A stretch of 64,000 nucleotides of DNA from assembly GCA_964291625.2 (NCBI GenBank), contig OZ220089.1:3616001-3680000 (forward strand), given 5' to 3'. Made by a program: the position numbers and the translations under genes. Position 1 is the stretch's first letter; each line of letters begins with the position of its first letter. The notes beneath the pieces are model-generated. The model saw only the letters and a list, made by a program, of their open reading frames with translations, had not been told where the DNA came from and ran no database searches. Below, in pieces: positions 1-64,000 of the stretch. Source of the DNA: Candidatus Latescibacterota bacterium. GTDB lineage: Bacteria > Latescibacterota > UBA2968 > UBA8231.

Positions 1-135
1 ACACAAGAACCACATATCCGTTAGGTAGAATAGAGAGCCAAGCCCGGGAGGTATTTGCCTGGCCTTCGGCAGGCTGGCATCTGAGCTCGGCACAGCATGC
101 GCACGAGGCGCAACGATGTTGCCGGCGACAAGTCC
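1..135 (+). promoter_or_regulatory. Repeated promoter/leader module, copy A (cut by window edge)
   Basis: ACACAAGAACCACATA at 1-16, TAGAAT at 26-31, then TGGCCTTCGGCAGGCTGGCATCTG; homologous to 5903-6035 and 34287-34410. Confidence 0.7.
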
Positions 136-188
136 CCCTGGCAAGCGGCCTACTTCTCGACCGCACCAGGAACACTCCTCAGAAAGCC

Positions 189-3100
189 ATGGCTGAAAGA
201 GAAAGCAAGGGTGTCCCGCTTGGCCTGTGCATGGCGGTACTCTGCCTCCTGCTCTGGCCGCCGGGGAGTGTCCGGGGCACCCCTTCGTCTGTCGACGGCG
301 TGCCTTTCTACCTGAATCCCGGCCCATGGGAGCGGGACCCAGCCGGGCTCCCGGCGGCCAAGCCGCTGGCCGGTCTGAACGCGGGCGAACCGCGCACCGT
401 GCGGATGATCTACTTCCTGCCCAACGACCGCCAAGCCCGGCCGGACATAGACGCGACCTTCGATACCCTGATCAGGCAAGTTCAACAATCCTATGCCGAG
501 CAGATGGAAAACCACGGGTTCGGCAGAAGAACCTTCAGGTTCGAAACCGACGGCGATGGAAGGGCCTTGGTGCATCATGTGAAGGGCGAGTTCGACGATG
601 GGCACTACCGTACGAACATGTGGGACACAGTATGGGAAGAAGTGACCGAACTTTTCGATCTGACAGAGAACATCTACCTCGTATCTCTGGATGTAAGTGA
701 CGCCCCCTATTGCGGACTAGGGGCGTCTTGGGGACCCGAAGGTGGCATCGTAGTGATTCCCTACGACATTTTTGAGAACGAGCATCCCTGGGCTTGTGGC
801 AATGTCGCTGTCATTGCCCATGAGCTCGGTCACACTTTTGGTGTGGCCCACGATTACTTCAGAGATGCTGTTCGCAGCCCGTCTTCCTACCATACGGACT
901 GGATGGTCAATTCCTTTGCCGCCGCGGAATGGTTGGCCGCCCACCGCTATTTCAATGTCGGCCGGAGCTATCCCCACCGGGACAGACCAACCACGATCAG
1001 GATGCTTACCCCAAGTGCCGCTCCCCCGAGGTCAATTCGCCTTCGCTTCGAGGTAACCGACTCTGACGGGCTCCACCAGACGCAATTGTTCAACAGCACG
1101 GGTGAGGCATGTGATTTTGAAGGGGTCAGCGGGGAGAGGGCTACGGTTGAGTTTGTCACTACTGAGGTTACAGAAGCCCCTGGAAATGAGGTCGAGTTGC
1201 GTGTTGTCGACGTGCATGGGAATGTCGTCAGTGACAGGTTTTCGATTGATATTCTACCCCTGCTTGACCCTGAGGACGTGTCGATTCCCGACGCGAATCT
1301 GGCGGCGGTGGTACTGGAAACGCTCGACTTGCCACTGGGGAATTCCGTAACTCAACTTGATATGTTGAGAGTGAGGAGACTCCAAGGATCCTCTCGGCAG
1401 ATAACTGACCTTGCCGGACTCGAACATGCGGTTAATATGATAGACTTGGACCTCGGCGGGAATGAGATCCACGACATCACACCCCTGGCTGGTTTGATCA
1501 TCCTGGAAGTGTTGGGCCTTTGGTACAACCGGATATCCGATGTTCAATCGCTGATGCAGATGAACAGTCTGCAACGGCTGTGGTTGAGTGGAAACTCGGT
1601 GTCGGATCTCTCCCCCATTGCGGGGTTGACAAACCTGAAAGTGATCCGCCTCGAAGGGAATCCGATTGCGGAGAAGTGGCCGCTTTACAGACTGTTGCAA
1701 CGGAACCGGTTCCTGGAAATTGATATTGACACGCGCACGCTGGGGATGGTCTCGGGAGACGGGCAGGAGGGTGCGGCTGGAGCGGCGCTGGCCGAGCCCC
1801 TCTCCATCCTTGTGCTGGACCGATACGGGGACCCCCTGGCCAGGACAGAGGTCACCTTCGCGGTGACAGGCGGCGGCGGGACCCTCTCGGTAACCACGGC
1901 CACCACCGACGATGACGGCCGTGCATCCACTACCTTGGCCCTGGGGAGCCGACCGGGTACCAACACCGTCGAGGCCCGGGTGTCAGGTTTGGAGCCGGTG
2001 ACCTTCAGCGCCGTCGGCCTGGCGGTTCTCACCGCTGTTGTCGGAATATCCGGCGACGAGCAGCAGGGAGCAGCAGGAGCGCAGCTGCCCGAGCCGTTCG
2101 TTGTCGAAGCGAGAGATCAGAACAACAACCCACTCACGGGGGTCGAGGCCACCTTTGCGGTCAGCGCCGGCGGGGGGACCCTGTCCGTGGAGACCGCCAC
2201 CACCGACGCCCATGGCCGCGCCACCACCACCCTGACCCTGGGCAGCGGTCCGGGGATAAACACCGTCACTGCAAGGGTAGGCGAGCTGCAACCAGTAACC
2301 TTCAGCGCCACCGGACTGGCGATTCCCACGACCCTTTCCGGGATATCCGGCGACGAGCTGCAGGGAGCGGCAGGAGCCCCGCTGGACGAACCTTTCTTTG
2401 TTGAAGTCAGAGATCAGAACGGCAACCTACTCGCGGGGATCGAGGTCGCCTTCGAGATCACCTCGGGAGATGGGATGCTCTCCGCAGCCACGGTCATCAC
2501 CGATGATGACGGCCGTGCGTCCACTACCTTGACCTTGGGAAGCCGACCGGGCACCAACACCGTCGAGGCCAGCGTGTCAGGTTTGGAGCCGGTGACCTTT
2601 ACCGCCACGGGACAGGCGGTTCCTCAGACCCTGGCCATCGTCTCCGGCGACGAGCAGCAGGGAACGGTCGGGGCGGCGCTGGCCGAGGGGCTTGTCGTTT
2701 CGGTACGAGACCAGAACGGAGACCCGTTTGCCGGGGCCACCGTCACCTTCGAAGTCACCTCTGGCGACGGGATGCTATCCGCAGCTACCGCCGCCACCGA
2801 TGAAGACGGCCGGGCTTCTACCACCCTGACCCTGGGGCGCGACCCGGAGACCGTCACCGTGGCGGCGGCCGTTGCCGGACTGGAGCCGGTCACCTTCACC
2901 GCCACCGCCAAGGCCTCCCCGGACTTCGACGGCGACGGCGAGATCGGCTTCTCCGACTTCTTCCTGTTCGCGGAGGCCTTCGGGGGCGACGACCCCAGCT
3001 TCGACCTGGACGGCAGCGGCGCGGTGGACTTCGCCGACTTCTTCCTCTTCGCCGAGCGCTTCGGCCGGCCGGAGCGGTCCAAGCTGCTGGCCCTGGCCCG

Positions 3101-3398
3101 GGAGCGGCTCGGGCTGCCCGAAGGCCCCCAGTTGCAGCAGAACGCCCCCAATCCCTTCAACAGCGGCACCGTGATCTCCTGGTTCCTGCTGCAACCGGGG
3201 TTGGCGCGCCTGGAGGTGTTCGCCCTGACCGGGCAGCGGGTGGCGGTGCTGCACCAGGGGCCGAAGAAGCCGGGGATGCACCGCGTCCACTGGGACGGCC
3301 GCGACGAGCAGGGCCGGCCTCTGGCCAGCGGGATCTACTTGTACCGGCTGGTGACGGCCGGGTCCGTGCAGACGCGCAAGCTCACCCTGCTGAGGTAG
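189..3398 (+). CDS. Secreted modular protein: zinc metallopeptidase + internalin-type LRRs + Big-1 Ig-like repeats + EF-hand/dockerin-like + C-terminal FlgD-Ig domain
   Basis: 1069-aa ORF. Hydrophobic N-terminus; HELGHTFGVAH; LxxLxLxxNxIxDL repeats; four SGDxQxG...GRASTTLTLG repeats; DFDGDGEIGFSDF; QNAPNPFN...SGIYLYRL...TRKLTLLR. Confidence 0.9.
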   Translation: MAERESKGVPLGLCMAVLCLLLWPPGSVRGTPSSVDGVPFYLNPGPWERDPAGLPAAKPLAGLNAGEPRTVRMIYFLPNDRQARPDIDATFDTLIRQVQQSYAEQMENHGFGRRTFRFETDGDGRALVHHVKGEFDDGHYRTNMWDTVWEEVTELFDLTENIYLVSLDVSDAPYCGLGASWGPEGGIVVIPYDIFENEHPWACGNVAVIAHELGHTFGVAHDYFRDAVRSPSSYHTDWMVNSFAAAEWLAAHRYFNVGRSYPHRDRPTTIRMLTPSAAPPRSIRLRFEVTDSDGLHQTQLFNSTGEACDFEGVSGERATVEFVTTEVTEAPGNEVELRVVDVHGNVVSDRFSIDILPLLDPEDVSIPDANLAAVVLETLDLPLGNSVTQLDMLRVRRLQGSSRQITDLAGLEHAVNMIDLDLGGNEIHDITPLAGLIILEVLGLWYNRISDVQSLMQMNSLQRLWLSGNSVSDLSPIAGLTNLKVIRLEGNPIAEKWPLYRLLQRNRFLEIDIDTRTLGMVSGDGQEGAAGAALAEPLSILVLDRYGDPLARTEVTFAVTGGGGTLSVTTATTDDDGRASTTLALGSRPGTNTVEARVSGLEPVTFSAVGLAVLTAVVGISGDEQQGAAGAQLPEPFVVEARDQNNNPLTGVEATFAVSAGGGTLSVETATTDAHGRATTTLTLGSGPGINTVTARVGELQPVTFSATGLAIPTTLSGISGDELQGAAGAPLDEPFFVEVRDQNGNLLAGIEVAFEITSGDGMLSAATVITDDDGRASTTLTLGSRPGTNTVEASVSGLEPVTFTATGQAVPQTLAIVSGDEQQGTVGAALAEGLVVSVRDQNGDPFAGATVTFEVTSGDGMLSAATAATDEDGRASTTLTLGRDPETVTVAAAVAGLEPVTFTATAKASPDFDGDGEIGFSDFFLFAEAFGGDDPSFDLDGSGAVDFADFFLFAERFGRPERSKLLALARERLGLPEGPQLQQNAPNPFNSGTVISWFLLQPGLARLEVFALTGQRVAVLHQGPKKPGMHRVHWDGRDEQGRPLASGIYLYRLVTAGSVQTRKLTLLR

Positions 3399-5799
3399 GG
3401 AGGGTGCCGGCCGAGCTCTCCGCCGTCTGCGCTGTCGCCATGCGGTAGCCGACCCTCTGCTCGGTGAAGATCCAGGTCGGGTTCCCGGTGTCGTCGCCCA
3501 GCTTGCGGCGGAGGTTCTTCACCACGGTGCGCACCTGCCCTGGGCCCACCGAGTGTCCCGGACCCCACACCCGCTGCAGCAGATAGTCGTGGGTCAACAC
3601 CCGACCGGCCTTGACCGAGAGCTCCAGGAGCAGCCGGTACTCCAGGTCCGTCAACCGGACGGGGCGGTTCGCCACCGTCACCCGGTTGTGGGTGTAGTCG
3701 ATGCTCAGCTCGCCCAGCCGGTAGGGATCGGACGGCTCCGCCCGAACCGGCGCGGCCTGTCGGCGCAGGACCGTCTGGATCCTGGCTACCAGCTCCGTCG
3801 GCGAGAAGGGCTTGACGATGTAGTCGTCGGCCCCGGCTGAAAGCGCCCTGGCAACGGTCTGGTCCCGGCCGTAGCCGGACAGGAAGATCACCGGCACGTC
3901 GGCAAGCTGCGGCACGCTCTCCAACAGCTCGATCCCGTCGCTCCCGGGCAGCACCAGGTCCAGCAGCACCAGGTGCGGCTTCTCCTCCTCGATGAGGCGC
4001 CCCACCGCCTCCGGGTCGGCGGTAACGATCGGCGCGTAGCCCGCCGCCGTGAGCGCGTCCCGAACGGACCTGAGCGCCTGCGGGTCGTCGTCCACCGCGA
4101 GAACGCGCGTGGGCTCGTCCCCCGTCCGTGGAGAGCTGACGGAGGTTGGCGCGGGGCCGTGGGGTACGGCGTACACCCCCTCCTCGACGGCGGGAAGGGT
4201 GAAGATGAACCGCGCGCCCATGCCGGGCCCTTCGCTCTCGGCCCAAATCCGGCCCCCGTGGGCCTCCACGATCCCCTTGCATATCGCCAGGCCCAGGCCC
4301 GACCCCGCTATCCCGCTCCGGCCGTCGCCGTCGATCCGCGAGTGTTTCCTGAACAGATGGGGGAGAAGCTCGCCAGACACCCCGATGCCGTCGTCGACGA
4401 CGGAGAAGGCCACGTCCACTCCCTCTCGCCCGGCAGCCAGCCGGATGGTCGAGGTCTCAGGCGAGTGCCGGGCCGCGTTCGACAGCAGGTTGCCCAGCAC
4501 CTGCCCGACGCGCCGACTGTCGGCCAGGACCGGGGGCAGGCCGGGCTCCAGGTCGAGGTGCAGGTTGTGGCGGCCCCCTGCGGTCAGGAAGGCATTCCTC
4601 GCCCGGTCCACCACCTCTGCCGCCTCCGCGGGCTCCGGCGCCACCGACAGTGTACCCGACTCGATGCGCGCCACGTCCAGCAGGTCCTTGATCAGGCCCT
4701 GCATATGGTCGGCCTGCTGCTCGATGATGCGGTGGAACTGAAGCCTCTCGGCCGGGTCCAGCGACTCCCCCGACCCGATCAGCGTGGCGGCCGAGCCCTT
4801 GATGGAGGTCAGCGGCGCCCGGAGCTCGTGGCTGACCATGCCCAGGAACTCGGCCCGCAGCCGCTCGAGCTCCTCCACCGGCGTCATGTCCTGCAGGGTG
4901 ACGATCATCGACTCGACCTCGCCCTCCAGTGAACGCATGGGCGTGGCGTTGATCAGGAGGGTGACGGAGCGGCCGTCCGGGACCTGCAGGACCACCTCCT
5001 CGGCCCGCACCGTCTCGGCGGGGCTCAGGGCCTGGACCAGGGACACTTCCTCCAGGGAGATCTCCCGGCCGTCCGCGCGCCGCACGGTCAGTTCCTCCAG
5101 CATCCGCTCGGGGGGGTTGTCCCCGGTCCGAAGGCCCTCGGCGATCCTTCTCGCCTCCCGGTTGAACGACAGCGGCGCTCCCGACTTGGCGTCGAAGACC
5201 ACGACTCCCACCGGCGAGGTGTCGATCAGCGTCTCCAGGTCGGCCCTGGCCCTCCGCTCGTCTCGGTGCCGCCGGGCATTGGCAATGACCAAGGCCGCCT
5301 GGGATGCGAACATCACCAGGGTCTCCTCGTCCTCCCGGCTGAACTCGGGGCCTCCCCCCTCCTTGGCCAGGTAGATGTGGCCCATGCTCTCCTGATGATG
5401 GCGTACGGGCGCGGACAGAAAGGCCCCCGGCTGTACTGGAAAACGCATCTCGGGCAGTCCCTGCCCCCGGATGTAGCCCAGCAGATCCCCCACCCGTATC
5501 GGACCGGCAGTATGGCCCAGGTACTCGTAGAGCCGCATCACCCCGGGCATGGCCGGCAACTGCACGGCCTCCCCGGCGCTGAAGCCGGAGGTGAGATGGT
5601 CCTCCACCTCTCCTTGGGCCCCCAACAGGGTGATCAACCCGTAGCGCGCTCTCGTCAGAGCGCGCGCCGAGTCCAGGACATCCTGGAGCACGGTGTTCAG
5701 GTCGAGGCTCTCGTTGATGCGCTGGCTGGCCTCGCTCAGCCGGGACAGGCGCTCCCTGAGGGCGGCGACGTCTTCGGGGAGTTCCTCGGCTGGTCTCAT
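3382..5799 (-). CDS. Soluble hybrid sensor kinase/response regulator (GAF-PAS-HisKA-HATPase-REC-OmpR-type winged helix)
   Basis: Start MRPAEELPED inferred at 5799, matching paralog remnants at 9269 and 34182. H-box MVSHELRAPLTSI; N-box GNLLSNAARH; G2 GSGLGLAICK; receiver VLAVDDD/LLDL/KPFS; wHTH LTDLEYRLL...VKNLRRKL...RVGYRM. 3' end overlaps the convergent gene by 17 bp. Confidence 0.92.
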   Translation of the reverse strand: MRPAEELPEDVAALRERLSRLSEASQRINESLDLNTVLQDVLDSARALTRARYGLITLLGAQGEVEDHLTSGFSAGEAVQLPAMPGVMRLYEYLGHTAGPIRVGDLLGYIRGQGLPEMRFPVQPGAFLSAPVRHHQESMGHIYLAKEGGGPEFSREDEETLVMFASQAALVIANARRHRDERRARADLETLIDTSPVGVVVFDAKSGAPLSFNREARRIAEGLRTGDNPPERMLEELTVRRADGREISLEEVSLVQALSPAETVRAEEVVLQVPDGRSVTLLINATPMRSLEGEVESMIVTLQDMTPVEELERLRAEFLGMVSHELRAPLTSIKGSAATLIGSGESLDPAERLQFHRIIEQQADHMQGLIKDLLDVARIESGTLSVAPEPAEAAEVVDRARNAFLTAGGRHNLHLDLEPGLPPVLADSRRVGQVLGNLLSNAARHSPETSTIRLAAGREGVDVAFSVVDDGIGVSGELLPHLFRKHSRIDGDGRSGIAGSGLGLAICKGIVEAHGGRIWAESEGPGMGARFIFTLPAVEEGVYAVPHGPAPTSVSSPRTGDEPTRVLAVDDDPQALRSVRDALTAAGYAPIVTADPEAVGRLIEEEKPHLVLLDLVLPGSDGIELLESVPQLADVPVIFLSGYGRDQTVARALSAGADDYIVKPFSPTELVARIQTVLRRQAAPVRAEPSDPYRLGELSIDYTHNRVTVANRPVRLTDLEYRLLLELSVKAGRVLTHDYLLQRVWGPGHSVGPGQVRTVVKNLRRKLGDDTGNPTWIFTEQRVGYRMATAQTAESSAGTLPTSAG

Positions 5800-6079
5800 A
5801 TTGCTCGCCTCGGTCCTGGGTCTGATTCGGGGTGAAGGGGCCGAACACGTTTGAAAAATAGGCCGAGACACACAAGAAAACACCCCCTGTCCCCCGGAGG
5901 GCACACAAGAATCACACACCCATGGGGTAGAATGGAGGGCCGAGGAGCCCTGGAGGTTTGACCTGGCCTTCGGCAGGCTCGCATCTGCGTTCGGACAGCA
6001 GGCGCCCGAGGCGCACGTTGCTGCGGGCGCCAAGGGGGCTGCACCCCATGCGAAACGACAAAAAAAGAAAAGCGACATG
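5800..6079. promoter_or_regulatory. Repeated divergent promoter/leader module, copy B
   Basis: ACACAAGAA boxes at 5870 and 5903, TAGAAT at 5928-5933; ends GAAAAGCGACATGAAAGC as in copy D (34447-34464). Confidence 0.75.
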
Positions 6080-6084
6080 AAAGC

Positions 6085-6485
6085 GGCCCCCAGGCGCGGA
6101 CGGCCCACCGAGCGACCGATGGACCCAGACCGCGACCCCGCTTCCCGCAGGGGCACGTGGACGCCGTCCCAACTGACCACCAAGGTGTCGGCCTCGGCCT
6201 TCAGCGGCGCCGCGTCCAGCAAGGCCAGCTCCAGTTGCTCGGCGTGGTCTTCGGCATACTGTCCGATGGTGGTCAACAGATGCTGAATGGCGGTGCGCGA
6301 CGGGGGCTCCGGCAGCAGCTCGGTCAAGGTGGTCTCGACTTCGGCCGGGACCAGATGGGCGCCCAGAAGGACCGTGACCCGCTCCAGGGGCGGTACCATG
6401 AGTCGTTGGCCCATGCCGCAGCGTTCATCCAAGGGCACCCAGCTGGGGCCGCCCCGGTCCGGCTGATAGAGCCGACGTGGCACTT
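6085..6485 (-). mobile_element. ISKra4-type transposase internal fragment (remnant)
   Basis: Minus-strand translation RRLYQPDRGGPSWVPLDERCG...PSRTAIQ...LVVSWDGVHVPLRE resembles the ISKra4/UPF0236 region up to the first catalytic Asp. It begins just after the ATGAAAGC start at 6077. Confidence 0.65.
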
Positions 6486-6487
6486 GG

Positions 6488-6541
6488 ACCTACAAGTTCG
6501 AGGCGAGAGTCAGGGACGAGGAAGGAAAGAGCAAGATCGGG
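6488..6541 (+). pseudogene. Remnant of a metalloprotease stalk (homologous to 14062-14115)
   Basis: Reads TYKFEARVRDEEGKSKIG versus TYRFEAKLENLEGESEVG in the proteases starting at 10942 and 15234. Confidence 0.55.
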
Positions 6542-6796
6542 GAGCAACTGACCTCCCACACGACCTGCGCGATGAGTAAGCGGCGGCGAGGTGGACGACG
6601 TCGTCACAATCATGTTCCCGCACCCGGAGGCACCGCGAGCACTGGAGCCTCGACAACCAGCCCTACCTATAGGGCGCCGGCGGGTTCAACTCGGCCAGTT
6701 GCCGGTGCTCTACCGGGCTCAGACCGCGGCTGACGAATTCCCTAAGCAAATGCCTCGCGCCATCCATCCAGATCATCTCTCAAAGAGGAGATCGCA

Positions 6797-7621
6797 ATGA
6801 TCGGTCGAATCGCAATATCCTTCCTGTTCGCCGTGCCGCTGGCGGCGCAGACCAAGAACGTCCAGGACTACCTGCCCCTGGCTGTGGGCAACTCCTGGAC
6901 CTACGAGCATGAATACTGGAACGACAGACCGGGGCAGGAAGCCCCGCTTCAGATCACCGAGTTCACGATCTCCATCCTGCGTACGGAGGTCATCGATGGG
7001 GACACGTACTATGTGTTCTCAAGCCCGAGCGTCACCCTGCCGGGCGATTCTCCGAAGCACTTCATCGCCGGCAAGAAGCTGCGGTGGGATGGCAACAACC
7101 TGGAAGAACACGACGGCACCTCGTCGTCCTCTGTGTATCGGTTCGAGGTGCCAACGAGTAGCACTGATGCAACCGTCAGTGAGTATTCCATCTCCGCTCA
7201 TGGAGATACTCTGGCAAGGGCGATGGCCTATCTGAGACACCACAGCAGATTGATGTACCAGAGCTTCAGCTTCCTTGGCAACATGCCTGCTGACAACTGG
7301 CCTCCAACCAGAGGCGTCCTCTTCACGGAGCAGTATGGACTCCAATGGGCGATTGAAATCTGGATGGCCGGCGATGTGGGATCCAAAGCGATCACGATAT
7401 CCCCTGTACGAGCTGTGCTTCAGACCGCCTCCTCCTCATCCTCCACGTCTCGCGACAGGGATATCCCTGCCGAGACCTCCTCTGTCACTATCGAATGGGA
7501 TGACTACAACTGCTATTCCAGCGGCAATCACATCAAGTACGGCTCCACCTGCAACTATCCCCCCACCTCGTCCTCCTCGGCCTCTTGGGGCCTCATTAAG
7601 GCTGGGAGATCCAGTCGATAA
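6797..7621 (+). CDS. Secreted hypothetical protein, YLPLAVGNSWTY / C-terminal SWGxIK family (P1)
   Basis: 274 aa; RBS GAGGAG; signal-peptide-like start; QDYLPLAVGNSWTY, GKKLRWDG, ends SASWGLIKAGRSSR. Confidence 0.85.
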   Translation: MIGRIAISFLFAVPLAAQTKNVQDYLPLAVGNSWTYEHEYWNDRPGQEAPLQITEFTISILRTEVIDGDTYYVFSSPSVTLPGDSPKHFIAGKKLRWDGNNLEEHDGTSSSSVYRFEVPTSSTDATVSEYSISAHGDTLARAMAYLRHHSRLMYQSFSFLGNMPADNWPPTRGVLFTEQYGLQWAIEIWMAGDVGSKAITISPVRAVLQTASSSSSTSRDRDIPAETSSVTIEWDDYNCYSSGNHIKYGSTCNYPPTSSSSASWGLIKAGRSSR

Positions 7622-7656
7622 AACCTCTTGTCACAGACTCCAAAAGGGAGATTGCC

Positions 7657-8454
7657 ATGATCGCGCGCACTGCAGTCCTCCTACTCACCGCGCTGGCTCC
7701 ACTGGCAGCGCAGACGAGGAGTGTGCAGGACTACCTGCCCTTGGCTGTCGGTAACTCGTGGACCTATGCCCATCTATTCCTCGACGCCAGAGGCCGCAAT
7801 GAGATCGCTTTTCAGGGCGAGATCACCATCTCGATTCTGCGTACTGAAGTAATCGATGGAGACACGTACTACGTCTTCTCGGACGTGTCTACGGATGCTC
7901 CAGAGGGTGTCCCCAAGCACTTTCTGGCCGGCAAGAAGCTGCGGTGGGACGGCAACAATCTCACTGAGCATGATGGGGCCTCGTCACTCTCACTTTATCG
8001 CTTCGATGTCCCTACGGGAACTGATGGAGTAAGCCGGGAGTATTCCATACCAGAGACGCACGGACACACTTCGGTGAAGTCCTACGCCTTCATCGTATCG
8101 GATCGGTTGATGCTCCAGAGTTTTCAGTTCTCTGGAGAAGGTGCTCGTGGGGCTGTGATCGCCTTCTCCGAGGACTTCGGCCTACAGGAGGCCATCGAGG
8201 GCGAGGCCGCTGGAGACATGCTGGTCATGCAACACACTCTCACCCCAATCCGGGCGGTCTTCCAGACCGGCTCCCAGGACGCTTCCGCTCGTGATGCACA
8301 CACGTCTTCCTCCGCTGTCACAGTCGAGTGGGATGATTACCTCTGCTACTTTGGCAACGATGATGTCTTTCTTGGCGTTAGCTGCAACTACCCTCCCACA
8401 TCCACCTCCTCCAACTCCTGGGGATTGATAAAGGAAGGAAGTGATACCCGATGA
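7657..8454 (+). CDS. Secreted hypothetical protein, same family (P2)
   Basis: 265 aa; paralog of P1; ends SNSWGLIKEGSDTR; stop overlaps the next ATG (ATGA). Confidence 0.85.
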   Translation: MIARTAVLLLTALAPLAAQTRSVQDYLPLAVGNSWTYAHLFLDARGRNEIAFQGEITISILRTEVIDGDTYYVFSDVSTDAPEGVPKHFLAGKKLRWDGNNLTEHDGASSLSLYRFDVPTGTDGVSREYSIPETHGHTSVKSYAFIVSDRLMLQSFQFSGEGARGAVIAFSEDFGLQEAIEGEAAGDMLVMQHTLTPIRAVFQTGSQDASARDAHTSSSAVTVEWDDYLCYFGNDDVFLGVSCNYPPTSTSSNSWGLIKEGSDTR

Positions 8455-8922
8455 GAGTCCTCGTCATCCTGATGGCTTCAATGTTGACCTCTCAGGTAGC
8501 ATATGCTCAATCGCGGGTGACAGACCTTACAACCCTCAGTGTTGTCCTGGTGACCTTTGCGGACGATGTGCCCCACGGGTACACCCGACGGCAACCCACA
8601 GCCGGTATGCCACACACGCTGGTTGCAGGAGATCACGCCTACACCATGGACGACTTCGAGATCAAATTCGGCGTGTCGGGGACGTTCGACAACGAAGAAG
8701 GCATCACCCTTGACAAGGACGAGGAGTTGCCAGCCGTCTACGGTAGTGTCAAGGATTACTTTGATGAGATGTCCGGGGGGAGAGCTTGACTTCGATGTCC
8801 GGATTGTCAATAAGGAAGATCCCAGCGATACGGATCACCCAGAGTGGATTGAGATGCCTGAAGACCGGGCATATTACACAGCCCAAGGCATCAATCAGTC
8901 GGAATTCTTGACCCATGCCTTA
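8451..8922 (+). pseudogene. M6-like metalloprotease N-terminal fragment, frameshifted and truncated (protease 1)
   Basis: VVLVTFADD and YGSVKDYFDEMSGG as in proteases 2 and 3. +1 shift in a G6 run (8775-8780), continuing ELDFDVRIVN...HPEWIEM; cut near 8922 by the kinase remnant. Confidence 0.8.
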
Positions 8923-9269
8923 GTCCGCAGGCCCTCGACGATCCTCCTGGTCTCCCGGTTGAAGGACACCGGCGCCCCCGACTTGGCGTCGAAGACCACC
9001 ACCCCCACCGGCGAGGTGTCGATCAGCGTCTCCAGGTCGGCCCTGGCCCTCCGCTCCTCCCGGTGGCCGGGCATTGGCGATGACCAGGGCCGCCTGCGAT
9101 GCGAACATCACCAGGGTCTCCTCGTCCTCCCGGCTGAACTCGGGGCCTCCCCCCTCCTTGGCTAGGTAGTCGAGGCTCTCGTTTGATGCGCAGCTGGCCT
9201 CGCTCAGCCGGGACAGTCGCTCGCTGAGCGCGGCGACGTCTTCAGGGCGATCTCCTCGGCAGGTCTCAT
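8923..9269 (-). pseudogene. Decayed copy of the hybrid kinase 5' region
   Basis: DNA closely matches 5126-5373 and 5700-5799 (MRPAEE..., EDEETLVMFASQAALVIANA, LIDTSPVGVVVFDAKSG), with the GAF core deleted and frameshifts. Confidence 0.85.
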
Positions 9270-9405
9270 CCGCTGATCTCCGGTCTGAGGGCGATGCCGG
9301 CTCTCAGGGACCGAATTCGAGCAAAAAACCAACAAGACACACAAGAAAACACCCCCGAAGGGGCAAGGAGACACAAAAGCCACACATCCACAAGGTAAAT
9401 TGGAC
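9270..9405. promoter_or_regulatory. Repeated divergent promoter module, copy C (more diverged)
   Basis: ACACAAGAAAACAC at 9339, ACACAAAAGCCACACA at 9371, TAAATT at 9396-9401. Confidence 0.65.
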
Positions 9406-9510
9406 CCCGAAAGTCAGCGCGTCGCGATGACCGGCCTCCGGTCGTCTGCCTTGGACACCGACTTGAATCCCCGACCCGACGACGAAGTAGCGACCAACCG
9501 AGGAGCTGGC

Positions 9511-9790
9511 ATGATAGCTGCAATCGTTCGTCTCATCGGGCTGGTTCTCGCGTTTCCGTGTCGGCGGATCCCCTTCTGGAAGCCCGCGTGCGGCTTCCCT
9601 CCGGTGCACCGGTTCCCGGGCGCAGGTGCTGCGTTCGATCTGACGGATCTGCGCGCCCCGCCGCTGGCGGTGACCACGGACCGCTCTGCGCATTTTCACC
9701 CTGCCCCTGGCCTCCTTGGCGGGAGCCCTGCCGGCTGGGCCGGACAGGGCCTGATCCGCTCCCTGGCCTACACCGGCGGAAACTTCGAAA
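9511..9790 (+). pseudogene. Decayed N-terminus of the 34457/40624 secreted-protein family
   Basis: Across frames reads ADPLLEARVRLPSGAPVPG...TDLRAPPLAVTTDRSAHF versus EPLVEGHVRLASGAPVPG...ADLRAAPLAATTDLSGHF. Confidence 0.75.
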
Positions 9791-9799
9791 AGGCGCCGA

Positions 9800-10085
9800 A
9801 CGCCATCGTCCGCTGACCACCGAGATGGGCTACTTCCGGAGCACCGCGACAAATGGACTACGCGCGCTATCACGCGGCCGGGCTGATCCTCTCCAGCGGT
9901 CCCGTGGAGCGCCGCCGCCAAAGCCCTGGTCGGCCATCTACTCAAACGCAGCGGCATGCGCTGGACCCGAGAGGGAGGCCAGCAGATCCTCAATCTCCGA
10001 GTCCAGGTGCAATCCAACCGATGGGAGGCTTTCTGGAAGTGGTACCTGCTCCAGACGACGCACCAGACCTACAAGAGGGCTGCAC
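9800..10085 (+). mobile_element. ISKra4-type transposase C-terminal fragment (remnant)
   Basis: Frameshifted GYF...MDYARYHAAGLILSSGPVE...LKRSGMRWTREGGQQILNLR...NRWEAFW, matching the SGxxE...RLKRSGxxW motif of the intact transposase at 17744. Confidence 0.8.
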
Positions 10086-10126
10086 AGAGCCGAGGCAACA
10101 CCCGAAACCAACCAAGGAGGCTCCTC

Positions 10127-10945
10127 ATGATCGCTCGTCGTATCGCATTGATCGTGCTGGCGACGCTGGCTCCCCTGGCGTCTCAGACGACGACCTTCGC
10201 AGTGTCCGACCACCTGCCTCTGGCCGTCGGCAACTCATGGACCTACGAAGTGTGGTTCTATGACCATGAGCCGGATGCGGTGACTTACACGGGGTATCGG
10301 GACTCTGAGTCGAAGAGAGTCACGCTTACCATCCTCAAAACAGAGGTATTGGACGGGGAGACCTACTATGTCTTCTCCGACATGCCTACTGGCTGGCCTC
10401 CCGCGCCTGTGCACTCTGTGGCCGGGAAGAAGCTGCGCTGGAACGGAAACAACCTGACCGAGCACAACGGCACATCCTCCTTCTCGGTGCTTCAATTCAG
10501 AGAAGGCCCGGAGGACGGTTCTGTCTTCTATGAATACACGGTGAGTCCTTCGGAGGCTGATGGTAATACGAAGGTAAAGATGTATGTAGCCGCCGACGCC
10601 AACGGCATGTACTCTTCGGGGTTTGACTTACGGGGCGGGACGATCTCTCCTTTTTCGGCAAGAATCGTGAGATTCATCACTGGCTACGGAATGACCTATG
10701 CCCAAGAATCCTACGTCCCAGAGGCAGACATGATGTACCCCACAAGAGAAACTTTCCTGCGCCCAGTAGAAGCTCGTCTTGCTTCGGATGATGACGACGC
10801 CAGAAGACAGACGACGTATCGGATCTATACGTATAAGGAAATCACTAGGGCTTCTTGGGGAGATACTGGCTTCCCCGAAGGGACCTCAGAGACTTCCACT
10901 GATCGGTCTTCTTGGGGTCAGGTCAAGGAGAGGGACCTGCGATGA
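10127..10945 (+). CDS. Secreted hypothetical protein, same family (P3)
   Basis: 272 aa from the ATG after AAGGAGG; DHLPLAVGNSWTY, GKKLRWNG, ends RSSWGQVKERDLR; ATGA overlap with the next gene. Confidence 0.85.
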   Translation: MIARRIALIVLATLAPLASQTTTFAVSDHLPLAVGNSWTYEVWFYDHEPDAVTYTGYRDSESKRVTLTILKTEVLDGETYYVFSDMPTGWPPAPVHSVAGKKLRWNGNNLTEHNGTSSFSVLQFREGPEDGSVFYEYTVSPSEADGNTKVKMYVAADANGMYSSGFDLRGGTISPFSARIVRFITGYGMTYAQESYVPEADMMYPTRETFLRPVEARLASDDDDARRQTTYRIYTYKEITRASWGDTGFPEGTSETSTDRSSWGQVKERDLR

Positions 10946-13900
10946 TGACTCGGGTTGGTGTGCTGGTTGTGATCTTCCTGTGGATCGGGTCACCGGTCCA
11001 CGGCCGGAAGAACGACACCTGGGTGGAGGATACGAACCTCTATGTGGTGCTTGTGAAGTTCGGCTCGGACCTGCCGCATGGATGGGTGGCTGGGTCTCCT
11101 CCGACTCCTGGCGATGACGCCTACACCATGGAGGACTTCGAGCGCCTGTTTGGCGTCGAGGACGCACCAGGGTTTGGAGAGACGGACACACAGTCGGTTG
11201 CGGACGGCAACGAACCGCTGCCCGAGTTGTACGGAAGCATCAAGGACTACTTTGATCATCTGTCGGGCGGCGAGTATGACCTGACCATCAAAATCCTCAA
11301 TCCAGAGGACAGCGAGGGGTATCCCAAGTGGCTTACCATCAACCGTGCAAAGTCGCACTATCTCAACTTGTTCCACCCAGACCGCCAATTCTATGAACAC
11401 AGCATCGAGAAGCTGGAAATGATGATGCCTCGCTGGTATCCCGGCGATCACCTGGACTATGTGATACCGGGATTGCTCCCTCATCCTCCAACCACCGGAA
11501 CCCCAAGTCCAGGCACTCCAGCTCAACGACGCACCAACAAGGTCGCGTTCGTGTATGCTGGGTTCACCTCCGCCAAGGATGCCAATTTCACGGCTCTGCA
11601 TCCGCGAGCAGAAAGCGTGTCCAGCCCCACACCGAGATCAGGGACCGGAGTGGCGTCCTATGCGACATGGTACCAGACGGGTGCGAGGCAAGGGGACGGC
11701 CTCGGTGGTACCGATCCGGCTGAGAAATTCTCGGGTATCGGTATTCACATCCACGAGATCGGCCACATCCTCGGCCTGAGCCATGGAAGAGGCCGGTCCA
11801 ATGTCACCAACCCGTATACCACCGTGAACAGGACACGAGGAACAGCCAACTTCCTGTCTTGGGGTCCCATGTCCTCGAACTCCCAAGGGCCTCACTCCCA
11901 AGGATCAGAGCACCCTACCGATGCGGACTATGCGTATCTGTACCAGTTCCAATCCTGCCCTGCTCCGTACAACCCCGCCTACATGAAGTTCCTTGGATGG
12001 GGAGACCATCATCGAATCACGAGGACCCAGAGCCAGCCCTTCCTCCCGTCTCCCGATGACTACTACTACATCGAGGGAGAGAACGACTCCAGATATCACT
12101 TCGACTTCCGCTCTGCGGACGACTTCGGTCATTACGTGCTCTCTCATGCGTTTGAAGATGCTCCTGGTCTGATGATCTGGAAGCACCGACAAGAGCCCCC
12201 GAGTGCGTACATATCCGCTACTGCACCCCGTGTCATCCCGGCCGACGGCCGATCCATATACAATGCCTTGCCGAACACAAAGAGCGGAGCCACGGTCAAG
12301 GAATTCAGCAGCACGGCGACCTACGCCTGGCTCGATCTCCTGTCGGACCCGTTCGGGGCTCTGCCCGACAACGGATCCGAGCAGACGATCCGAGCCTTAC
12401 CGCATTCGGTGGACAATCCCACCGAGCTGCCCTCGGTGCTGACCTATCGAAATCCCGAGCACCGATGGACGCCCGACTGGGCGACGGATGCGTCTCTGTT
12501 TCGGCAGAGGAACAGTGCAGGGCAGGACCGGCCATCCCATGTCGCCGTCCGCAACATCCACATCCTCCGCGATGAAGAGGGGTCCGGGTCTGCCGTAGCC
12601 AACGTCTACAAGAATTACCAGGAGGGCCCTCTCCATGAGGACATGGTCGAGTGGAGCGGAGACGTCTACGTCGGAGCGGACGTGACCATCGGAGAAGACC
12701 AGACCCTGGACATTGCCGATGACGCCGTCGTCCATTTCCTGGCACCTCGAAGTGCCGGCCCGACCTCGGAGCATCCCCACGGGGTGGACCCCAACGGTAC
12801 GAACATCACAGAGCTTATCGTCCAGGATAGTGGCACCCTCAACATCGGCAGGAACGTGACCTTTCGGTCCATGCGGGAGGAGTATACGGACTCTGACGGG
12901 GATCGAGTGGAGCAAGACGATGTCGATCCGGAGGGTCATGGCCTCATCGTCGAGTCGGGGGGCGAGGTCACCATCCAGGGCCTGACCATCACCGATGGCG
13001 ATCACTACCTGTACAGCGAGGGGGAGGTGACTCTGGCCGGGGACCTGAGGATCTCAGGCAAGCACTCCTCGTTGAACCTGCGTCGGAGCCCGTCCACTGC
13101 GGACGCCGCCGACGAGGCCGTGACGATCAAGATCGCATCCGGTGACGCGGCCATGGACGGCAGGGACGAAACCAAGGTGGAGATCATCGTGGACGGAGCG
13201 AAGTGGAAGGGTCAGACCCTCGTCGAGGCGGCCGAGCTGAACGCCCTCAACGACACCTTCGAGCCCGCCGATGACAACACGTCCGGATGGCAGGGCATCG
13301 AGATCAACGCCAACTCCGGCGGACGGGTGCACCTGACGGGAGCGACCCTGAAGGAAGGGGATTGGTGTCTGCGTGTGCCCTACCCGGAGCACGTCACGCT
13401 GGGCAACGCCACCTTCACCAACTACGGCCTGATGAAGCCGGTCGGGGATCACGACGTGCGCGAGTTCGAGAAGCTCGGCGACGACTACTGGACCGCCGGC
13501 TACAAGGTCCGGAGTTCCGTCACCGGCCCCAAAGACTCCCCGGCGAGTGTGGCCTGGTCCCTGTCCGGAGACGATGCCGGCCAGCTCGAGATCCATGCCG
13601 GCAGCGGTGTCCTGACGTTCGCGGATCCCGGGGCCGACTTCGAGGCTCGCTCGGACCGCGTCTACACGGCCACGGTCCAGGCCATCGTTGGACCGCCCGC
13701 CGTTCCTCTCGCCACGGTCGAGCAGGACGTGAAGATCACGGTCCTGGACGTCCCGGCTCCCGATGCGCCGGCCGTCACCCTGGATCCCGACAGCGGCCGT
13801 GAGACGGCGGGTGCGACGGTCACCCTGGACAACGACCAGGGAATGCGGGTGAGGCAGGTCCTGGCCCGGCTGTCGTCGGTGCCGGCGGAGGACCCGGACG

Positions 13901-14316
13901 GCACGCGCCAGTGGCACCCGCTGGGCCGGCCCAACGCGCCCGGCGCCCCGAGCGAGGCGGACGGGTACTACGAGACCTCGATCGCGTACACGAACGACAA
14001 CACCTACGAGTCCTGGAAGGAGTCCGGCACGGCGTACGAGTGGAGCGTATCGCCCAACCGGACCTACCGGTTCGAGGCGAAACTCGAGAACCTCGAAGGA
14101 GAGAGCGAGGTCGGGAGCGTCTCGTACACCCCCCCGCCGAGGGATCCTCTGACCATCTCGGGCCCGTCCACGCCGTTCTACTATATCGACTGGACGGCTC
14201 CCATCGGGACGTACAAGGAATGGCCCCGAGTTGTCTCGGTCCACTACACCTTCGACACAAATGACTCTCACATCCCGCATCTCGCCGGCTCAGCCGGCGC
14301 AAGGAGATGGCAATGA
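10942..14316 (+). CDS. M6-like (immune inhibitor A-like) metalloprotease with partial stalk, C-terminally truncated (protease 2)
   Basis: 1124 aa; signal peptide; VVLVKFGSD, YGSIKDYFDHLSGG, HEIGHILGLSH. Similarity to protease 3 stops abruptly at 14215, and there is no FlgD-type tail. Confidence 0.85.
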   Translation: MMTRVGVLVVIFLWIGSPVHGRKNDTWVEDTNLYVVLVKFGSDLPHGWVAGSPPTPGDDAYTMEDFERLFGVEDAPGFGETDTQSVADGNEPLPELYGSIKDYFDHLSGGEYDLTIKILNPEDSEGYPKWLTINRAKSHYLNLFHPDRQFYEHSIEKLEMMMPRWYPGDHLDYVIPGLLPHPPTTGTPSPGTPAQRRTNKVAFVYAGFTSAKDANFTALHPRAESVSSPTPRSGTGVASYATWYQTGARQGDGLGGTDPAEKFSGIGIHIHEIGHILGLSHGRGRSNVTNPYTTVNRTRGTANFLSWGPMSSNSQGPHSQGSEHPTDADYAYLYQFQSCPAPYNPAYMKFLGWGDHHRITRTQSQPFLPSPDDYYYIEGENDSRYHFDFRSADDFGHYVLSHAFEDAPGLMIWKHRQEPPSAYISATAPRVIPADGRSIYNALPNTKSGATVKEFSSTATYAWLDLLSDPFGALPDNGSEQTIRALPHSVDNPTELPSVLTYRNPEHRWTPDWATDASLFRQRNSAGQDRPSHVAVRNIHILRDEEGSGSAVANVYKNYQEGPLHEDMVEWSGDVYVGADVTIGEDQTLDIADDAVVHFLAPRSAGPTSEHPHGVDPNGTNITELIVQDSGTLNIGRNVTFRSMREEYTDSDGDRVEQDDVDPEGHGLIVESGGEVTIQGLTITDGDHYLYSEGEVTLAGDLRISGKHSSLNLRRSPSTADAADEAVTIKIASGDAAMDGRDETKVEIIVDGAKWKGQTLVEAAELNALNDTFEPADDNTSGWQGIEINANSGGRVHLTGATLKEGDWCLRVPYPEHVTLGNATFTNYGLMKPVGDHDVREFEKLGDDYWTAGYKVRSSVTGPKDSPASVAWSLSGDDAGQLEIHAGSGVLTFADPGADFEARSDRVYTATVQAIVGPPAVPLATVEQDVKITVLDVPAPDAPAVTLDPDSGRETAGATVTLDNDQGMRVRQVLARLSSVPAEDPDGTRQWHPLGRPNAPGAPSEADGYYETSIAYTNDNTYESWKESGTAYEWSVSPNRTYRFEAKLENLEGESEVGSVSYTPPPRDPLTISGPSTPFYYIDWTAPIGTYKEWPRVVSVHYTFDTNDSHIPHLAGSAGARRWQ
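12664..14215 (+). repeat. ~1.55-kb near-identical direct repeat of 16986-17621 + 19204-20119
   Basis: Long stretches identical by eye, from GTCTACGTCGG...GACGTGACCATCGGAGAAGACCAGACCCT to GCTCCCATCGGGACGTACA. Confidence 0.92.
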
Positions 14317-15233
14317 TCGCTCGCATCGCAGTGCTCGTCCTAGGTGCGCTTCCACTGAGAGCACAGACGATAGACCCAACCGCCGACGGCTCCAGCTACA
14401 CCGTGCAGGACTCCTATACGATCCAGGACTTCATGCCGATGGCCGTCGGCAACTCATGGACCTTCGAGCATCTGTACATGGACCAACGCCACTTCTACGA
14501 TCCGGACCACACGGAGAATCTGCATCTCACGGATAGTATCCACCATGGCTCTGGGTACTTCCCCACCTGGGATGCTTCTGACAAACGTCTGACGATCTCC
14601 ATTGTCCGCACGGAAGTGCACGATGGGAACACGTACTACGTGTTCTCGGCCACCCTGCCCTCAGGCAGCTGGCCGCCGGCCCCCGGGTTCACGGAGTCCA
14701 GCACCACAAAGCTCCTGCTCGGGATGAAACTTCGATGGGATGGGGACACTATCATGATGTGGGACGGAGTGTCCGCTGTAGAGCTGCTTCGGTTCCCTGC
14801 TCTTCCCAGCAATTCTGACCTTAGAGTCGAAGATACTGCCTATAACGCCTCGATTGACGGTCAGTCCTACCCCGTCAGCACATATAGTAGACTGAGTCGT
14901 CTCAACGACATTCCCGAGATTGGATTCGCTTTCTCTTCGCACGGATTCGGATCCGGGATAGGGTTCGTCGGCGGATTCGGAGTCATCGGCACTACCCTAT
15001 CCAGCGACCGCATTGACATAGATGTTGGTCCTCCTTTTTGGAACGAGCTTTTCGGAGTGGAGGCCACTCTTGTGGTGGATGGCGACGGCGGTAGCCGAGA
15101 CTCCTCCGACATCTCAGACAGTCAAGAGACTATCACCATTGACAGGTCTGACCTCCGGTATTGGCAACGCAGGGGTCGCCGATCCACCTCCCTCACAAAC
15201 TCATCTTGGGGTGCCGTAAAGGAGACCGACTGA
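14313..15233 (+). CDS. Secreted hypothetical protein, same family (P4)
   Basis: 306 aa from the ATG after AAGGAG; QDFMPMAVGNSWTF, GMKLRWDG, ends NSSWGAVKETD; stop directly abuts the next ATG (TGAATG). Confidence 0.85.
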   Translation: MIARIAVLVLGALPLRAQTIDPTADGSSYTVQDSYTIQDFMPMAVGNSWTFEHLYMDQRHFYDPDHTENLHLTDSIHHGSGYFPTWDASDKRLTISIVRTEVHDGNTYYVFSATLPSGSWPPAPGFTESSTTKLLLGMKLRWDGDTIMMWDGVSAVELLRFPALPSNSDLRVEDTAYNASIDGQSYPVSTYSRLSRLNDIPEIGFAFSSHGFGSGIGFVGGFGVIGTTLSSDRIDIDVGPPFWNELFGVEATLVVDGDGGSRDSSDISDSQETITIDRSDLRYWQRRGRRSTSLTNSSWGAVKETD

Positions 15234-17621
15234 ATGACACGGAGCTGCGCCACAGCCATGGCCATCCTGGCGTTTCTCGTGGAGGATGGCATGGCCCAGA
15301 GATTGCGTTGGACTCGCAACACGACGCTGAACGTAGTCCTTGTAACCTTCCCGGACGATCTGCCCCAGGGCCATACCCGGAGCGACGACGGGGATGATTC
15401 CACCTACGATCTGGTGCCGGGGTCCACGGCCTACAAGATCAGCGACTTCGAGCGTCTCCTCGGTGTAGACGAAGCCGATGACTTCGGCAGTTTCGCTAAT
15501 CCGACAGGGGTTAGAGTGGGCACGGACGAAGACCTCCCCGAGACCTATGGCAGCCTGAAGAAGTACTTCGATGACATCTCTGGAGGAGACTACAACCTCA
15601 CTGTGAGGATCCTCAACCCCCCTCATCCTGATTCGGATCACGACGAGTATCCTCGCTGGATGGAGATGGCTCTAAACAAGAGCCACTACAGAGCAATCCC
15701 CATCCGCAATACTCCCCCGCCGTATACAAGGCGCGAATTCTTCATAGATGCCACAGCCATCCTGCACAGTGGCACGATAGATCTCTCATCGTTTTCGGAC
15801 GTGCCCAGCAATGACTCTGGGCGATCTCTGACAACCGCAAACAAAATCGTCTTCATCCACTCGGGAACGTCCATTTCAGATGGATCTGTATTGCATCCTC
15901 AGGTGGACGCCTTCAGAGGATATCGGTATGTCATCGGCGAGCGGATGGGTCTTGCCTCTGATCGAGAGAGAGCTGACGATGCCATCCGGTTTGGTGGACT
16001 CAGTCTCCATGCCCACGAGATCGGTCATCTGTTGGGGTTCCGCCATCCTGGAGGATTCTCAACGGTAGAGAATGTCTACCGGATGCAGACTCCAGGAGAC
16101 ACCTACAGGGACGGGGACGGCAATCGGCAAACCTATGAGCGATGGGGTGGGGCGGACATGGCGGGATGGGGCCTCATGCAAGGAGATGAGAACGGACCCG
16201 CCCTGGAGAGCAGCTTGCCGAGAGACACAGATTATGCCTATGTGGCCTCTCACAGATCATGCCCTCAGTATTACAATGGCATCTTCATGAGAGACCTTGA
16301 TTGGGGCACCCATACTCCCATCACCACGACAACGCAGAGCCAGAGGGTTGATCCGGCGCCGGATGACTTCTATCACATTGAGTACCAGCACACCGTCATC
16401 CATGGGGTTCAGCGACCGCGATGGATCGTGCTGGACTTTCGCACGGCGGTCGATTGGGGACAGTATGTGAGTTGGTACCGCTTCGCGCAGCCAGCGGGGC
16501 TGTTGGTCTGGAGAGGAGACTTCTGGAGTGCACAGTTGCTCCCTGCCGATGGACGGCCCCTCAGCAATGCCCTGGGTGTGCATGCTGGGTACTCCTCTCG
16601 TGAATTCAGCACGACGGACATCTATCCCTGGATGGAGAGATTGTCCGATCCGTTTGGGGCAATTGAAGGCAACGGACTTCGGCAGACCATTCTCTCGATG
16701 AAAGCCTACAAGGAAGACGGCGAGACTCTGACGGACGATCCGCTGGTATTGACGGGGGGCACCCATCGGTGGACGCCCGATTGGGCGACGGATGACAATC
16801 TGCTGACCCTGATAAACCAAACGGATGTTGATTCTGACTTGATCACGGAGACCTCCGACACCCATATCGCTCTGAGAAACATACATGTGGTGCGCGGCGG
16901 AGCCTCGGGGTATGCTTTGGTGAATGTCTACCTCAACTACCAGGAAGGGCCTCTCCCGGATGATGCGGTAGAGTGGAGTGGCAGTGTCTACGTCGGTGCC
17001 GACGTGACCATCGGAGAAGACCAGACCCTCGACATTGCCGATGACGCCGTCGTCCATTTCCTGGCACCTCGAAGTGCCGGCCCGACCTCCGAGCATCCCC
17101 ACGGGGTGGACCCCAACGGTACGAACATCACAGAGCTTATCGTCCAGGATAGTGGCACTCTCAACATCGGCAGGAACGTGACCTTTCGGTCGATGCGGGA
17201 GGAGTATACCGACTCTGACGGCGATCGAGTGGATCAAGAGGATGTCGATCCGGAGGACCACGGCCTCACCGTCGAGTCGGGGGGCGAGGTCACCATCCAG
17301 GGCCTGACCATCACCGATGGAGATCACTACCTGTACAGCGAGGGGGAGGTGACTCTGGCGGGGGACTTGAGGATCTCAGGCAGGAACTCCTCGTTGAACC
17401 TGCGTCGGAAACCGTCCACCGCGGCCGGTACCGACGAGGCCGTGACGATCAAGATCGCATCCGGTGACGCGACCATGGGGGGAGAGAACACCTCCAAGGT
17501 GGAGATCATCGTGGCCGGAGCGAAATGGGACGACAAGACCCTTGTCGAGGCGGCCGAGCTCAACGCTGTCAACGACACCTTCGAGCCCGCCGATGACAAC
17601 ACGTCCGGATGGCAGGGCATC

Positions 17622-19195
17622 GGGCACCTTAGGCGATTGTTATAGCGGGATTTGGGGACGTATGTGTATGTTTTCCAGTGACTTGCTGTCGGTGGCCGCC
17701 TCCCCCGCGGCCGGCTCCCCTGCCTTGACGAAGGAGGGGAGCGATGACCGCGATTCTCTCTCTGGCGCCCTTTCAGCGGCGGCCGCTGTGGGAGCGCTTC
17801 CGAGATCAAGCGCATGAAGCCCTGGATGCGTTGCTGGATCGGCTGGAAGCCGGCATGACCCAACCCGGAAGTTGTGCGCCGACGTTGATGGAGATCACCG
17901 ACGCGGTGTCCCAAGAGCGCGCCGGACTCACCGCGGCCCTGGTGGAAGGCTTCGTCGAACGCCGCCATGGCCCGTTGCTGACGCAACAAGAGGCGGCTTG
18001 CCCCCAGTGTGAGCGCCTCTTGCCGGCGCGGGCTTCGCGCTCTCGCACGGTGGAAACCCTCTTGGGGCCGGTGACCTTGGAGCGGCCCTATTTCTACTGC
18101 GCGGCCTGTCACCACGGGTTCTATCCGCTGGACGAGGCCTTGGCTTTGTCGGGGCACCGCAAGCAGACGGACGTGCAGCAGGCCGGAGTCAAGCTGGCGC
18201 TGGAGATGCCCCACCAGCGCGCCTCGAAGCTGTTGGACGAGCTGACCGACGCGTCGATGAGCGACCGTGTGATTCACGAGGTGCTGCAACAGACCGGGGC
18301 CTTGGACGTGCTGCAGGTGTGTCCAGACGCGGCCGACATCCAGGATCGCATTGCCCGGGCCGCCGCCGGCCGCAAGTGGCGGCCGATCGTGGTGTTGGCC
18401 ATCGACGCGGCCGACGTGCCCAGCCGTCCCGAGACCGCCAAAGGGACGCGTCCCGGGCGCAAGAAGAGCCGGGCCCGGCGAAGGCGCTGGCAGGGGGAAT
18501 ACCACGAGGCCAAGGGCTTTCGCTTCTACCTGGTCGACGACGACCGCATCGAGCAGTTGATCTCCTGGCACCAGATGGGCGACGAACAGGCTTTCGGTGC
18601 GGCTTTGCGCCAAGTCCAGGAGGCGGGCCTGATCCCGGAGGACCAGGTGCGCTTGTGTGCCATCGCCGATGGCGCCCCGTGGATCTGGAAGTGGGTGGAA
18701 GAGCTGTTCCCGAAGGCCCGTCAGATCCTCGACTACTACCATTGCAGCGGCTACCTGCACGCGGTGGCCGAGGCGCAATACGGTGCCGACGGGACCCGGG
18801 CCGCTCATTGGCTGGAGGCGGCCCTGGCCCGCCTGTTCTGCGGCGAGGCGGCGGGCGTGGTCTGGGGTCTGCAGCGCATGCAGCCGGTCTCGGACGAGGC
18901 CGAAGAGGCGATCGGCGCGGCCGTGACGTACCTGCACAAGCGGCTGCACCAAGTCGACTTCGGCAGTCATCGGAAGGGGGGCTACCCGATCGGCTCCGGG
19001 GCGATCGAGTCGGCCCATCGTTTCATCGGCCATGTTCGCCTGAAGCGATCCGGCGCCTGGTGGTATCAGGAAAACAGCAACGCCATCCTGGCCCTGCGCT
19101 GCGCCCTCTACAACGGTACCCTCGATCGCGTCTTCCAGAAGCACCAAGATCACCTCACAAAATCACCGGAACCGTAACAATCACCTAATGCACCC
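17622..19195 (+). mobile_element. Complete ISKra4-type insertion sequence (1574 bp)
   Basis: Left IR GGGCACCTTAGGCGATTGTTA versus right IR (reverse complement) GGGTGCATTAGGTGATTGTTA, 17/21 identical; 8-bp target duplication AGGGCATC at 17614-17621 and 19196-19203. Confidence 0.93.
17744..19177 (+). CDS. ISKra4-family DDE transposase
   Basis: 477 aa; CPQC...RPYFYCAAC...YPLDEAL; LAIDA; IADGAPWIW; ILDYYH; IGSGAIESAH...RLKRSGAWW. Confidence 0.9.
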   Translation: MTAILSLAPFQRRPLWERFRDQAHEALDALLDRLEAGMTQPGSCAPTLMEITDAVSQERAGLTAALVEGFVERRHGPLLTQQEAACPQCERLLPARASRSRTVETLLGPVTLERPYFYCAACHHGFYPLDEALALSGHRKQTDVQQAGVKLALEMPHQRASKLLDELTDASMSDRVIHEVLQQTGALDVLQVCPDAADIQDRIARAAAGRKWRPIVVLAIDAADVPSRPETAKGTRPGRKKSRARRRRWQGEYHEAKGFRFYLVDDDRIEQLISWHQMGDEQAFGAALRQVQEAGLIPEDQVRLCAIADGAPWIWKWVEELFPKARQILDYYHCSGYLHAVAEAQYGADGTRAAHWLEAALARLFCGEAAGVVWGLQRMQPVSDEAEEAIGAAVTYLHKRLHQVDFGSHRKGGYPIGSGAIESAHRFIGHVRLKRSGAWWYQENSNAILALRCALYNGTLDRVFQKHQDHLTKSPEP

Positions 19196-20664
19196 AGGGC
19201 ATCGAGATCAACGCCAACTCCGGCGGACGGGTGCACCTGACGGGAGCGACCCTGAAGGAAGGGGATTGGTGTCTGCGTGTGCCCTACCCGGAGCACGTCA
19301 CGCTGGGCAACGCCACCTTCACCAACTGCGGCCTGATGAAGCCGGTCGGGGATCACGACGTGCGCGAGTTCGAGAAGCTCGGCGACGACTACTGGACCGC
19401 CGGCTACAAGGTCCGGAGTTCCGTCACCGGCCCCAAAGACTCCCCGGCGAGTGCGGCATGGTCCCTGTCCGGAGACGATGCCGGCCAGCTCGAGATCAAC
19501 GCCGGCAGCGGCGTCCTGACGTTCGCGGATCCCGGGGCCGACTTCGAGGCTCGCTCGGACCGCGTCTACACGGCCACCATCCAGGCCGTCGTTGGACCGT
19601 CCGCAGCTCCTCTTGCCACGGTCGAGCAGGACGTGAAGATCACGGTCCTGGACGTCCCGGCCCCCGATGCGCCGGCCGTCACCCTGGATCCCGACAGCGG
19701 CCGTGAGACGGCGGGGGCGACGGTCACCCTGGACGACGACCAGGGAATGCGGGTGAGGCAGGTCCTGGCCCGGCTGTCGTCCGTGCCGGTGGATGACCCG
19801 GAAGGCACGCGCCAGTGGCACCCGCTGGGCCGGCCCAACGCGCCCGGCTCGCCGAGTGAGGCGGACGGGTTCCACGAGACCTCGATCGCGTACACGAACG
19901 ACAGCACCTACGAGTCCTGGAAGGAGTCCGGCACGGCGTACGAGTGGAGCGTATCGCCCGACCGGACCTACCGGTTCGAGGCGAAACTCGAGAACCTCGA
20001 AGGAGAGAGCGAGGTCGGGAGCGTCTCGTACACCCCCCCGCCGAGGGATCCTCTGACCATCTCGGGCCCGGCCACGCCCTTCTACTACATCGACTGGACG
20101 GCTCCCATCGGGACGTACACCGCGGCCGACAGCGACGGCGACGCGGTGACGGGTCTCTCCTGGACGGCCTCGGACGACAAGTTCGTCATCAGCGAGGCCG
20201 GGCAACTGAGCTGGGCCACCGGCCAGAGGCCCGCCTACAGCGAGAGCGGCCGCAACGAGTACGAGGTGAACGTCGAGGCCAGCAGCTCGACCCACGAGTC
20301 GCCCGAGTACGCCGTCACGGTAACCCTCCGGCGCAATACCGCCGGGCAGGTCTCCCTGACGAATTCCGATCCGCCGACCTCGGGGGAGACGATGGTGGCC
20401 AGTCTCACCGATCCCGATGATCCCAAGACCATCCTGTCGTGGACTTGGGCCCGGATCTCCGGGGACGACGAGACGCCGCTGACGGGCACGGACTCCGAGG
20501 ATGGTCTGACATCGAAGTACCAGATGGACAGCGAGGACGTAGGCGCCCGGGTCCGCGCCACGGTTACCTACGACGACGCTCACCAGGACGGGGCGACGGC
20601 CGCCCGCACGACGGCGGCTGTGGAGCCGGGGAACAGTGCGCCGACGATCTCGGGCGAAGCGACG

Positions 20665-22421
20665 GTCACCATGGACGAGCATAGCACCACGGTGGCCTCC
20701 TACGAGGCCGATGATCCCGACGCAGTCGACACGATCACGTGGCAGGCTCTGGAGGGCGCGGACGCCGACAGCTTCGAGGTGGAAGGCACGGGGAACACCC
20801 GCACCCTGAGGTGGCGGAACGCCCCCGACTACGAGAAACTGCCCAAGTATCAGTTCACGGTGGTCCTGAAGGTCCGCGACAACCACGGGGCCCTGAGCGA
20901 CCCGAAGACCGTCACCGTCAAGGTGCGCAACATCGACGAACCGGGCACCGTCACCCTTTCCACCTATCCTCCCAAGCCCTGCGCGCCCGTCTCCGCAACC
21001 CTCAGGGATCCGGATGGGGGCATCACCTTGGAGGGAAGAGACACCTACGGCTGGATGTGGCCGATCCAGGATTCCCCGCCGTCGCCGGCCCGTGCGCCCC
21101 CGCGTCCTTTGGTTGCCACCCGAACCTACACGCCGAAGAACCGGGACGTGGGCAAGACCATTCAGGCAACGGTCCAGTACGGAGACGCTCAGGGCCCCAA
21201 CAAGAGCGCCACGTCCGCCTCCAGCACCACCGTGGTCGCCAACATCCCACGAGCTCCCGGACGCTACATGGTGACGGGTGGGGTGGAGTCGGTCCGCCTG
21301 GCCTGGACCAAGCCGGACGATTGTGGCTCGGAGATCACCGAGTACCAGTACAAGTATCGGCGGGGCACCGGCGACTGGACGACCGGCACGATCGACAAGA
21401 GCCAGACCTCCCATACGATCAGCGGGCTGGATGGAGGCGTCGAGTACCAGGTGCAACTGCGAGCCCGCAACGGCGTGTCTCACAACTCGGGCTACAGCGC
21501 GGCGGTCACCAGCTCCGCCACGACGATTGACGGGAATGATCCTCCCACACTGGAAGGCCCCGGGGAGGTCACCATGGACGAGCATAGCACCACGGTGGCC
21601 TCCTACGGGGCCGATGATCCCGACGCAGGCGACACGATCACGTGGGAGGCTCTGGAGGGCGCGGACGCCGACAGCTTCGAGGTGGAAGGCACGGGAAACA
21701 CCCGCACCCTGAGGTGGCGGAACGCTCCCAACTACGAGGAACTGCCCAAGTATCAGTTCACGGTGGCCCTCAAGGTCCGCGACAACCACGGGGCCCTGAG
21801 CGACCCGAAGAGCGTCACCGTCAAGGTGCGCAACATCGACGAACCGGGCACGGTCACCTTCTCCACGACGGTCCCCAAGGCCTGCGGGTCCGTCACGGCC
21901 ACTCTGCGAGATCCGGACGGCGGCATCAACCTGGAGAACACGGACGAGACCTATGGATGGGCGTGGACCGCTCAGGATTCGCCGCCGGCCCGTGCACCGC
22001 TCATACCGGTGTCCGTCACCGAGTCCTACGAGGTCCGGAACCGAGACGTGGGCAAGACGCTTCGGGCCTCGGTCTTGTATGGGGACTCTCAAGGTCCCGA
22101 CAAGTCCGCCGCTGCCACTACTCTGACCATACTGGCCAATGTCCCGAAGGCCCCTGGGGGCTACGATGTCACCGGTGGGGTGGAGTCGGTCCGCCTGGCC
22201 TGGACCAAGCCGGACGATTGTGGCTCGGCGATCACTGAGTACCAGTACAAGTATCGGCGGGGCACCGGGAACTGGACGACCGGCACGGTCGGCAAGAGCC
22301 AGACCTCCCATACGATCAGCGGGCTGGATGGAGGCGTCGAGTACCAGGTGCAACTGCGAGCCCGCAACGGCGCGTCTCACAACTCGGGCTACAGCGCGGC
22401 GGTCACCAGATCCGCCACGAC
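20665..22421 (+). repeat. Intragenic tandem duplication (~900-bp period) of a cadherin-like + Ig-like + FN3 block
   Basis: GTCACCATGGACGAGCATAGCACCACGGTGGCC at 20665 and 21568; FN3 parts nearly identical. Confidence 0.9.
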
Positions 22422-23934
22422 ACAGCATGGGAATCGCGGTCCCACACTCGACGACGGCACGGCCTCCGTGGCGGAGAACTCCACTGCTGTCGGCACCTAC
22501 ACGGCGACCGACCCCGACGCAGGAGATGTCCTCCGATGGAGCCTGAGCGACGAAACGACGTTCAGCATCACGGCCTCGTCGGACACGCGCAGTGGTACCC
22601 TGGTCTTCGACAACGCTCCCAACTACGAGACCAAGAGCAGTTACTCGGTCGTCATCACGGTAACGGATCAGGCCGGGGCCACGGACACGGGCACCATCGG
22701 CATCACGGTCACCAACGAGGACGATCCCGGTGTCGTCATCCTCACCCCGTCGTCGCCTCGTGTCGGAGATACCGTCCGGGCGGCCTTGACCGACGAAGAT
22801 GGGGTCACCAACGCCCAGGGCTGGGCGTGGTCTACCGAATCGAGTGCCTCTTCCGCCTCGGGCGAGGGCTCGGACCGCACGCCCCGGTTCAACACGGAAT
22901 TCGACGTCACCAGTGCTCATGTCGGCCAGTACATCAAGGCCTCTCGGAGCTATGACGACAATCACGGGTCGGGCAAGTCCGCGACCGGCACCACCGGGAG
23001 CGTCCGCGCCAACAAGCCCAAGGCGCCGCCCAACCTCCGCGCGGCTCGCGGCGATGGGGAGGTCACCCTGACGTGGGATGCGGCCGATGACCAGGGAGCC
23101 ACCATCGACCGCTACAACTACCGCTACAAGACCCGTGACGGCACGTACGGCAACTACAAGCGTGTCTACTCCCGGAGCAAGACCATCGACGGTCTCACCA
23201 ACGGCACCGAGTACGATTTCCAGGTGAGGGGGCACAACTCCGAGGGCTTCGGGCCTCCCTCGTCCACCTCCGCCACTCCGGCCGGCAAGCCCGATGCCCC
23301 GAGCGGCTTCAGCCATGGGCGCAGCGGGGCCAACTCGGTCACCGTCTCGTGGGACGAGCCGGAGGACAACGGCTCGGCCATCACGGGGTACTACTGGTAC
23401 AAGAGACAGGGGCCGACGTGGAGTGCTCCGACATGGGTGACGGACAGAGAGTTCACGGACGACAATTCCTGGAACGCCCGGTCGCATAGATACGCGGTCA
23501 GGTCCAAGAACGGCGTCGGAGAAAGCGACATGGCCGAGTACACCGTGCCCGCAGAGGAGCAGAGGAGGTCGGCCAAGCCTGTGGCCGACTTCGCGGACTC
23601 GACCGGCTTCGGGGTCATGGCGGCCCCCAATCCGTTCAACCCGGAGACCGCGATCTTCCTGGCTCTCCCCGAGGCGATGGCGGTGAGTCTGACCGTCTAC
23701 GGCATCACCGGCCAGGAGGTCGCCAGTCTCCGCGAGGGGCAGGTGCTGGAGGCTGGGCTACACAGCATCCGGTGGGCCGGGAGAGACGACCAGGGACGGC
23801 CTGTGGGCTCAGGAATCTATCTGTACAGACTCCTCGCTGGGACCGAAGCGAGGGTTGGGAAGATGCTGCTGATTCGGTGAGGCGGCGGTGACATGAGGCG
23901 GGTCGCAGACCGGAACTCAAAAGGAGTTGAAGCG

Positions 23935-26900
23935 ATGAAGGGACTCATGGCCACTCTCATTCTTGCGCCCTTGGCTGTCTGCCATGCCTCTCCTTCGCCC
24001 TCCGACAGCCTGCACTCCTGTCTGCTCCGCGAGCCGGAACTGGAGCCGCCCGCCGGCCGCGTGGCCGGCAAGCGGCTGGCGGACCGGGACGCGGGCGAGC
24101 CCCGCACCGTCCGGATGTTCTACTTCCTGCCCAACGACCGTCCATTCCGCCGGGCCGTGGTGCAGAGGATCAAGGACGAGATGCTTGGCATGCAGGCCTG
24201 GTACGGCGAGCAGATGGAGGGCCACGGGTACGGGTACAAGACCCTCCGCCTGGAGACCGATGACAACGGCGATCCGCTGGTTCACCGCGTGAATGGGCAG
24301 CACCCCGACAGTCGATATCTCGCCAGGACCTGGATCACCGTGCTCGACGAGATAGAGGCATCCTTCGATCTGTCGAAGAGTATCGTCGTCGTCGTGGTCG
24401 ACAACAGCAACAACCTGATCGACCAGTCCGTGGCCGGAGCGGCGGCCTGGAACGGGAAGGAGGGCGGCATCGCCATGGTGGGAGGTGAGTTCGCCTGGGA
24501 TACCCTGGCCCATGAACTGACCCACACCTTCGGCTTGGGACACGATTACCGCGATGACAGATACATCCTGTCCTACGGCCTGGATGTCAGGAGCGTGCTG
24601 TCGGCGTGCAGCGCCGGCGTCCTGGCCGTTCATCCCTACTTCAATCCCGATGTCGGCCTCGAGTGGGGCCAGGGGCCGGCCATCGAGCTCCTCTCGGCGA
24701 CGACCTATCGCGAGGGCTCGCAGAGCGTTCCCATCCGGCTGAGAGTCAGCGACGCCGACGGGCTTCAGACAGTGCGCGTGAGAGTTCGCACCAGGGAGAC
24801 CCACGACGCCCGGATCGGGGGAGGTTGGGAAACGAAGACCTGCCGGGGATTGACGGGCGAAGAAGAAGCCGTCGTGGAAATCGACTACGACGGCGTGATC
24901 CCTTCGGGCAGTGCCTGGGGGTTCTCGGATCTCTCCGATCCCAAGGTGCATCCGATCAGCATCATCGTGATCGACAGGGACGGCAACCGGTCAGGTCACA
25001 GGTTCCAGTTGTGGGAACTGTCCCGGCAGCATCTGGCCACCTTGGAGCTGGCGCAGGAGGTCCATGGGTTGGCCTTTGTGCCGGGTGCCACCACACTCGC
25101 CTCGGGGTCGGGAGAGGGAGTGAAGCTGTGGGACCCGGCGAGGCGGACAAGGACCACGACCCCTCTGGCCGTCGACGTCACGGCCCTGGCCGTTTCCTCG
25201 GACGGGGCGACCCTGGCCTCGGGCTCCCGCAGCGGTCAGGTCCAGCTCTTTGATCTGCGGGGCCGCCGGGTGATCGCAACCCTCACCGGGCCTGCTCACC
25301 CGATCCGCTCCTTGGCCTTCACCCGCGACGGCAGGACCCTTGCCTCGGGGGCCCCGGACGCCATCCGGCTGTGGGACGTGGAGATGCGGACCCGCACCGC
25401 GACCCTGCCGGCGGGGGCCTTGTCGGTAGCCTTCTCGCCCGACGGCGCGACTCTCGCCTCCGGCTCGGAAGATGGCGTGCGCCTCTGGGATGTGGAGAGG
25501 CAGACCGAGATTGCGACCTACCAGCACAGCGGTGACGAATGGGGGCCCGGGGTCAACACCGTGGCTTTCTCCCCGGATGGAATCCTGGTCGCCTCCGGCG
25601 GGGACGATACCACCGTGCGGCTGTGGGACGTGGCGGCAGGCGAGAACGCCGCGGTCCTGGAGGGGCATGAGCGCCCCGTCCGATCGGTGTCGTTCTCGGC
25701 CGACGGGACCCTGCTCGCTTCCGGGGCGGACCTGGTCGTGAACTTGTGGGACCCGGTGGCGAAGGAGAGGCTCGTCACCCTGCGGGGTGAGGGCCGGGAG
25801 GTCAAGACCGTTGCCTTCTCGCCGGATGGCACGACGCTTGCCGCGGGAAGCGAGGATGGCAGGATCGGACTGTGGGACGTGTCCGAGTGGCGGGCTTCCC
25901 GGCCTCAGAGGCTGGTGGTGATCTCCGGCGACGCTCAGCAGGGGATGAGCGGCGAGCCACTGGCCGAGCCGCTGGTGGTGGAGGTCCGGGATCAGTACGG
26001 CAATCCCCTGCCAGGTGTCGAGATCGACTTTGTGGTCGCGGAGGGAGATGGCAGGGTCGGCGCGCGGTTCACGCTGGAAAGAACGACGAGCGATCCCGAC
26101 GGACGGGCCGAGGTCGTGCTCACGCTGGGCCCGGCTCAGGGAACGAACACCGTGGAGGTATCGGTTCCCGGGCTCGAGGCCGTCTCCTTCCGTGCCGCCG
26201 GGATCGGAGAACCGCAGACCACACCCATGGAGGGGGATATCAGTACCTGGCAACTACCCGACGCCGCGATCACCCGGCTGGGCAAGGGGGATATCAAGGA
26301 TGTCGCCTTTTCCCCGAATGGGGAACTCCTCGCTGTGCCGACGGACATCGGCATCTGGCTCTACGATGTGGCGACATCCCGGGAGGTCGCTCTTCTGCCT
26401 ACGCGTCGGCTATGGGACATAGCTTTTTCGCCTGATGGGCGAACCCTCGCGTCCTGCGGGGCCTACAAGGACCCTATCAGGCTTTGGGAAGTGGCCACGG
26501 GTGAAGAGACTGCAACCATTGACTACGACGCTACCGCCCTGGCCTTCTCTCCGGACGGCAAGACCCTGGCTTCCGGATCGAACTACGGGATCGAGGTGTG
26601 GGACGTGGAGACGAGGTCTCAGAGGGCGACGATGTCCACCGCGGAGGGTACCTGGGGCATCCACTCGGTGGCCTTTTCGCCCGATGGCAGAACGATGGCG
26701 GCCGGGTCGTGGTTGGATTACTCGGTGCAACTGTGGGACGTGGAGACAACGACAAAGCTCGCAACCATGGAGGGGCACAGGGATGAAGTCAATTCCGTGT
26801 CTTTCGCCCCTGACGGGAGGACGGTTGCCTCCGCGTCGCAGGACCACACGGTCAGGCTTTGGGATGTGGCCACCCAGTCCATCGCCGCCATCTTCGAGGG

Positions 26901-29421
26901 ACATGACAGCTGGGTCCGCTCCGTGGACTTTTCTCCCGACGGAGCCTTCCTCGCCTCGGCATCGACGGATGTCAAGCTGTGGGACGTCGCTACGGGCCAC
27001 GCTACCACCTTCTCCGCCGCAGGTGGTCGTGTGGCCTTTTCCCCTGATGGGAGGAGACTGGCTTCGCTCTCAAGGGGTGGAGTCGCCATCTGGGACCTGG
27101 CCACGGGCAACGCCGCCGCCATCGGGGGCGGTCACTTCGGTGGGGGTTCCCTTTCGGTGGCCCTCTCGCCGGATGGCGCGACGCTCGCGTCGGTAAGCTA
27201 TCTGGATGTCTACCTGTGGGACGTGGCGACCGCGACCAACACCGCCGTTCTCGAGGGACATGAGGGCAGGCTCAATTCCGTGGTCTTTTCACCGGATGGT
27301 GCCACCCTGGCCTCCGGGGCCTCGGATCAGACGATCAGATTGTGGGACGTGGCGACTGGCGCCGCCCTGGCCACTCTCGAAGCGAGGGGCCGCAGGGCAT
27401 GGACCAGCGTCGTGGCCTTTTCGCCGGACGGCCGGAGGATCGCATCGGGGCACGGCAATGGCACAGTCAAGGTCTGGGACCTGGAGACGGGGACAAACAC
27501 CGTGACTCTGGAGGGAGGGCATACCTACGCCGTCGGCTGGCTGGCGTTTTCCCCTGATGGCGAAACCTTGGCTACCTCCTCGGCAGAACTGGCCATGTGG
27601 GACCTGGCGACGGAGACCAATATCCTCACTCAGGAGGATGCTCCGGAGGGGATCTACACGGTCTCCTTTGCTCCCGATGGGACCGCTCTCGTTCTTGCAA
27701 GGCCGTCTGAGGACCCCGAGTCCCCCGTTTCGATATGGGAAGTCCCGGCGGGGGAGGAGACGGCTGCGCTGTCCGTCGAGTACCCGGGCTGGCCCTCTTC
27801 CGGGGCCTTTTCCCCTGATGGTTCGATCGTCCTTTCGGGAAACTCGCCCTACAATGTCGACGTGGTGGAGGTGCGGGACGTTGCGACGGGCACCTTGATC
27901 GCCGCCCTCGAAGGGCACGGAGAGCAGGTCGGGGCCCTGGCCTTTTCGGGTGACGGATCGACCTTCGCCTCCACGTCCTACGACGGCACGGTACTGGTTT
28001 GGGAACTTCAACGTGCGCTGCTTCACCCGAGGAGCTTGACGGGGCTGTCCGGCGATGACCAGGAGGGGTTGCCCAACGCGGCTTTGCCCGAGCCTCTTGT
28101 CGTCGAGGTGCGGGATCAGCACGGAGATCCGCTGCCGGGCGTCGAGGTTGTCTTCAGGGTCATCCACGGCGGTGGGAACCTCTCGGTGGAGACCACCGAG
28201 ACCGACGACCACGGCCGGGCAGCCAGCACCCTGACCCTGGGCGGCGCACCGGGACGAAACACCGTGCTGGCCATCTTGAGCGATCGCGTGCTGGCCATGG
28301 TGAGAGATATCGAGGCCGTGGTCTTCACTGCCGAGACCCGGTCGACTCCCACGACCCTGGACAAGCTCGGGGGCGATGAACAGCAGGGGCCGAGCGGCTC
28401 CCCCCTGGACGAGCCTTTCGTCGTCTCTCTGCTCGACCAGGTCGGTTCCCCCTATGCCGGGGCGACGGTCACCTTTGCGGTGACCGCCGGCGACGGCACC
28501 CTCTCGGCGGCCACGGCCACCACGGACGCCCGGGGCCGCGCCTCCAGCACCCTGACCCTGGGCCGCACTCCGGGGCCCGTCACGGTCGAGGTGACGGTGG
28601 CCGGGCTGGAGCCGGTGACCTTCACCGCACTCGGCATGGCCATCCCCCGGAGCCTGGCCAAGCCTTCCGGCGACGAGCAGCAGTCCGAGCCGGGCGCGCA
28701 ACTGTCGGAGCCCCTGGTGGTCTCCGTGCTCGACCAGCACGGGGAAGCCTATCCCGGCGCCGTGGTCACCTTTGCTCTCGCCGGCGACGGCGGAACCCTC
28801 TCGGCCCTCACCGACACCACCGACGCCGAGGGCCTGGCCGCCACCACCCTGACCCTGGGCGAGGAGCCGGGGACCTACACGGTCGTGGCCACGGTGACCG
28901 ATCTCGAGCCGGTGACCTTCACCGCCAGCGCCGAGGCGAGCCCCGACTTCGACGACGACGGCGAGGTCGGCTTCTCGGACTTCTTCCTCTTCGCCGAGGC
29001 CTTCGGGGGCAGCGATCCCCGCTTCGACCTGGACGCCAGCGGCGAGGTGGACTTCGCCGACTTCTTCCTCTTGGCCGAGCACTTCGGGCAGCCGGCGCGG
29101 GCCAAGCTGGTAGCCTTGGCCCGGGAGATGATCGGCCTGCCGGAGGGTCCGCAGCTGAGGCAGAACGCCCCCAATCCCTTCAACAGCGGAACGGTCATCT
29201 CCTGGTTCCAGCTGCAGTCCGGTGCGGCGCGTCTGGAGGTGTTCGCGCTGACCGGCCAGCGGGTGGCGGTGCTGCACCACGGTCCGCGCAAAGCCGGGTT
29301 CCACCACCTGCGCTGGGACGGGCGCGACCAGCGGGGCCGCCTGCTCGCCAGCGGCGTCTACCTCTACCGTCTGGTGACAACCGAGGCCGTGCAGACGCGC
29401 AAGCTCACCCTGCTGCGATAG
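23935..29421 (+). CDS. Secreted modular protein: metzincin-type peptidase + multiple WD40 propellers + Big-1 repeats + EF-hand/dockerin-like + FlgD-Ig tail
   Basis: 1828 aa from the ATG after AAGGAG; HELTHTFGLGH; many GH...VAFSPDG.TLASG...VRLWD repeats; same N- and C-terminal modules as 189-3398. Confidence 0.92.
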   Translation: MKGLMATLILAPLAVCHASPSPSDSLHSCLLREPELEPPAGRVAGKRLADRDAGEPRTVRMFYFLPNDRPFRRAVVQRIKDEMLGMQAWYGEQMEGHGYGYKTLRLETDDNGDPLVHRVNGQHPDSRYLARTWITVLDEIEASFDLSKSIVVVVVDNSNNLIDQSVAGAAAWNGKEGGIAMVGGEFAWDTLAHELTHTFGLGHDYRDDRYILSYGLDVRSVLSACSAGVLAVHPYFNPDVGLEWGQGPAIELLSATTYREGSQSVPIRLRVSDADGLQTVRVRVRTRETHDARIGGGWETKTCRGLTGEEEAVVEIDYDGVIPSGSAWGFSDLSDPKVHPISIIVIDRDGNRSGHRFQLWELSRQHLATLELAQEVHGLAFVPGATTLASGSGEGVKLWDPARRTRTTTPLAVDVTALAVSSDGATLASGSRSGQVQLFDLRGRRVIATLTGPAHPIRSLAFTRDGRTLASGAPDAIRLWDVEMRTRTATLPAGALSVAFSPDGATLASGSEDGVRLWDVERQTEIATYQHSGDEWGPGVNTVAFSPDGILVASGGDDTTVRLWDVAAGENAAVLEGHERPVRSVSFSADGTLLASGADLVVNLWDPVAKERLVTLRGEGREVKTVAFSPDGTTLAAGSEDGRIGLWDVSEWRASRPQRLVVISGDAQQGMSGEPLAEPLVVEVRDQYGNPLPGVEIDFVVAEGDGRVGARFTLERTTSDPDGRAEVVLTLGPAQGTNTVEVSVPGLEAVSFRAAGIGEPQTTPMEGDISTWQLPDAAITRLGKGDIKDVAFSPNGELLAVPTDIGIWLYDVATSREVALLPTRRLWDIAFSPDGRTLASCGAYKDPIRLWEVATGEETATIDYDATALAFSPDGKTLASGSNYGIEVWDVETRSQRATMSTAEGTWGIHSVAFSPDGRTMAAGSWLDYSVQLWDVETTTKLATMEGHRDEVNSVSFAPDGRTVASASQDHTVRLWDVATQSIAAIFEGHDSWVRSVDFSPDGAFLASASTDVKLWDVATGHATTFSAAGGRVAFSPDGRRLASLSRGGVAIWDLATGNAAAIGGGHFGGGSLSVALSPDGATLASVSYLDVYLWDVATATNTAVLEGHEGRLNSVVFSPDGATLASGASDQTIRLWDVATGAALATLEARGRRAWTSVVAFSPDGRRIASGHGNGTVKVWDLETGTNTVTLEGGHTYAVGWLAFSPDGETLATSSAELAMWDLATETNILTQEDAPEGIYTVSFAPDGTALVLARPSEDPESPVSIWEVPAGEETAALSVEYPGWPSSGAFSPDGSIVLSGNSPYNVDVVEVRDVATGTLIAALEGHGEQVGALAFSGDGSTFASTSYDGTVLVWELQRALLHPRSLTGLSGDDQEGLPNAALPEPLVVEVRDQHGDPLPGVEVVFRVIHGGGNLSVETTETDDHGRAASTLTLGGAPGRNTVLAILSDRVLAMVRDIEAVVFTAETRSTPTTLDKLGGDEQQGPSGSPLDEPFVVSLLDQVGSPYAGATVTFAVTAGDGTLSAATATTDARGRASSTLTLGRTPGPVTVEVTVAGLEPVTFTALGMAIPRSLAKPSGDEQQSEPGAQLSEPLVVSVLDQHGEAYPGAVVTFALAGDGGTLSALTDTTDAEGLAATTLTLGEEPGTYTVVATVTDLEPVTFTASAEASPDFDDDGEVGFSDFFLFAEAFGGSDPRFDLDASGEVDFADFFLLAEHFGQPARAKLVALAREMIGLPEGPQLRQNAPNPFNSGTVISWFQLQSGAARLEVFALTGQRVAVLHHGPRKAGFHHLRWDGRDQRGRLLASGVYLYRLVTTEAVQTRKLTLLR

Positions 29422-29835
29422 AGGCCACAGATTCGGAGGGCTATGACTGACAGGAGATGCTGTCCCGACGGCGCCCAGGTGGTAGGGCGTGTCAATTGTC
29501 GCCCGAAATGGCGCCAGGTGCTCTCGGCCAAAGGAGACCACTCGGCGGCGGACTCCTGGAGGCTTCGAATCAGGCGTCGTCGGTGTCGATGCGCTACCCG
29601 TCTGACAGACAGCAAGGCACGACCTGATCGATTGTGGAGACGACCTCGCCCATGACACGGATACAGTGTGCCACCTTGGCGTTGATCGCACTGGGGCCTT
29701 CCCAAGCCGAGGAGACCGAGATCTCCTTCGCTGCAGGAACGAACGACGAAGGCGTGGCGTATGCGGTCAGCGATTCTATCGGACGGGTGATGACGACCTG
29801 GTCCGAGAGTATTCCCCCCACCAGGAGCACGGATC

Positions 29836-32800
29836 ATGAAACCTGCCGTTCATCACCTGGCCTGTCTTGCCTTCCTTGGCTTGATCTCTCCGCCAATCTC
29901 GAAGGTTCACGCGTCACCGCCTCCCCCGGACAGCTTGCACTTCTGCCAAGTCCTCGATCTCGGTCTCGAGGATCTCGATATCCACCCAGCGGGCAAGCGA
30001 CTGGGGGATCTGAACGCCGGCGAGCCCCGCACGGTTCGGATGCTCTACTTCGTGCCCAATGACCGTCCTGTGCGCGAGGAAATCATCCAGAAGATGAAGG
30101 ATGAGATTCGCGGCATTCAGACCTTCTTCGGCGAGCAGATGCAGGCGCACGGGTACGGCTACAGGACCTTCCGGTACGAGACCGACGACGAGGGAGAGCC
30201 GCTGGTCCACCGCCTGCGCGGGGTGTATCCGGACAGCCACTATGTCGAGGACACGTTCTTGAAATTGAAGGAAGAGATCGATCAGATCTTTGATCCGTAT
30301 ATCCAGATTCTCGTCGTTGACAATGCCTCAGGTCTGCTCAGCGGATACGCCTTGGGTAGGGCCCTTGTGTTTTCAAAACAGAGAGGTACCGGGGTAGTGA
30401 CAGCAGGAGGAGCTTGGCGGACGACGGCCCATGAACTCGGCCATGCCTTCGGATTGCAGCACAACTTCCAAAAGAGTACCTACATCATGTCCTATGGATC
30501 ACATGGACCCGCTCTGTCCGCATGCGCCGCCGCATATCTGGCCGTGCATCCGTACTTCGACCCCGAGGTTGGATTGGAGGAAGGCCAGCCCCCGGCCATC
30601 GAGCTCATTTCGTCACGTGCCTATCCAGCAGGGTCGGAGAGCGTCCCGGTTCGACTCAGGGTCAGCGATGCTGACGGGCTCCACCTGGTGAAGATGTTCG
30701 TTCTCACGCACGACCCCGGCATCGAGCTGAAGACCTGCCAGGGATTGACGGGTGAGAAGGAGACCGTCGTGGAGTTGGCCTACGACGGTGTGGTTCCAGG
30801 TGATGTGACCTGCTGTCCGACCGATCTATCCGACCCGCCCGTGCATCCGATCTACATTGCAGCCACGGACAAGAACGGGGACGATGGGTGGTTGAGTTTC
30901 GATCTGTGGGAGATCTCCCCATCGCATGTCTCCACTCTGGAGGCAGGCCACGTGCACTCGTTGGCCTTTTCACCCGACGGCACGCTGGCTTCGGCCTCCG
31001 GTGGTGTACTGGCCTACCCCCGAGCTGGCCCCCACCGTGAGATCAGGCTGTGGGACATTGACAGGCAGACGGCAATCACCTTGTCCGGAAGGGCGAACGA
31101 TCTCGCCCTTTCGCCCGGCAGCACAACCCTCGCCGCCGCATCGCGGGACATCGCTCTGTGGAACGCCGAAACGGGCCAGTTCCTCGCCTCTCTCCCCGGA
31201 CCCGGGAGCCATGCCCGTTCCGTGGCCTTTTCACCCGACGGCACGGTCCTCGCCGCCGCGTACCCCGATGAGATCCGACTGTGGGACATGGACACACACA
31301 CCCGTACGGCCACCCTGCCCGCCGGCGCCACCGTGGTGGCCGTCTCCGCTAACGGTATCCTCGCCTCGGCCGATCGTTTTGAACAGATCACCCTGTGGGA
31401 CATGGAGACGCTGACAAGTACCGCGGTGGAGACAGCGACAAGCACTCATGGCTGGGGCCCGGACGTCAAGGCCTTGGCCTTCTCACCCGACGGCAGCATG
31501 TTCGCTTCCGGGGCTTTTTCTTCGCGGGTCCAGCTGTGGAATGCGTACACGGGGGAAAGCGTGAGTGTCCTTGGAGTACATTACGGGGCTCCTGTCAGCT
31601 CGGTGGTCTTCTCGCCCGACGGGAGCCTGCTCGCTTCCGGTGCACCCGGAAGTGGGGTCCTGCTCTGGGACGTTGGGCGAGGCCGCGGGCCGGTCGCCCT
31701 CCGGGCGCCGACCAAGGCTGTCAATGCCCTGGCCTTTTCGCCCGATGGGCGTTTCCTCGCTGCCGGGTCGGATGGCACGATCGAACTGTGGGACATGGCC
31801 GAGTGGCTCCAGCCCCGCCCCACGAGGCTGGTCGTCGTTTCAGGTGACACTCAGGAGGGCCCGGCAGGCGCTCAATTGGATGACCCGTTGGTCCTCGAGG
31901 TGAGAGACCAGTACGACAACCCGCTGCCAGGAGTCCGGGTCACCTTTACCGTCACCGACGGCGACGGCCACTTCGTCGACAGGTATCATCTCAACAGGAG
32001 GTGGACAGATGCCAACGGCCGGGTGGAAATCACCCTCACACTCGGGCCGGAGCCGGGAACCAACACCGTCGAGGCCAGGGCCGGGCTCAGGGTCGTGACG
32101 TTCAGTGCAACCGGGCGACTGGTCCTCCCCCATCCCAAGAGCCTGACCAGGCTCTCCGGCGCTGAGCAGGACGGGCGGCCGGGGCTGGCTCTGGACGAGC
32201 CTCTTGTCATCGAGGTGAGGGACCAGAACGGCGCATGGTTGAGAGACGTTGAGGTCACCTTTGCAATCACCTCCGGCGACGGGACCCTCTCCGTGGAGAG
32301 CACGACGACCAACCCGCGCGGCCAGGCCTCGACCACCCTGACCCTGGGCAATGCACCCGGCCCGACCACCGTCGAGGTCACGGTGGCCGGGGTCGATCCC
32401 GTAACCTTCACGGCCACGACCCTGGCGGTTCCCTGGACCCTGACGAGAGTCGGGGGCCTCGAGCAGGAGGGGCCGGCCGGAGAGCCCCTGCAGAGCCCCC
32501 TTGTCGTCTCCGTCCTCGACCAGACGGGGGCGCCCCTGGCCGGCACGGTCGTCGCCTTCGTTGTCACCACCGGCGAGGGGACCCTCTCGGTGAGCACCGC
32601 CAACACCGACGCCGACGGCCTCGCCTCCACCACTCTGACCCTGGGCCCGCAACCCGGGGCCAACACCGTTGTGGCGACCGTGGCCGGCCTCGACCCCGTG
32701 ACCTTCGGGGCCATGGGGCGCGCCGTTCCCCGGACCCTGACCAAGGTGAGCGGCGATCTGCAGCATGGCACGGTCGGCACCCGGTTGGCGGATTCCCTGG

Positions 32801-40623: not shown

Positions 40624-42711
40624 ATGAAAGAGCATGCCTCGTTCAGCCTCGTCTTGTTGTTGGCCGGGGGCCTCTCGGCGGAGTCCGCGCCCGGGCCGAA
40701 GGTGGAGGGACAAGTGCGGCTGTCATCCGGCGAACCGGCCGTCGGGGCGCAGGTGTCGCTCTTCGATCTGGCCGATCTTCGGGCGGCTCCGCTCGCGGCA
40801 GTCACGGATGGGTCCGGGCATTTCGAGCTGTCCCTGGAGGGCTCGCCGTCAGCACTCTCGGCGGTGCCGGATCGTTTCGATCTGGGGGCGAATTATCCGA
40901 ATCCGTTCAATCCTTCCACGGTCATCCCCTTCCAGCTGCCGGCCCCGACTCACGTAAGGCTGGAGGTCTTCAACGTCCGGGGACAGCGCGTCACGACGCT
41001 GGTCGACAGAGTGCAGCCTGCCGGCTACCACACGGCTCGCTGGGACGCCACGGATGCGGCCGGTCGGGCGGTGGCGGCCGGGGTCTACCTCTACCGGCTG
41101 CGAGGCGGCGGTGTCAGCCTGACGCAGCGCATGGTGCTGATCGACGGGCAGGCCGGAGTTCCGGCGGCCGGTTCGGCCCCGGCGCCGGGCGTGGCCGCCG
41201 CCGCCCCGGGAGACGGTCCCGTCTATGGCCTGACCGTCTCGGGGCCGGGGCTGGTCCCCTACGTCGACCCGGCCTTCCGGGTGACCACCGGGCCTTCGCA
41301 CCCGGTGGAGCTGGCGGTCCGGACCCTGCAGGTCTCACCGCTCGCGAAGGCCGCCTCCACGGGAAGCACGAGGATACTGGGAGACGTGGACAACAACGGC
41401 CGGGTCGACTTCTTCGATGCCCTGCTGGTGGCCCTGTACAGCCGGGACGCCTTCATCGCCATGCCCAACAACGGCGACATCTCCCTGGGGGACGTCAACC
41501 GGGACGGCTGGGTCGATCTGTCCGACGCCTGGGTCATCGCCGCCTACCTCAACGACCCGTCCGATGCGGGGCTGCCGGCCGGCATAGGCGAGCCAGTAAC
41601 CCCCCCTGCGGTTACTCCGGGCAAGATCTACTGGACGGATTTCACCGCGGACAAGATCCAGCGTTCCGACCTGGACGGCTCCAACGTCGAGGACCTGGTC
41701 GCCACGGGCCTGGTCAATCCCTATGGCCTGGCTCTGGACAAGGCCGGCGGCAAGATGTACTGGACCGACTACGGCACGGACAAGATCCAGCGTGCCAACC
41801 TCAACGGCTCGCAGGTCGAAGACCTGGTCACCACCGGACTGATCACCCCCGGAGGCCTGGCCCTGGACATCTACGGCGGCAAGATGTACTGGACCGATCT
41901 GGGGACCGACAAGATTCAACGGGCCAACCTCGACGGCTCCGAGGTCGAAGATCTGATCACCGAAATCCTGGTCAGCCCCAACGGACTGGCCCTGGACGTG
42001 GAGTACAACGCGATGTACTGGACCGACTACGGCACCGACACGATCCAGCGGGCCAACATCGGCGGCTTGGACTCCGATGAGCTCGTCACGGGGCTCACCA
42101 GTCCCGGGGGCTTGGCCCTGGATCTGCACCCGGCCGGGCTCAAGATGTACTGGACCGACTACGGCACGGACAAGATCCAGCGGGCCAACCTCGACGGCTC
42201 CGAGGTCGAAGACCTGGTCACCACCGGCCTGCGCTCACCCCGGGGGCTGGCGGTGGACGAGGTGGAGGGCAAGATCTACTGGGCGGACCCGGGGACCGAC
42301 AAGATCCAACGCGCCAACCTCGACGGCTCGCAGGTCGAAGACCTCGTCGCCACCGGACTGGAGGGGCCCGTCGGGATCGCCCTGGACCCCGACCATCACG
42401 GCGACCAGCCCGCGTCGGCGACGCTGGTGACACTGGAGAGTGCCACCGCAGGTTATCTGAACCCTGGTGACGTCGACTACTTTCGGGTCGACCTCACCCG
42501 GGCGCGCATCTTGGTTGCCTATACGACCGGCACTACGGATACCTTTGGCTCCATCGAGGACAACACGGGGACGTGGCTCGCCGATGACGACGATGGCGGA
42601 GAGGGCAGCAATTTCCGCATCTCTCGCTTTGTTCAGGCCGGCACCTACTACATCCTGGTCCAGGGCTGGGATCATTCAGCGACCGGCTCCTACACCCTCC
42701 ACGTAAGGTAG
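40624..42711 (+). CDS. Secreted protein: same N-terminal FlgD-Ig/dockerin module + YWTD (LDL-receptor class B) propeller + PPC-like domain
   Basis: 695 aa from MKEHASFSLVLL; six KMYWTD...KIQRANLDGS-type repeats; GDVDYFRV...DDDGGEGSNF...GTYYILV. Confidence 0.9.
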   Translation: MKEHASFSLVLLLAGGLSAESAPGPKVEGQVRLSSGEPAVGAQVSLFDLADLRAAPLAAVTDGSGHFELSLEGSPSALSAVPDRFDLGANYPNPFNPSTVIPFQLPAPTHVRLEVFNVRGQRVTTLVDRVQPAGYHTARWDATDAAGRAVAAGVYLYRLRGGGVSLTQRMVLIDGQAGVPAAGSAPAPGVAAAAPGDGPVYGLTVSGPGLVPYVDPAFRVTTGPSHPVELAVRTLQVSPLAKAASTGSTRILGDVDNNGRVDFFDALLVALYSRDAFIAMPNNGDISLGDVNRDGWVDLSDAWVIAAYLNDPSDAGLPAGIGEPVTPPAVTPGKIYWTDFTADKIQRSDLDGSNVEDLVATGLVNPYGLALDKAGGKMYWTDYGTDKIQRANLNGSQVEDLVTTGLITPGGLALDIYGGKMYWTDLGTDKIQRANLDGSEVEDLITEILVSPNGLALDVEYNAMYWTDYGTDTIQRANIGGLDSDELVTGLTSPGGLALDLHPAGLKMYWTDYGTDKIQRANLDGSEVEDLVTTGLRSPRGLAVDEVEGKIYWADPGTDKIQRANLDGSQVEDLVATGLEGPVGIALDPDHHGDQPASATLVTLESATAGYLNPGDVDYFRVDLTRARILVAYTTGTTDTFGSIEDNTGTWLADDDDGGEGSNFRISRFVQAGTYYILVQGWDHSATGSYTLHVR

Positions 42712-42774
42712 ACAGTCGTTCCGCACCCAACAGGGCGAGCAAAGTTTCCAACCAACCCACAAGGGAGGACCGGC

Positions 42775-43605
42775 ATGGACCACATCCACATCCACCCCGA
42801 CCCGCACTGCAAGAGCATCCTGCACACCCTGCTCCTTGCGGTGCGCCGTCCGTTACTTGCACTTGTTGTCTTCTACTGCTCCCTCGCTCTACCCCTCGCC
42901 GCCCAGAAGGAAGTCCTTCACGGCACTTGGGAGGGGGTCGATGCGGACGAGCTCGGCAAAATCACCACACGCCTGACCTTCGAGCCAGACGGCAGGCTTG
43001 AAGTGGATCTGGAGATCGACTACACGGCCGAAGATTTCACGGAAGACTTCACGATCGGGGAAGAGGAATCGATACCGCTCCCGCAGGCGATCCTGGAGTC
43101 AGAGGACTTCGCAGCACTCGAGAGAGTGCTGTCCGTGGAAAGCGGCTCCGGCCACGGTACGTATCAAGTTCGGGGCGACAGCCTCCTGGTCAACTTGGAC
43201 GAATTCGGATTTGTCGTTGATGGCGAGAGCCTTGCAGCCACCGAGTTCTGGGTTCCGCTATTCAGGTTCCTTTTCCGCCTCCTCTTTGCGACTTTCGCAG
43301 TAGCCTTTGAGGAGGATCTCTCCGACGAGGAGTTGGCGGAGAGGTTGGCGACGGTTTATGAAGACATGGCATCCGACCCGGAATTCCAGGCGCTTGTTGA
43401 CGAGCTTCTGGCTGAGTTCGAAGAGTCACCCCTCCCCTTCGCACTTACGGGTACCTACGCCATCGAAGGAGACACTTTGTTCATTACTTCCACTACGGCG
43501 GACGAAGAAGGAGAGGAGACCATCGAAACCCTGGAATTCCATCGCATTGCTCCCGCCACCGCTGTTGCTCCAACGACCTGGGGCAGCCTGAAGAGCGGCA
43601 TCTGA
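42775..43605 (+). CDS. Acidic secreted hypothetical protein with C-terminal TTWGxLK motif
   Basis: 276 aa; RBS GGAGG; hydrophobic segment ending LPLAAQ; ends TAVAPTTWGSLKSGI. Confidence 0.75.
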   Translation: MDHIHIHPDPHCKSILHTLLLAVRRPLLALVVFYCSLALPLAAQKEVLHGTWEGVDADELGKITTRLTFEPDGRLEVDLEIDYTAEDFTEDFTIGEEESIPLPQAILESEDFAALERVLSVESGSGHGTYQVRGDSLLVNLDEFGFVVDGESLAATEFWVPLFRFLFRLLFATFAVAFEEDLSDEELAERLATVYEDMASDPEFQALVDELLAEFEESPLPFALTGTYAIEGDTLFITSTTADEEGEETIETLEFHRIAPATAVAPTTWGSLKSGI

Positions 43606-43971
43606 GGGAGAGTGTGCGCCAAATCGTGTAGTTCCAGTCCCGTGAAACTCATGGGGCGAGATATGGGCGCTCCATCTGCTCGAACGTGACGACCACACTC
43701 TTGGTTAGGCTCCCTTGTCGATCTCCGAGCGCACTCGAAGCCCTTTGTTCCTGGTCCCGTGGTCGATCAGGTTGACCACCGTGGGCAGACTGACCAGAGG
43801 TTGGGCTCGCCAGTTCTTGGCGATAGCCCTACAGAAAGAGCATCCGCCATTGGCGGGAGAATGTGGGCTACACTGTTCACTGTCCAGTGCGCATGTCCTT
43901 GGGGGAGATCAAACAAACCCTGGATCGCTGAAGCTCAATACCCGGGTCTCTAACCAAAGGGGAAGGAACTA

Positions 43972-44373
43972 ATGTCTCGGCCCACAAGAGAGCATGTCGT
44001 CCAAGCGCTTGATGACGCCAACTTGGCTGATAAAGGAGCCGCCAGGATCGGGGATGGGGCGAGGTACCGTTGTGAGTACTGCGGTCGTGATCTACTGGCT
44101 TCCGTGGACAACTATCGAATGTGGCAGGAGGACCATATCATACCCGAGAGTCTTGGCGGCGAGCAGGATGATATGGATAACCTTGCTCTGTGTTGTCGGT
44201 CCTGCAACATGCCCAAAGGCAGGTGGAATCCGCGTTGCAGCGCTCATGACAGTACCACCCGAGAGGGTATGATTCAAGCCGTAAGAGATCACCTGTACCG
44301 CCATCGAGCGAAGGTCATGCAAGAAGAAGTGATTCCGTCTCGGGAGATTGCTGGAAGGAGCGACTTCCAATGA
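43972..44373 (+). CDS. HNH endonuclease
   Basis: RCEYCG...EDHIIPESLGG...NLALCCRSCNMPKG. Confidence 0.88.
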   Translation: MSRPTREHVVQALDDANLADKGAARIGDGARYRCEYCGRDLLASVDNYRMWQEDHIIPESLGGEQDDMDNLALCCRSCNMPKGRWNPRCSAHDSTTREGMIQAVRDHLYRHRAKVMQEEVIPSREIAGRSDFQ

Positions 44374-44900
44374 CCTTACGTGATGTAGCCCTGATGGCTC
44401 TGTCTGCTCTGATCGCCGTTGTCGTATCCACGATGGCCGCTCAGAGTTCGGGCAAGAACGTGGTGAGGGTGAACGAGTTGATCCTTGAGAACGACAAGGG
44501 GGAGGTAGTGGGAATCCTATCCACCTTTAACAACGGATCACCCTACCTTCACCTATCCAACGGTCAGTCAACTGCCTCCATCTACCTTGAAGGTACGTCA
44601 GCGAAGGTGTTCACGCGCAGCAAGGAATTGATGTCAGGAGTCGGCATCGACAGAGATATACCCTTCGTCAAGGTCAGGGAGAGAGGCGAGGACATTCTCG
44701 TGACTTCATTCACTTCTCCCTTAGTGGATGCTCCTAGTATCAGAGACAGTTATACTCAAATCAGACTGCATAGAGGAGGTCAGTACTACTTCTTCCCTGA
44801 TGGATTTAGCAGATATCAGATGAGAGATATGTTACTTATCAAGCCTAGTCTCACGTCCAGGATGGCCCATGATGAGTGGAAGTCGAAGCTGGCAGAGTGA
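44370..44900 (+). CDS. Hypothetical protein with N-terminal signal/membrane anchor
   Basis: 176 aa; ATGA overlap with the HNH gene; hydrophobic N-terminus. Confidence 0.65.
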   Translation: MTLRDVALMALSALIAVVVSTMAAQSSGKNVVRVNELILENDKGEVVGILSTFNNGSPYLHLSNGQSTASIYLEGTSAKVFTRSKELMSGVGIDRDIPFVKVRERGEDILVTSFTSPLVDAPSIRDSYTQIRLHRGGQYYFFPDGFSRYQMRDMLLIKPSLTSRMAHDEWKSKLAE

Positions 44901-44904
44901 GACG

Positions 44905-45590
44905 ATGGATCGTATGCGTGGCGCTCTCTCGCTCCCCGCCCTGGATCGCCAGCAACTCCTTGTGACCGTCGGCAGTGACTCCGATGACGACCAGCACGCA
45001 CGGCCGGTCCTTCTCCAGGCGGACGTGGCAGTAGAGGGCATCGGCCCACAGGTAGACGTAGCGCTGGCCGTGCAGGTCGCGCTGGCCCCAAGTGGCGAAC
45101 TCCTGCTCCCAGACCTGCTTCAGCCGAACGATGTTGGTCGCCGACAGCCCGACGACGCCGTCGCCCAGAATCGCCCGCAGGGCGTCCGGGAAGGCGTTGG
45201 TGGAGATCCCCTTCAGGTGGAGCTGCGGGATCCGGGCGTCGATACTCGGGGTGCGCCGCAGATACGGCGGCAGGATGGCACTGTGAAGTGCTCCTCCGGA
45301 CGCTGGTCATGGACCCGCGGCTGGCGCACCGGGACCTTGCCGACCCCGGTCACCAGCTCGCGCTCCGGGTGCTAGCCGTTGCGTACCACCAGGCGCTGGC
45401 CCTTGTCGTCCCGCAGGGCCTGGAAGTGCGGCGAGTACTCCTCTACCTCCAGGGCTTCCTGAAGCAGCCGCCGGGCGCCCTCTCGCAGCACGGTCGCCAG
45501 CACAGATCGTCGATGATGATCGTAGATTCTTCCACGAGCGTATCCTCCTCCCCGTGTCTGCGGGGATGTATGGGTGTTTTGTGGTCACCC
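44905..45590 (-). mobile_element. IS256-family transposase remnant
   Basis: Broken frames give REGARRLLQEALE...VVRNG*HPERELVTGVGKVPVRQPRV...ILPPYLRRTPSI...YVYLWADA...VLVVIGVTADGHKELLAI. Confidence 0.85.
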
Positions 45591-45627
45591 TGAGGATAGG
45601 CTCTCTTCCTTTTCAGGAGACAACACC

Positions 45628-46749
45628 ATGAAGCAAGTCCCGAACCTGTACTCCTTTGCCACCAAGGAGCTGGCCCAAGACGCGACGATCGCATACCTTC
45701 TCGCTTGGGCACAGCCTCATTTGCGTGATTCACATCCGCGTCTCAACGGCCTCGGAACGGAGTTCCTTCAGGCACTCCTTGGATCGCACAGCCGGGAAGC
45801 CGTCGTTCTAGCCGTCACCGGTATTGAGGTCGAGACGCAGGTTGACCACATTGACGTTCTAGCACGAGTCAACGATGAGAAGTGCCGTGGAGTCGTGCTT
45901 GTAATCGAAGACAAGGTAGGAACCCATGAACACTCGAATCAGATCGAGAGATATGTTGAAGCAGCTCGGAGAAACTACCCCAATAGGCGGGAGGTCGTAC
46001 CGGTATACGTGAAGATCCTGAACGCGTCAGAGCATGATCTTCCTCCAAAGAAGCATTGCGGGCGGTTCCTGCGTGAGGATTTCCTCAGAGTGCTGCGTCG
46101 GTATTGTGACACTCGCGACACGATAGTGGACAATTTCCGTGTTTACTTGGAAAGTGTAGAGGAGAGGACCAACAGCTATCGGCATAGACCGCCAGAAGAG
46201 TGGCGCCCCTGTTGTGACCCATTACCGATAACGGGGTTCTATAGAGAGCTGGAGTGTCGGATGCCCCCGGAGCCCAATCCTATAGCCCAGCCTCATCGGA
46301 ACTCGCCCCGCTGGGGATATGCGTCCAATCCTGCGGGCGGGGTCCATTATTTCACTTTCGCCGACAGTGTCGACAGTACTGTAGATCGGGGGGCGGACAA
46401 GCCTGTTGTGCTCCTGCAGATTGAGGACGCGACCCGACTCACAGTGCGGCTTGGTGAATGGAGTGAAGAGGGGAAAGGGATCGACCCCTCATTCATGTAC
46501 GAGACCCTGAAGCTGCTGGAGGAGGAGAGCGCTTCTCGGAGCGGTAACTTCCGGATCAAGAAGGCCGGCCGGTTTCGTGGTGGCAGAAGTGCGGGGGTGG
46601 CGGAAGTGAGCTTCGAACCCGGAGACAGCTATCTCGCCCTGTCAGCTCAGGGCCTCGTTGACATGGACAGGACTATGGAACGCCTTGAACGAATGCGCGA
46701 GGTTGTGGTGGGCGTCGCGAAGCGCTATCCGCGGAGCACAACTGACTGA
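45628..46749 (+). CDS. PD-(D/E)XK nuclease superfamily protein
   Basis: 373 aa after AGGAG; PNLYSFATKELAQDA; VETQVDHIDVL...LVIEDKV...NQIERY. Confidence 0.82.
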   Translation: MKQVPNLYSFATKELAQDATIAYLLAWAQPHLRDSHPRLNGLGTEFLQALLGSHSREAVVLAVTGIEVETQVDHIDVLARVNDEKCRGVVLVIEDKVGTHEHSNQIERYVEAARRNYPNRREVVPVYVKILNASEHDLPPKKHCGRFLREDFLRVLRRYCDTRDTIVDNFRVYLESVEERTNSYRHRPPEEWRPCCDPLPITGFYRELECRMPPEPNPIAQPHRNSPRWGYASNPAGGVHYFTFADSVDSTVDRGADKPVVLLQIEDATRLTVRLGEWSEEGKGIDPSFMYETLKLLEEESASRSGNFRIKKAGRFRGGRSAGVAEVSFEPGDSYLALSAQGLVDMDRTMERLERMREVVVGVAKRYPRSTTD

Positions 46750-46750
46750 T

Positions 46751-47000
46751 TGTACAGTGATAGGAGTGACCTGACACCCGCCCCTGCTCGGGGGTGAGTT
46801 CCGGCAGCGGATTTCTGCATGGCAGTCCCCTTAGGCTTTGTCACGAAACAGATGATTCACTTCGGCTGGCCGAGGTGGGCCGGATCGTGTAGTTCAGTGC
46901 CTAAGGTTCGGGCTTGGTCGGGAGGCCCTCCTTGAAGGCCTGCAGCGGCGTCAGGCCGTTCATGTTGCGGCCCTAGTGGGGGCGCTTCTCGGTGTATTTG
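46751..47000 (-). mobile_element. IS481-like right-end remnant
   Basis: Minus strand KYTEKRPH*GRNMNGLTPLQAFKEGL; end sequence TGTACAGTGATAGGAGTGACCTGACAC begins with TGT as IS481 ends do. Confidence 0.6.
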
Positions 47001-47009
47001 CTCAGTCCT

Positions 47010-48145
47010 GCGGGCCCGCTACGCACTGGACTGGGGCCTGCAGACCATGGCCTTCCCCATCCTCGTGACAACCCCCGCCCTGGGCGTCTTCGCGGGATTG
47101 ATGGCCAGCAGGCAGTACTTCGGGTATCGCAAGGACCCCTTCTCCTCCACTCACTCCATCAACGCCGGGCCGGCCGTCAATCGGCTCGAGCCGTTCGTTT
47201 CCTATACGGGGACCTTCCGGCGAGCGGTGTTGGGCCTGGATGCGAGGGTCAGGGTCGAGTACTCCGGGATCCAGATGATCCGCTTCAACGGGCTCGGCAA
47301 CGAGACCACGATCCCGGAGCCGGCGTCCTTCTGCGAAGTGGAACAGAACCACTTCGCCTTCACCCCATCCCTCCAGCTCGGCGCGGGAGGGCAGCCGGGG
47401 GGCGGGTCCCACGGCGGCAAGGAAGTGCGGCGCCCGGCGTGGTCCGTCGGCTTCGGACCGGTCATCAAGTACTCGGACACGCCGCTCAGCTCGAACGAGG
47501 GGAAGTTCATCGCTTCCGGGGAGCATCCGTGGTACGGCACGGGCTCCTTCGGGCAGGCGGGGACGCAGGGCGAGGTCATCTACGACGGGCGCGACAATTC
47601 GGGGTACGCCACGCGGGGTGTTCTGGTCAGGGTTGCCGGAGCCCTCTACCCGGGGGTCTGGGACGTGGAGTCGTCCTTCGCGAGCATGGACGGGGAGACG
47701 CGCGCCTACCTGATGGCTCCCGTTCCCACCCGCCCGACCCTGGCCTTGCGGGCCGGCGGCAAGAAGGTCTGGGGAACCTTCCCCTTCCACGAGAGCGCCT
47801 TTCTGGGCGGGCCTTGCCTGACCGGCGGCGATGGCTCCAACGGCAGCCTGCGCGGTTTCCGGAAGAACCGGTTCGCCGGAGAGGGCGCGCTGTACGGGAA
47901 TGCCGAGCTGCGCCTGGCGCTGGCGAGGATCAGGCTTCTGTTTCCGGGGGAGGTGGGCGTCTTCGCCGCGGCCGACGCCGGGCGGGTGGTACATTCCGGC
48001 GATCCCGACGGGGCCCGACAGCTGGCACACGGGGTTCGGGGGCGGACTGTGGCTGTCCTTCCTCCAACGCCTGCAGACCGTGAGCGTGGCAGCCGCAAGG
48101 GGTGACGATCTGACGGGAGTCTACGTGCGCGCCGGTCTCATGTTC
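47010..48145 (+). pseudogene. Omp85/BamA-TamA-like outer-membrane barrel, 5'-truncated and frameshifted
   Basis: YDGRDN...RG, LALRAGG, LRGFRKNRFAG, AELRL, ADAGRV; a second frame continues SWHTGFGGGLWL...YVRAGLMF. Confidence 0.7.
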
Positions 48146-48167
48146 TTGCTATTCGAGGAGAGTTCAC

Positions 48168-49112
48168 ATGCTCAGCAACATCATCGTACGGCTCGTCATC
48201 TACTACGCCGCCTGGCTGCTGGCCCTCAGCGGGCTCTTCCACCTCTTCCCCGAGATCCTCTACTACGTCGCCGTGGAGCGCGAACGCATCTTCATCGCCA
48301 AGGGGCTGGACCCCGGGACCGACACCGTGCCCTTTCCGCTGGGGGACATTCAGGAGGGGGTTGCACGCCTCGTCGATCCGGCCCACACCATTCCCGTCAT
48401 GGTCGCCATGGTGCTGGCCTTCGCCGTCACCCTCCCGATCGCCTGGGTCTATCGCTGGACGCGGCCTCGCAAGAAGTACAACCAGTCCTTCGCCCAGACC
48501 CTGCTCGTGGTGCCCATCTCCATCGCCCTGGTCGTCTTCCTCGTCAAGGGGAGTCTGGCCCTCGCCTTCAGCCTGGCCGGCATCGTCGCCGCGGTCCGCT
48601 TCCGCACCTCCCTCGACGAGCCGATCGATGCCGTCTACATGTTCATGGCCATCGGCATAGGACTGGCGGCCGGCACCCAGCTCACCACGGTGGCCTATCT
48701 CGCCTCGCTCTGCTTCGTGGCCGTATCCCTGGCGGTCTGGAGATTCGATTTCGGAGCGCAGCCGGCCGTGCTCTCCGGATGGAGAATCGTCCCCGGCGAG
48801 AAGGCGGAGCAGGATCCCGTGGAGGGCCTCGAACCGGTGGCTCCCGATGGGCACCGTGACGCCCGCATCGAAGTGCATGCAAGGAAAGCGAATGCGGCTC
48901 AGAAGGCGGTGGCGCCGGTCCTGGACGCCAGCACCAGGCATTGGCAGTTGGCCAACGTGGCCAGGAATCCGGACGGGACGTCCGTCGTCGCCTTTGACGT
49001 CTGGTTGAGTCAAGACGTCGATCCGGCTTCGATCGTCAGGGAGATCGAGGGGGTCCGGAAGAAGGCCATCGACAAGGTGGAACTGAAGAGGGACAGGCCC
49101 ATCGCCCGGTGA
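48168..49112 (+). CDS. DUF4956-like membrane protein
   Basis: 314 aa; several TM segments; SLALAFSLAGIVAAVRFRT...DAVYMFMAIGIGLAAG. Confidence 0.82.
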   Translation: MLSNIIVRLVIYYAAWLLALSGLFHLFPEILYYVAVERERIFIAKGLDPGTDTVPFPLGDIQEGVARLVDPAHTIPVMVAMVLAFAVTLPIAWVYRWTRPRKKYNQSFAQTLLVVPISIALVVFLVKGSLALAFSLAGIVAAVRFRTSLDEPIDAVYMFMAIGIGLAAGTQLTTVAYLASLCFVAVSLAVWRFDFGAQPAVLSGWRIVPGEKAEQDPVEGLEPVAPDGHRDARIEVHARKANAAQKAVAPVLDASTRHWQLANVARNPDGTSVVAFDVWLSQDVDPASIVREIEGVRKKAIDKVELKRDRPIAR

Positions 49113-50080
49113 TGCACATGCAAGGTCGCGGAGAGATCTCCCTTCTGGGATTCCTCGGCTTCAGCGTTCTCATCTTCCTGCTCTCGATCAGCTATGGAGG
49201 GGGTCCGCCGGCAGGATCGAGCGAGATACCGCCAGACCTGGATGGGGACGCTCTGCCTGCCCACTCCGTGGTGGACACGGGGGCGGGCTCACAGCCGGCC
49301 GTGTCCCTCGGAAGCTACGAGCTGACAGCGGAGACAGCGGCGCAGTGGAAGCTTCCCGGGCGACTCCGGGAGGTCTCGGGCCTGGCCATGACCAGGGACG
49401 GCCGGCTCCTGGCGCACAACGACGAATGGGGAGTCGTCTACGAGATCGATCTCCGGGATGGTTCCATCACGAAGGGGTTCCAACTGGCGGACATGGTGAA
49501 CCCCGTTGCCGGCGATTTCGAGGGCATTGCGGCAACGGACGAGCGGATCTACCTGGTCACCAGTTCAGGGCGGCTCTACGAGTTCAGCGAGGGCGCCGAC
49601 GGGGAGTCCGTGCTCTACAATCTCTACACGACGGGGATCGGCAGAGACTGCGAGATCGAGGGCCTGGCGCATGACGGCGGCCGCAGGGCCCTGCTGCTGA
49701 TGTGCAAGGGGTCGCGAAGTGCGGACCTGAAGGGAAAGCTGGCGATATACCACTGGTCGATCGACGAGAAGCGGCTGAGCGATCCCCCCCGAACGGTGAT
49801 CCCCGTCGCTGAATTCTCCGAGCCCATCGGGAAAGCGAAGTTCCAGCCCTCCGGAATCGAGCGGCACCCCGTGTCGGGCCACTACTTCGTCGTCGCCGCT
49901 CGCCAGGCAGCGATCGCGGAAATCACGCCCGAGGGCGGGGTCCTGGCGGTCAGGCGGTTCCCCGCCCGGTGGCACCGTCAGGCCGAGGGGATCACCTTCG
50001 CCGCCGACAATACGCTGATCATCGCCGATGAAGGGGCGGGCGCGAAAGCGAGACTGACGCTGTACCCGGTCTCGGACTGA
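49109..50080 (+). CDS. SdiA-regulated/YjiK-like beta-propeller protein
   Basis: LREVSGLA...AHNDE...GDFEGIA...IEGLA...QPSGI...QAEGITF...IADEG. Confidence 0.78.
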   Translation: MMHMQGRGEISLLGFLGFSVLIFLLSISYGGGPPAGSSEIPPDLDGDALPAHSVVDTGAGSQPAVSLGSYELTAETAAQWKLPGRLREVSGLAMTRDGRLLAHNDEWGVVYEIDLRDGSITKGFQLADMVNPVAGDFEGIAATDERIYLVTSSGRLYEFSEGADGESVLYNLYTTGIGRDCEIEGLAHDGGRRALLLMCKGSRSADLKGKLAIYHWSIDEKRLSDPPRTVIPVAEFSEPIGKAKFQPSGIERHPVSGHYFVVAARQAAIAEITPEGGVLAVRRFPARWHRQAEGITFAADNTLIIADEGAGAKARLTLYPVSD

Positions 50081-50157
50081 TCGGCGGCCGAGGGACCCCT
50101 GGCATGGTCCGGCATCCGCCGGCATCGCCCGAGCCGCGGGTTGAGCCAGGGGCGCTG

Positions 50158-50943
50158 TCAGCCGACGACCGGCCAGGCGCCCCGGATGCTGCCCTCGTGC
50201 CGCACCAGGGCCTCGAAGCGGTCCGACTCCGGATCGGGTGTCACCGGCTTCCCTCCGTGGAGGTAGAGCGTGCCCACCTCCCCGGGGGGCAGGGCCTCCA
50301 CCAGTTCCCGGGCCTCTTCGAGGGCCTGGAGCCACTTCCTCTTCAGGGCCCTCACATCCAGGGGTTCCCGCAGGCTGAGACGGTCGACGTCGGCCTGGGA
50401 GCAGGCCGTGTGGCGCCCCGCCTGCTCCAGCAGGAACCCGGGCGTGTATCCCGGGTCCTTTCCGCAGGCCGCCCAGGCGAGGGCGCCGAGGTGCAGGTGG
50501 GTGTCGTGGAGGTGGAGGATGTCGACGTAGTCGCGGACCTCCTGCCGGCCCGCCAGGGCCAGCATCTTGTTCACCGCGGCGTCGGCATGATGCAGGCGGT
50601 ACCCGCACTCGTCGTCGGCCTCCACCGGGAAGAAGCGGAAGGCGCTGTCCTGGGCCCACTCGATCCGCAGTTGCTCTCCATCCCTGGACAGGACCGCCCG
50701 GAAGAAGGCAGGCGCGCGCAGGAGCCAGGTCAGCTCGAAGCCCGCGTCGCCCAGGCTGGAGGCGTCCGTCTCCGCGCACTGGGCGACGCTGTCGGCGAGA
50801 TCGTGAAACAGATCGAGGCCCTGGGAGAAGCGGGGTGTGTCCGGCTCTCGATGGAGGACCGTGGCGCCGGCCAGGTAGCTGTCCGGACTGCGGTTGGCGG
50901 CGATGGTTCGCAGCGCCAGCGCCTGGATCGGGGTCAGGGGCAC
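50158..50943 (-). CDS. AbiEii-like nucleotidyltransferase (type IV TA toxin-like)
   Basis: GTG start overlapping the upstream gene; YLAGATVL...RFSQGLDLFH...NKMLALAGR...RDYVDI. Confidence 0.72.
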   Translation of the reverse strand: MPLTPIQALALRTIAANRSPDSYLAGATVLHREPDTPRFSQGLDLFHDLADSVAQCAETDASSLGDAGFELTWLLRAPAFFRAVLSRDGEQLRIEWAQDSAFRFFPVEADDECGYRLHHADAAVNKMLALAGRQEVRDYVDILHLHDTHLHLGALAWAACGKDPGYTPGFLLEQAGRHTACSQADVDRLSLREPLDVRALKRKWLQALEEARELVEALPPGEVGTLYLHGGKPVTPDPESDRFEALVRHEGSIRGAWPVVG

Positions 50944-51209
50944 AGTCTGGCCGCGAGCAGGAACCCCCGGCGTCCGCCGTGCTGGCGCAGACCGCGGGCC
51001 ACCTCCGGCACGTCCTCCAGGGTGATCTTCATGTCGCGTGGCATGTACCAGAAGCACTGGGCGTGAAACTCGCGGAAGGCGCGGCGGGCCTCGCGGACCC
51101 GGACCATGTCGAGGGCGTCCTCCCTGGACAGGTGCCGGCGGCTCTTGCGGCCGCCCTTGCGCCCGATCTCCGCCAACCAGGCGCTGACTCTTTCCGGTGG
51201 CTTGTCCAT
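50934..51209 (-). CDS. Small basic protein, putative antitoxin partner
   Basis: 91 aa; LAEIGRKGG; FHAQCFWY...VARGLRQHGGR; overlaps the downstream start. Confidence 0.65.
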   Translation of the reverse strand: MDKPPERVSAWLAEIGRKGGRKSRRHLSREDALDMVRVREARRAFREFHAQCFWYMPRDMKITLEDVPEVARGLRQHGGRRGFLLAARLCP

Positions 51210-51247
51210 TGCCTGTCGTCGAGGATTATCGTAAGCTGCTTACGCTA

Positions 51248-53350
51248 ATGCAAGCCCTCCACGCCGCCGACCTCCGCCTCCTCCTCAACGGCGAGTGGGA
51301 GTTCGCCGAGGCCCCTGACGGAGATCCCCCGTCCGCCGGCTGGGGGCGGGTCCGGGTGCCCCACCGCTCCCGCGAGTTCGAGGACGATCCCCCCGCCTCG
51401 GGCTGGTACCGCACCCGCCTCGAGGTCCCCGCCGACTGGGAGATCGGGGACCGCCGCCTCGTCCTCGACCCCGGGCGGGTGCGCCACTTCGGCCGCCTCT
51501 ACCTCGACGGGCAGCCCCTGGGCGAGCACCACGGCATGCGCCTGCCCTGGCGCCTCGACCTCACCTCCCTCGCCGCTCCGGGCTCCACCCACGACCTGCT
51601 GCTCTACACCCACAACTGCACCGGCGCCTACGCCCATCCGCGGGAAGCCTCCCTCAGCGAGGACGCACTGAAGGCCCTCGACACCCTGTTCTGGCGCACG
51701 AGCGCCGCCACCGTCGGCCTGGAGTCCGACGTCCGGCTGAGCCTGGAGTCGCGGGTGCGGATCGAGGACGTGCACGTCACCACCTCGGTGCGCGAGGGCT
51801 CGATCAGCGTCGGCCTGACGGTGCACAATGGGGGAGGCGAGCCCTTCGCGGGCGAGGTCCGCCTGCGCGTGCGCCGCGAGGGCGGGACCGTGCTGGAGTT
51901 GCCGGCCGGCGCCGTGGAGGTGCCGCCGGGGGCGGACCGGCGGGTGAGCGCCTCGGCCCGGTGGAAGGACCCCGTGATCTGGGGCCGGCCGCCCTACGGC
52001 GAGCCCGTCCTCTACTTCCTGGAGAGCTCCCTCCACGAGTCCGGATCCTCGGGGCCCGCCGTGCACGCCGAGGCGACCCGCTTCGGTTTCCGCGAGATCT
52101 GGACCGAGGGCGACCGGCTGCTGCTCAACGGCACGCGGCTCATGCCCTGGGGCGACCACACCGTGCCCTACGTGTACGAGCGCCAGTGGCTGACCCGGAA
52201 GTTCGTCGACCTGGCCGACGCCAACGTCAGCATCGTCGAGCACCACCGCTACGATCCGCCCTCCGTGCTCTACGACGTGGCCGACGAGCTGGGCGTTTTC
52301 GTGGTGGGCGCCAACTTCTGCGTCGGCACGGGACAGGTCTTCCCCCCGGAGCTGGAGGCCGGCGAGAAGGCGCTCGTCATGGAGCACCACCTGGCGGTGG
52401 CCGACGACTGGATCCGCCGCGTCCGCAACCATCCCTCGATCCTGTTCTGGGACATCACCGACGCCCGGGACCCGGCCTACTGCGTGCCCCTGCTGCGCAA
52501 GGTGAAGGAGCTGGACCGCAGCCGCATCGCCGAGGTCACCTTCGATCCCTCCACCGCCGACGACGAGCTGATCGAGCTGATCGACTGCTACCGGCTGTTC
52601 AGCAGCCTCCAGAGCATCGAGCAGAGCATCGAGACGATCCGCGGGGAGCTGCCGGTGAAGCCGATCCGCGTCGGCGAGGCCGGCATCTTCGCCACGAGTC
52701 ACTGGGACGAGAAGGAGGAGGAGGCCCCGCCCCTGCAGGAGGGCTGGGCGGACTTCCTGCCCACCATGGGGGAGCGTGACATCCACGGCCTGCAGACCTT
52801 CTTCTTCGCCGACATGGACTACCGCGGCTTCAGCGACTCGGTGCCCGGCATGCTCGCCGCGGATTTCGACTTCGAGGTCAGCTGGCCCTCCCAGTCCGGC
52901 GACGACGCCCGCATCGACCCCTTCTCCGAGGGCACGCCCGAGGCCCGCGGCAAGCGCCGCCTCAGCCTCAACTGGTGCGACCCGGCGGCGCCGGTCTCGC
53001 GCCCCACGGGTACCGCGGCCTGGTCGCGGCGGCTCTTCCGCCGCTTCTCCGGCGGCGACGTGGGACCACTGGCGAGCGAGCGGGTGCCCGAGGTGCTCGT
53101 GCGCGTGACCCGGGGCGGCGAGCCCGTACCCCGGGCCTGCGTCCTCGCGGCTCCGTTGGAGGGGCAGGCGGTCCCGCCCCACGCCGTGCGGGCGGACCTG
53201 CGGGGCACGGCGTGGTTCGTGCTGCCCGAGGCGGGGGCCTACCGCTTCACGTGCGGGGGGTCGGGTGTGGAGGTGGAGACCCGGCGGCAGCCGGTCCGGG
53301 CGCCGGGGGGATACGGCCACGTGCAGGGGGTGGACCTGCGGCTGCCCTGA
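51248..53350 (+). CDS. Glycoside hydrolase family 2-like protein
   Basis: LNGEWEF, GWYRT, TRFGFREI...LLLNG, HRY...LYDVADELG, RVRNHPSILFW. Confidence 0.82.
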   Translation: MQALHAADLRLLLNGEWEFAEAPDGDPPSAGWGRVRVPHRSREFEDDPPASGWYRTRLEVPADWEIGDRRLVLDPGRVRHFGRLYLDGQPLGEHHGMRLPWRLDLTSLAAPGSTHDLLLYTHNCTGAYAHPREASLSEDALKALDTLFWRTSAATVGLESDVRLSLESRVRIEDVHVTTSVREGSISVGLTVHNGGGEPFAGEVRLRVRREGGTVLELPAGAVEVPPGADRRVSASARWKDPVIWGRPPYGEPVLYFLESSLHESGSSGPAVHAEATRFGFREIWTEGDRLLLNGTRLMPWGDHTVPYVYERQWLTRKFVDLADANVSIVEHHRYDPPSVLYDVADELGVFVVGANFCVGTGQVFPPELEAGEKALVMEHHLAVADDWIRRVRNHPSILFWDITDARDPAYCVPLLRKVKELDRSRIAEVTFDPSTADDELIELIDCYRLFSSLQSIEQSIETIRGELPVKPIRVGEAGIFATSHWDEKEEEAPPLQEGWADFLPTMGERDIHGLQTFFFADMDYRGFSDSVPGMLAADFDFEVSWPSQSGDDARIDPFSEGTPEARGKRRLSLNWCDPAAPVSRPTGTAAWSRRLFRRFSGGDVGPLASERVPEVLVRVTRGGEPVPRACVLAAPLEGQAVPPHAVRADLRGTAWFVLPEAGAYRFTCGGSGVEVETRRQPVRAPGGYGHVQGVDLRLP

Positions 53351-53453
53351 GGGCGGCGGCTCTTCGCGACAGCGAGGCGTCCGTGGGCGCCTTGGGCGGG
53401 GCAACCCCGCGTTCGGCAGGATTCCCCGGGCCTTGATCAACCCGGTACGGGCA

Positions 53454-54167
53454 TCACTCTTCCCGGCACATCGGCGCAGGGATCGTGGCGTCGTCTCTCA
53501 TCGGCCAGTCCGGGGACGGGTCCTCCAGCCAGAGCCACGCGTAGTCGACGCCCTCGATGGCTGGATCCAGGGCCCTGGCGCGGCCGAGGGCTTCCAGGGC
53601 CTGGCGAGGGCGTCCGCTGCGGTTGAGCACGCATCCCAGACTGAGGTAACCGGGAGCCCATGCGCTGTCGACGCCAAGGGCCTGGCGGAGCATCGCCTCC
53701 GCCTGTTCCAGGTCTCCTGATTCGATCAGGTGACGGACGAGGGCATACTGGACGAACAAGTAGAGGGATTCGTCGCCGCGGAGTTGGGCAGCCACATCCA
53801 CCGCCTCCTGGATTCTCGACAGATGAAGCAGGAGGAGTGTCTTGCCAGTCAGGGCCGGCGCAGCCCGCGGGGCGATCTCCAGGGCCGCATCGATGGAGGC
53901 GAGGGCGCCGTGAAGGTCGCCCTGGGCCCCCAGGGAATGGCCTCGAAAGAAGTGAGCCTCCGAATCCATCGGACGCAGCTCGACGATTCTACCGTAGTAC
54001 TCGGCCGCTTCCGCGTAGTCACCGGCCTCATAGGCCTCGCCGGCAGGACCCCGGTAGTCGAAGACGGAGGGCACGAGATACAGGGATCCGATGGCAAGGA
54101 GCATGCCGGCGGCATAGATGCAGGATACGGTTGCCGTTGTCGGCAGGCTGCAACGCGGCCAGTTCAT
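53454..54167 (-). CDS. Tetratricopeptide-repeat protein with N-terminal membrane segment
   Basis: AYEAGDYAEAAEYY...AHFFRG...AALEIAP...ARALDP; start at MNWPR inferred. Confidence 0.78.
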   Translation of the reverse strand: MNWPRCSLPTTATVSCIYAAGMLLAIGSLYLVPSVFDYRGPAGEAYEAGDYAEAAEYYGRIVELRPMDSEAHFFRGHSLGAQGDLHGALASIDAALEIAPRAAPALTGKTLLLLHLSRIQEAVDVAAQLRGDESLYLFVQYALVRHLIESGDLEQAEAMLRQALGVDSAWAPGYLSLGCVLNRSGRPRQALEALGRARALDPAIEGVDYAWLWLEDPSPDWPMRDDATIPAPMCREE

Positions 54168-54997
54168 GCGGGGTACCCGACTTCGGACAGAAGTATCCCA
54201 AGGAGGGTGATCGAGAGATTCCCGATCCCGTGCGCGATGATGGGAAACGCAAGTGCCCGGGTCCTCTCGTAGGAGAGGGCGAAGACCGCTCCGGAGAGAA
54301 AGTGCAGGATGGTGCTGTCCGTCCAGCCATAGCCATGTACGAAGGCGAACAGCGAGGACGACAGAAGCACGCTGGGGGCGCATGACAAGTGCCGCCGCAG
54401 CCAGGAATGGAGGATGCCTCGGAAGAGGAACTCCTCGATGACGGCCGTTACCAGGGCGCCTTGGAGGCAGGAGACGAAGAAGTGGGCCGCCACGGCCTCC
54501 ATGGGGGTATGGTGGAGCACATAGGCGTCCCCGCCGATGAAGGCGAAGTAGATCGCCGCGTTCATGGCCGTGAGGGCCACTCCGCAGAGGGCGGCGGGAA
54601 AGAGGTAGTGCAGCCAGCGGCCGGGTACCAGGCCGGTGACCTTCTCGACATTGCACTTGTACCACACCGCGCAGAACAGGCCGATCTCGACCATCGTGGC
54701 GATGCTCCCCATGGCCGTCCAGGCTCTCTCGACCACCAGGAATTCTGTTGCGCGATTGTGACAGGCCGCATCCAGGGCCCGAAGAGCCTTCTCGAGTCCG
54801 TACCTCTGCAGCAGCCAGAGGAGGATGCAGAGAACCGGGAAGCCGATCCCCCAGGGTACGTTCTCTCCCAGCTTCGAGCCCGCGCCGGGATCCTCGCGCC
54901 TTCCCCCGACGGCCGGGAGGGGTTGTCCCGCGGCCCCCTCCCGTCGGCGCCGCCTTCTCGGCCGTTCTCCGGCTGCGTCAGCTGATCGCCTGGGCAT
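54164..54997 (-). CDS. CPBP (Abi/CAAX) family intramembrane metalloprotease
   Basis: EEFLFRG, FAFVH, PIIAHGIGN motifs; multiple TM segments; start uncertain. Confidence 0.85.
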   Translation of the reverse strand: MPRRSADAAGERPRRRRRREGAAGQPLPAVGGRREDPGAGSKLGENVPWGIGFPVLCILLWLLQRYGLEKALRALDAACHNRATEFLVVERAWTAMGSIATMVEIGLFCAVWYKCNVEKVTGLVPGRWLHYLFPAALCGVALTAMNAAIYFAFIGGDAYVLHHTPMEAVAAHFFVSCLQGALVTAVIEEFLFRGILHSWLRRHLSCAPSVLLSSSLFAFVHGYGWTDSTILHFLSGAVFALSYERTRALAFPIIAHGIGNLSITLLGILLSEVGYPA

Positions 54998-55040
54998 GGT
55001 GGTTACAGGATGGCTGGAGCCGCCACTGCGTCCGCCGCGC

Positions 55041-56405
55041 TCAAGCGCTCCGCACCGCAAACAGATCGGCGTCCTGCAGCACCACCCGCAGGCGCACCGG
55101 ACGGCCCCTCAGGCCGGAGACGTCTCCCCCCGCCTTCCAGCCCACCGGGGCGTCGAGCTGGTCGCCGAATACCGGGTCCATCTCCTCCAGGCCGAATCCC
55201 GGCAGGGGCTGCCCCGACTCGTCCTGGATCTCCACCCGCAGAGATCCGGCCGCCGAGGTGGCGTAGTTCAGGCGCAGGGCGTCGCCTTCGAGCAGCAGGG
55301 GCCGCGTCACCAGTTCGCCCCCACCGTACCCGGCCCGCACCGAGGCGAAGCCGTGGGGCCGCACGACCACGCGGCGCAGGCGGTTCGTCGACCACCCGTA
55401 GTGCTCCGAGATGTAGATCGACCACTCGTCGTCGGCCGTCGGCACCAGGCCGGGGGCGGGGGTGCAGCTGCGGTGGGACCAGTTGCGCTGGTCGGTGCCC
55501 GGGCGCAGCCACGCCTCCAGGAAGGTGCGGTCCCAGTGGACGCCGTCGCGGCTGCTCATGAAGACGGCGTCGGAGAGGCCGTTGCCCGGGTAGGGCATGC
55601 CCGCCGTGTCCAGCTCGCGCTCGGGCAGGAAGCGCATGGGGAAGGAGAGGAGGATGTGCTCGGCGCCGGGACAGGGGGTGGTGGCGTTGGTGTAGAAGTG
55701 CTCCCGGGGCACGCCGTCGCCATACTGGTGGGGCTCCGGATCGGTCCAGTGGACGAAGTCCTCGGAGGTGCAGCTCTGGATCGCCCGCACCCGGCCGCCG
55801 TTGGTCGCGGAGTAGCGGCTGAAGAGGCGGTAGCGCCCGACGTGGGGATCCCACAGGGGGACGTTGAGGGAGTCGAAGGCGCCCGTGACCTCCAGGGGGC
55901 CCTCCTTCACCGGGGTCCAGCGCAGGCCGTCGGGGGAGGCGAAGCCGTGCAGGTTCGACCGTCCCGTGCCGCCCACCGCCTTGAAGCGCTGCTCCGGGTC
56001 GGCGGCCGGGTTGGCGTCGAGGAAGACGCAGAAGTTGTGGCTCTCGTGGCCCTGGATGAGGACGTTGTTCCGGCGCGTGCCCTCGAACTCCACCAGCCCC
56101 AGCTCCGGGTGATCGAAGCGGATCCCGTCGCGGCTGACCGCCAGGTTGGTGGTCTGGCTTGCGGCGCCGTCGGCGTAGTCCTGGCCGATGGGGTAGAATC
56201 CCCGGTAGTAAAGCAGGACCCGGTCCCCGTCCTGCACCAGGTTGTAGCAGGCGGTGCAGGCGCTCTCCCAGGGCTGGGAGACCTGGAAGACCACCTCCTT
56301 GCGGACCGGCGGGTGCAGGTGCAGGGCGGCCCCCTCGAGGCGGTCCACGAGAAAGCGGTCGACGAACAGCTCCCGGCGGGAGCCAAGGGCAACGGGCGCG
56401 GTCAT
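55041..56405 (-). CDS. Glycosidase-like five-bladed propeller protein (GH32/GH43-like)
   Basis: 454 aa from MTAPVALGSRRELFVD; Asp-box-like SRDGIRF, SPDGLRW, SEDFVHW, SRDGVHW. Confidence 0.75.
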   Translation of the reverse strand: MTAPVALGSRRELFVDRFLVDRLEGAALHLHPPVRKEVVFQVSQPWESACTACYNLVQDGDRVLLYYRGFYPIGQDYADGAASQTTNLAVSRDGIRFDHPELGLVEFEGTRRNNVLIQGHESHNFCVFLDANPAADPEQRFKAVGGTGRSNLHGFASPDGLRWTPVKEGPLEVTGAFDSLNVPLWDPHVGRYRLFSRYSATNGGRVRAIQSCTSEDFVHWTDPEPHQYGDGVPREHFYTNATTPCPGAEHILLSFPMRFLPERELDTAGMPYPGNGLSDAVFMSSRDGVHWDRTFLEAWLRPGTDQRNWSHRSCTPAPGLVPTADDEWSIYISEHYGWSTNRLRRVVVRPHGFASVRAGYGGGELVTRPLLLEGDALRLNYATSAAGSLRVEIQDESGQPLPGFGLEEMDPVFGDQLDAPVGWKAGGDVSGLRGRPVRLRVVLQDADLFAVRSA

Positions 56406-56451
56406 GGCATACCTTTCGGCGAAGTCAACCCCGCAACGAAAGGACGGAGCC

Positions 56452-56640
56452 ATGCCCTTCATCAACGTCAAGATGATCGAAGGCCGCACCACCGAGCAGA
56501 AGCGCCAGCTGGCCAAGGCCCTCACCGAGGCGATCGTGGAGATCTGCGGCGCCAAGCCCGAGGGCACCACCGTGGTCATCGAGGACCACGCCAAGGAGGA
56601 CTGGGCCACCGGCGGGGTGCTGCTGGCCGACCGGGGGTAG
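56452..56640 (+). CDS. 4-oxalocrotonate tautomerase family protein
   Basis: MPFINVKMIEGRTTEQKRQL...WATGG with the catalytic Pro-1. Confidence 0.9.
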   Translation: MPFINVKMIEGRTTEQKRQLAKALTEAIVEICGAKPEGTTVVIEDHAKEDWATGGVLLADRG

Positions 56641-56659
56641 TTGCCAGATTGACAGACCG

Positions 56660-56706
56660 GACTACCTTGTCGTCATTTTACCGCGAAAAATGACGGCGAG
56701 GTAGTC
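56660..56706. promoter_or_regulatory. 20-bp-arm inverted repeat directly before the ATPase start
   Basis: GACTACCTTGTCGTCATTTT-ACCGCGA-AAAATGACGGCGAGGTAGTC; TTGACA at 56649-56654. Confidence 0.65.
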
Positions 56707-56707
56707 A

Positions 56708-57862
56708 ATGTCCCTTCCCCGCATCCTCCGGGCACCCCGTCAGAGCTTCTTCCTGATGGGGCCCCGCGGCGTCGGCAAGAGCACCTGGCTGCGCATGGCC
56801 TTCCCCGACGCCCACGTGATCGACCTGCTCTCCGAAGCGACCTACCAGCGCCTGCTGGCCGATCCCGGTCTCTTCGCCGCCGAGCTGAGGGCTGTCGACG
56901 GGGACCGCTGGGTGGTCTTGGACGAGATGCAGCGGCTGCCCGGGCTGCTCAACGAGGTCCATCGCTTCATCGAGGAGCGCGGGCAGCGCTTCGTGCTGTG
57001 CGGGTCGAGCGCCCGAAAGCTCAGGCAGGCGGGAGTCAACCTGCTCGCCGGGCGCGCCCTGTACCGGGCCATGCACCCCTTCATCCCCGCCGAGCTGGGC
57101 GCCTCCTTCGATCTCGAGGAGGCCATGCGCCACGGCCTGCTGCCCATCGTCTGGGCGTCCGAGGCCCGGGACGAGACCCTGGAAGCGTATGCCCGGATGT
57201 ACCTGCGCGAAGAGATCCAGGCCGAGGGCCTGGTGCGCAACCTGCCCGGCTTTGCCCGCTTCCTGCCCATTGCCGCCCTCTTCCACGGCCAGACGGTCAA
57301 CGCCACCAACATCGCCCGCGAGGCCGGCGTCGCCCGCACCACCGTGACGGGCTACCTGGAGATCCTGGAGCAGACCCTCCTCTGCTTCCGGCTCCCGGGC
57401 TACGAGGCGAAGGTGCGCGTGCGCGAGCGCTCCCTTCCCAAGTGGTACTGGTGCGACCCCGGGATCGTGCGGGCCCTCAAGGGAGTCGCCGCCGGCCCCC
57501 CCGCCCCGGAAGAGCGCGGGCCTCTCTTCGAAGGGCTGGTGGCCCAGTTCATCCGCGCCTGCAAGGACTATCTCGGGGTATGCGATGGGTGGTACTACTG
57601 GGCCAGTGCCGCGTCGAACGGGATGGAGGTGGACTTCCTGCTCGAGCGCCGGGGCGAGTTCATCGCCGTGGAGACGAAGGCCGGGAGGAGCTTCTCGGAG
57701 AGCTGGTGCAGGGGCCTGCGCGCCCTCGGCGGCCTGAAGGGGCTGCGCCGGCGCCTCGTGGTCTACCCCGAGGGACCGTCCCTGCAGACCGCCGACGGCA
57801 TTGAGGTAGTGCCTCTTGCCCGCTTCAGCGAGCTGCTGCATGGGGGGGCCCTGTGGCCGTGA
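56708..57862 (+). CDS. AAA_14 ATPase with DUF4143 domain
   Basis: GPRGVGKST, VVLDEMQ, GSSA, LAGR, KWYWCDPG, EVDFL...AVETK. Confidence 0.88.
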   Translation: MSLPRILRAPRQSFFLMGPRGVGKSTWLRMAFPDAHVIDLLSEATYQRLLADPGLFAAELRAVDGDRWVVLDEMQRLPGLLNEVHRFIEERGQRFVLCGSSARKLRQAGVNLLAGRALYRAMHPFIPAELGASFDLEEAMRHGLLPIVWASEARDETLEAYARMYLREEIQAEGLVRNLPGFARFLPIAALFHGQTVNATNIAREAGVARTTVTGYLEILEQTLLCFRLPGYEAKVRVRERSLPKWYWCDPGIVRALKGVAAGPPAPEERGPLFEGLVAQFIRACKDYLGVCDGWYYWASAASNGMEVDFLLERRGEFIAVETKAGRSFSESWCRGLRALGGLKGLRRRLVVYPEGPSLQTADGIEVVPLARFSELLHGGALWP

Positions 57863-57875
57863 GGGGCGCGCCGGC

Positions 57876-59012
57876 TTAGTGCAGCAGGCGGTAGCGCACG
57901 TCCCGGAAGGCCGTGCTGCACTCCCACACCATCAGACCGAAGGCGCCCATGCGGAAGGTCTCGTCGGTGAGCTGGTTGACCAGCTTGCCGTCGACGTACG
58001 AGGTGAGCGAGGCGCCCCGGGCGGCGACCTGGACCTCGTACTCCTGGCCCCTGTGGAGGGCGTGGTTGACCACGCTCAGCTTGGTTAGCCGGCCCTCGAT
58101 CACCCGGTAGATGCCGACCGCCTGCCACCCAAGGAGGAAGTCGAACAGGTAGTAGCTGCGGTCGTCCGCGGAGATGCGGAAGGCCACCTGGGCGTTTCCT
58201 CCCGAGATCGGCGCCAGCAGGAAGGAGAGCTCGTAGTCGGTCCAGGTCGGCTCGCCGGCGATCAGCGAAGGCGGGTCCTCGCCGGACTCTCCGCTGCCGA
58301 CGATGGCGTTGCCCTCCATCCTCCAGGTCTTCTGCAGGGCCTCTCGGTCCGACCACGCGGGCGGGCGCCAGGAGGTGAGCTCCTCGTCGGCCGGAACCAC
58401 CTGCCAGTTGATGAGGCCCCGCATGCCTCCGATGACGTCGCGTGGAGAGCTCTCGGGGGCATCGGTGTGTTCGTGGGATTCCTGTGACATGTGGCGGATC
58501 CTTTCTCGCATCCGTCTGCGCGATCTGTGAAGTCGGCTCTTGGCGGTGCCGACCGGTATGTCCAGCCGCTCCGCGACCCGTTTGAGCTCCATGCCGCTCA
58601 GGTAGAACAGGGTGACCACGGCTCTGTCCGGCGGCGCCAGGGTGTTGACCAGGGCCTTGAGGTCCCGGTACCCGAGGAGCGATCCCAGCTCCGGATCGGC
58701 CACGCCGCGGCCCAGCTCGTGCGCGGGCAGGCGTTGTTGCTCGAGCCGCCGGTGGCGCAGCATCTTCCGGGCGGCGTTGCGGGCGATGGCGTGGAGCCAG
58801 GCCGGCAGCCGGTCCGGGTCCTTCAGCTCGTCGAGGCGCCGGCAGGCCCTGATGAACGCCTCCTGGGCGGCGTCCTCGACATCGTCGGGATCGTCCAGAA
58901 GGGGCGCGACGGTCCTGACGACGGCCGCCCAGTGCCTGTCCACCAGCCGGCGGAAGGCGTCTTGGCACCCCTGCCTGCACCCCGCGACGAGTTGCTGGTC
59001 CGAGATCACCAT
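57876..59012 (-). CDS. ECF sigma-70 factor with C-terminal DUF1080-like domain
   Basis: AFRRLV...DVEDAAQEAF...WLHAIARN; region 4 VAERLDIPVGTAKSRLHR; C-terminal WRMEGNAIVG...WTDYEL...YVDGKLV...FRDVR. Confidence 0.82.
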   Translation of the reverse strand: MVISDQQLVAGCRQGCQDAFRRLVDRHWAAVVRTVAPLLDDPDDVEDAAQEAFIRACRRLDELKDPDRLPAWLHAIARNAARKMLRHRRLEQQRLPAHELGRGVADPELGSLLGYRDLKALVNTLAPPDRAVVTLFYLSGMELKRVAERLDIPVGTAKSRLHRSRRRMRERIRHMSQESHEHTDAPESSPRDVIGGMRGLINWQVVPADEELTSWRPPAWSDREALQKTWRMEGNAIVGSGESGEDPPSLIAGEPTWTDYELSFLLAPISGGNAQVAFRISADDRSYYLFDFLLGWQAVGIYRVIEGRLTKLSVVNHALHRGQEYEVQVAARGASLTSYVDGKLVNQLTDETFRMGAFGLMVWECSTAFRDVRYRLLH

Positions 59013-59074
59013 TGCCTCACACCCTGTAGATCCGGGAATCCGGCGCAGGTTCACGAAGAGAGGAAGGAAACAGC

Positions 59075-59725
59075 ATGCCGGTCTTTCGCGCGGGACCCGG
59101 CCAGGCGCCCGCTTGGTGCGAGATGCGCCAGTTCGACATCGTCCGCCTGCCCGCCGGCGCCGCCCGCTACGACTTCAGCCGCGCCGGCCCCAGGGAGAAA
59201 CTGATCGTCGGGGAGGGAGCCTGCACGGTGGCCGGGGGCGGCCGCGAGCAGGCCGCCGCCGCGGGGGCCAACATCGATCTGCCGGCGGGGGGAGAGGAAG
59301 CCGGGTTCAGCATCCTCGACGCAGCCGAGGACACCACCTTGATCCGCATGGCCGGGGACTGGGGAGACGAGGTCGGCGGCTCCGGGCTGTTCTCAGTGGA
59401 GGAGGTGGTCGACGGTGACCGCGCCGACCGGGGCGACCCCGTGCCCTACGAGAAGCGGACCCGCTTCGACTGCCACTTCCACGACTGCGACGAGTACTGG
59501 ATCCTCTTCGCCGGCCAGGGCGTCGCCGTCTCGGAGGGCAAGCGCTACGAGGTCGCCTCAGGCGACTGCGTGGCCACCGGCATGGGGCACCACCACGACT
59601 TCCCGGTGGTGCACGAACCGGTGCGGGCCGTCTATTTCGAGACCACCATGGAGGGGGAGAAGCGGCGGGGGCACCTGTGGGACCACACGCATGGGAGGGC
59701 GGAGCCGAGGGGGGAGCGGGTGTGA
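59075..59725 (+). CDS. Cupin-domain protein
   Basis: DCHFHDCDEYW...GDCVATGMGHHH. Confidence 0.8.
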   Translation: MPVFRAGPGQAPAWCEMRQFDIVRLPAGAARYDFSRAGPREKLIVGEGACTVAGGGREQAAAAGANIDLPAGGEEAGFSILDAAEDTTLIRMAGDWGDEVGGSGLFSVEEVVDGDRADRGDPVPYEKRTRFDCHFHDCDEYWILFAGQGVAVSEGKRYEVASGDCVATGMGHHHDFPVVHEPVRAVYFETTMEGEKRRGHLWDHTHGRAEPRGERV

Positions 59726-59735
59726 AGAGGGGAGG

Positions 59736-60965
59736 TCAATCAGAGGCTTGGCGTAGATCTTGCCTAAGCTCCCAGAAGGCTCCCTCCTCTGCAACAAGCT
59801 CAACCAGCATCTGTGCGGAACTGTAGAACCGGTCCTCTTGATCTTCGCACGTCTCTGTTCCAGCAAGAACATCAAGCATTGGCTTTCGTATGTGTAAGGG
59901 ATGATGCAGGTTCTTCTCTGATGCACCTTCGTCAATCAAGTGATTGTAGAAATCCCATCCATCGTCTAATCCTGCTACCTTTTCCTGAAGGCTTGCTACC
60001 AAGGCTCGATAGCTCCTCTTTTCTCCATATAGCTCCAGCAAGGAATAGGAGAAGCTGATGATCAAGCAGAAATCAGGTCCTTTGTCCAGATCAAGCGGCT
60101 CTGTACAGTGGTCAGTTCCATCGACTAGAATCCCTACGAACAGGCCGCCTGGACCATGGTCATTGTCCTCGTCCCACAGTAGCTCCAGGCCGATTCTACC
60201 CCAGTAATCCTCTCTTCCTCGTTGGGAGGGTACAGCCAAGCGATAATCCTCTTCTATTGGTGGAAGCCTTAGGTTTAGGTTCGGTAGACGGTCGCGTGCC
60301 CCTTGCAGTACTCCCTTGAGTTGTAGCTCTCGCCTCTCCCTCCCCTCAATCCTCCCAACTAACTCCCTGATATTCTTCGTCAGGTGTCTGGTTTGGAAGT
60401 AGTACCTTATGGAGGTATGGGATATTGGAGCTGGCGGGCCCAATCCGACGCTCCGAAGTAGTTTACTGAAATCAGTAACGAGGTCTTCGGAAGTATTGTC
60501 AGGGTGCCAGTCAGAGATTATGTCACAAACGTCACTCCAACATAGACCCAGATCCGGATCTTGCTCATGCTGTTGTCGGGTGGCAGTGATCAGGACAATA
60601 TAGTGCCGATCAAAGGCTTTGCTTGCGTACTTCCTGTAACTTCGAATTTGACCTGTGTGCAGATGTCTCCAGGTCTTATGTTCAAATACAATCGCTAGCG
60701 ACTTCCCAGAGAAGAAGCACACCATGTCAGGGTACTTGCCGTCGAAATTCTCCTGGGTCTGCCATCGGCAGTTGCTGTAGTCTCCAAGGTCCCAATTGGC
60801 GCCCTCCTCCGGGATCCGCTTGATGATTGACTGCAGAAAGACCTATGCGAAATCTGGGTATCTGTTCAGGATCCAGGAAAAACCTTCGGTGAGGTAATTC
60901 TCCAATGGATCGCGATTCTCTCTAGGAGAGTATTTTCGGAGAGCTTCAAATAGGCCAGTTTCCAT
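59736..60965 (-). pseudogene. PD-(D/E)XK nuclease-like gene with one in-frame TAG
   Basis: METGLFEAL...ENYLTEGFSWIL...PDFA*VFLQ...YPDMV...IVFEHK...QIRSY in a single frame, with TAG at 60843-60845; visibly lower GC than its neighbours. Confidence 0.75.
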
Positions 60966-61158
60966 CTGTTTTCCTGAGTGGGGGCGGCAGTGGTGATCGG
61001 TAAGCAATGTGGGAAGCGGGATGGAGGTTTCCTTGGGTAGGGAAGGTTCTTGCGTGTTCCTTCCATAATTCCCCAAGCAGGGGCGGTCTTGCCACCGCCT
61101 TCATTCGTGGACAACCGTCAGGCGATACCATCACAGCACACAATACCATTACAGCACA

Positions 61159-61965
61159 CTATGGTCCCACCAACTCCGGGTACTCCTCCCCCCGCAGCAC
61201 CTCCCCCACGCCAACCGTCTCCACGTTCCCCATCCGCTCGTTCCAGTTGTCCCCCAGGCGCCGGGTGTGGCCGGGCATGAGGTGCATGATGTAGCTGCGG
61301 CGGGGGTTGTCGGTGCTGTTGCCGTAGGAGCCGTGGAAGGTCTTGCAGTGGTGGAAGTGGCAGTGCCCGGCCGGGACCTCGCAGGGCACGGGGGTCAGGT
61401 CGGCGCCAGCGGGAATACCCTCCTGGCGCAGCAGCCAGTGGGGGTCGTCGACCACGGCGTCCTCGCGGTCGTAGCGCATCGGCCACCGGTGGCTGCCGGG
61501 GACGACGTGCATGCAGCCGTTGTCGACGGTGGCGTCGTCGAGGGCGATCCAGCAGGTGCCGAGGTCGGCGGGCCCCACGTGATCCCAGAAGGTGTAGTCC
61601 TGGTGCCAGGCCAGGGCCGTCTCCTCGTCGTGGGGAGGCTTGTAGATCATCTGGTCCTCCCACATGCGCACCGGGCCGGGCATGAGCTGGTGCGCCAGGG
61701 CGCTGATGGCCGCGTTGCCGACGAGGGAGGCGAAGAGGGGGTCGCGGCGGAAGATGTTGACCACCTTGACCGAGGGCAGCTGTCCCTTGGCGCGGGACTG
61801 CTCCACGGTCTCGCCCATCAGGTGTTTGGGGAAGGGCACGCGGGCGTGGAGGATGTCCTCGATGCGCCCCTTCAGTTCCTCGATCTGCGCATCGGAGAGC
61901 ACCCGCGGGCCGGCGAGGTAGCCCTCGGCCTTGTAGTGCTCAATCTGGGCGTCGGTGAAGGGCAT
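61159..61965 (-). CDS. Phytanoyl-CoA dioxygenase (PhyH) family protein
   Basis: WHQD, WIALDDATVDNGCMHVVPGSH, HGSYGN...RR. Confidence 0.9.
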   Translation of the reverse strand: MPFTDAQIEHYKAEGYLAGPRVLSDAQIEELKGRIEDILHARVPFPKHLMGETVEQSRAKGQLPSVKVVNIFRRDPLFASLVGNAAISALAHQLMPGPVRMWEDQMIYKPPHDEETALAWHQDYTFWDHVGPADLGTCWIALDDATVDNGCMHVVPGSHRWPMRYDREDAVVDDPHWLLRQEGIPAGADLTPVPCEVPAGHCHFHHCKTFHGSYGNSTDNPRRSYIMHLMPGHTRRLGDNWNERMGNVETVGVGEVLRGEEYPELVGP

Positions 61966-62002
61966 GGAGATCAGCTCGCGAACTCGGCTCTGACGCCAAC
62001 CC

Positions 62003-63217
62003 TCATGGGACGGCTCCGATCGCACCTTGCGCCCACAGCTCTCCAAGGCTGAAATGCTCTTGGAACCGGTCGATATCGGCCACGTTCGACGCCCTCTGGA
62101 GTCTCGTGAATCCGTCCTCTTTGTCACAGAGGATGACCTCTTGAGCCTCCAGGTGATCGAGCAGGGCTGGGGAGTGGGTAGTGACAATAACCTGGCTCCG
62201 CTCAGAGGTGGACCTCAGGATCTCCACAAGGTATCCCGCCAAGTGGGGATGCACGCCGTTCTCGGGCTCCTCGATCGTGATGAGGGAGGAGTCTTGCACG
62301 CTGCAGGTAGAGAGGACGAGCAGAGCGAGCAATCGGACGGTACCGTCTGAGACTGAAGCCGGATTGAGCGGCGCCCTGAGCTTGTCCTCCATGATCTGAA
62401 ACGCCAGCGTGTCCTCAATCGGCAGCCTTGTTGTCCTTATGTGCCTGAGTCCTGGCACAATCGCTCTCAATTCCTGGCAGATCGAAGCGCGGTCCTCCTC
62501 ACTCATCCGGTGGAGAATCGGGGCGAGCTTCTCTCCTGCGGGACCGAGGACAGGATCGGGCTCCTCCCTGTATGGTTGTCTGGCAATACTTGGGACGAAG
62601 TTGTGGAATCTCCAGCCTCGAATCTCTTCTCTGAGGATCGTAGCCGGAATAGAGAAAACCCCAACACCTACAAGAGCCAGGCGAGTTGGCTCCTGTTCAG
62701 GAACGGGGATCGTCTGACTTTCGCCGCTTCCACTGGCCGGATCGGTGACGACAACCCCCGTGCCGGCCCTCTCAAGTCCCACCGTGCTCGTCTCGCCGCA
62801 GTGCACGAACGCGGCCTTCAGGGACTCCGATTCGATGCTGGGTATCCTGTCGTCACCTCTCAAGTCCAGGACCAGTTGGTACTCCAGGGATCGTACAATG
62901 GCCAGGTCGCCCTGCCCGTCCGGATCTCCGGGCGGGGAGATTCCGAACTCCTTGTCGAGCTTCAACGACAACTGCATGGGCTTCGGCTCATGGCGCTGTC
63001 GAAGGCGCTTGTTCCTGACCTCGGCATTGCCGCCCATCTCGCTCACTGCGTAGGACACGTCATGGGTGACGGCGTTCTGCAGGAATCTCAAGGCCGAGAG
63101 CAGGTTGGTCTTTCCGGATGCGTTGGCGCCTACCACGAAGTTGAGCGGCCCCAACTCGATCGTCTCTTCCGGGGACCCAAAACTCTTGAAGCCTTCGATC
63201 TTGAGTTCAGTGATCAC
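62003..63217 (-). CDS. AAA_21/ABC-type ATPase (AbiEii/RloA-like)
   Basis: GTG start ITELKIEGFKSF; GANASGKTN; SDGT; IEEPENGVHP; VTTHS. Confidence 0.88.
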   Translation of the reverse strand: MITELKIEGFKSFGSPEETIELGPLNFVVGANASGKTNLLSALRFLQNAVTHDVSYAVSEMGGNAEVRNKRLRQRHEPKPMQLSLKLDKEFGISPPGDPDGQGDLAIVRSLEYQLVLDLRGDDRIPSIESESLKAAFVHCGETSTVGLERAGTGVVVTDPASGSGESQTIPVPEQEPTRLALVGVGVFSIPATILREEIRGWRFHNFVPSIARQPYREEPDPVLGPAGEKLAPILHRMSEEDRASICQELRAIVPGLRHIRTTRLPIEDTLAFQIMEDKLRAPLNPASVSDGTVRLLALLVLSTCSVQDSSLITIEEPENGVHPHLAGYLVEILRSTSERSQVIVTTHSPALLDHLEAQEVILCDKEDGFTRLQRASNVADIDRFQEHFSLGELWAQGAIGAVP

Positions 63218-63239
63218 CGGTCTTGTCCCTTCACCGGCA

Positions 63240-64000
63240 TCACAGAAACGGCCAGCTCTTGTCCGGGTCATACCCCGGCAACAGCGTATCATGCCGCTGT
63301 CCCGCCACCAGCCGGTCCCCCTCCACGCAGCCCTCCGGCCGCCCCCGCAGCACGTCCACCAGCCGCTCCCGCCACGGAGCCAGTCGCGCCTCGGCGCCCT
63401 CGTCGAGGGCGAGGTCGTGCAGCTCCCGGGGATCGGCGTCGAGGTCGAAGAGGTGCTCGCGCCCGGTCTGGGAATACCAGATGTACTTGTGGCTCCCGTC
63501 CACCAGGAAGTGGTTGCCGTCGTCGTAGGCGTAGCAGCCGGAGTGCTCGCCGTGGAGGACCTCCCGCACGCCGCCGGTCTCGCCGCGCAGCACAGGGAGC
63601 AGGCTGCGGCCGGTGCACGACTCCGGCACCTCCACCCCCGCGGCGTCGAGCAGGGTGGGCATGACGTCCTGCAGTCCCACCGGCGCCGTGGGCTGGAGTC
63701 CGCCCTCCAGCTTCCAACTGCCGGGGGCCCGCACCAGGAAGGGGATGCGCGCCGAGGACTCGTAGGGCCAGGTCTTCCGGAAGAGGTGGTGGTCGCCCAG
63801 CATCTCGCCGTGGTCGGAGGTGAACACGATCAGGGTGTCGCGCAGCACCCCGCCGGAGTGCTGGAAGAGGCGGCCGAGCTGGTCGTCGATGAAGTTGATC
63901 ATGCCGTAGTAGGCGGCCCGGGCGCAGCGCATCTGGTCCTCGTCGAGATGGATGCGCGAGGCGTCGGTGCTCAGTCCCCGCCGGGGTCCGCCCAGGTCGT
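63240..64000 (-). CDS. Sulfatase family protein (3' part; start outside the window)
   Basis: YYGMINFIDDQLG...FTSDHGEMLGDH...K..PYE.SARIPF...DVMPTLL...LFDLDADPREL. Confidence 0.88.
   Translation of the reverse strand, partial: DLGGPRRGLSTDASRIHLDEDQMRCARAAYYGMINFIDDQLGRLFQHSGGVLRDTLIVFTSDHGEMLGDHHLFRKTWPYESSARIPFLVRAPGSWKLEGGLQPTAPVGLQDVMPTLLDAAGVEVPESCTGRSLLPVLRGETGGVREVLHGEHSGCYAYDDGNHFLVDGSHKYIWYSQTGREHLFDLDADPRELHDLALDEGAEARLAPWRERLVDVLRGRPEGCVEGDRLVAGQRHDTLLPGYDPDKSWPFL

Follow-up and report, generated by a model that had tools for sequence, protein, structure and literature searches.

The window analysed here is a stretch of 64,000 nucleotides from the genome of a sponge-associated member of the Latescibacterota (genome G000, GC 69.5%), which encodes SprA and two PorU proteins of the T9SS, all scoring over cut-off. 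It carries an array of small partner genes (P1 to P4) and genes for M6-like proteases (1 to 3). In what follows, head denotes the N-terminal enzyme domain of a protease, arm the first stretch of stalk common to units, and tail the T9SS-type C-terminal domain.

Layout of the locus

6138..6491, minus: ISKra4-like element fragment, upstream of the array; 96% to the IS inside a paralog locus (C1:1565592-1565945)
6486..6541, plus: the stalk's first FN3-like domain, remnant of an older deleted unit; 77% to 14060-14115 and 19964-20019
6548..6698, plus: unrelated gene fragment fused behind the stalk remnant; 82% to C1:1652412-1652563, also matching relatives
6797..7621, plus: partner P1, 274 aa, with a signal-peptide-like N-terminus and SWGxxK at the C-terminus
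7657..8454, plus: partner P2, 265 aa
8451..8922, plus: protease 1 stub, ~155 N-terminal codons of an M6-like head
8923..9356, minus: remnant of a GAF-PAS histidine kinase gene, cutting protease 1; 93% to 5126-5374, 77% to 5701-5887
9737..10103, plus: 3' end left over from an ISKra4-like element, adjoining P3 on its upstream side; 81-90% match with IS copies of genomes G000 and G007
10127..10945, plus: partner P3, 272 aa
10942..12663, plus: protease 2 head, M6/InhA-fold metallopeptidase with HEIGHILGLSH (weak TIGR03296 match, structure model, Foldseek)
12664..14215, plus: protease 2 arm, 1552 nt, 95.0% identical to its protease 3 counterpart
14216..14301, minus: group II intron, stump of its 5' part (~86 nt), aligning with RF02005 introns of G004 and G007 at their 5' ends
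14307 (or 14313)..15233, plus: partner P4, 308 aa counted from its first ATG
15234..17621, plus: 5' piece of protease 3, comprising the head (HEIGHLLGFRH) and, from 16986 on, the first part of the arm
about 17622..19194, plus: ISKra4 insertion splitting protease 3, transposase 17744-19177 (NF033572, 243 bits, cut-off 205)
19195..23880, plus: protease 3 3' piece, with the remaining arm (to 20119), cadherin/FN3 stalk and tail

An initial annotation had described a partner gene coupled to an M6-like protease three times over. The couplings stand: the protease start codons at 8451 and 10942 lie across the partner stop (ATGA), and the one at 15234 follows it immediately (TGAATG). Protease 1, however, amounts to a stub that breaks off ahead of the zinc motif and has no arm. 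An assembly error probably explains the frameshift in it near 8774, since the contigs of X4, a sequencing run possibly from the source sample, carry one extra base there. The fourth partner, P1, does follow a stalk remnant as had been proposed; it has no protease of its own, and P2 comes directly after it.

Stalk and tail had been assigned to the last gene alone. This holds for the tail, but the protease 2 arm contains one cadherin-like and one FN3-like stretch of stalk. Protease 2 has no T9SS tail, and its reading frame continues to 14316; the intron stump, just before the P4 ribosome-binding site, marks its truncation junction. In protease 3 the cadherin, FN3 and FlgD domains all lie within 19231-23880, with the FlgD_ig/T9SS-type sorting domain at about 23614-23838 and a protein end of ...KMLLIR. 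A 9-nt target repeat flanks the ISKra4 insertion.

The partner family

The window partners are 32-55% identical to one another and form one homologous family, for which 398 homologues were found. Sizes run from 265 to 308 aa, and the aligned window partners have no cysteine after the signal peptide. Pfam and NCBIfam matched none of the four; a PDB sequence search with the partner gave nothing below E 0.025, and Foldseek with a partner model nothing below E 0.001. The P3 model (pLDDT 89.4) is a predicted all-beta open sheet or half barrel, whose best structural comparison reached Z 7.1 (4fvs, rmsd 4.9, 157 aligned), with none at Z >= 8. In the Atlas the best match (0.88) is an unnamed cluster; the next (0.78) carries DUF3108_like on 14% of its cluster members, which is a lead only.

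The motif [ST]WGxxK stands at the C-terminal end of 54 reading frames; a control window gave 0, and none of 118 T9SS-type tails occurs together with it. We regard SWGxxK as a candidate second C-terminal sorting motif.

All seven full heads of this M6 family in G000 come after a partner gene, while 4 of the 14 partners there have no protease or stub behind them. At loci C and G the partners are 92% identical and the heads 72%. That partner and head travel together, as had been supposed, is borne out by the correlation of their identities (rho 0.85, 24 pairs), which reflects linkage and kinship and does not prove binding. The partner may be a cognate inhibitor or chaperone of the head.

Protease heads and tail

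The sole significant fold match of the protease 2 head model (pLDDT 80.5) is InhA2 (Foldseek, 4yu6, E 4.6e-7, prob 1.00, TM 0.43-0.47). TIGR03296 scores 27 bits on the head, below its curated cut-off of 110.8, and a PDB sequence search with the head profile returned 0 matches. The HExxH zinc motif is found in 9/9 heads, and 8 of the 9 aligned heads show the third ligand of HExxHxxGxxH; the InhA motif has an Asp-type third ligand. By predicted fold and motif, the heads are M6-fold metalloproteases.

In the PorU model it is the C-terminal portion that the protease 3 tail resembles, with an E of 3.2e-8 and a score below cut-off, and in the window only protease 3 has such a match; the tail-bearing protease is probably exported by the T9SS. 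The cargo had been likened to toxin and immunity proteins. What the sequence predicts instead is a pair of secreted proteins, an M6 protease and its partner.

Different histories of heads and arms

The strong divergence noted earlier for partners and heads alike is upheld: over 469 aligned codons heads 2 and 3 share 43% identity, and their synonymous sites are saturated. Also upheld is the stretch of near-identity from 12664 to 14215. In ungapped comparison of proteases 2 and 3, 26/81 nt are mismatched just before the step (12583-12663); identity then rises sharply at 12664 and stops at 14215, with 48/636 mismatches in 12664-13299, 30/925 in 13291-14215 and 78/1552 in total. Identity along the arm is patchy, with perfect tracts of 110-133 nt in its 3' part. 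The dN/dS pairs of the arm are 0.057/0.16 and 0.025/0.058, against saturated dS in the heads. GC is 54-59% in partners and heads versus 66% in the arm.

In the head tree, head 2 groups with the P0124 head (100/99) and the locus-B head (99/98), and an AU test rejects heads 2 and 3 as sisters (p 0.000118); in the arm tree, arms 2 and 3 are joined (99/98). Because the arms are sisters and the heads are not, head/stalk recombination took place at this locus. An insert is common to arms 2 and 3 and the P0124 arm, and the arm thus fits the lineage of head 2.

We rejected an assembly artefact, since the arm copies differ by 5% and X4 contigs span both head/arm boundaries (9852-12738 and 14186-17060, 0 differences). 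At the arm end, X4 contigs extend only 30 letters into the arm, 1 short of the bridging threshold. X4 depth is about 19-23 upstream, 12.7 for P4-head 3 and 12.6-14 for the stalk; contig depth does not measure the share of cells, but nothing in these depths points to a large re-fused subpopulation. No fusion of P3-protease 2 to the full stalk was seen among the assembled contigs, in which a crossover within the arm would leave no joint. Gaps in the coverage of X1-X3 were left out of the reasoning. One X3 contig departs from the window at 12713 with 705 further nt, a hint only; its protein fragment had no match among 4246 candidates.

The group II intron stump at the 14215 junction led us to reject a designed cassette end there. 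Such a stump is equally compatible with a deletion at a later time and with the border of an insertion.

Paralogs and arrays in other genomes

The initial annotation had asked for a conserved truncation point in relatives and had counted full-length independent paralogs with random breakpoints against its model. Breakpoints in G000 vary and are tied to mobile elements (intron, IS) or kinase debris, and three intact stand-alone full-length paralogs (2434-2675 aa) lie elsewhere in the genome. Stalk tracts are shuffled between stand-alone genes too, at varied offsets. Most upstream pieces in G000 are stubs cut by mobile-element debris, without an arm, and loci D and F end without a full-length member.

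The layout sought in related genomes, tail-less units upstream and a tail-bearing one last, was found. Genome G160 has two arrays, in which 7 tail-less units align with 2.3-3.3 kb of the terminal stalk at 89-97% identity; four of the alignments start at stalk position 1442-1468, and the arms end within about 730 nt of each other. The heads on this common arm belong to three M6 subfamilies and one unrelated family, the unrelated terminal head having no Pfam match. GC is 47-59% in partners and heads versus 66-67% in the arm.

Tandem full-length paralogs might give such arrays with no displacement at all, their stalks kept alike by gene conversion, as stalk-like regions of the gingipains are, and their tails lost by deletion. 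The intact paralogs of G000, the patchy arm identity, the intron, IS and kinase debris at breakpoints, and a second tail-bearing near-duplicate behind one G160 array would all fit. We nevertheless consider this unlikely. The tail sits on the last unit in 5/5 arrays where it is visible (the window, locus B, L062 and both G160 arrays, where the last unit alone has it), which random tail loss would not lead one to expect, and an arm common to unrelated heads needs head/stalk fusion, for which conversion alone is insufficient.

The units of L055 diverge evenly (78% aa, dS about 0.4), without a head/arm step; this array grew by duplication and not by swapping. Their arms are 82-88% identical to the complete gene, the dN/dS pair of their heads is 0.145/0.407, and in the last gene an insertion interrupts the sequence ahead of any tail. 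Here a tail-less unit has been amplified three times with dN < dS, and three units end at the same codon. Tail-less units might then be working genes, periplasmic or carried out by the SWGxxK-tagged partner, with arrays broadening the enzyme set. Protease 2, too, has an apparent ribosome-binding site, start, signal-peptide-like N-terminus and intact catalytic head motif, and the separation of [ST]WGxxK from T9SS-type tails would suit export by the partner. Many units are stubs or split by IS, however, and the sorting role of the motif is itself conjectural; we think this account quite improbable.

In G002 two different heads converge, at 98.5% over the last 66 nt, on the head/arm boundary, where both contigs end. 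The nine other genomes of the genus held no orthologous array, and a scan of JGI metagenomes gave 1 locus among 544 pattern matches, a single partner with its protease.

A proposed model of N-terminal displacement

Our best reading, to which we would give even weight, is that these are N-terminal displacement arrays of partner-protease modules. In each module a small gene for a secreted partner would be coupled in translation to the gene of a giant T9SS cargo, made up of an M6 head, cadherin/FN3 stalk and sorting domain. An incoming partner and head of lower GC would recombine with the resident stalk within its first 1.5-3 kb and take over the tail, leaving the prior module upstream with a duplicated arm but without a tail. 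Displaced units may be duplicated again; most would decay as IS elements and group II introns insert and deletions accumulate, partners outlasting proteases.

At the window locus P4-head 3 probably came in and displaced P3-head 2; the earlier proposal had the upstream cassettes as possible donors of heads to the stalk. Both the direction and the mechanism of the event are inferred: the search for a donor carrying P4-head 3 on its native arm came up empty (closest heads at 35-36%), so direction rests on a single outgroup, and given the intact paralogs and the shuffling of stalks among stand-alone genes, general mosaicism may suffice. Of the cassette-swap model first put forward, head/stalk recombination stands, but the upstream genes keep starts and apparent signal peptides and are not silent orphans.

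Selection might instead maintain the upstream partner-head-arm units as a reservoir, recombination back onto the tailed stalk switching the displayed enzyme and its partner. The geometry permits this, given the perfect tracts in the 3' arm, and the recurring arm start and confined arm ends of G160, the shared end codon in L055 and dN < dS in truncated units (L055 heads, window arm) are in keeping with it; re-fusion of orphan modules of the Koskiniemi type, cited in PMC5361080, is a precedent. Against it, no re-fused unit was seen in the contigs, the armless, debris-cut stubs predominate upstream in G000, no recombinase or border motif was noted, and low dN/dS may predate truncation or stem from conversion. 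We hold a maintained reservoir to be improbable. Somewhat less doubtful is a general N-terminal cassette exchange for T9SS cargo, in which libraries of partner-coupled heads, from several M6 subfamilies and from unrelated families, with arms upstream of one tagged stalk would let recombination switch the displayed enzyme and its cognate secreted guard, the partner being exported via SWGxxK; it would mirror the orphan modules of Rhs/CdiA.

Displacement arrays are known for proteins with an N-terminal export signal. In T9SS cargo the export signal is C-terminal, and displacement should therefore yield the mirror layout, which the window locus and its relatives look like. In open-licence papers we found nothing on N-terminal displacement, on the SWG/TWG motif, or on Latescibacteria with sponge and M6. 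The displacement arrays proposed here would give sponge symbionts a way of diversifying their surface enzymes that can be tested, and the new protease-partner family may be a new class of inhibitor.

Comparison with known systems

The heads share with M6 metallopeptidases of the InhA family a predicted fold and HExxH, and differ in having no InhA-type propeptide, a giant cadherin/FN3 stalk with a T9SS-type tail, and, in 8 of the 9 aligned heads, a His-type third ligand motif. The Porphyromonas gingipains RgpA, Kgp and HagA are T9SS proteases with different catalytic domains on common recombining adhesin regions; they are not known to have coupled partner genes or upstream tail-less arrays.

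The window modules are best read as close to the potempin/KLIKK-peptidase pairs of Tannerella forsythia, and not as a polymorphic toxin system. As described in PMC4404884 and PMC9890683, those pairs have a small secreted gene directly upstream, its stop overlapping or abutting the peptidase start, as in the window units, and occur in clustered arrays with different N-terminal enzymes and a nearly identical C-terminal part. Potempins are there 98-132-residue lipoproteins, mutually unrelated, with OB or 8-stranded barrel folds, whereas the partners described here are mutually homologous, about 250-300 aa, end in SWGxxK and have no clear fold match. KLIKK enzymes, in the same papers, all keep their C-terminal domain; here upstream units are tail-less with a kilobase-scale stalk arm, and protease 3 ends in a FlgD_ig/PorU-CTD-like domain unlike that of KLIKK.

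Rhs/CdiA loci and the effector-immunity arrays of Vibrio cholerae carry displaced modules beside a complete gene (PMC5361080, PMC3482391). Like them, the window array has one tail-complete gene and displaced enzyme-partner modules with a homology arm, partners outlast enzymes, and homology-facilitated recombination is plausible. Unlike Rhs/CdiA, its polarity is reversed: the N-terminal part varies, the C-terminal stalk is constant and the leftovers lie upstream, retaining start codons and signal peptides, while the cargo is a predicted extracellular M6 protease and the partner is itself secreted.

Layout and setting of the array

The array spans 6488..23880 of the window, and its four partner genes (P1 to P4), three protease starts and couplings, all checked in the sequence, lie where the initial annotation placed them. 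The near-identity it reported between proteases 2 and 3 over 12664-14215, the first stretch of stalk common to both and here termed the arm, is likewise present (78 of 1552 sites differ). The heads of these proteases, their N-terminal M6-fold enzyme parts, share 43% identity, and synonymous sites between them are saturated; between the arms dS is 0.16 before the IS position and 0.058 after it. Protease 3 is split by an ISKra4 element, so that the locus now has no uninterrupted gene bearing the C-terminal sorting domain (tail). A histidine-kinase remnant cuts protease 1 down to a stub, and an IS remnant follows. The DNA upstream of P1 is pieced together from an IS fragment, a remnant of an FN3 domain and part of a foreign gene. 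Other features are:

14216-14301, minus strand: the 86 nt 3′ of the arm, left over from the 5′ end of a group II intron as a stump that adjoins the P4 ribosome-binding site
3382-6120, minus strand: GAF-PAS-kinase-receiver-winged-helix hybrid gene
189-3398, 23893-29421 and 29836-33504, flanking the array: another paralog family, whose secreted HExxH proteases combine WD40/LRR and Ig repeats with a tail of the type IX secretion system (T9SS) type, as in protease 3

The intron family recurs at L099 (4818-4892 and 12049-12129) and L100 (1916-1990), and all copies begin after CTCC on their own strand, antisense at a ribosome-binding-site-like GGAG. The hybrid gene, found also at loci A, B and E of the same genome (G000) and at locus L025, stands divergently beside several secreted-protein loci, is highly repeated in G000 and the sequencing runs, and is perhaps a regulator of the loci it adjoins.

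Contigs from run X4, possibly the sample of origin, span both head/arm boundaries with no mismatch. Pieces of P1, P2-protease 1, arm, P4 and stalk occur at 90-97% identity in run X1, which comes from a different study, and one contig of run X3 tracks head 2 up to 12713 before 705 nt unlike the window. Three of the four runs having words in common with the locus are sponge metagenomes, and records of partner homologues are mostly labelled Candidatus Latescibacterota.

Proteases and partners

As modelled (pLDDT 80.5), the head is an M6-fold metallopeptidase: the only matches at E < 0.001 are to InhA2 (4 of at least 500 listed). It scores below the TIGR03296 cut-off. The stalk has cadherin and FN3 domains and a C-terminal FlgD_ig domain; because this tail aligns to the C-terminal end of the PorU model, tail-bearing proteases are probably exported by the T9SS. 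G000 (5.9 Mb, two contigs, 69.5% GC) has such a system, since SprA and two PorU proteins score above their cut-offs.

The partner is modelled confidently as an all-beta sheet (pLDDT 89.4), and no structure matches it specifically (best Z 7.1). Among 8000 scored candidates 398 are homologues. The partner begins with a stretch that by eye resembles a signal peptide and usually ends in SWGxxK. C-terminal [ST]WGxxK occurs in 54 of 21388 reading frames of G000 versus none in a control window, with zero overlap with the 118 frames having a T9SS-type tail, which makes the motif a candidate for a second sorting signal; the spellings tried turned up no paper on it. A few relatives have the partner domain joined to a T9SS-type tail or to leucine-rich repeats, or have it with no protease. 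Tandem leucine-rich-repeat genes ending in SWGAIK lie directly upstream of one relative's partner-protease array (L021/L022; G019 contig C2 ~4331000-4339000). At L103, 3393-6119 and 16301-18351 hold four and three near-identical small SWGxxK genes in tandem, with a weak beta-helix match, preceding a 474-aa head on a shared stalk.

The head profile (E 1e-15) is matched in 18 of 168 genomes of the phylum, 16 of these, G000 included, belonging to one family. G000 has 14 partners in seven loci, 10 of them followed by a protease or stub, and all seven full heads are preceded by a partner. That partners outlast proteases would fit a possible protective role, by analogy with orphan immunity genes. 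Three full-length genes are intact (2463, 2434 and 2675 aa) and one more is IS-split; the breakpoints of the stubs differ, and one lies at the remnant of a group II intron. Part of what the initial annotation named as counting against its proposal is borne out: independent full-length paralogs exist and stubs break variously. At locus D (C1 ~3039000-3066000) an M6-like gene of 3051 aa, from a different subfamily, has a small upstream gene of its own, and a headless stalk of 2220 aa lies behind the M6-like gene. At locus G (C2 1098394-1107274) a partner and full-length protease lie between two inverted copies of one IS, resembling a composite transposon; the distal stalk is 96% identical to that of a paralog at locus C.

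Recombination between heads and stalks

Trees were built from 12 heads and from the first 140 residues of nine arms; rows were taken where the start of the arm could be aligned, and the heads of loci C, L057 and L064 were added. Head 2 clusters with the locus-B head and with that of P0124, a gene in both trees, and a clade of heads 2 and 3 is rejected (AU test, p 0.000118); arms 2 and 3 pair as sisters (99/98), and the P0124 arm has an insert in common with both. On these trees one of proteases 2 and 3 is a chimera, because their heads are rejected as a clade while their arms are sisters. The one outgroup suggests that the arm is native to the lineage of head 2 and that P4-head 3 is the incomer. 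GC is 54-59% in partners and heads and 66% in the arm.

Congruence between partners and heads, a point raised by the initial annotation, is borne out: identities correlate (rho 0.85, 24 pairs) and the two trees largely agree, which shows joint inheritance of linked genes and is no proof of binding. Among 276 gene pairs, some rows of which are affected by short contigs and frameshifts, nine have a tract at least 85% identical within 3 kb after the head, six of them with heads <70% identical; 8 of 11 pairs with heads at least 70% identical have no such tract. By this comparison heads and stalks assort separately. Start offsets of the shared tracts vary among pairs.

Recurrence in relatives

Relatives' loci that proved to be the same DNA under two listings were counted once. 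G160 has two arrays. The first opens with three heads (one without a family assignment, one M6 head from a different subfamily, one of the window's family), each on 2.9-3.3 kb that match the terminal stalk at 90-96%. Next comes a short M6 with no arm, and after it an unrelated head with full stalk and tail; further on, that last unit has a near-duplicate which also bears the tail. The second array has four units without a tail (one head of the window's family, two of the other subfamily, one InhA-type with a propeptide), which match the terminal stalk at 89-97%, and a fifth unit that has it. Every M6 head in G160 is preceded by at least one small SWGxxK gene, some of them partner homologues, and arm ends spread over at most ~730 nt.

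At L055 a stub and three tail-less units, all three with their end at one codon, precede a last gene whose stalk part is cut short by an insertion; divergence is uniform over the units, so that there a truncated unit was duplicated, not swapped. At L062 the last 224 nt of a stub of different M6 type are 87% identical to the downstream gene, and in G002 two heads converge where head meets arm. At L072 (10805-12316) the head is deleted, and stalk pieces with 95-98% identity to L073 come straight after the partner. In all five arrays with a visible tail, it is the last unit that bears it; loci D and F of G000 have no full-length member at the end.

Mechanism and relation to known systems

The array layout is real and recurrent. 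From its polarity and the unrelated heads on one arm we interpret the arrays as, most likely, N-terminal displacement: a new partner and head would be gained as a 5′-partial piece, the tail-less copy staying upstream. Such gain would explain the polarity, because it always leaves the tail-less copy upstream, and head/stalk fusion is needed because unrelated low-GC heads sit on one arm. The arm would allow displaced units to be reused; no re-fused product was seen among the contigs, where a crossover inside the arm would leave no joint.

No published description of such arrays was found in the open-licence literature searched. Read as displacement arrays, they mirror the Rhs displacement arrays and Vibrio arrays of effector-immunity genes as described in PMC5361080 and PMC3482391, and displacement would act here on gene pairs similar to the potempin pairs described in PMC4404884 and PMC9890683. 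They lie outside both the polymorphic toxin systems and the potempin/KLIKK system, and work like a blend of the two.
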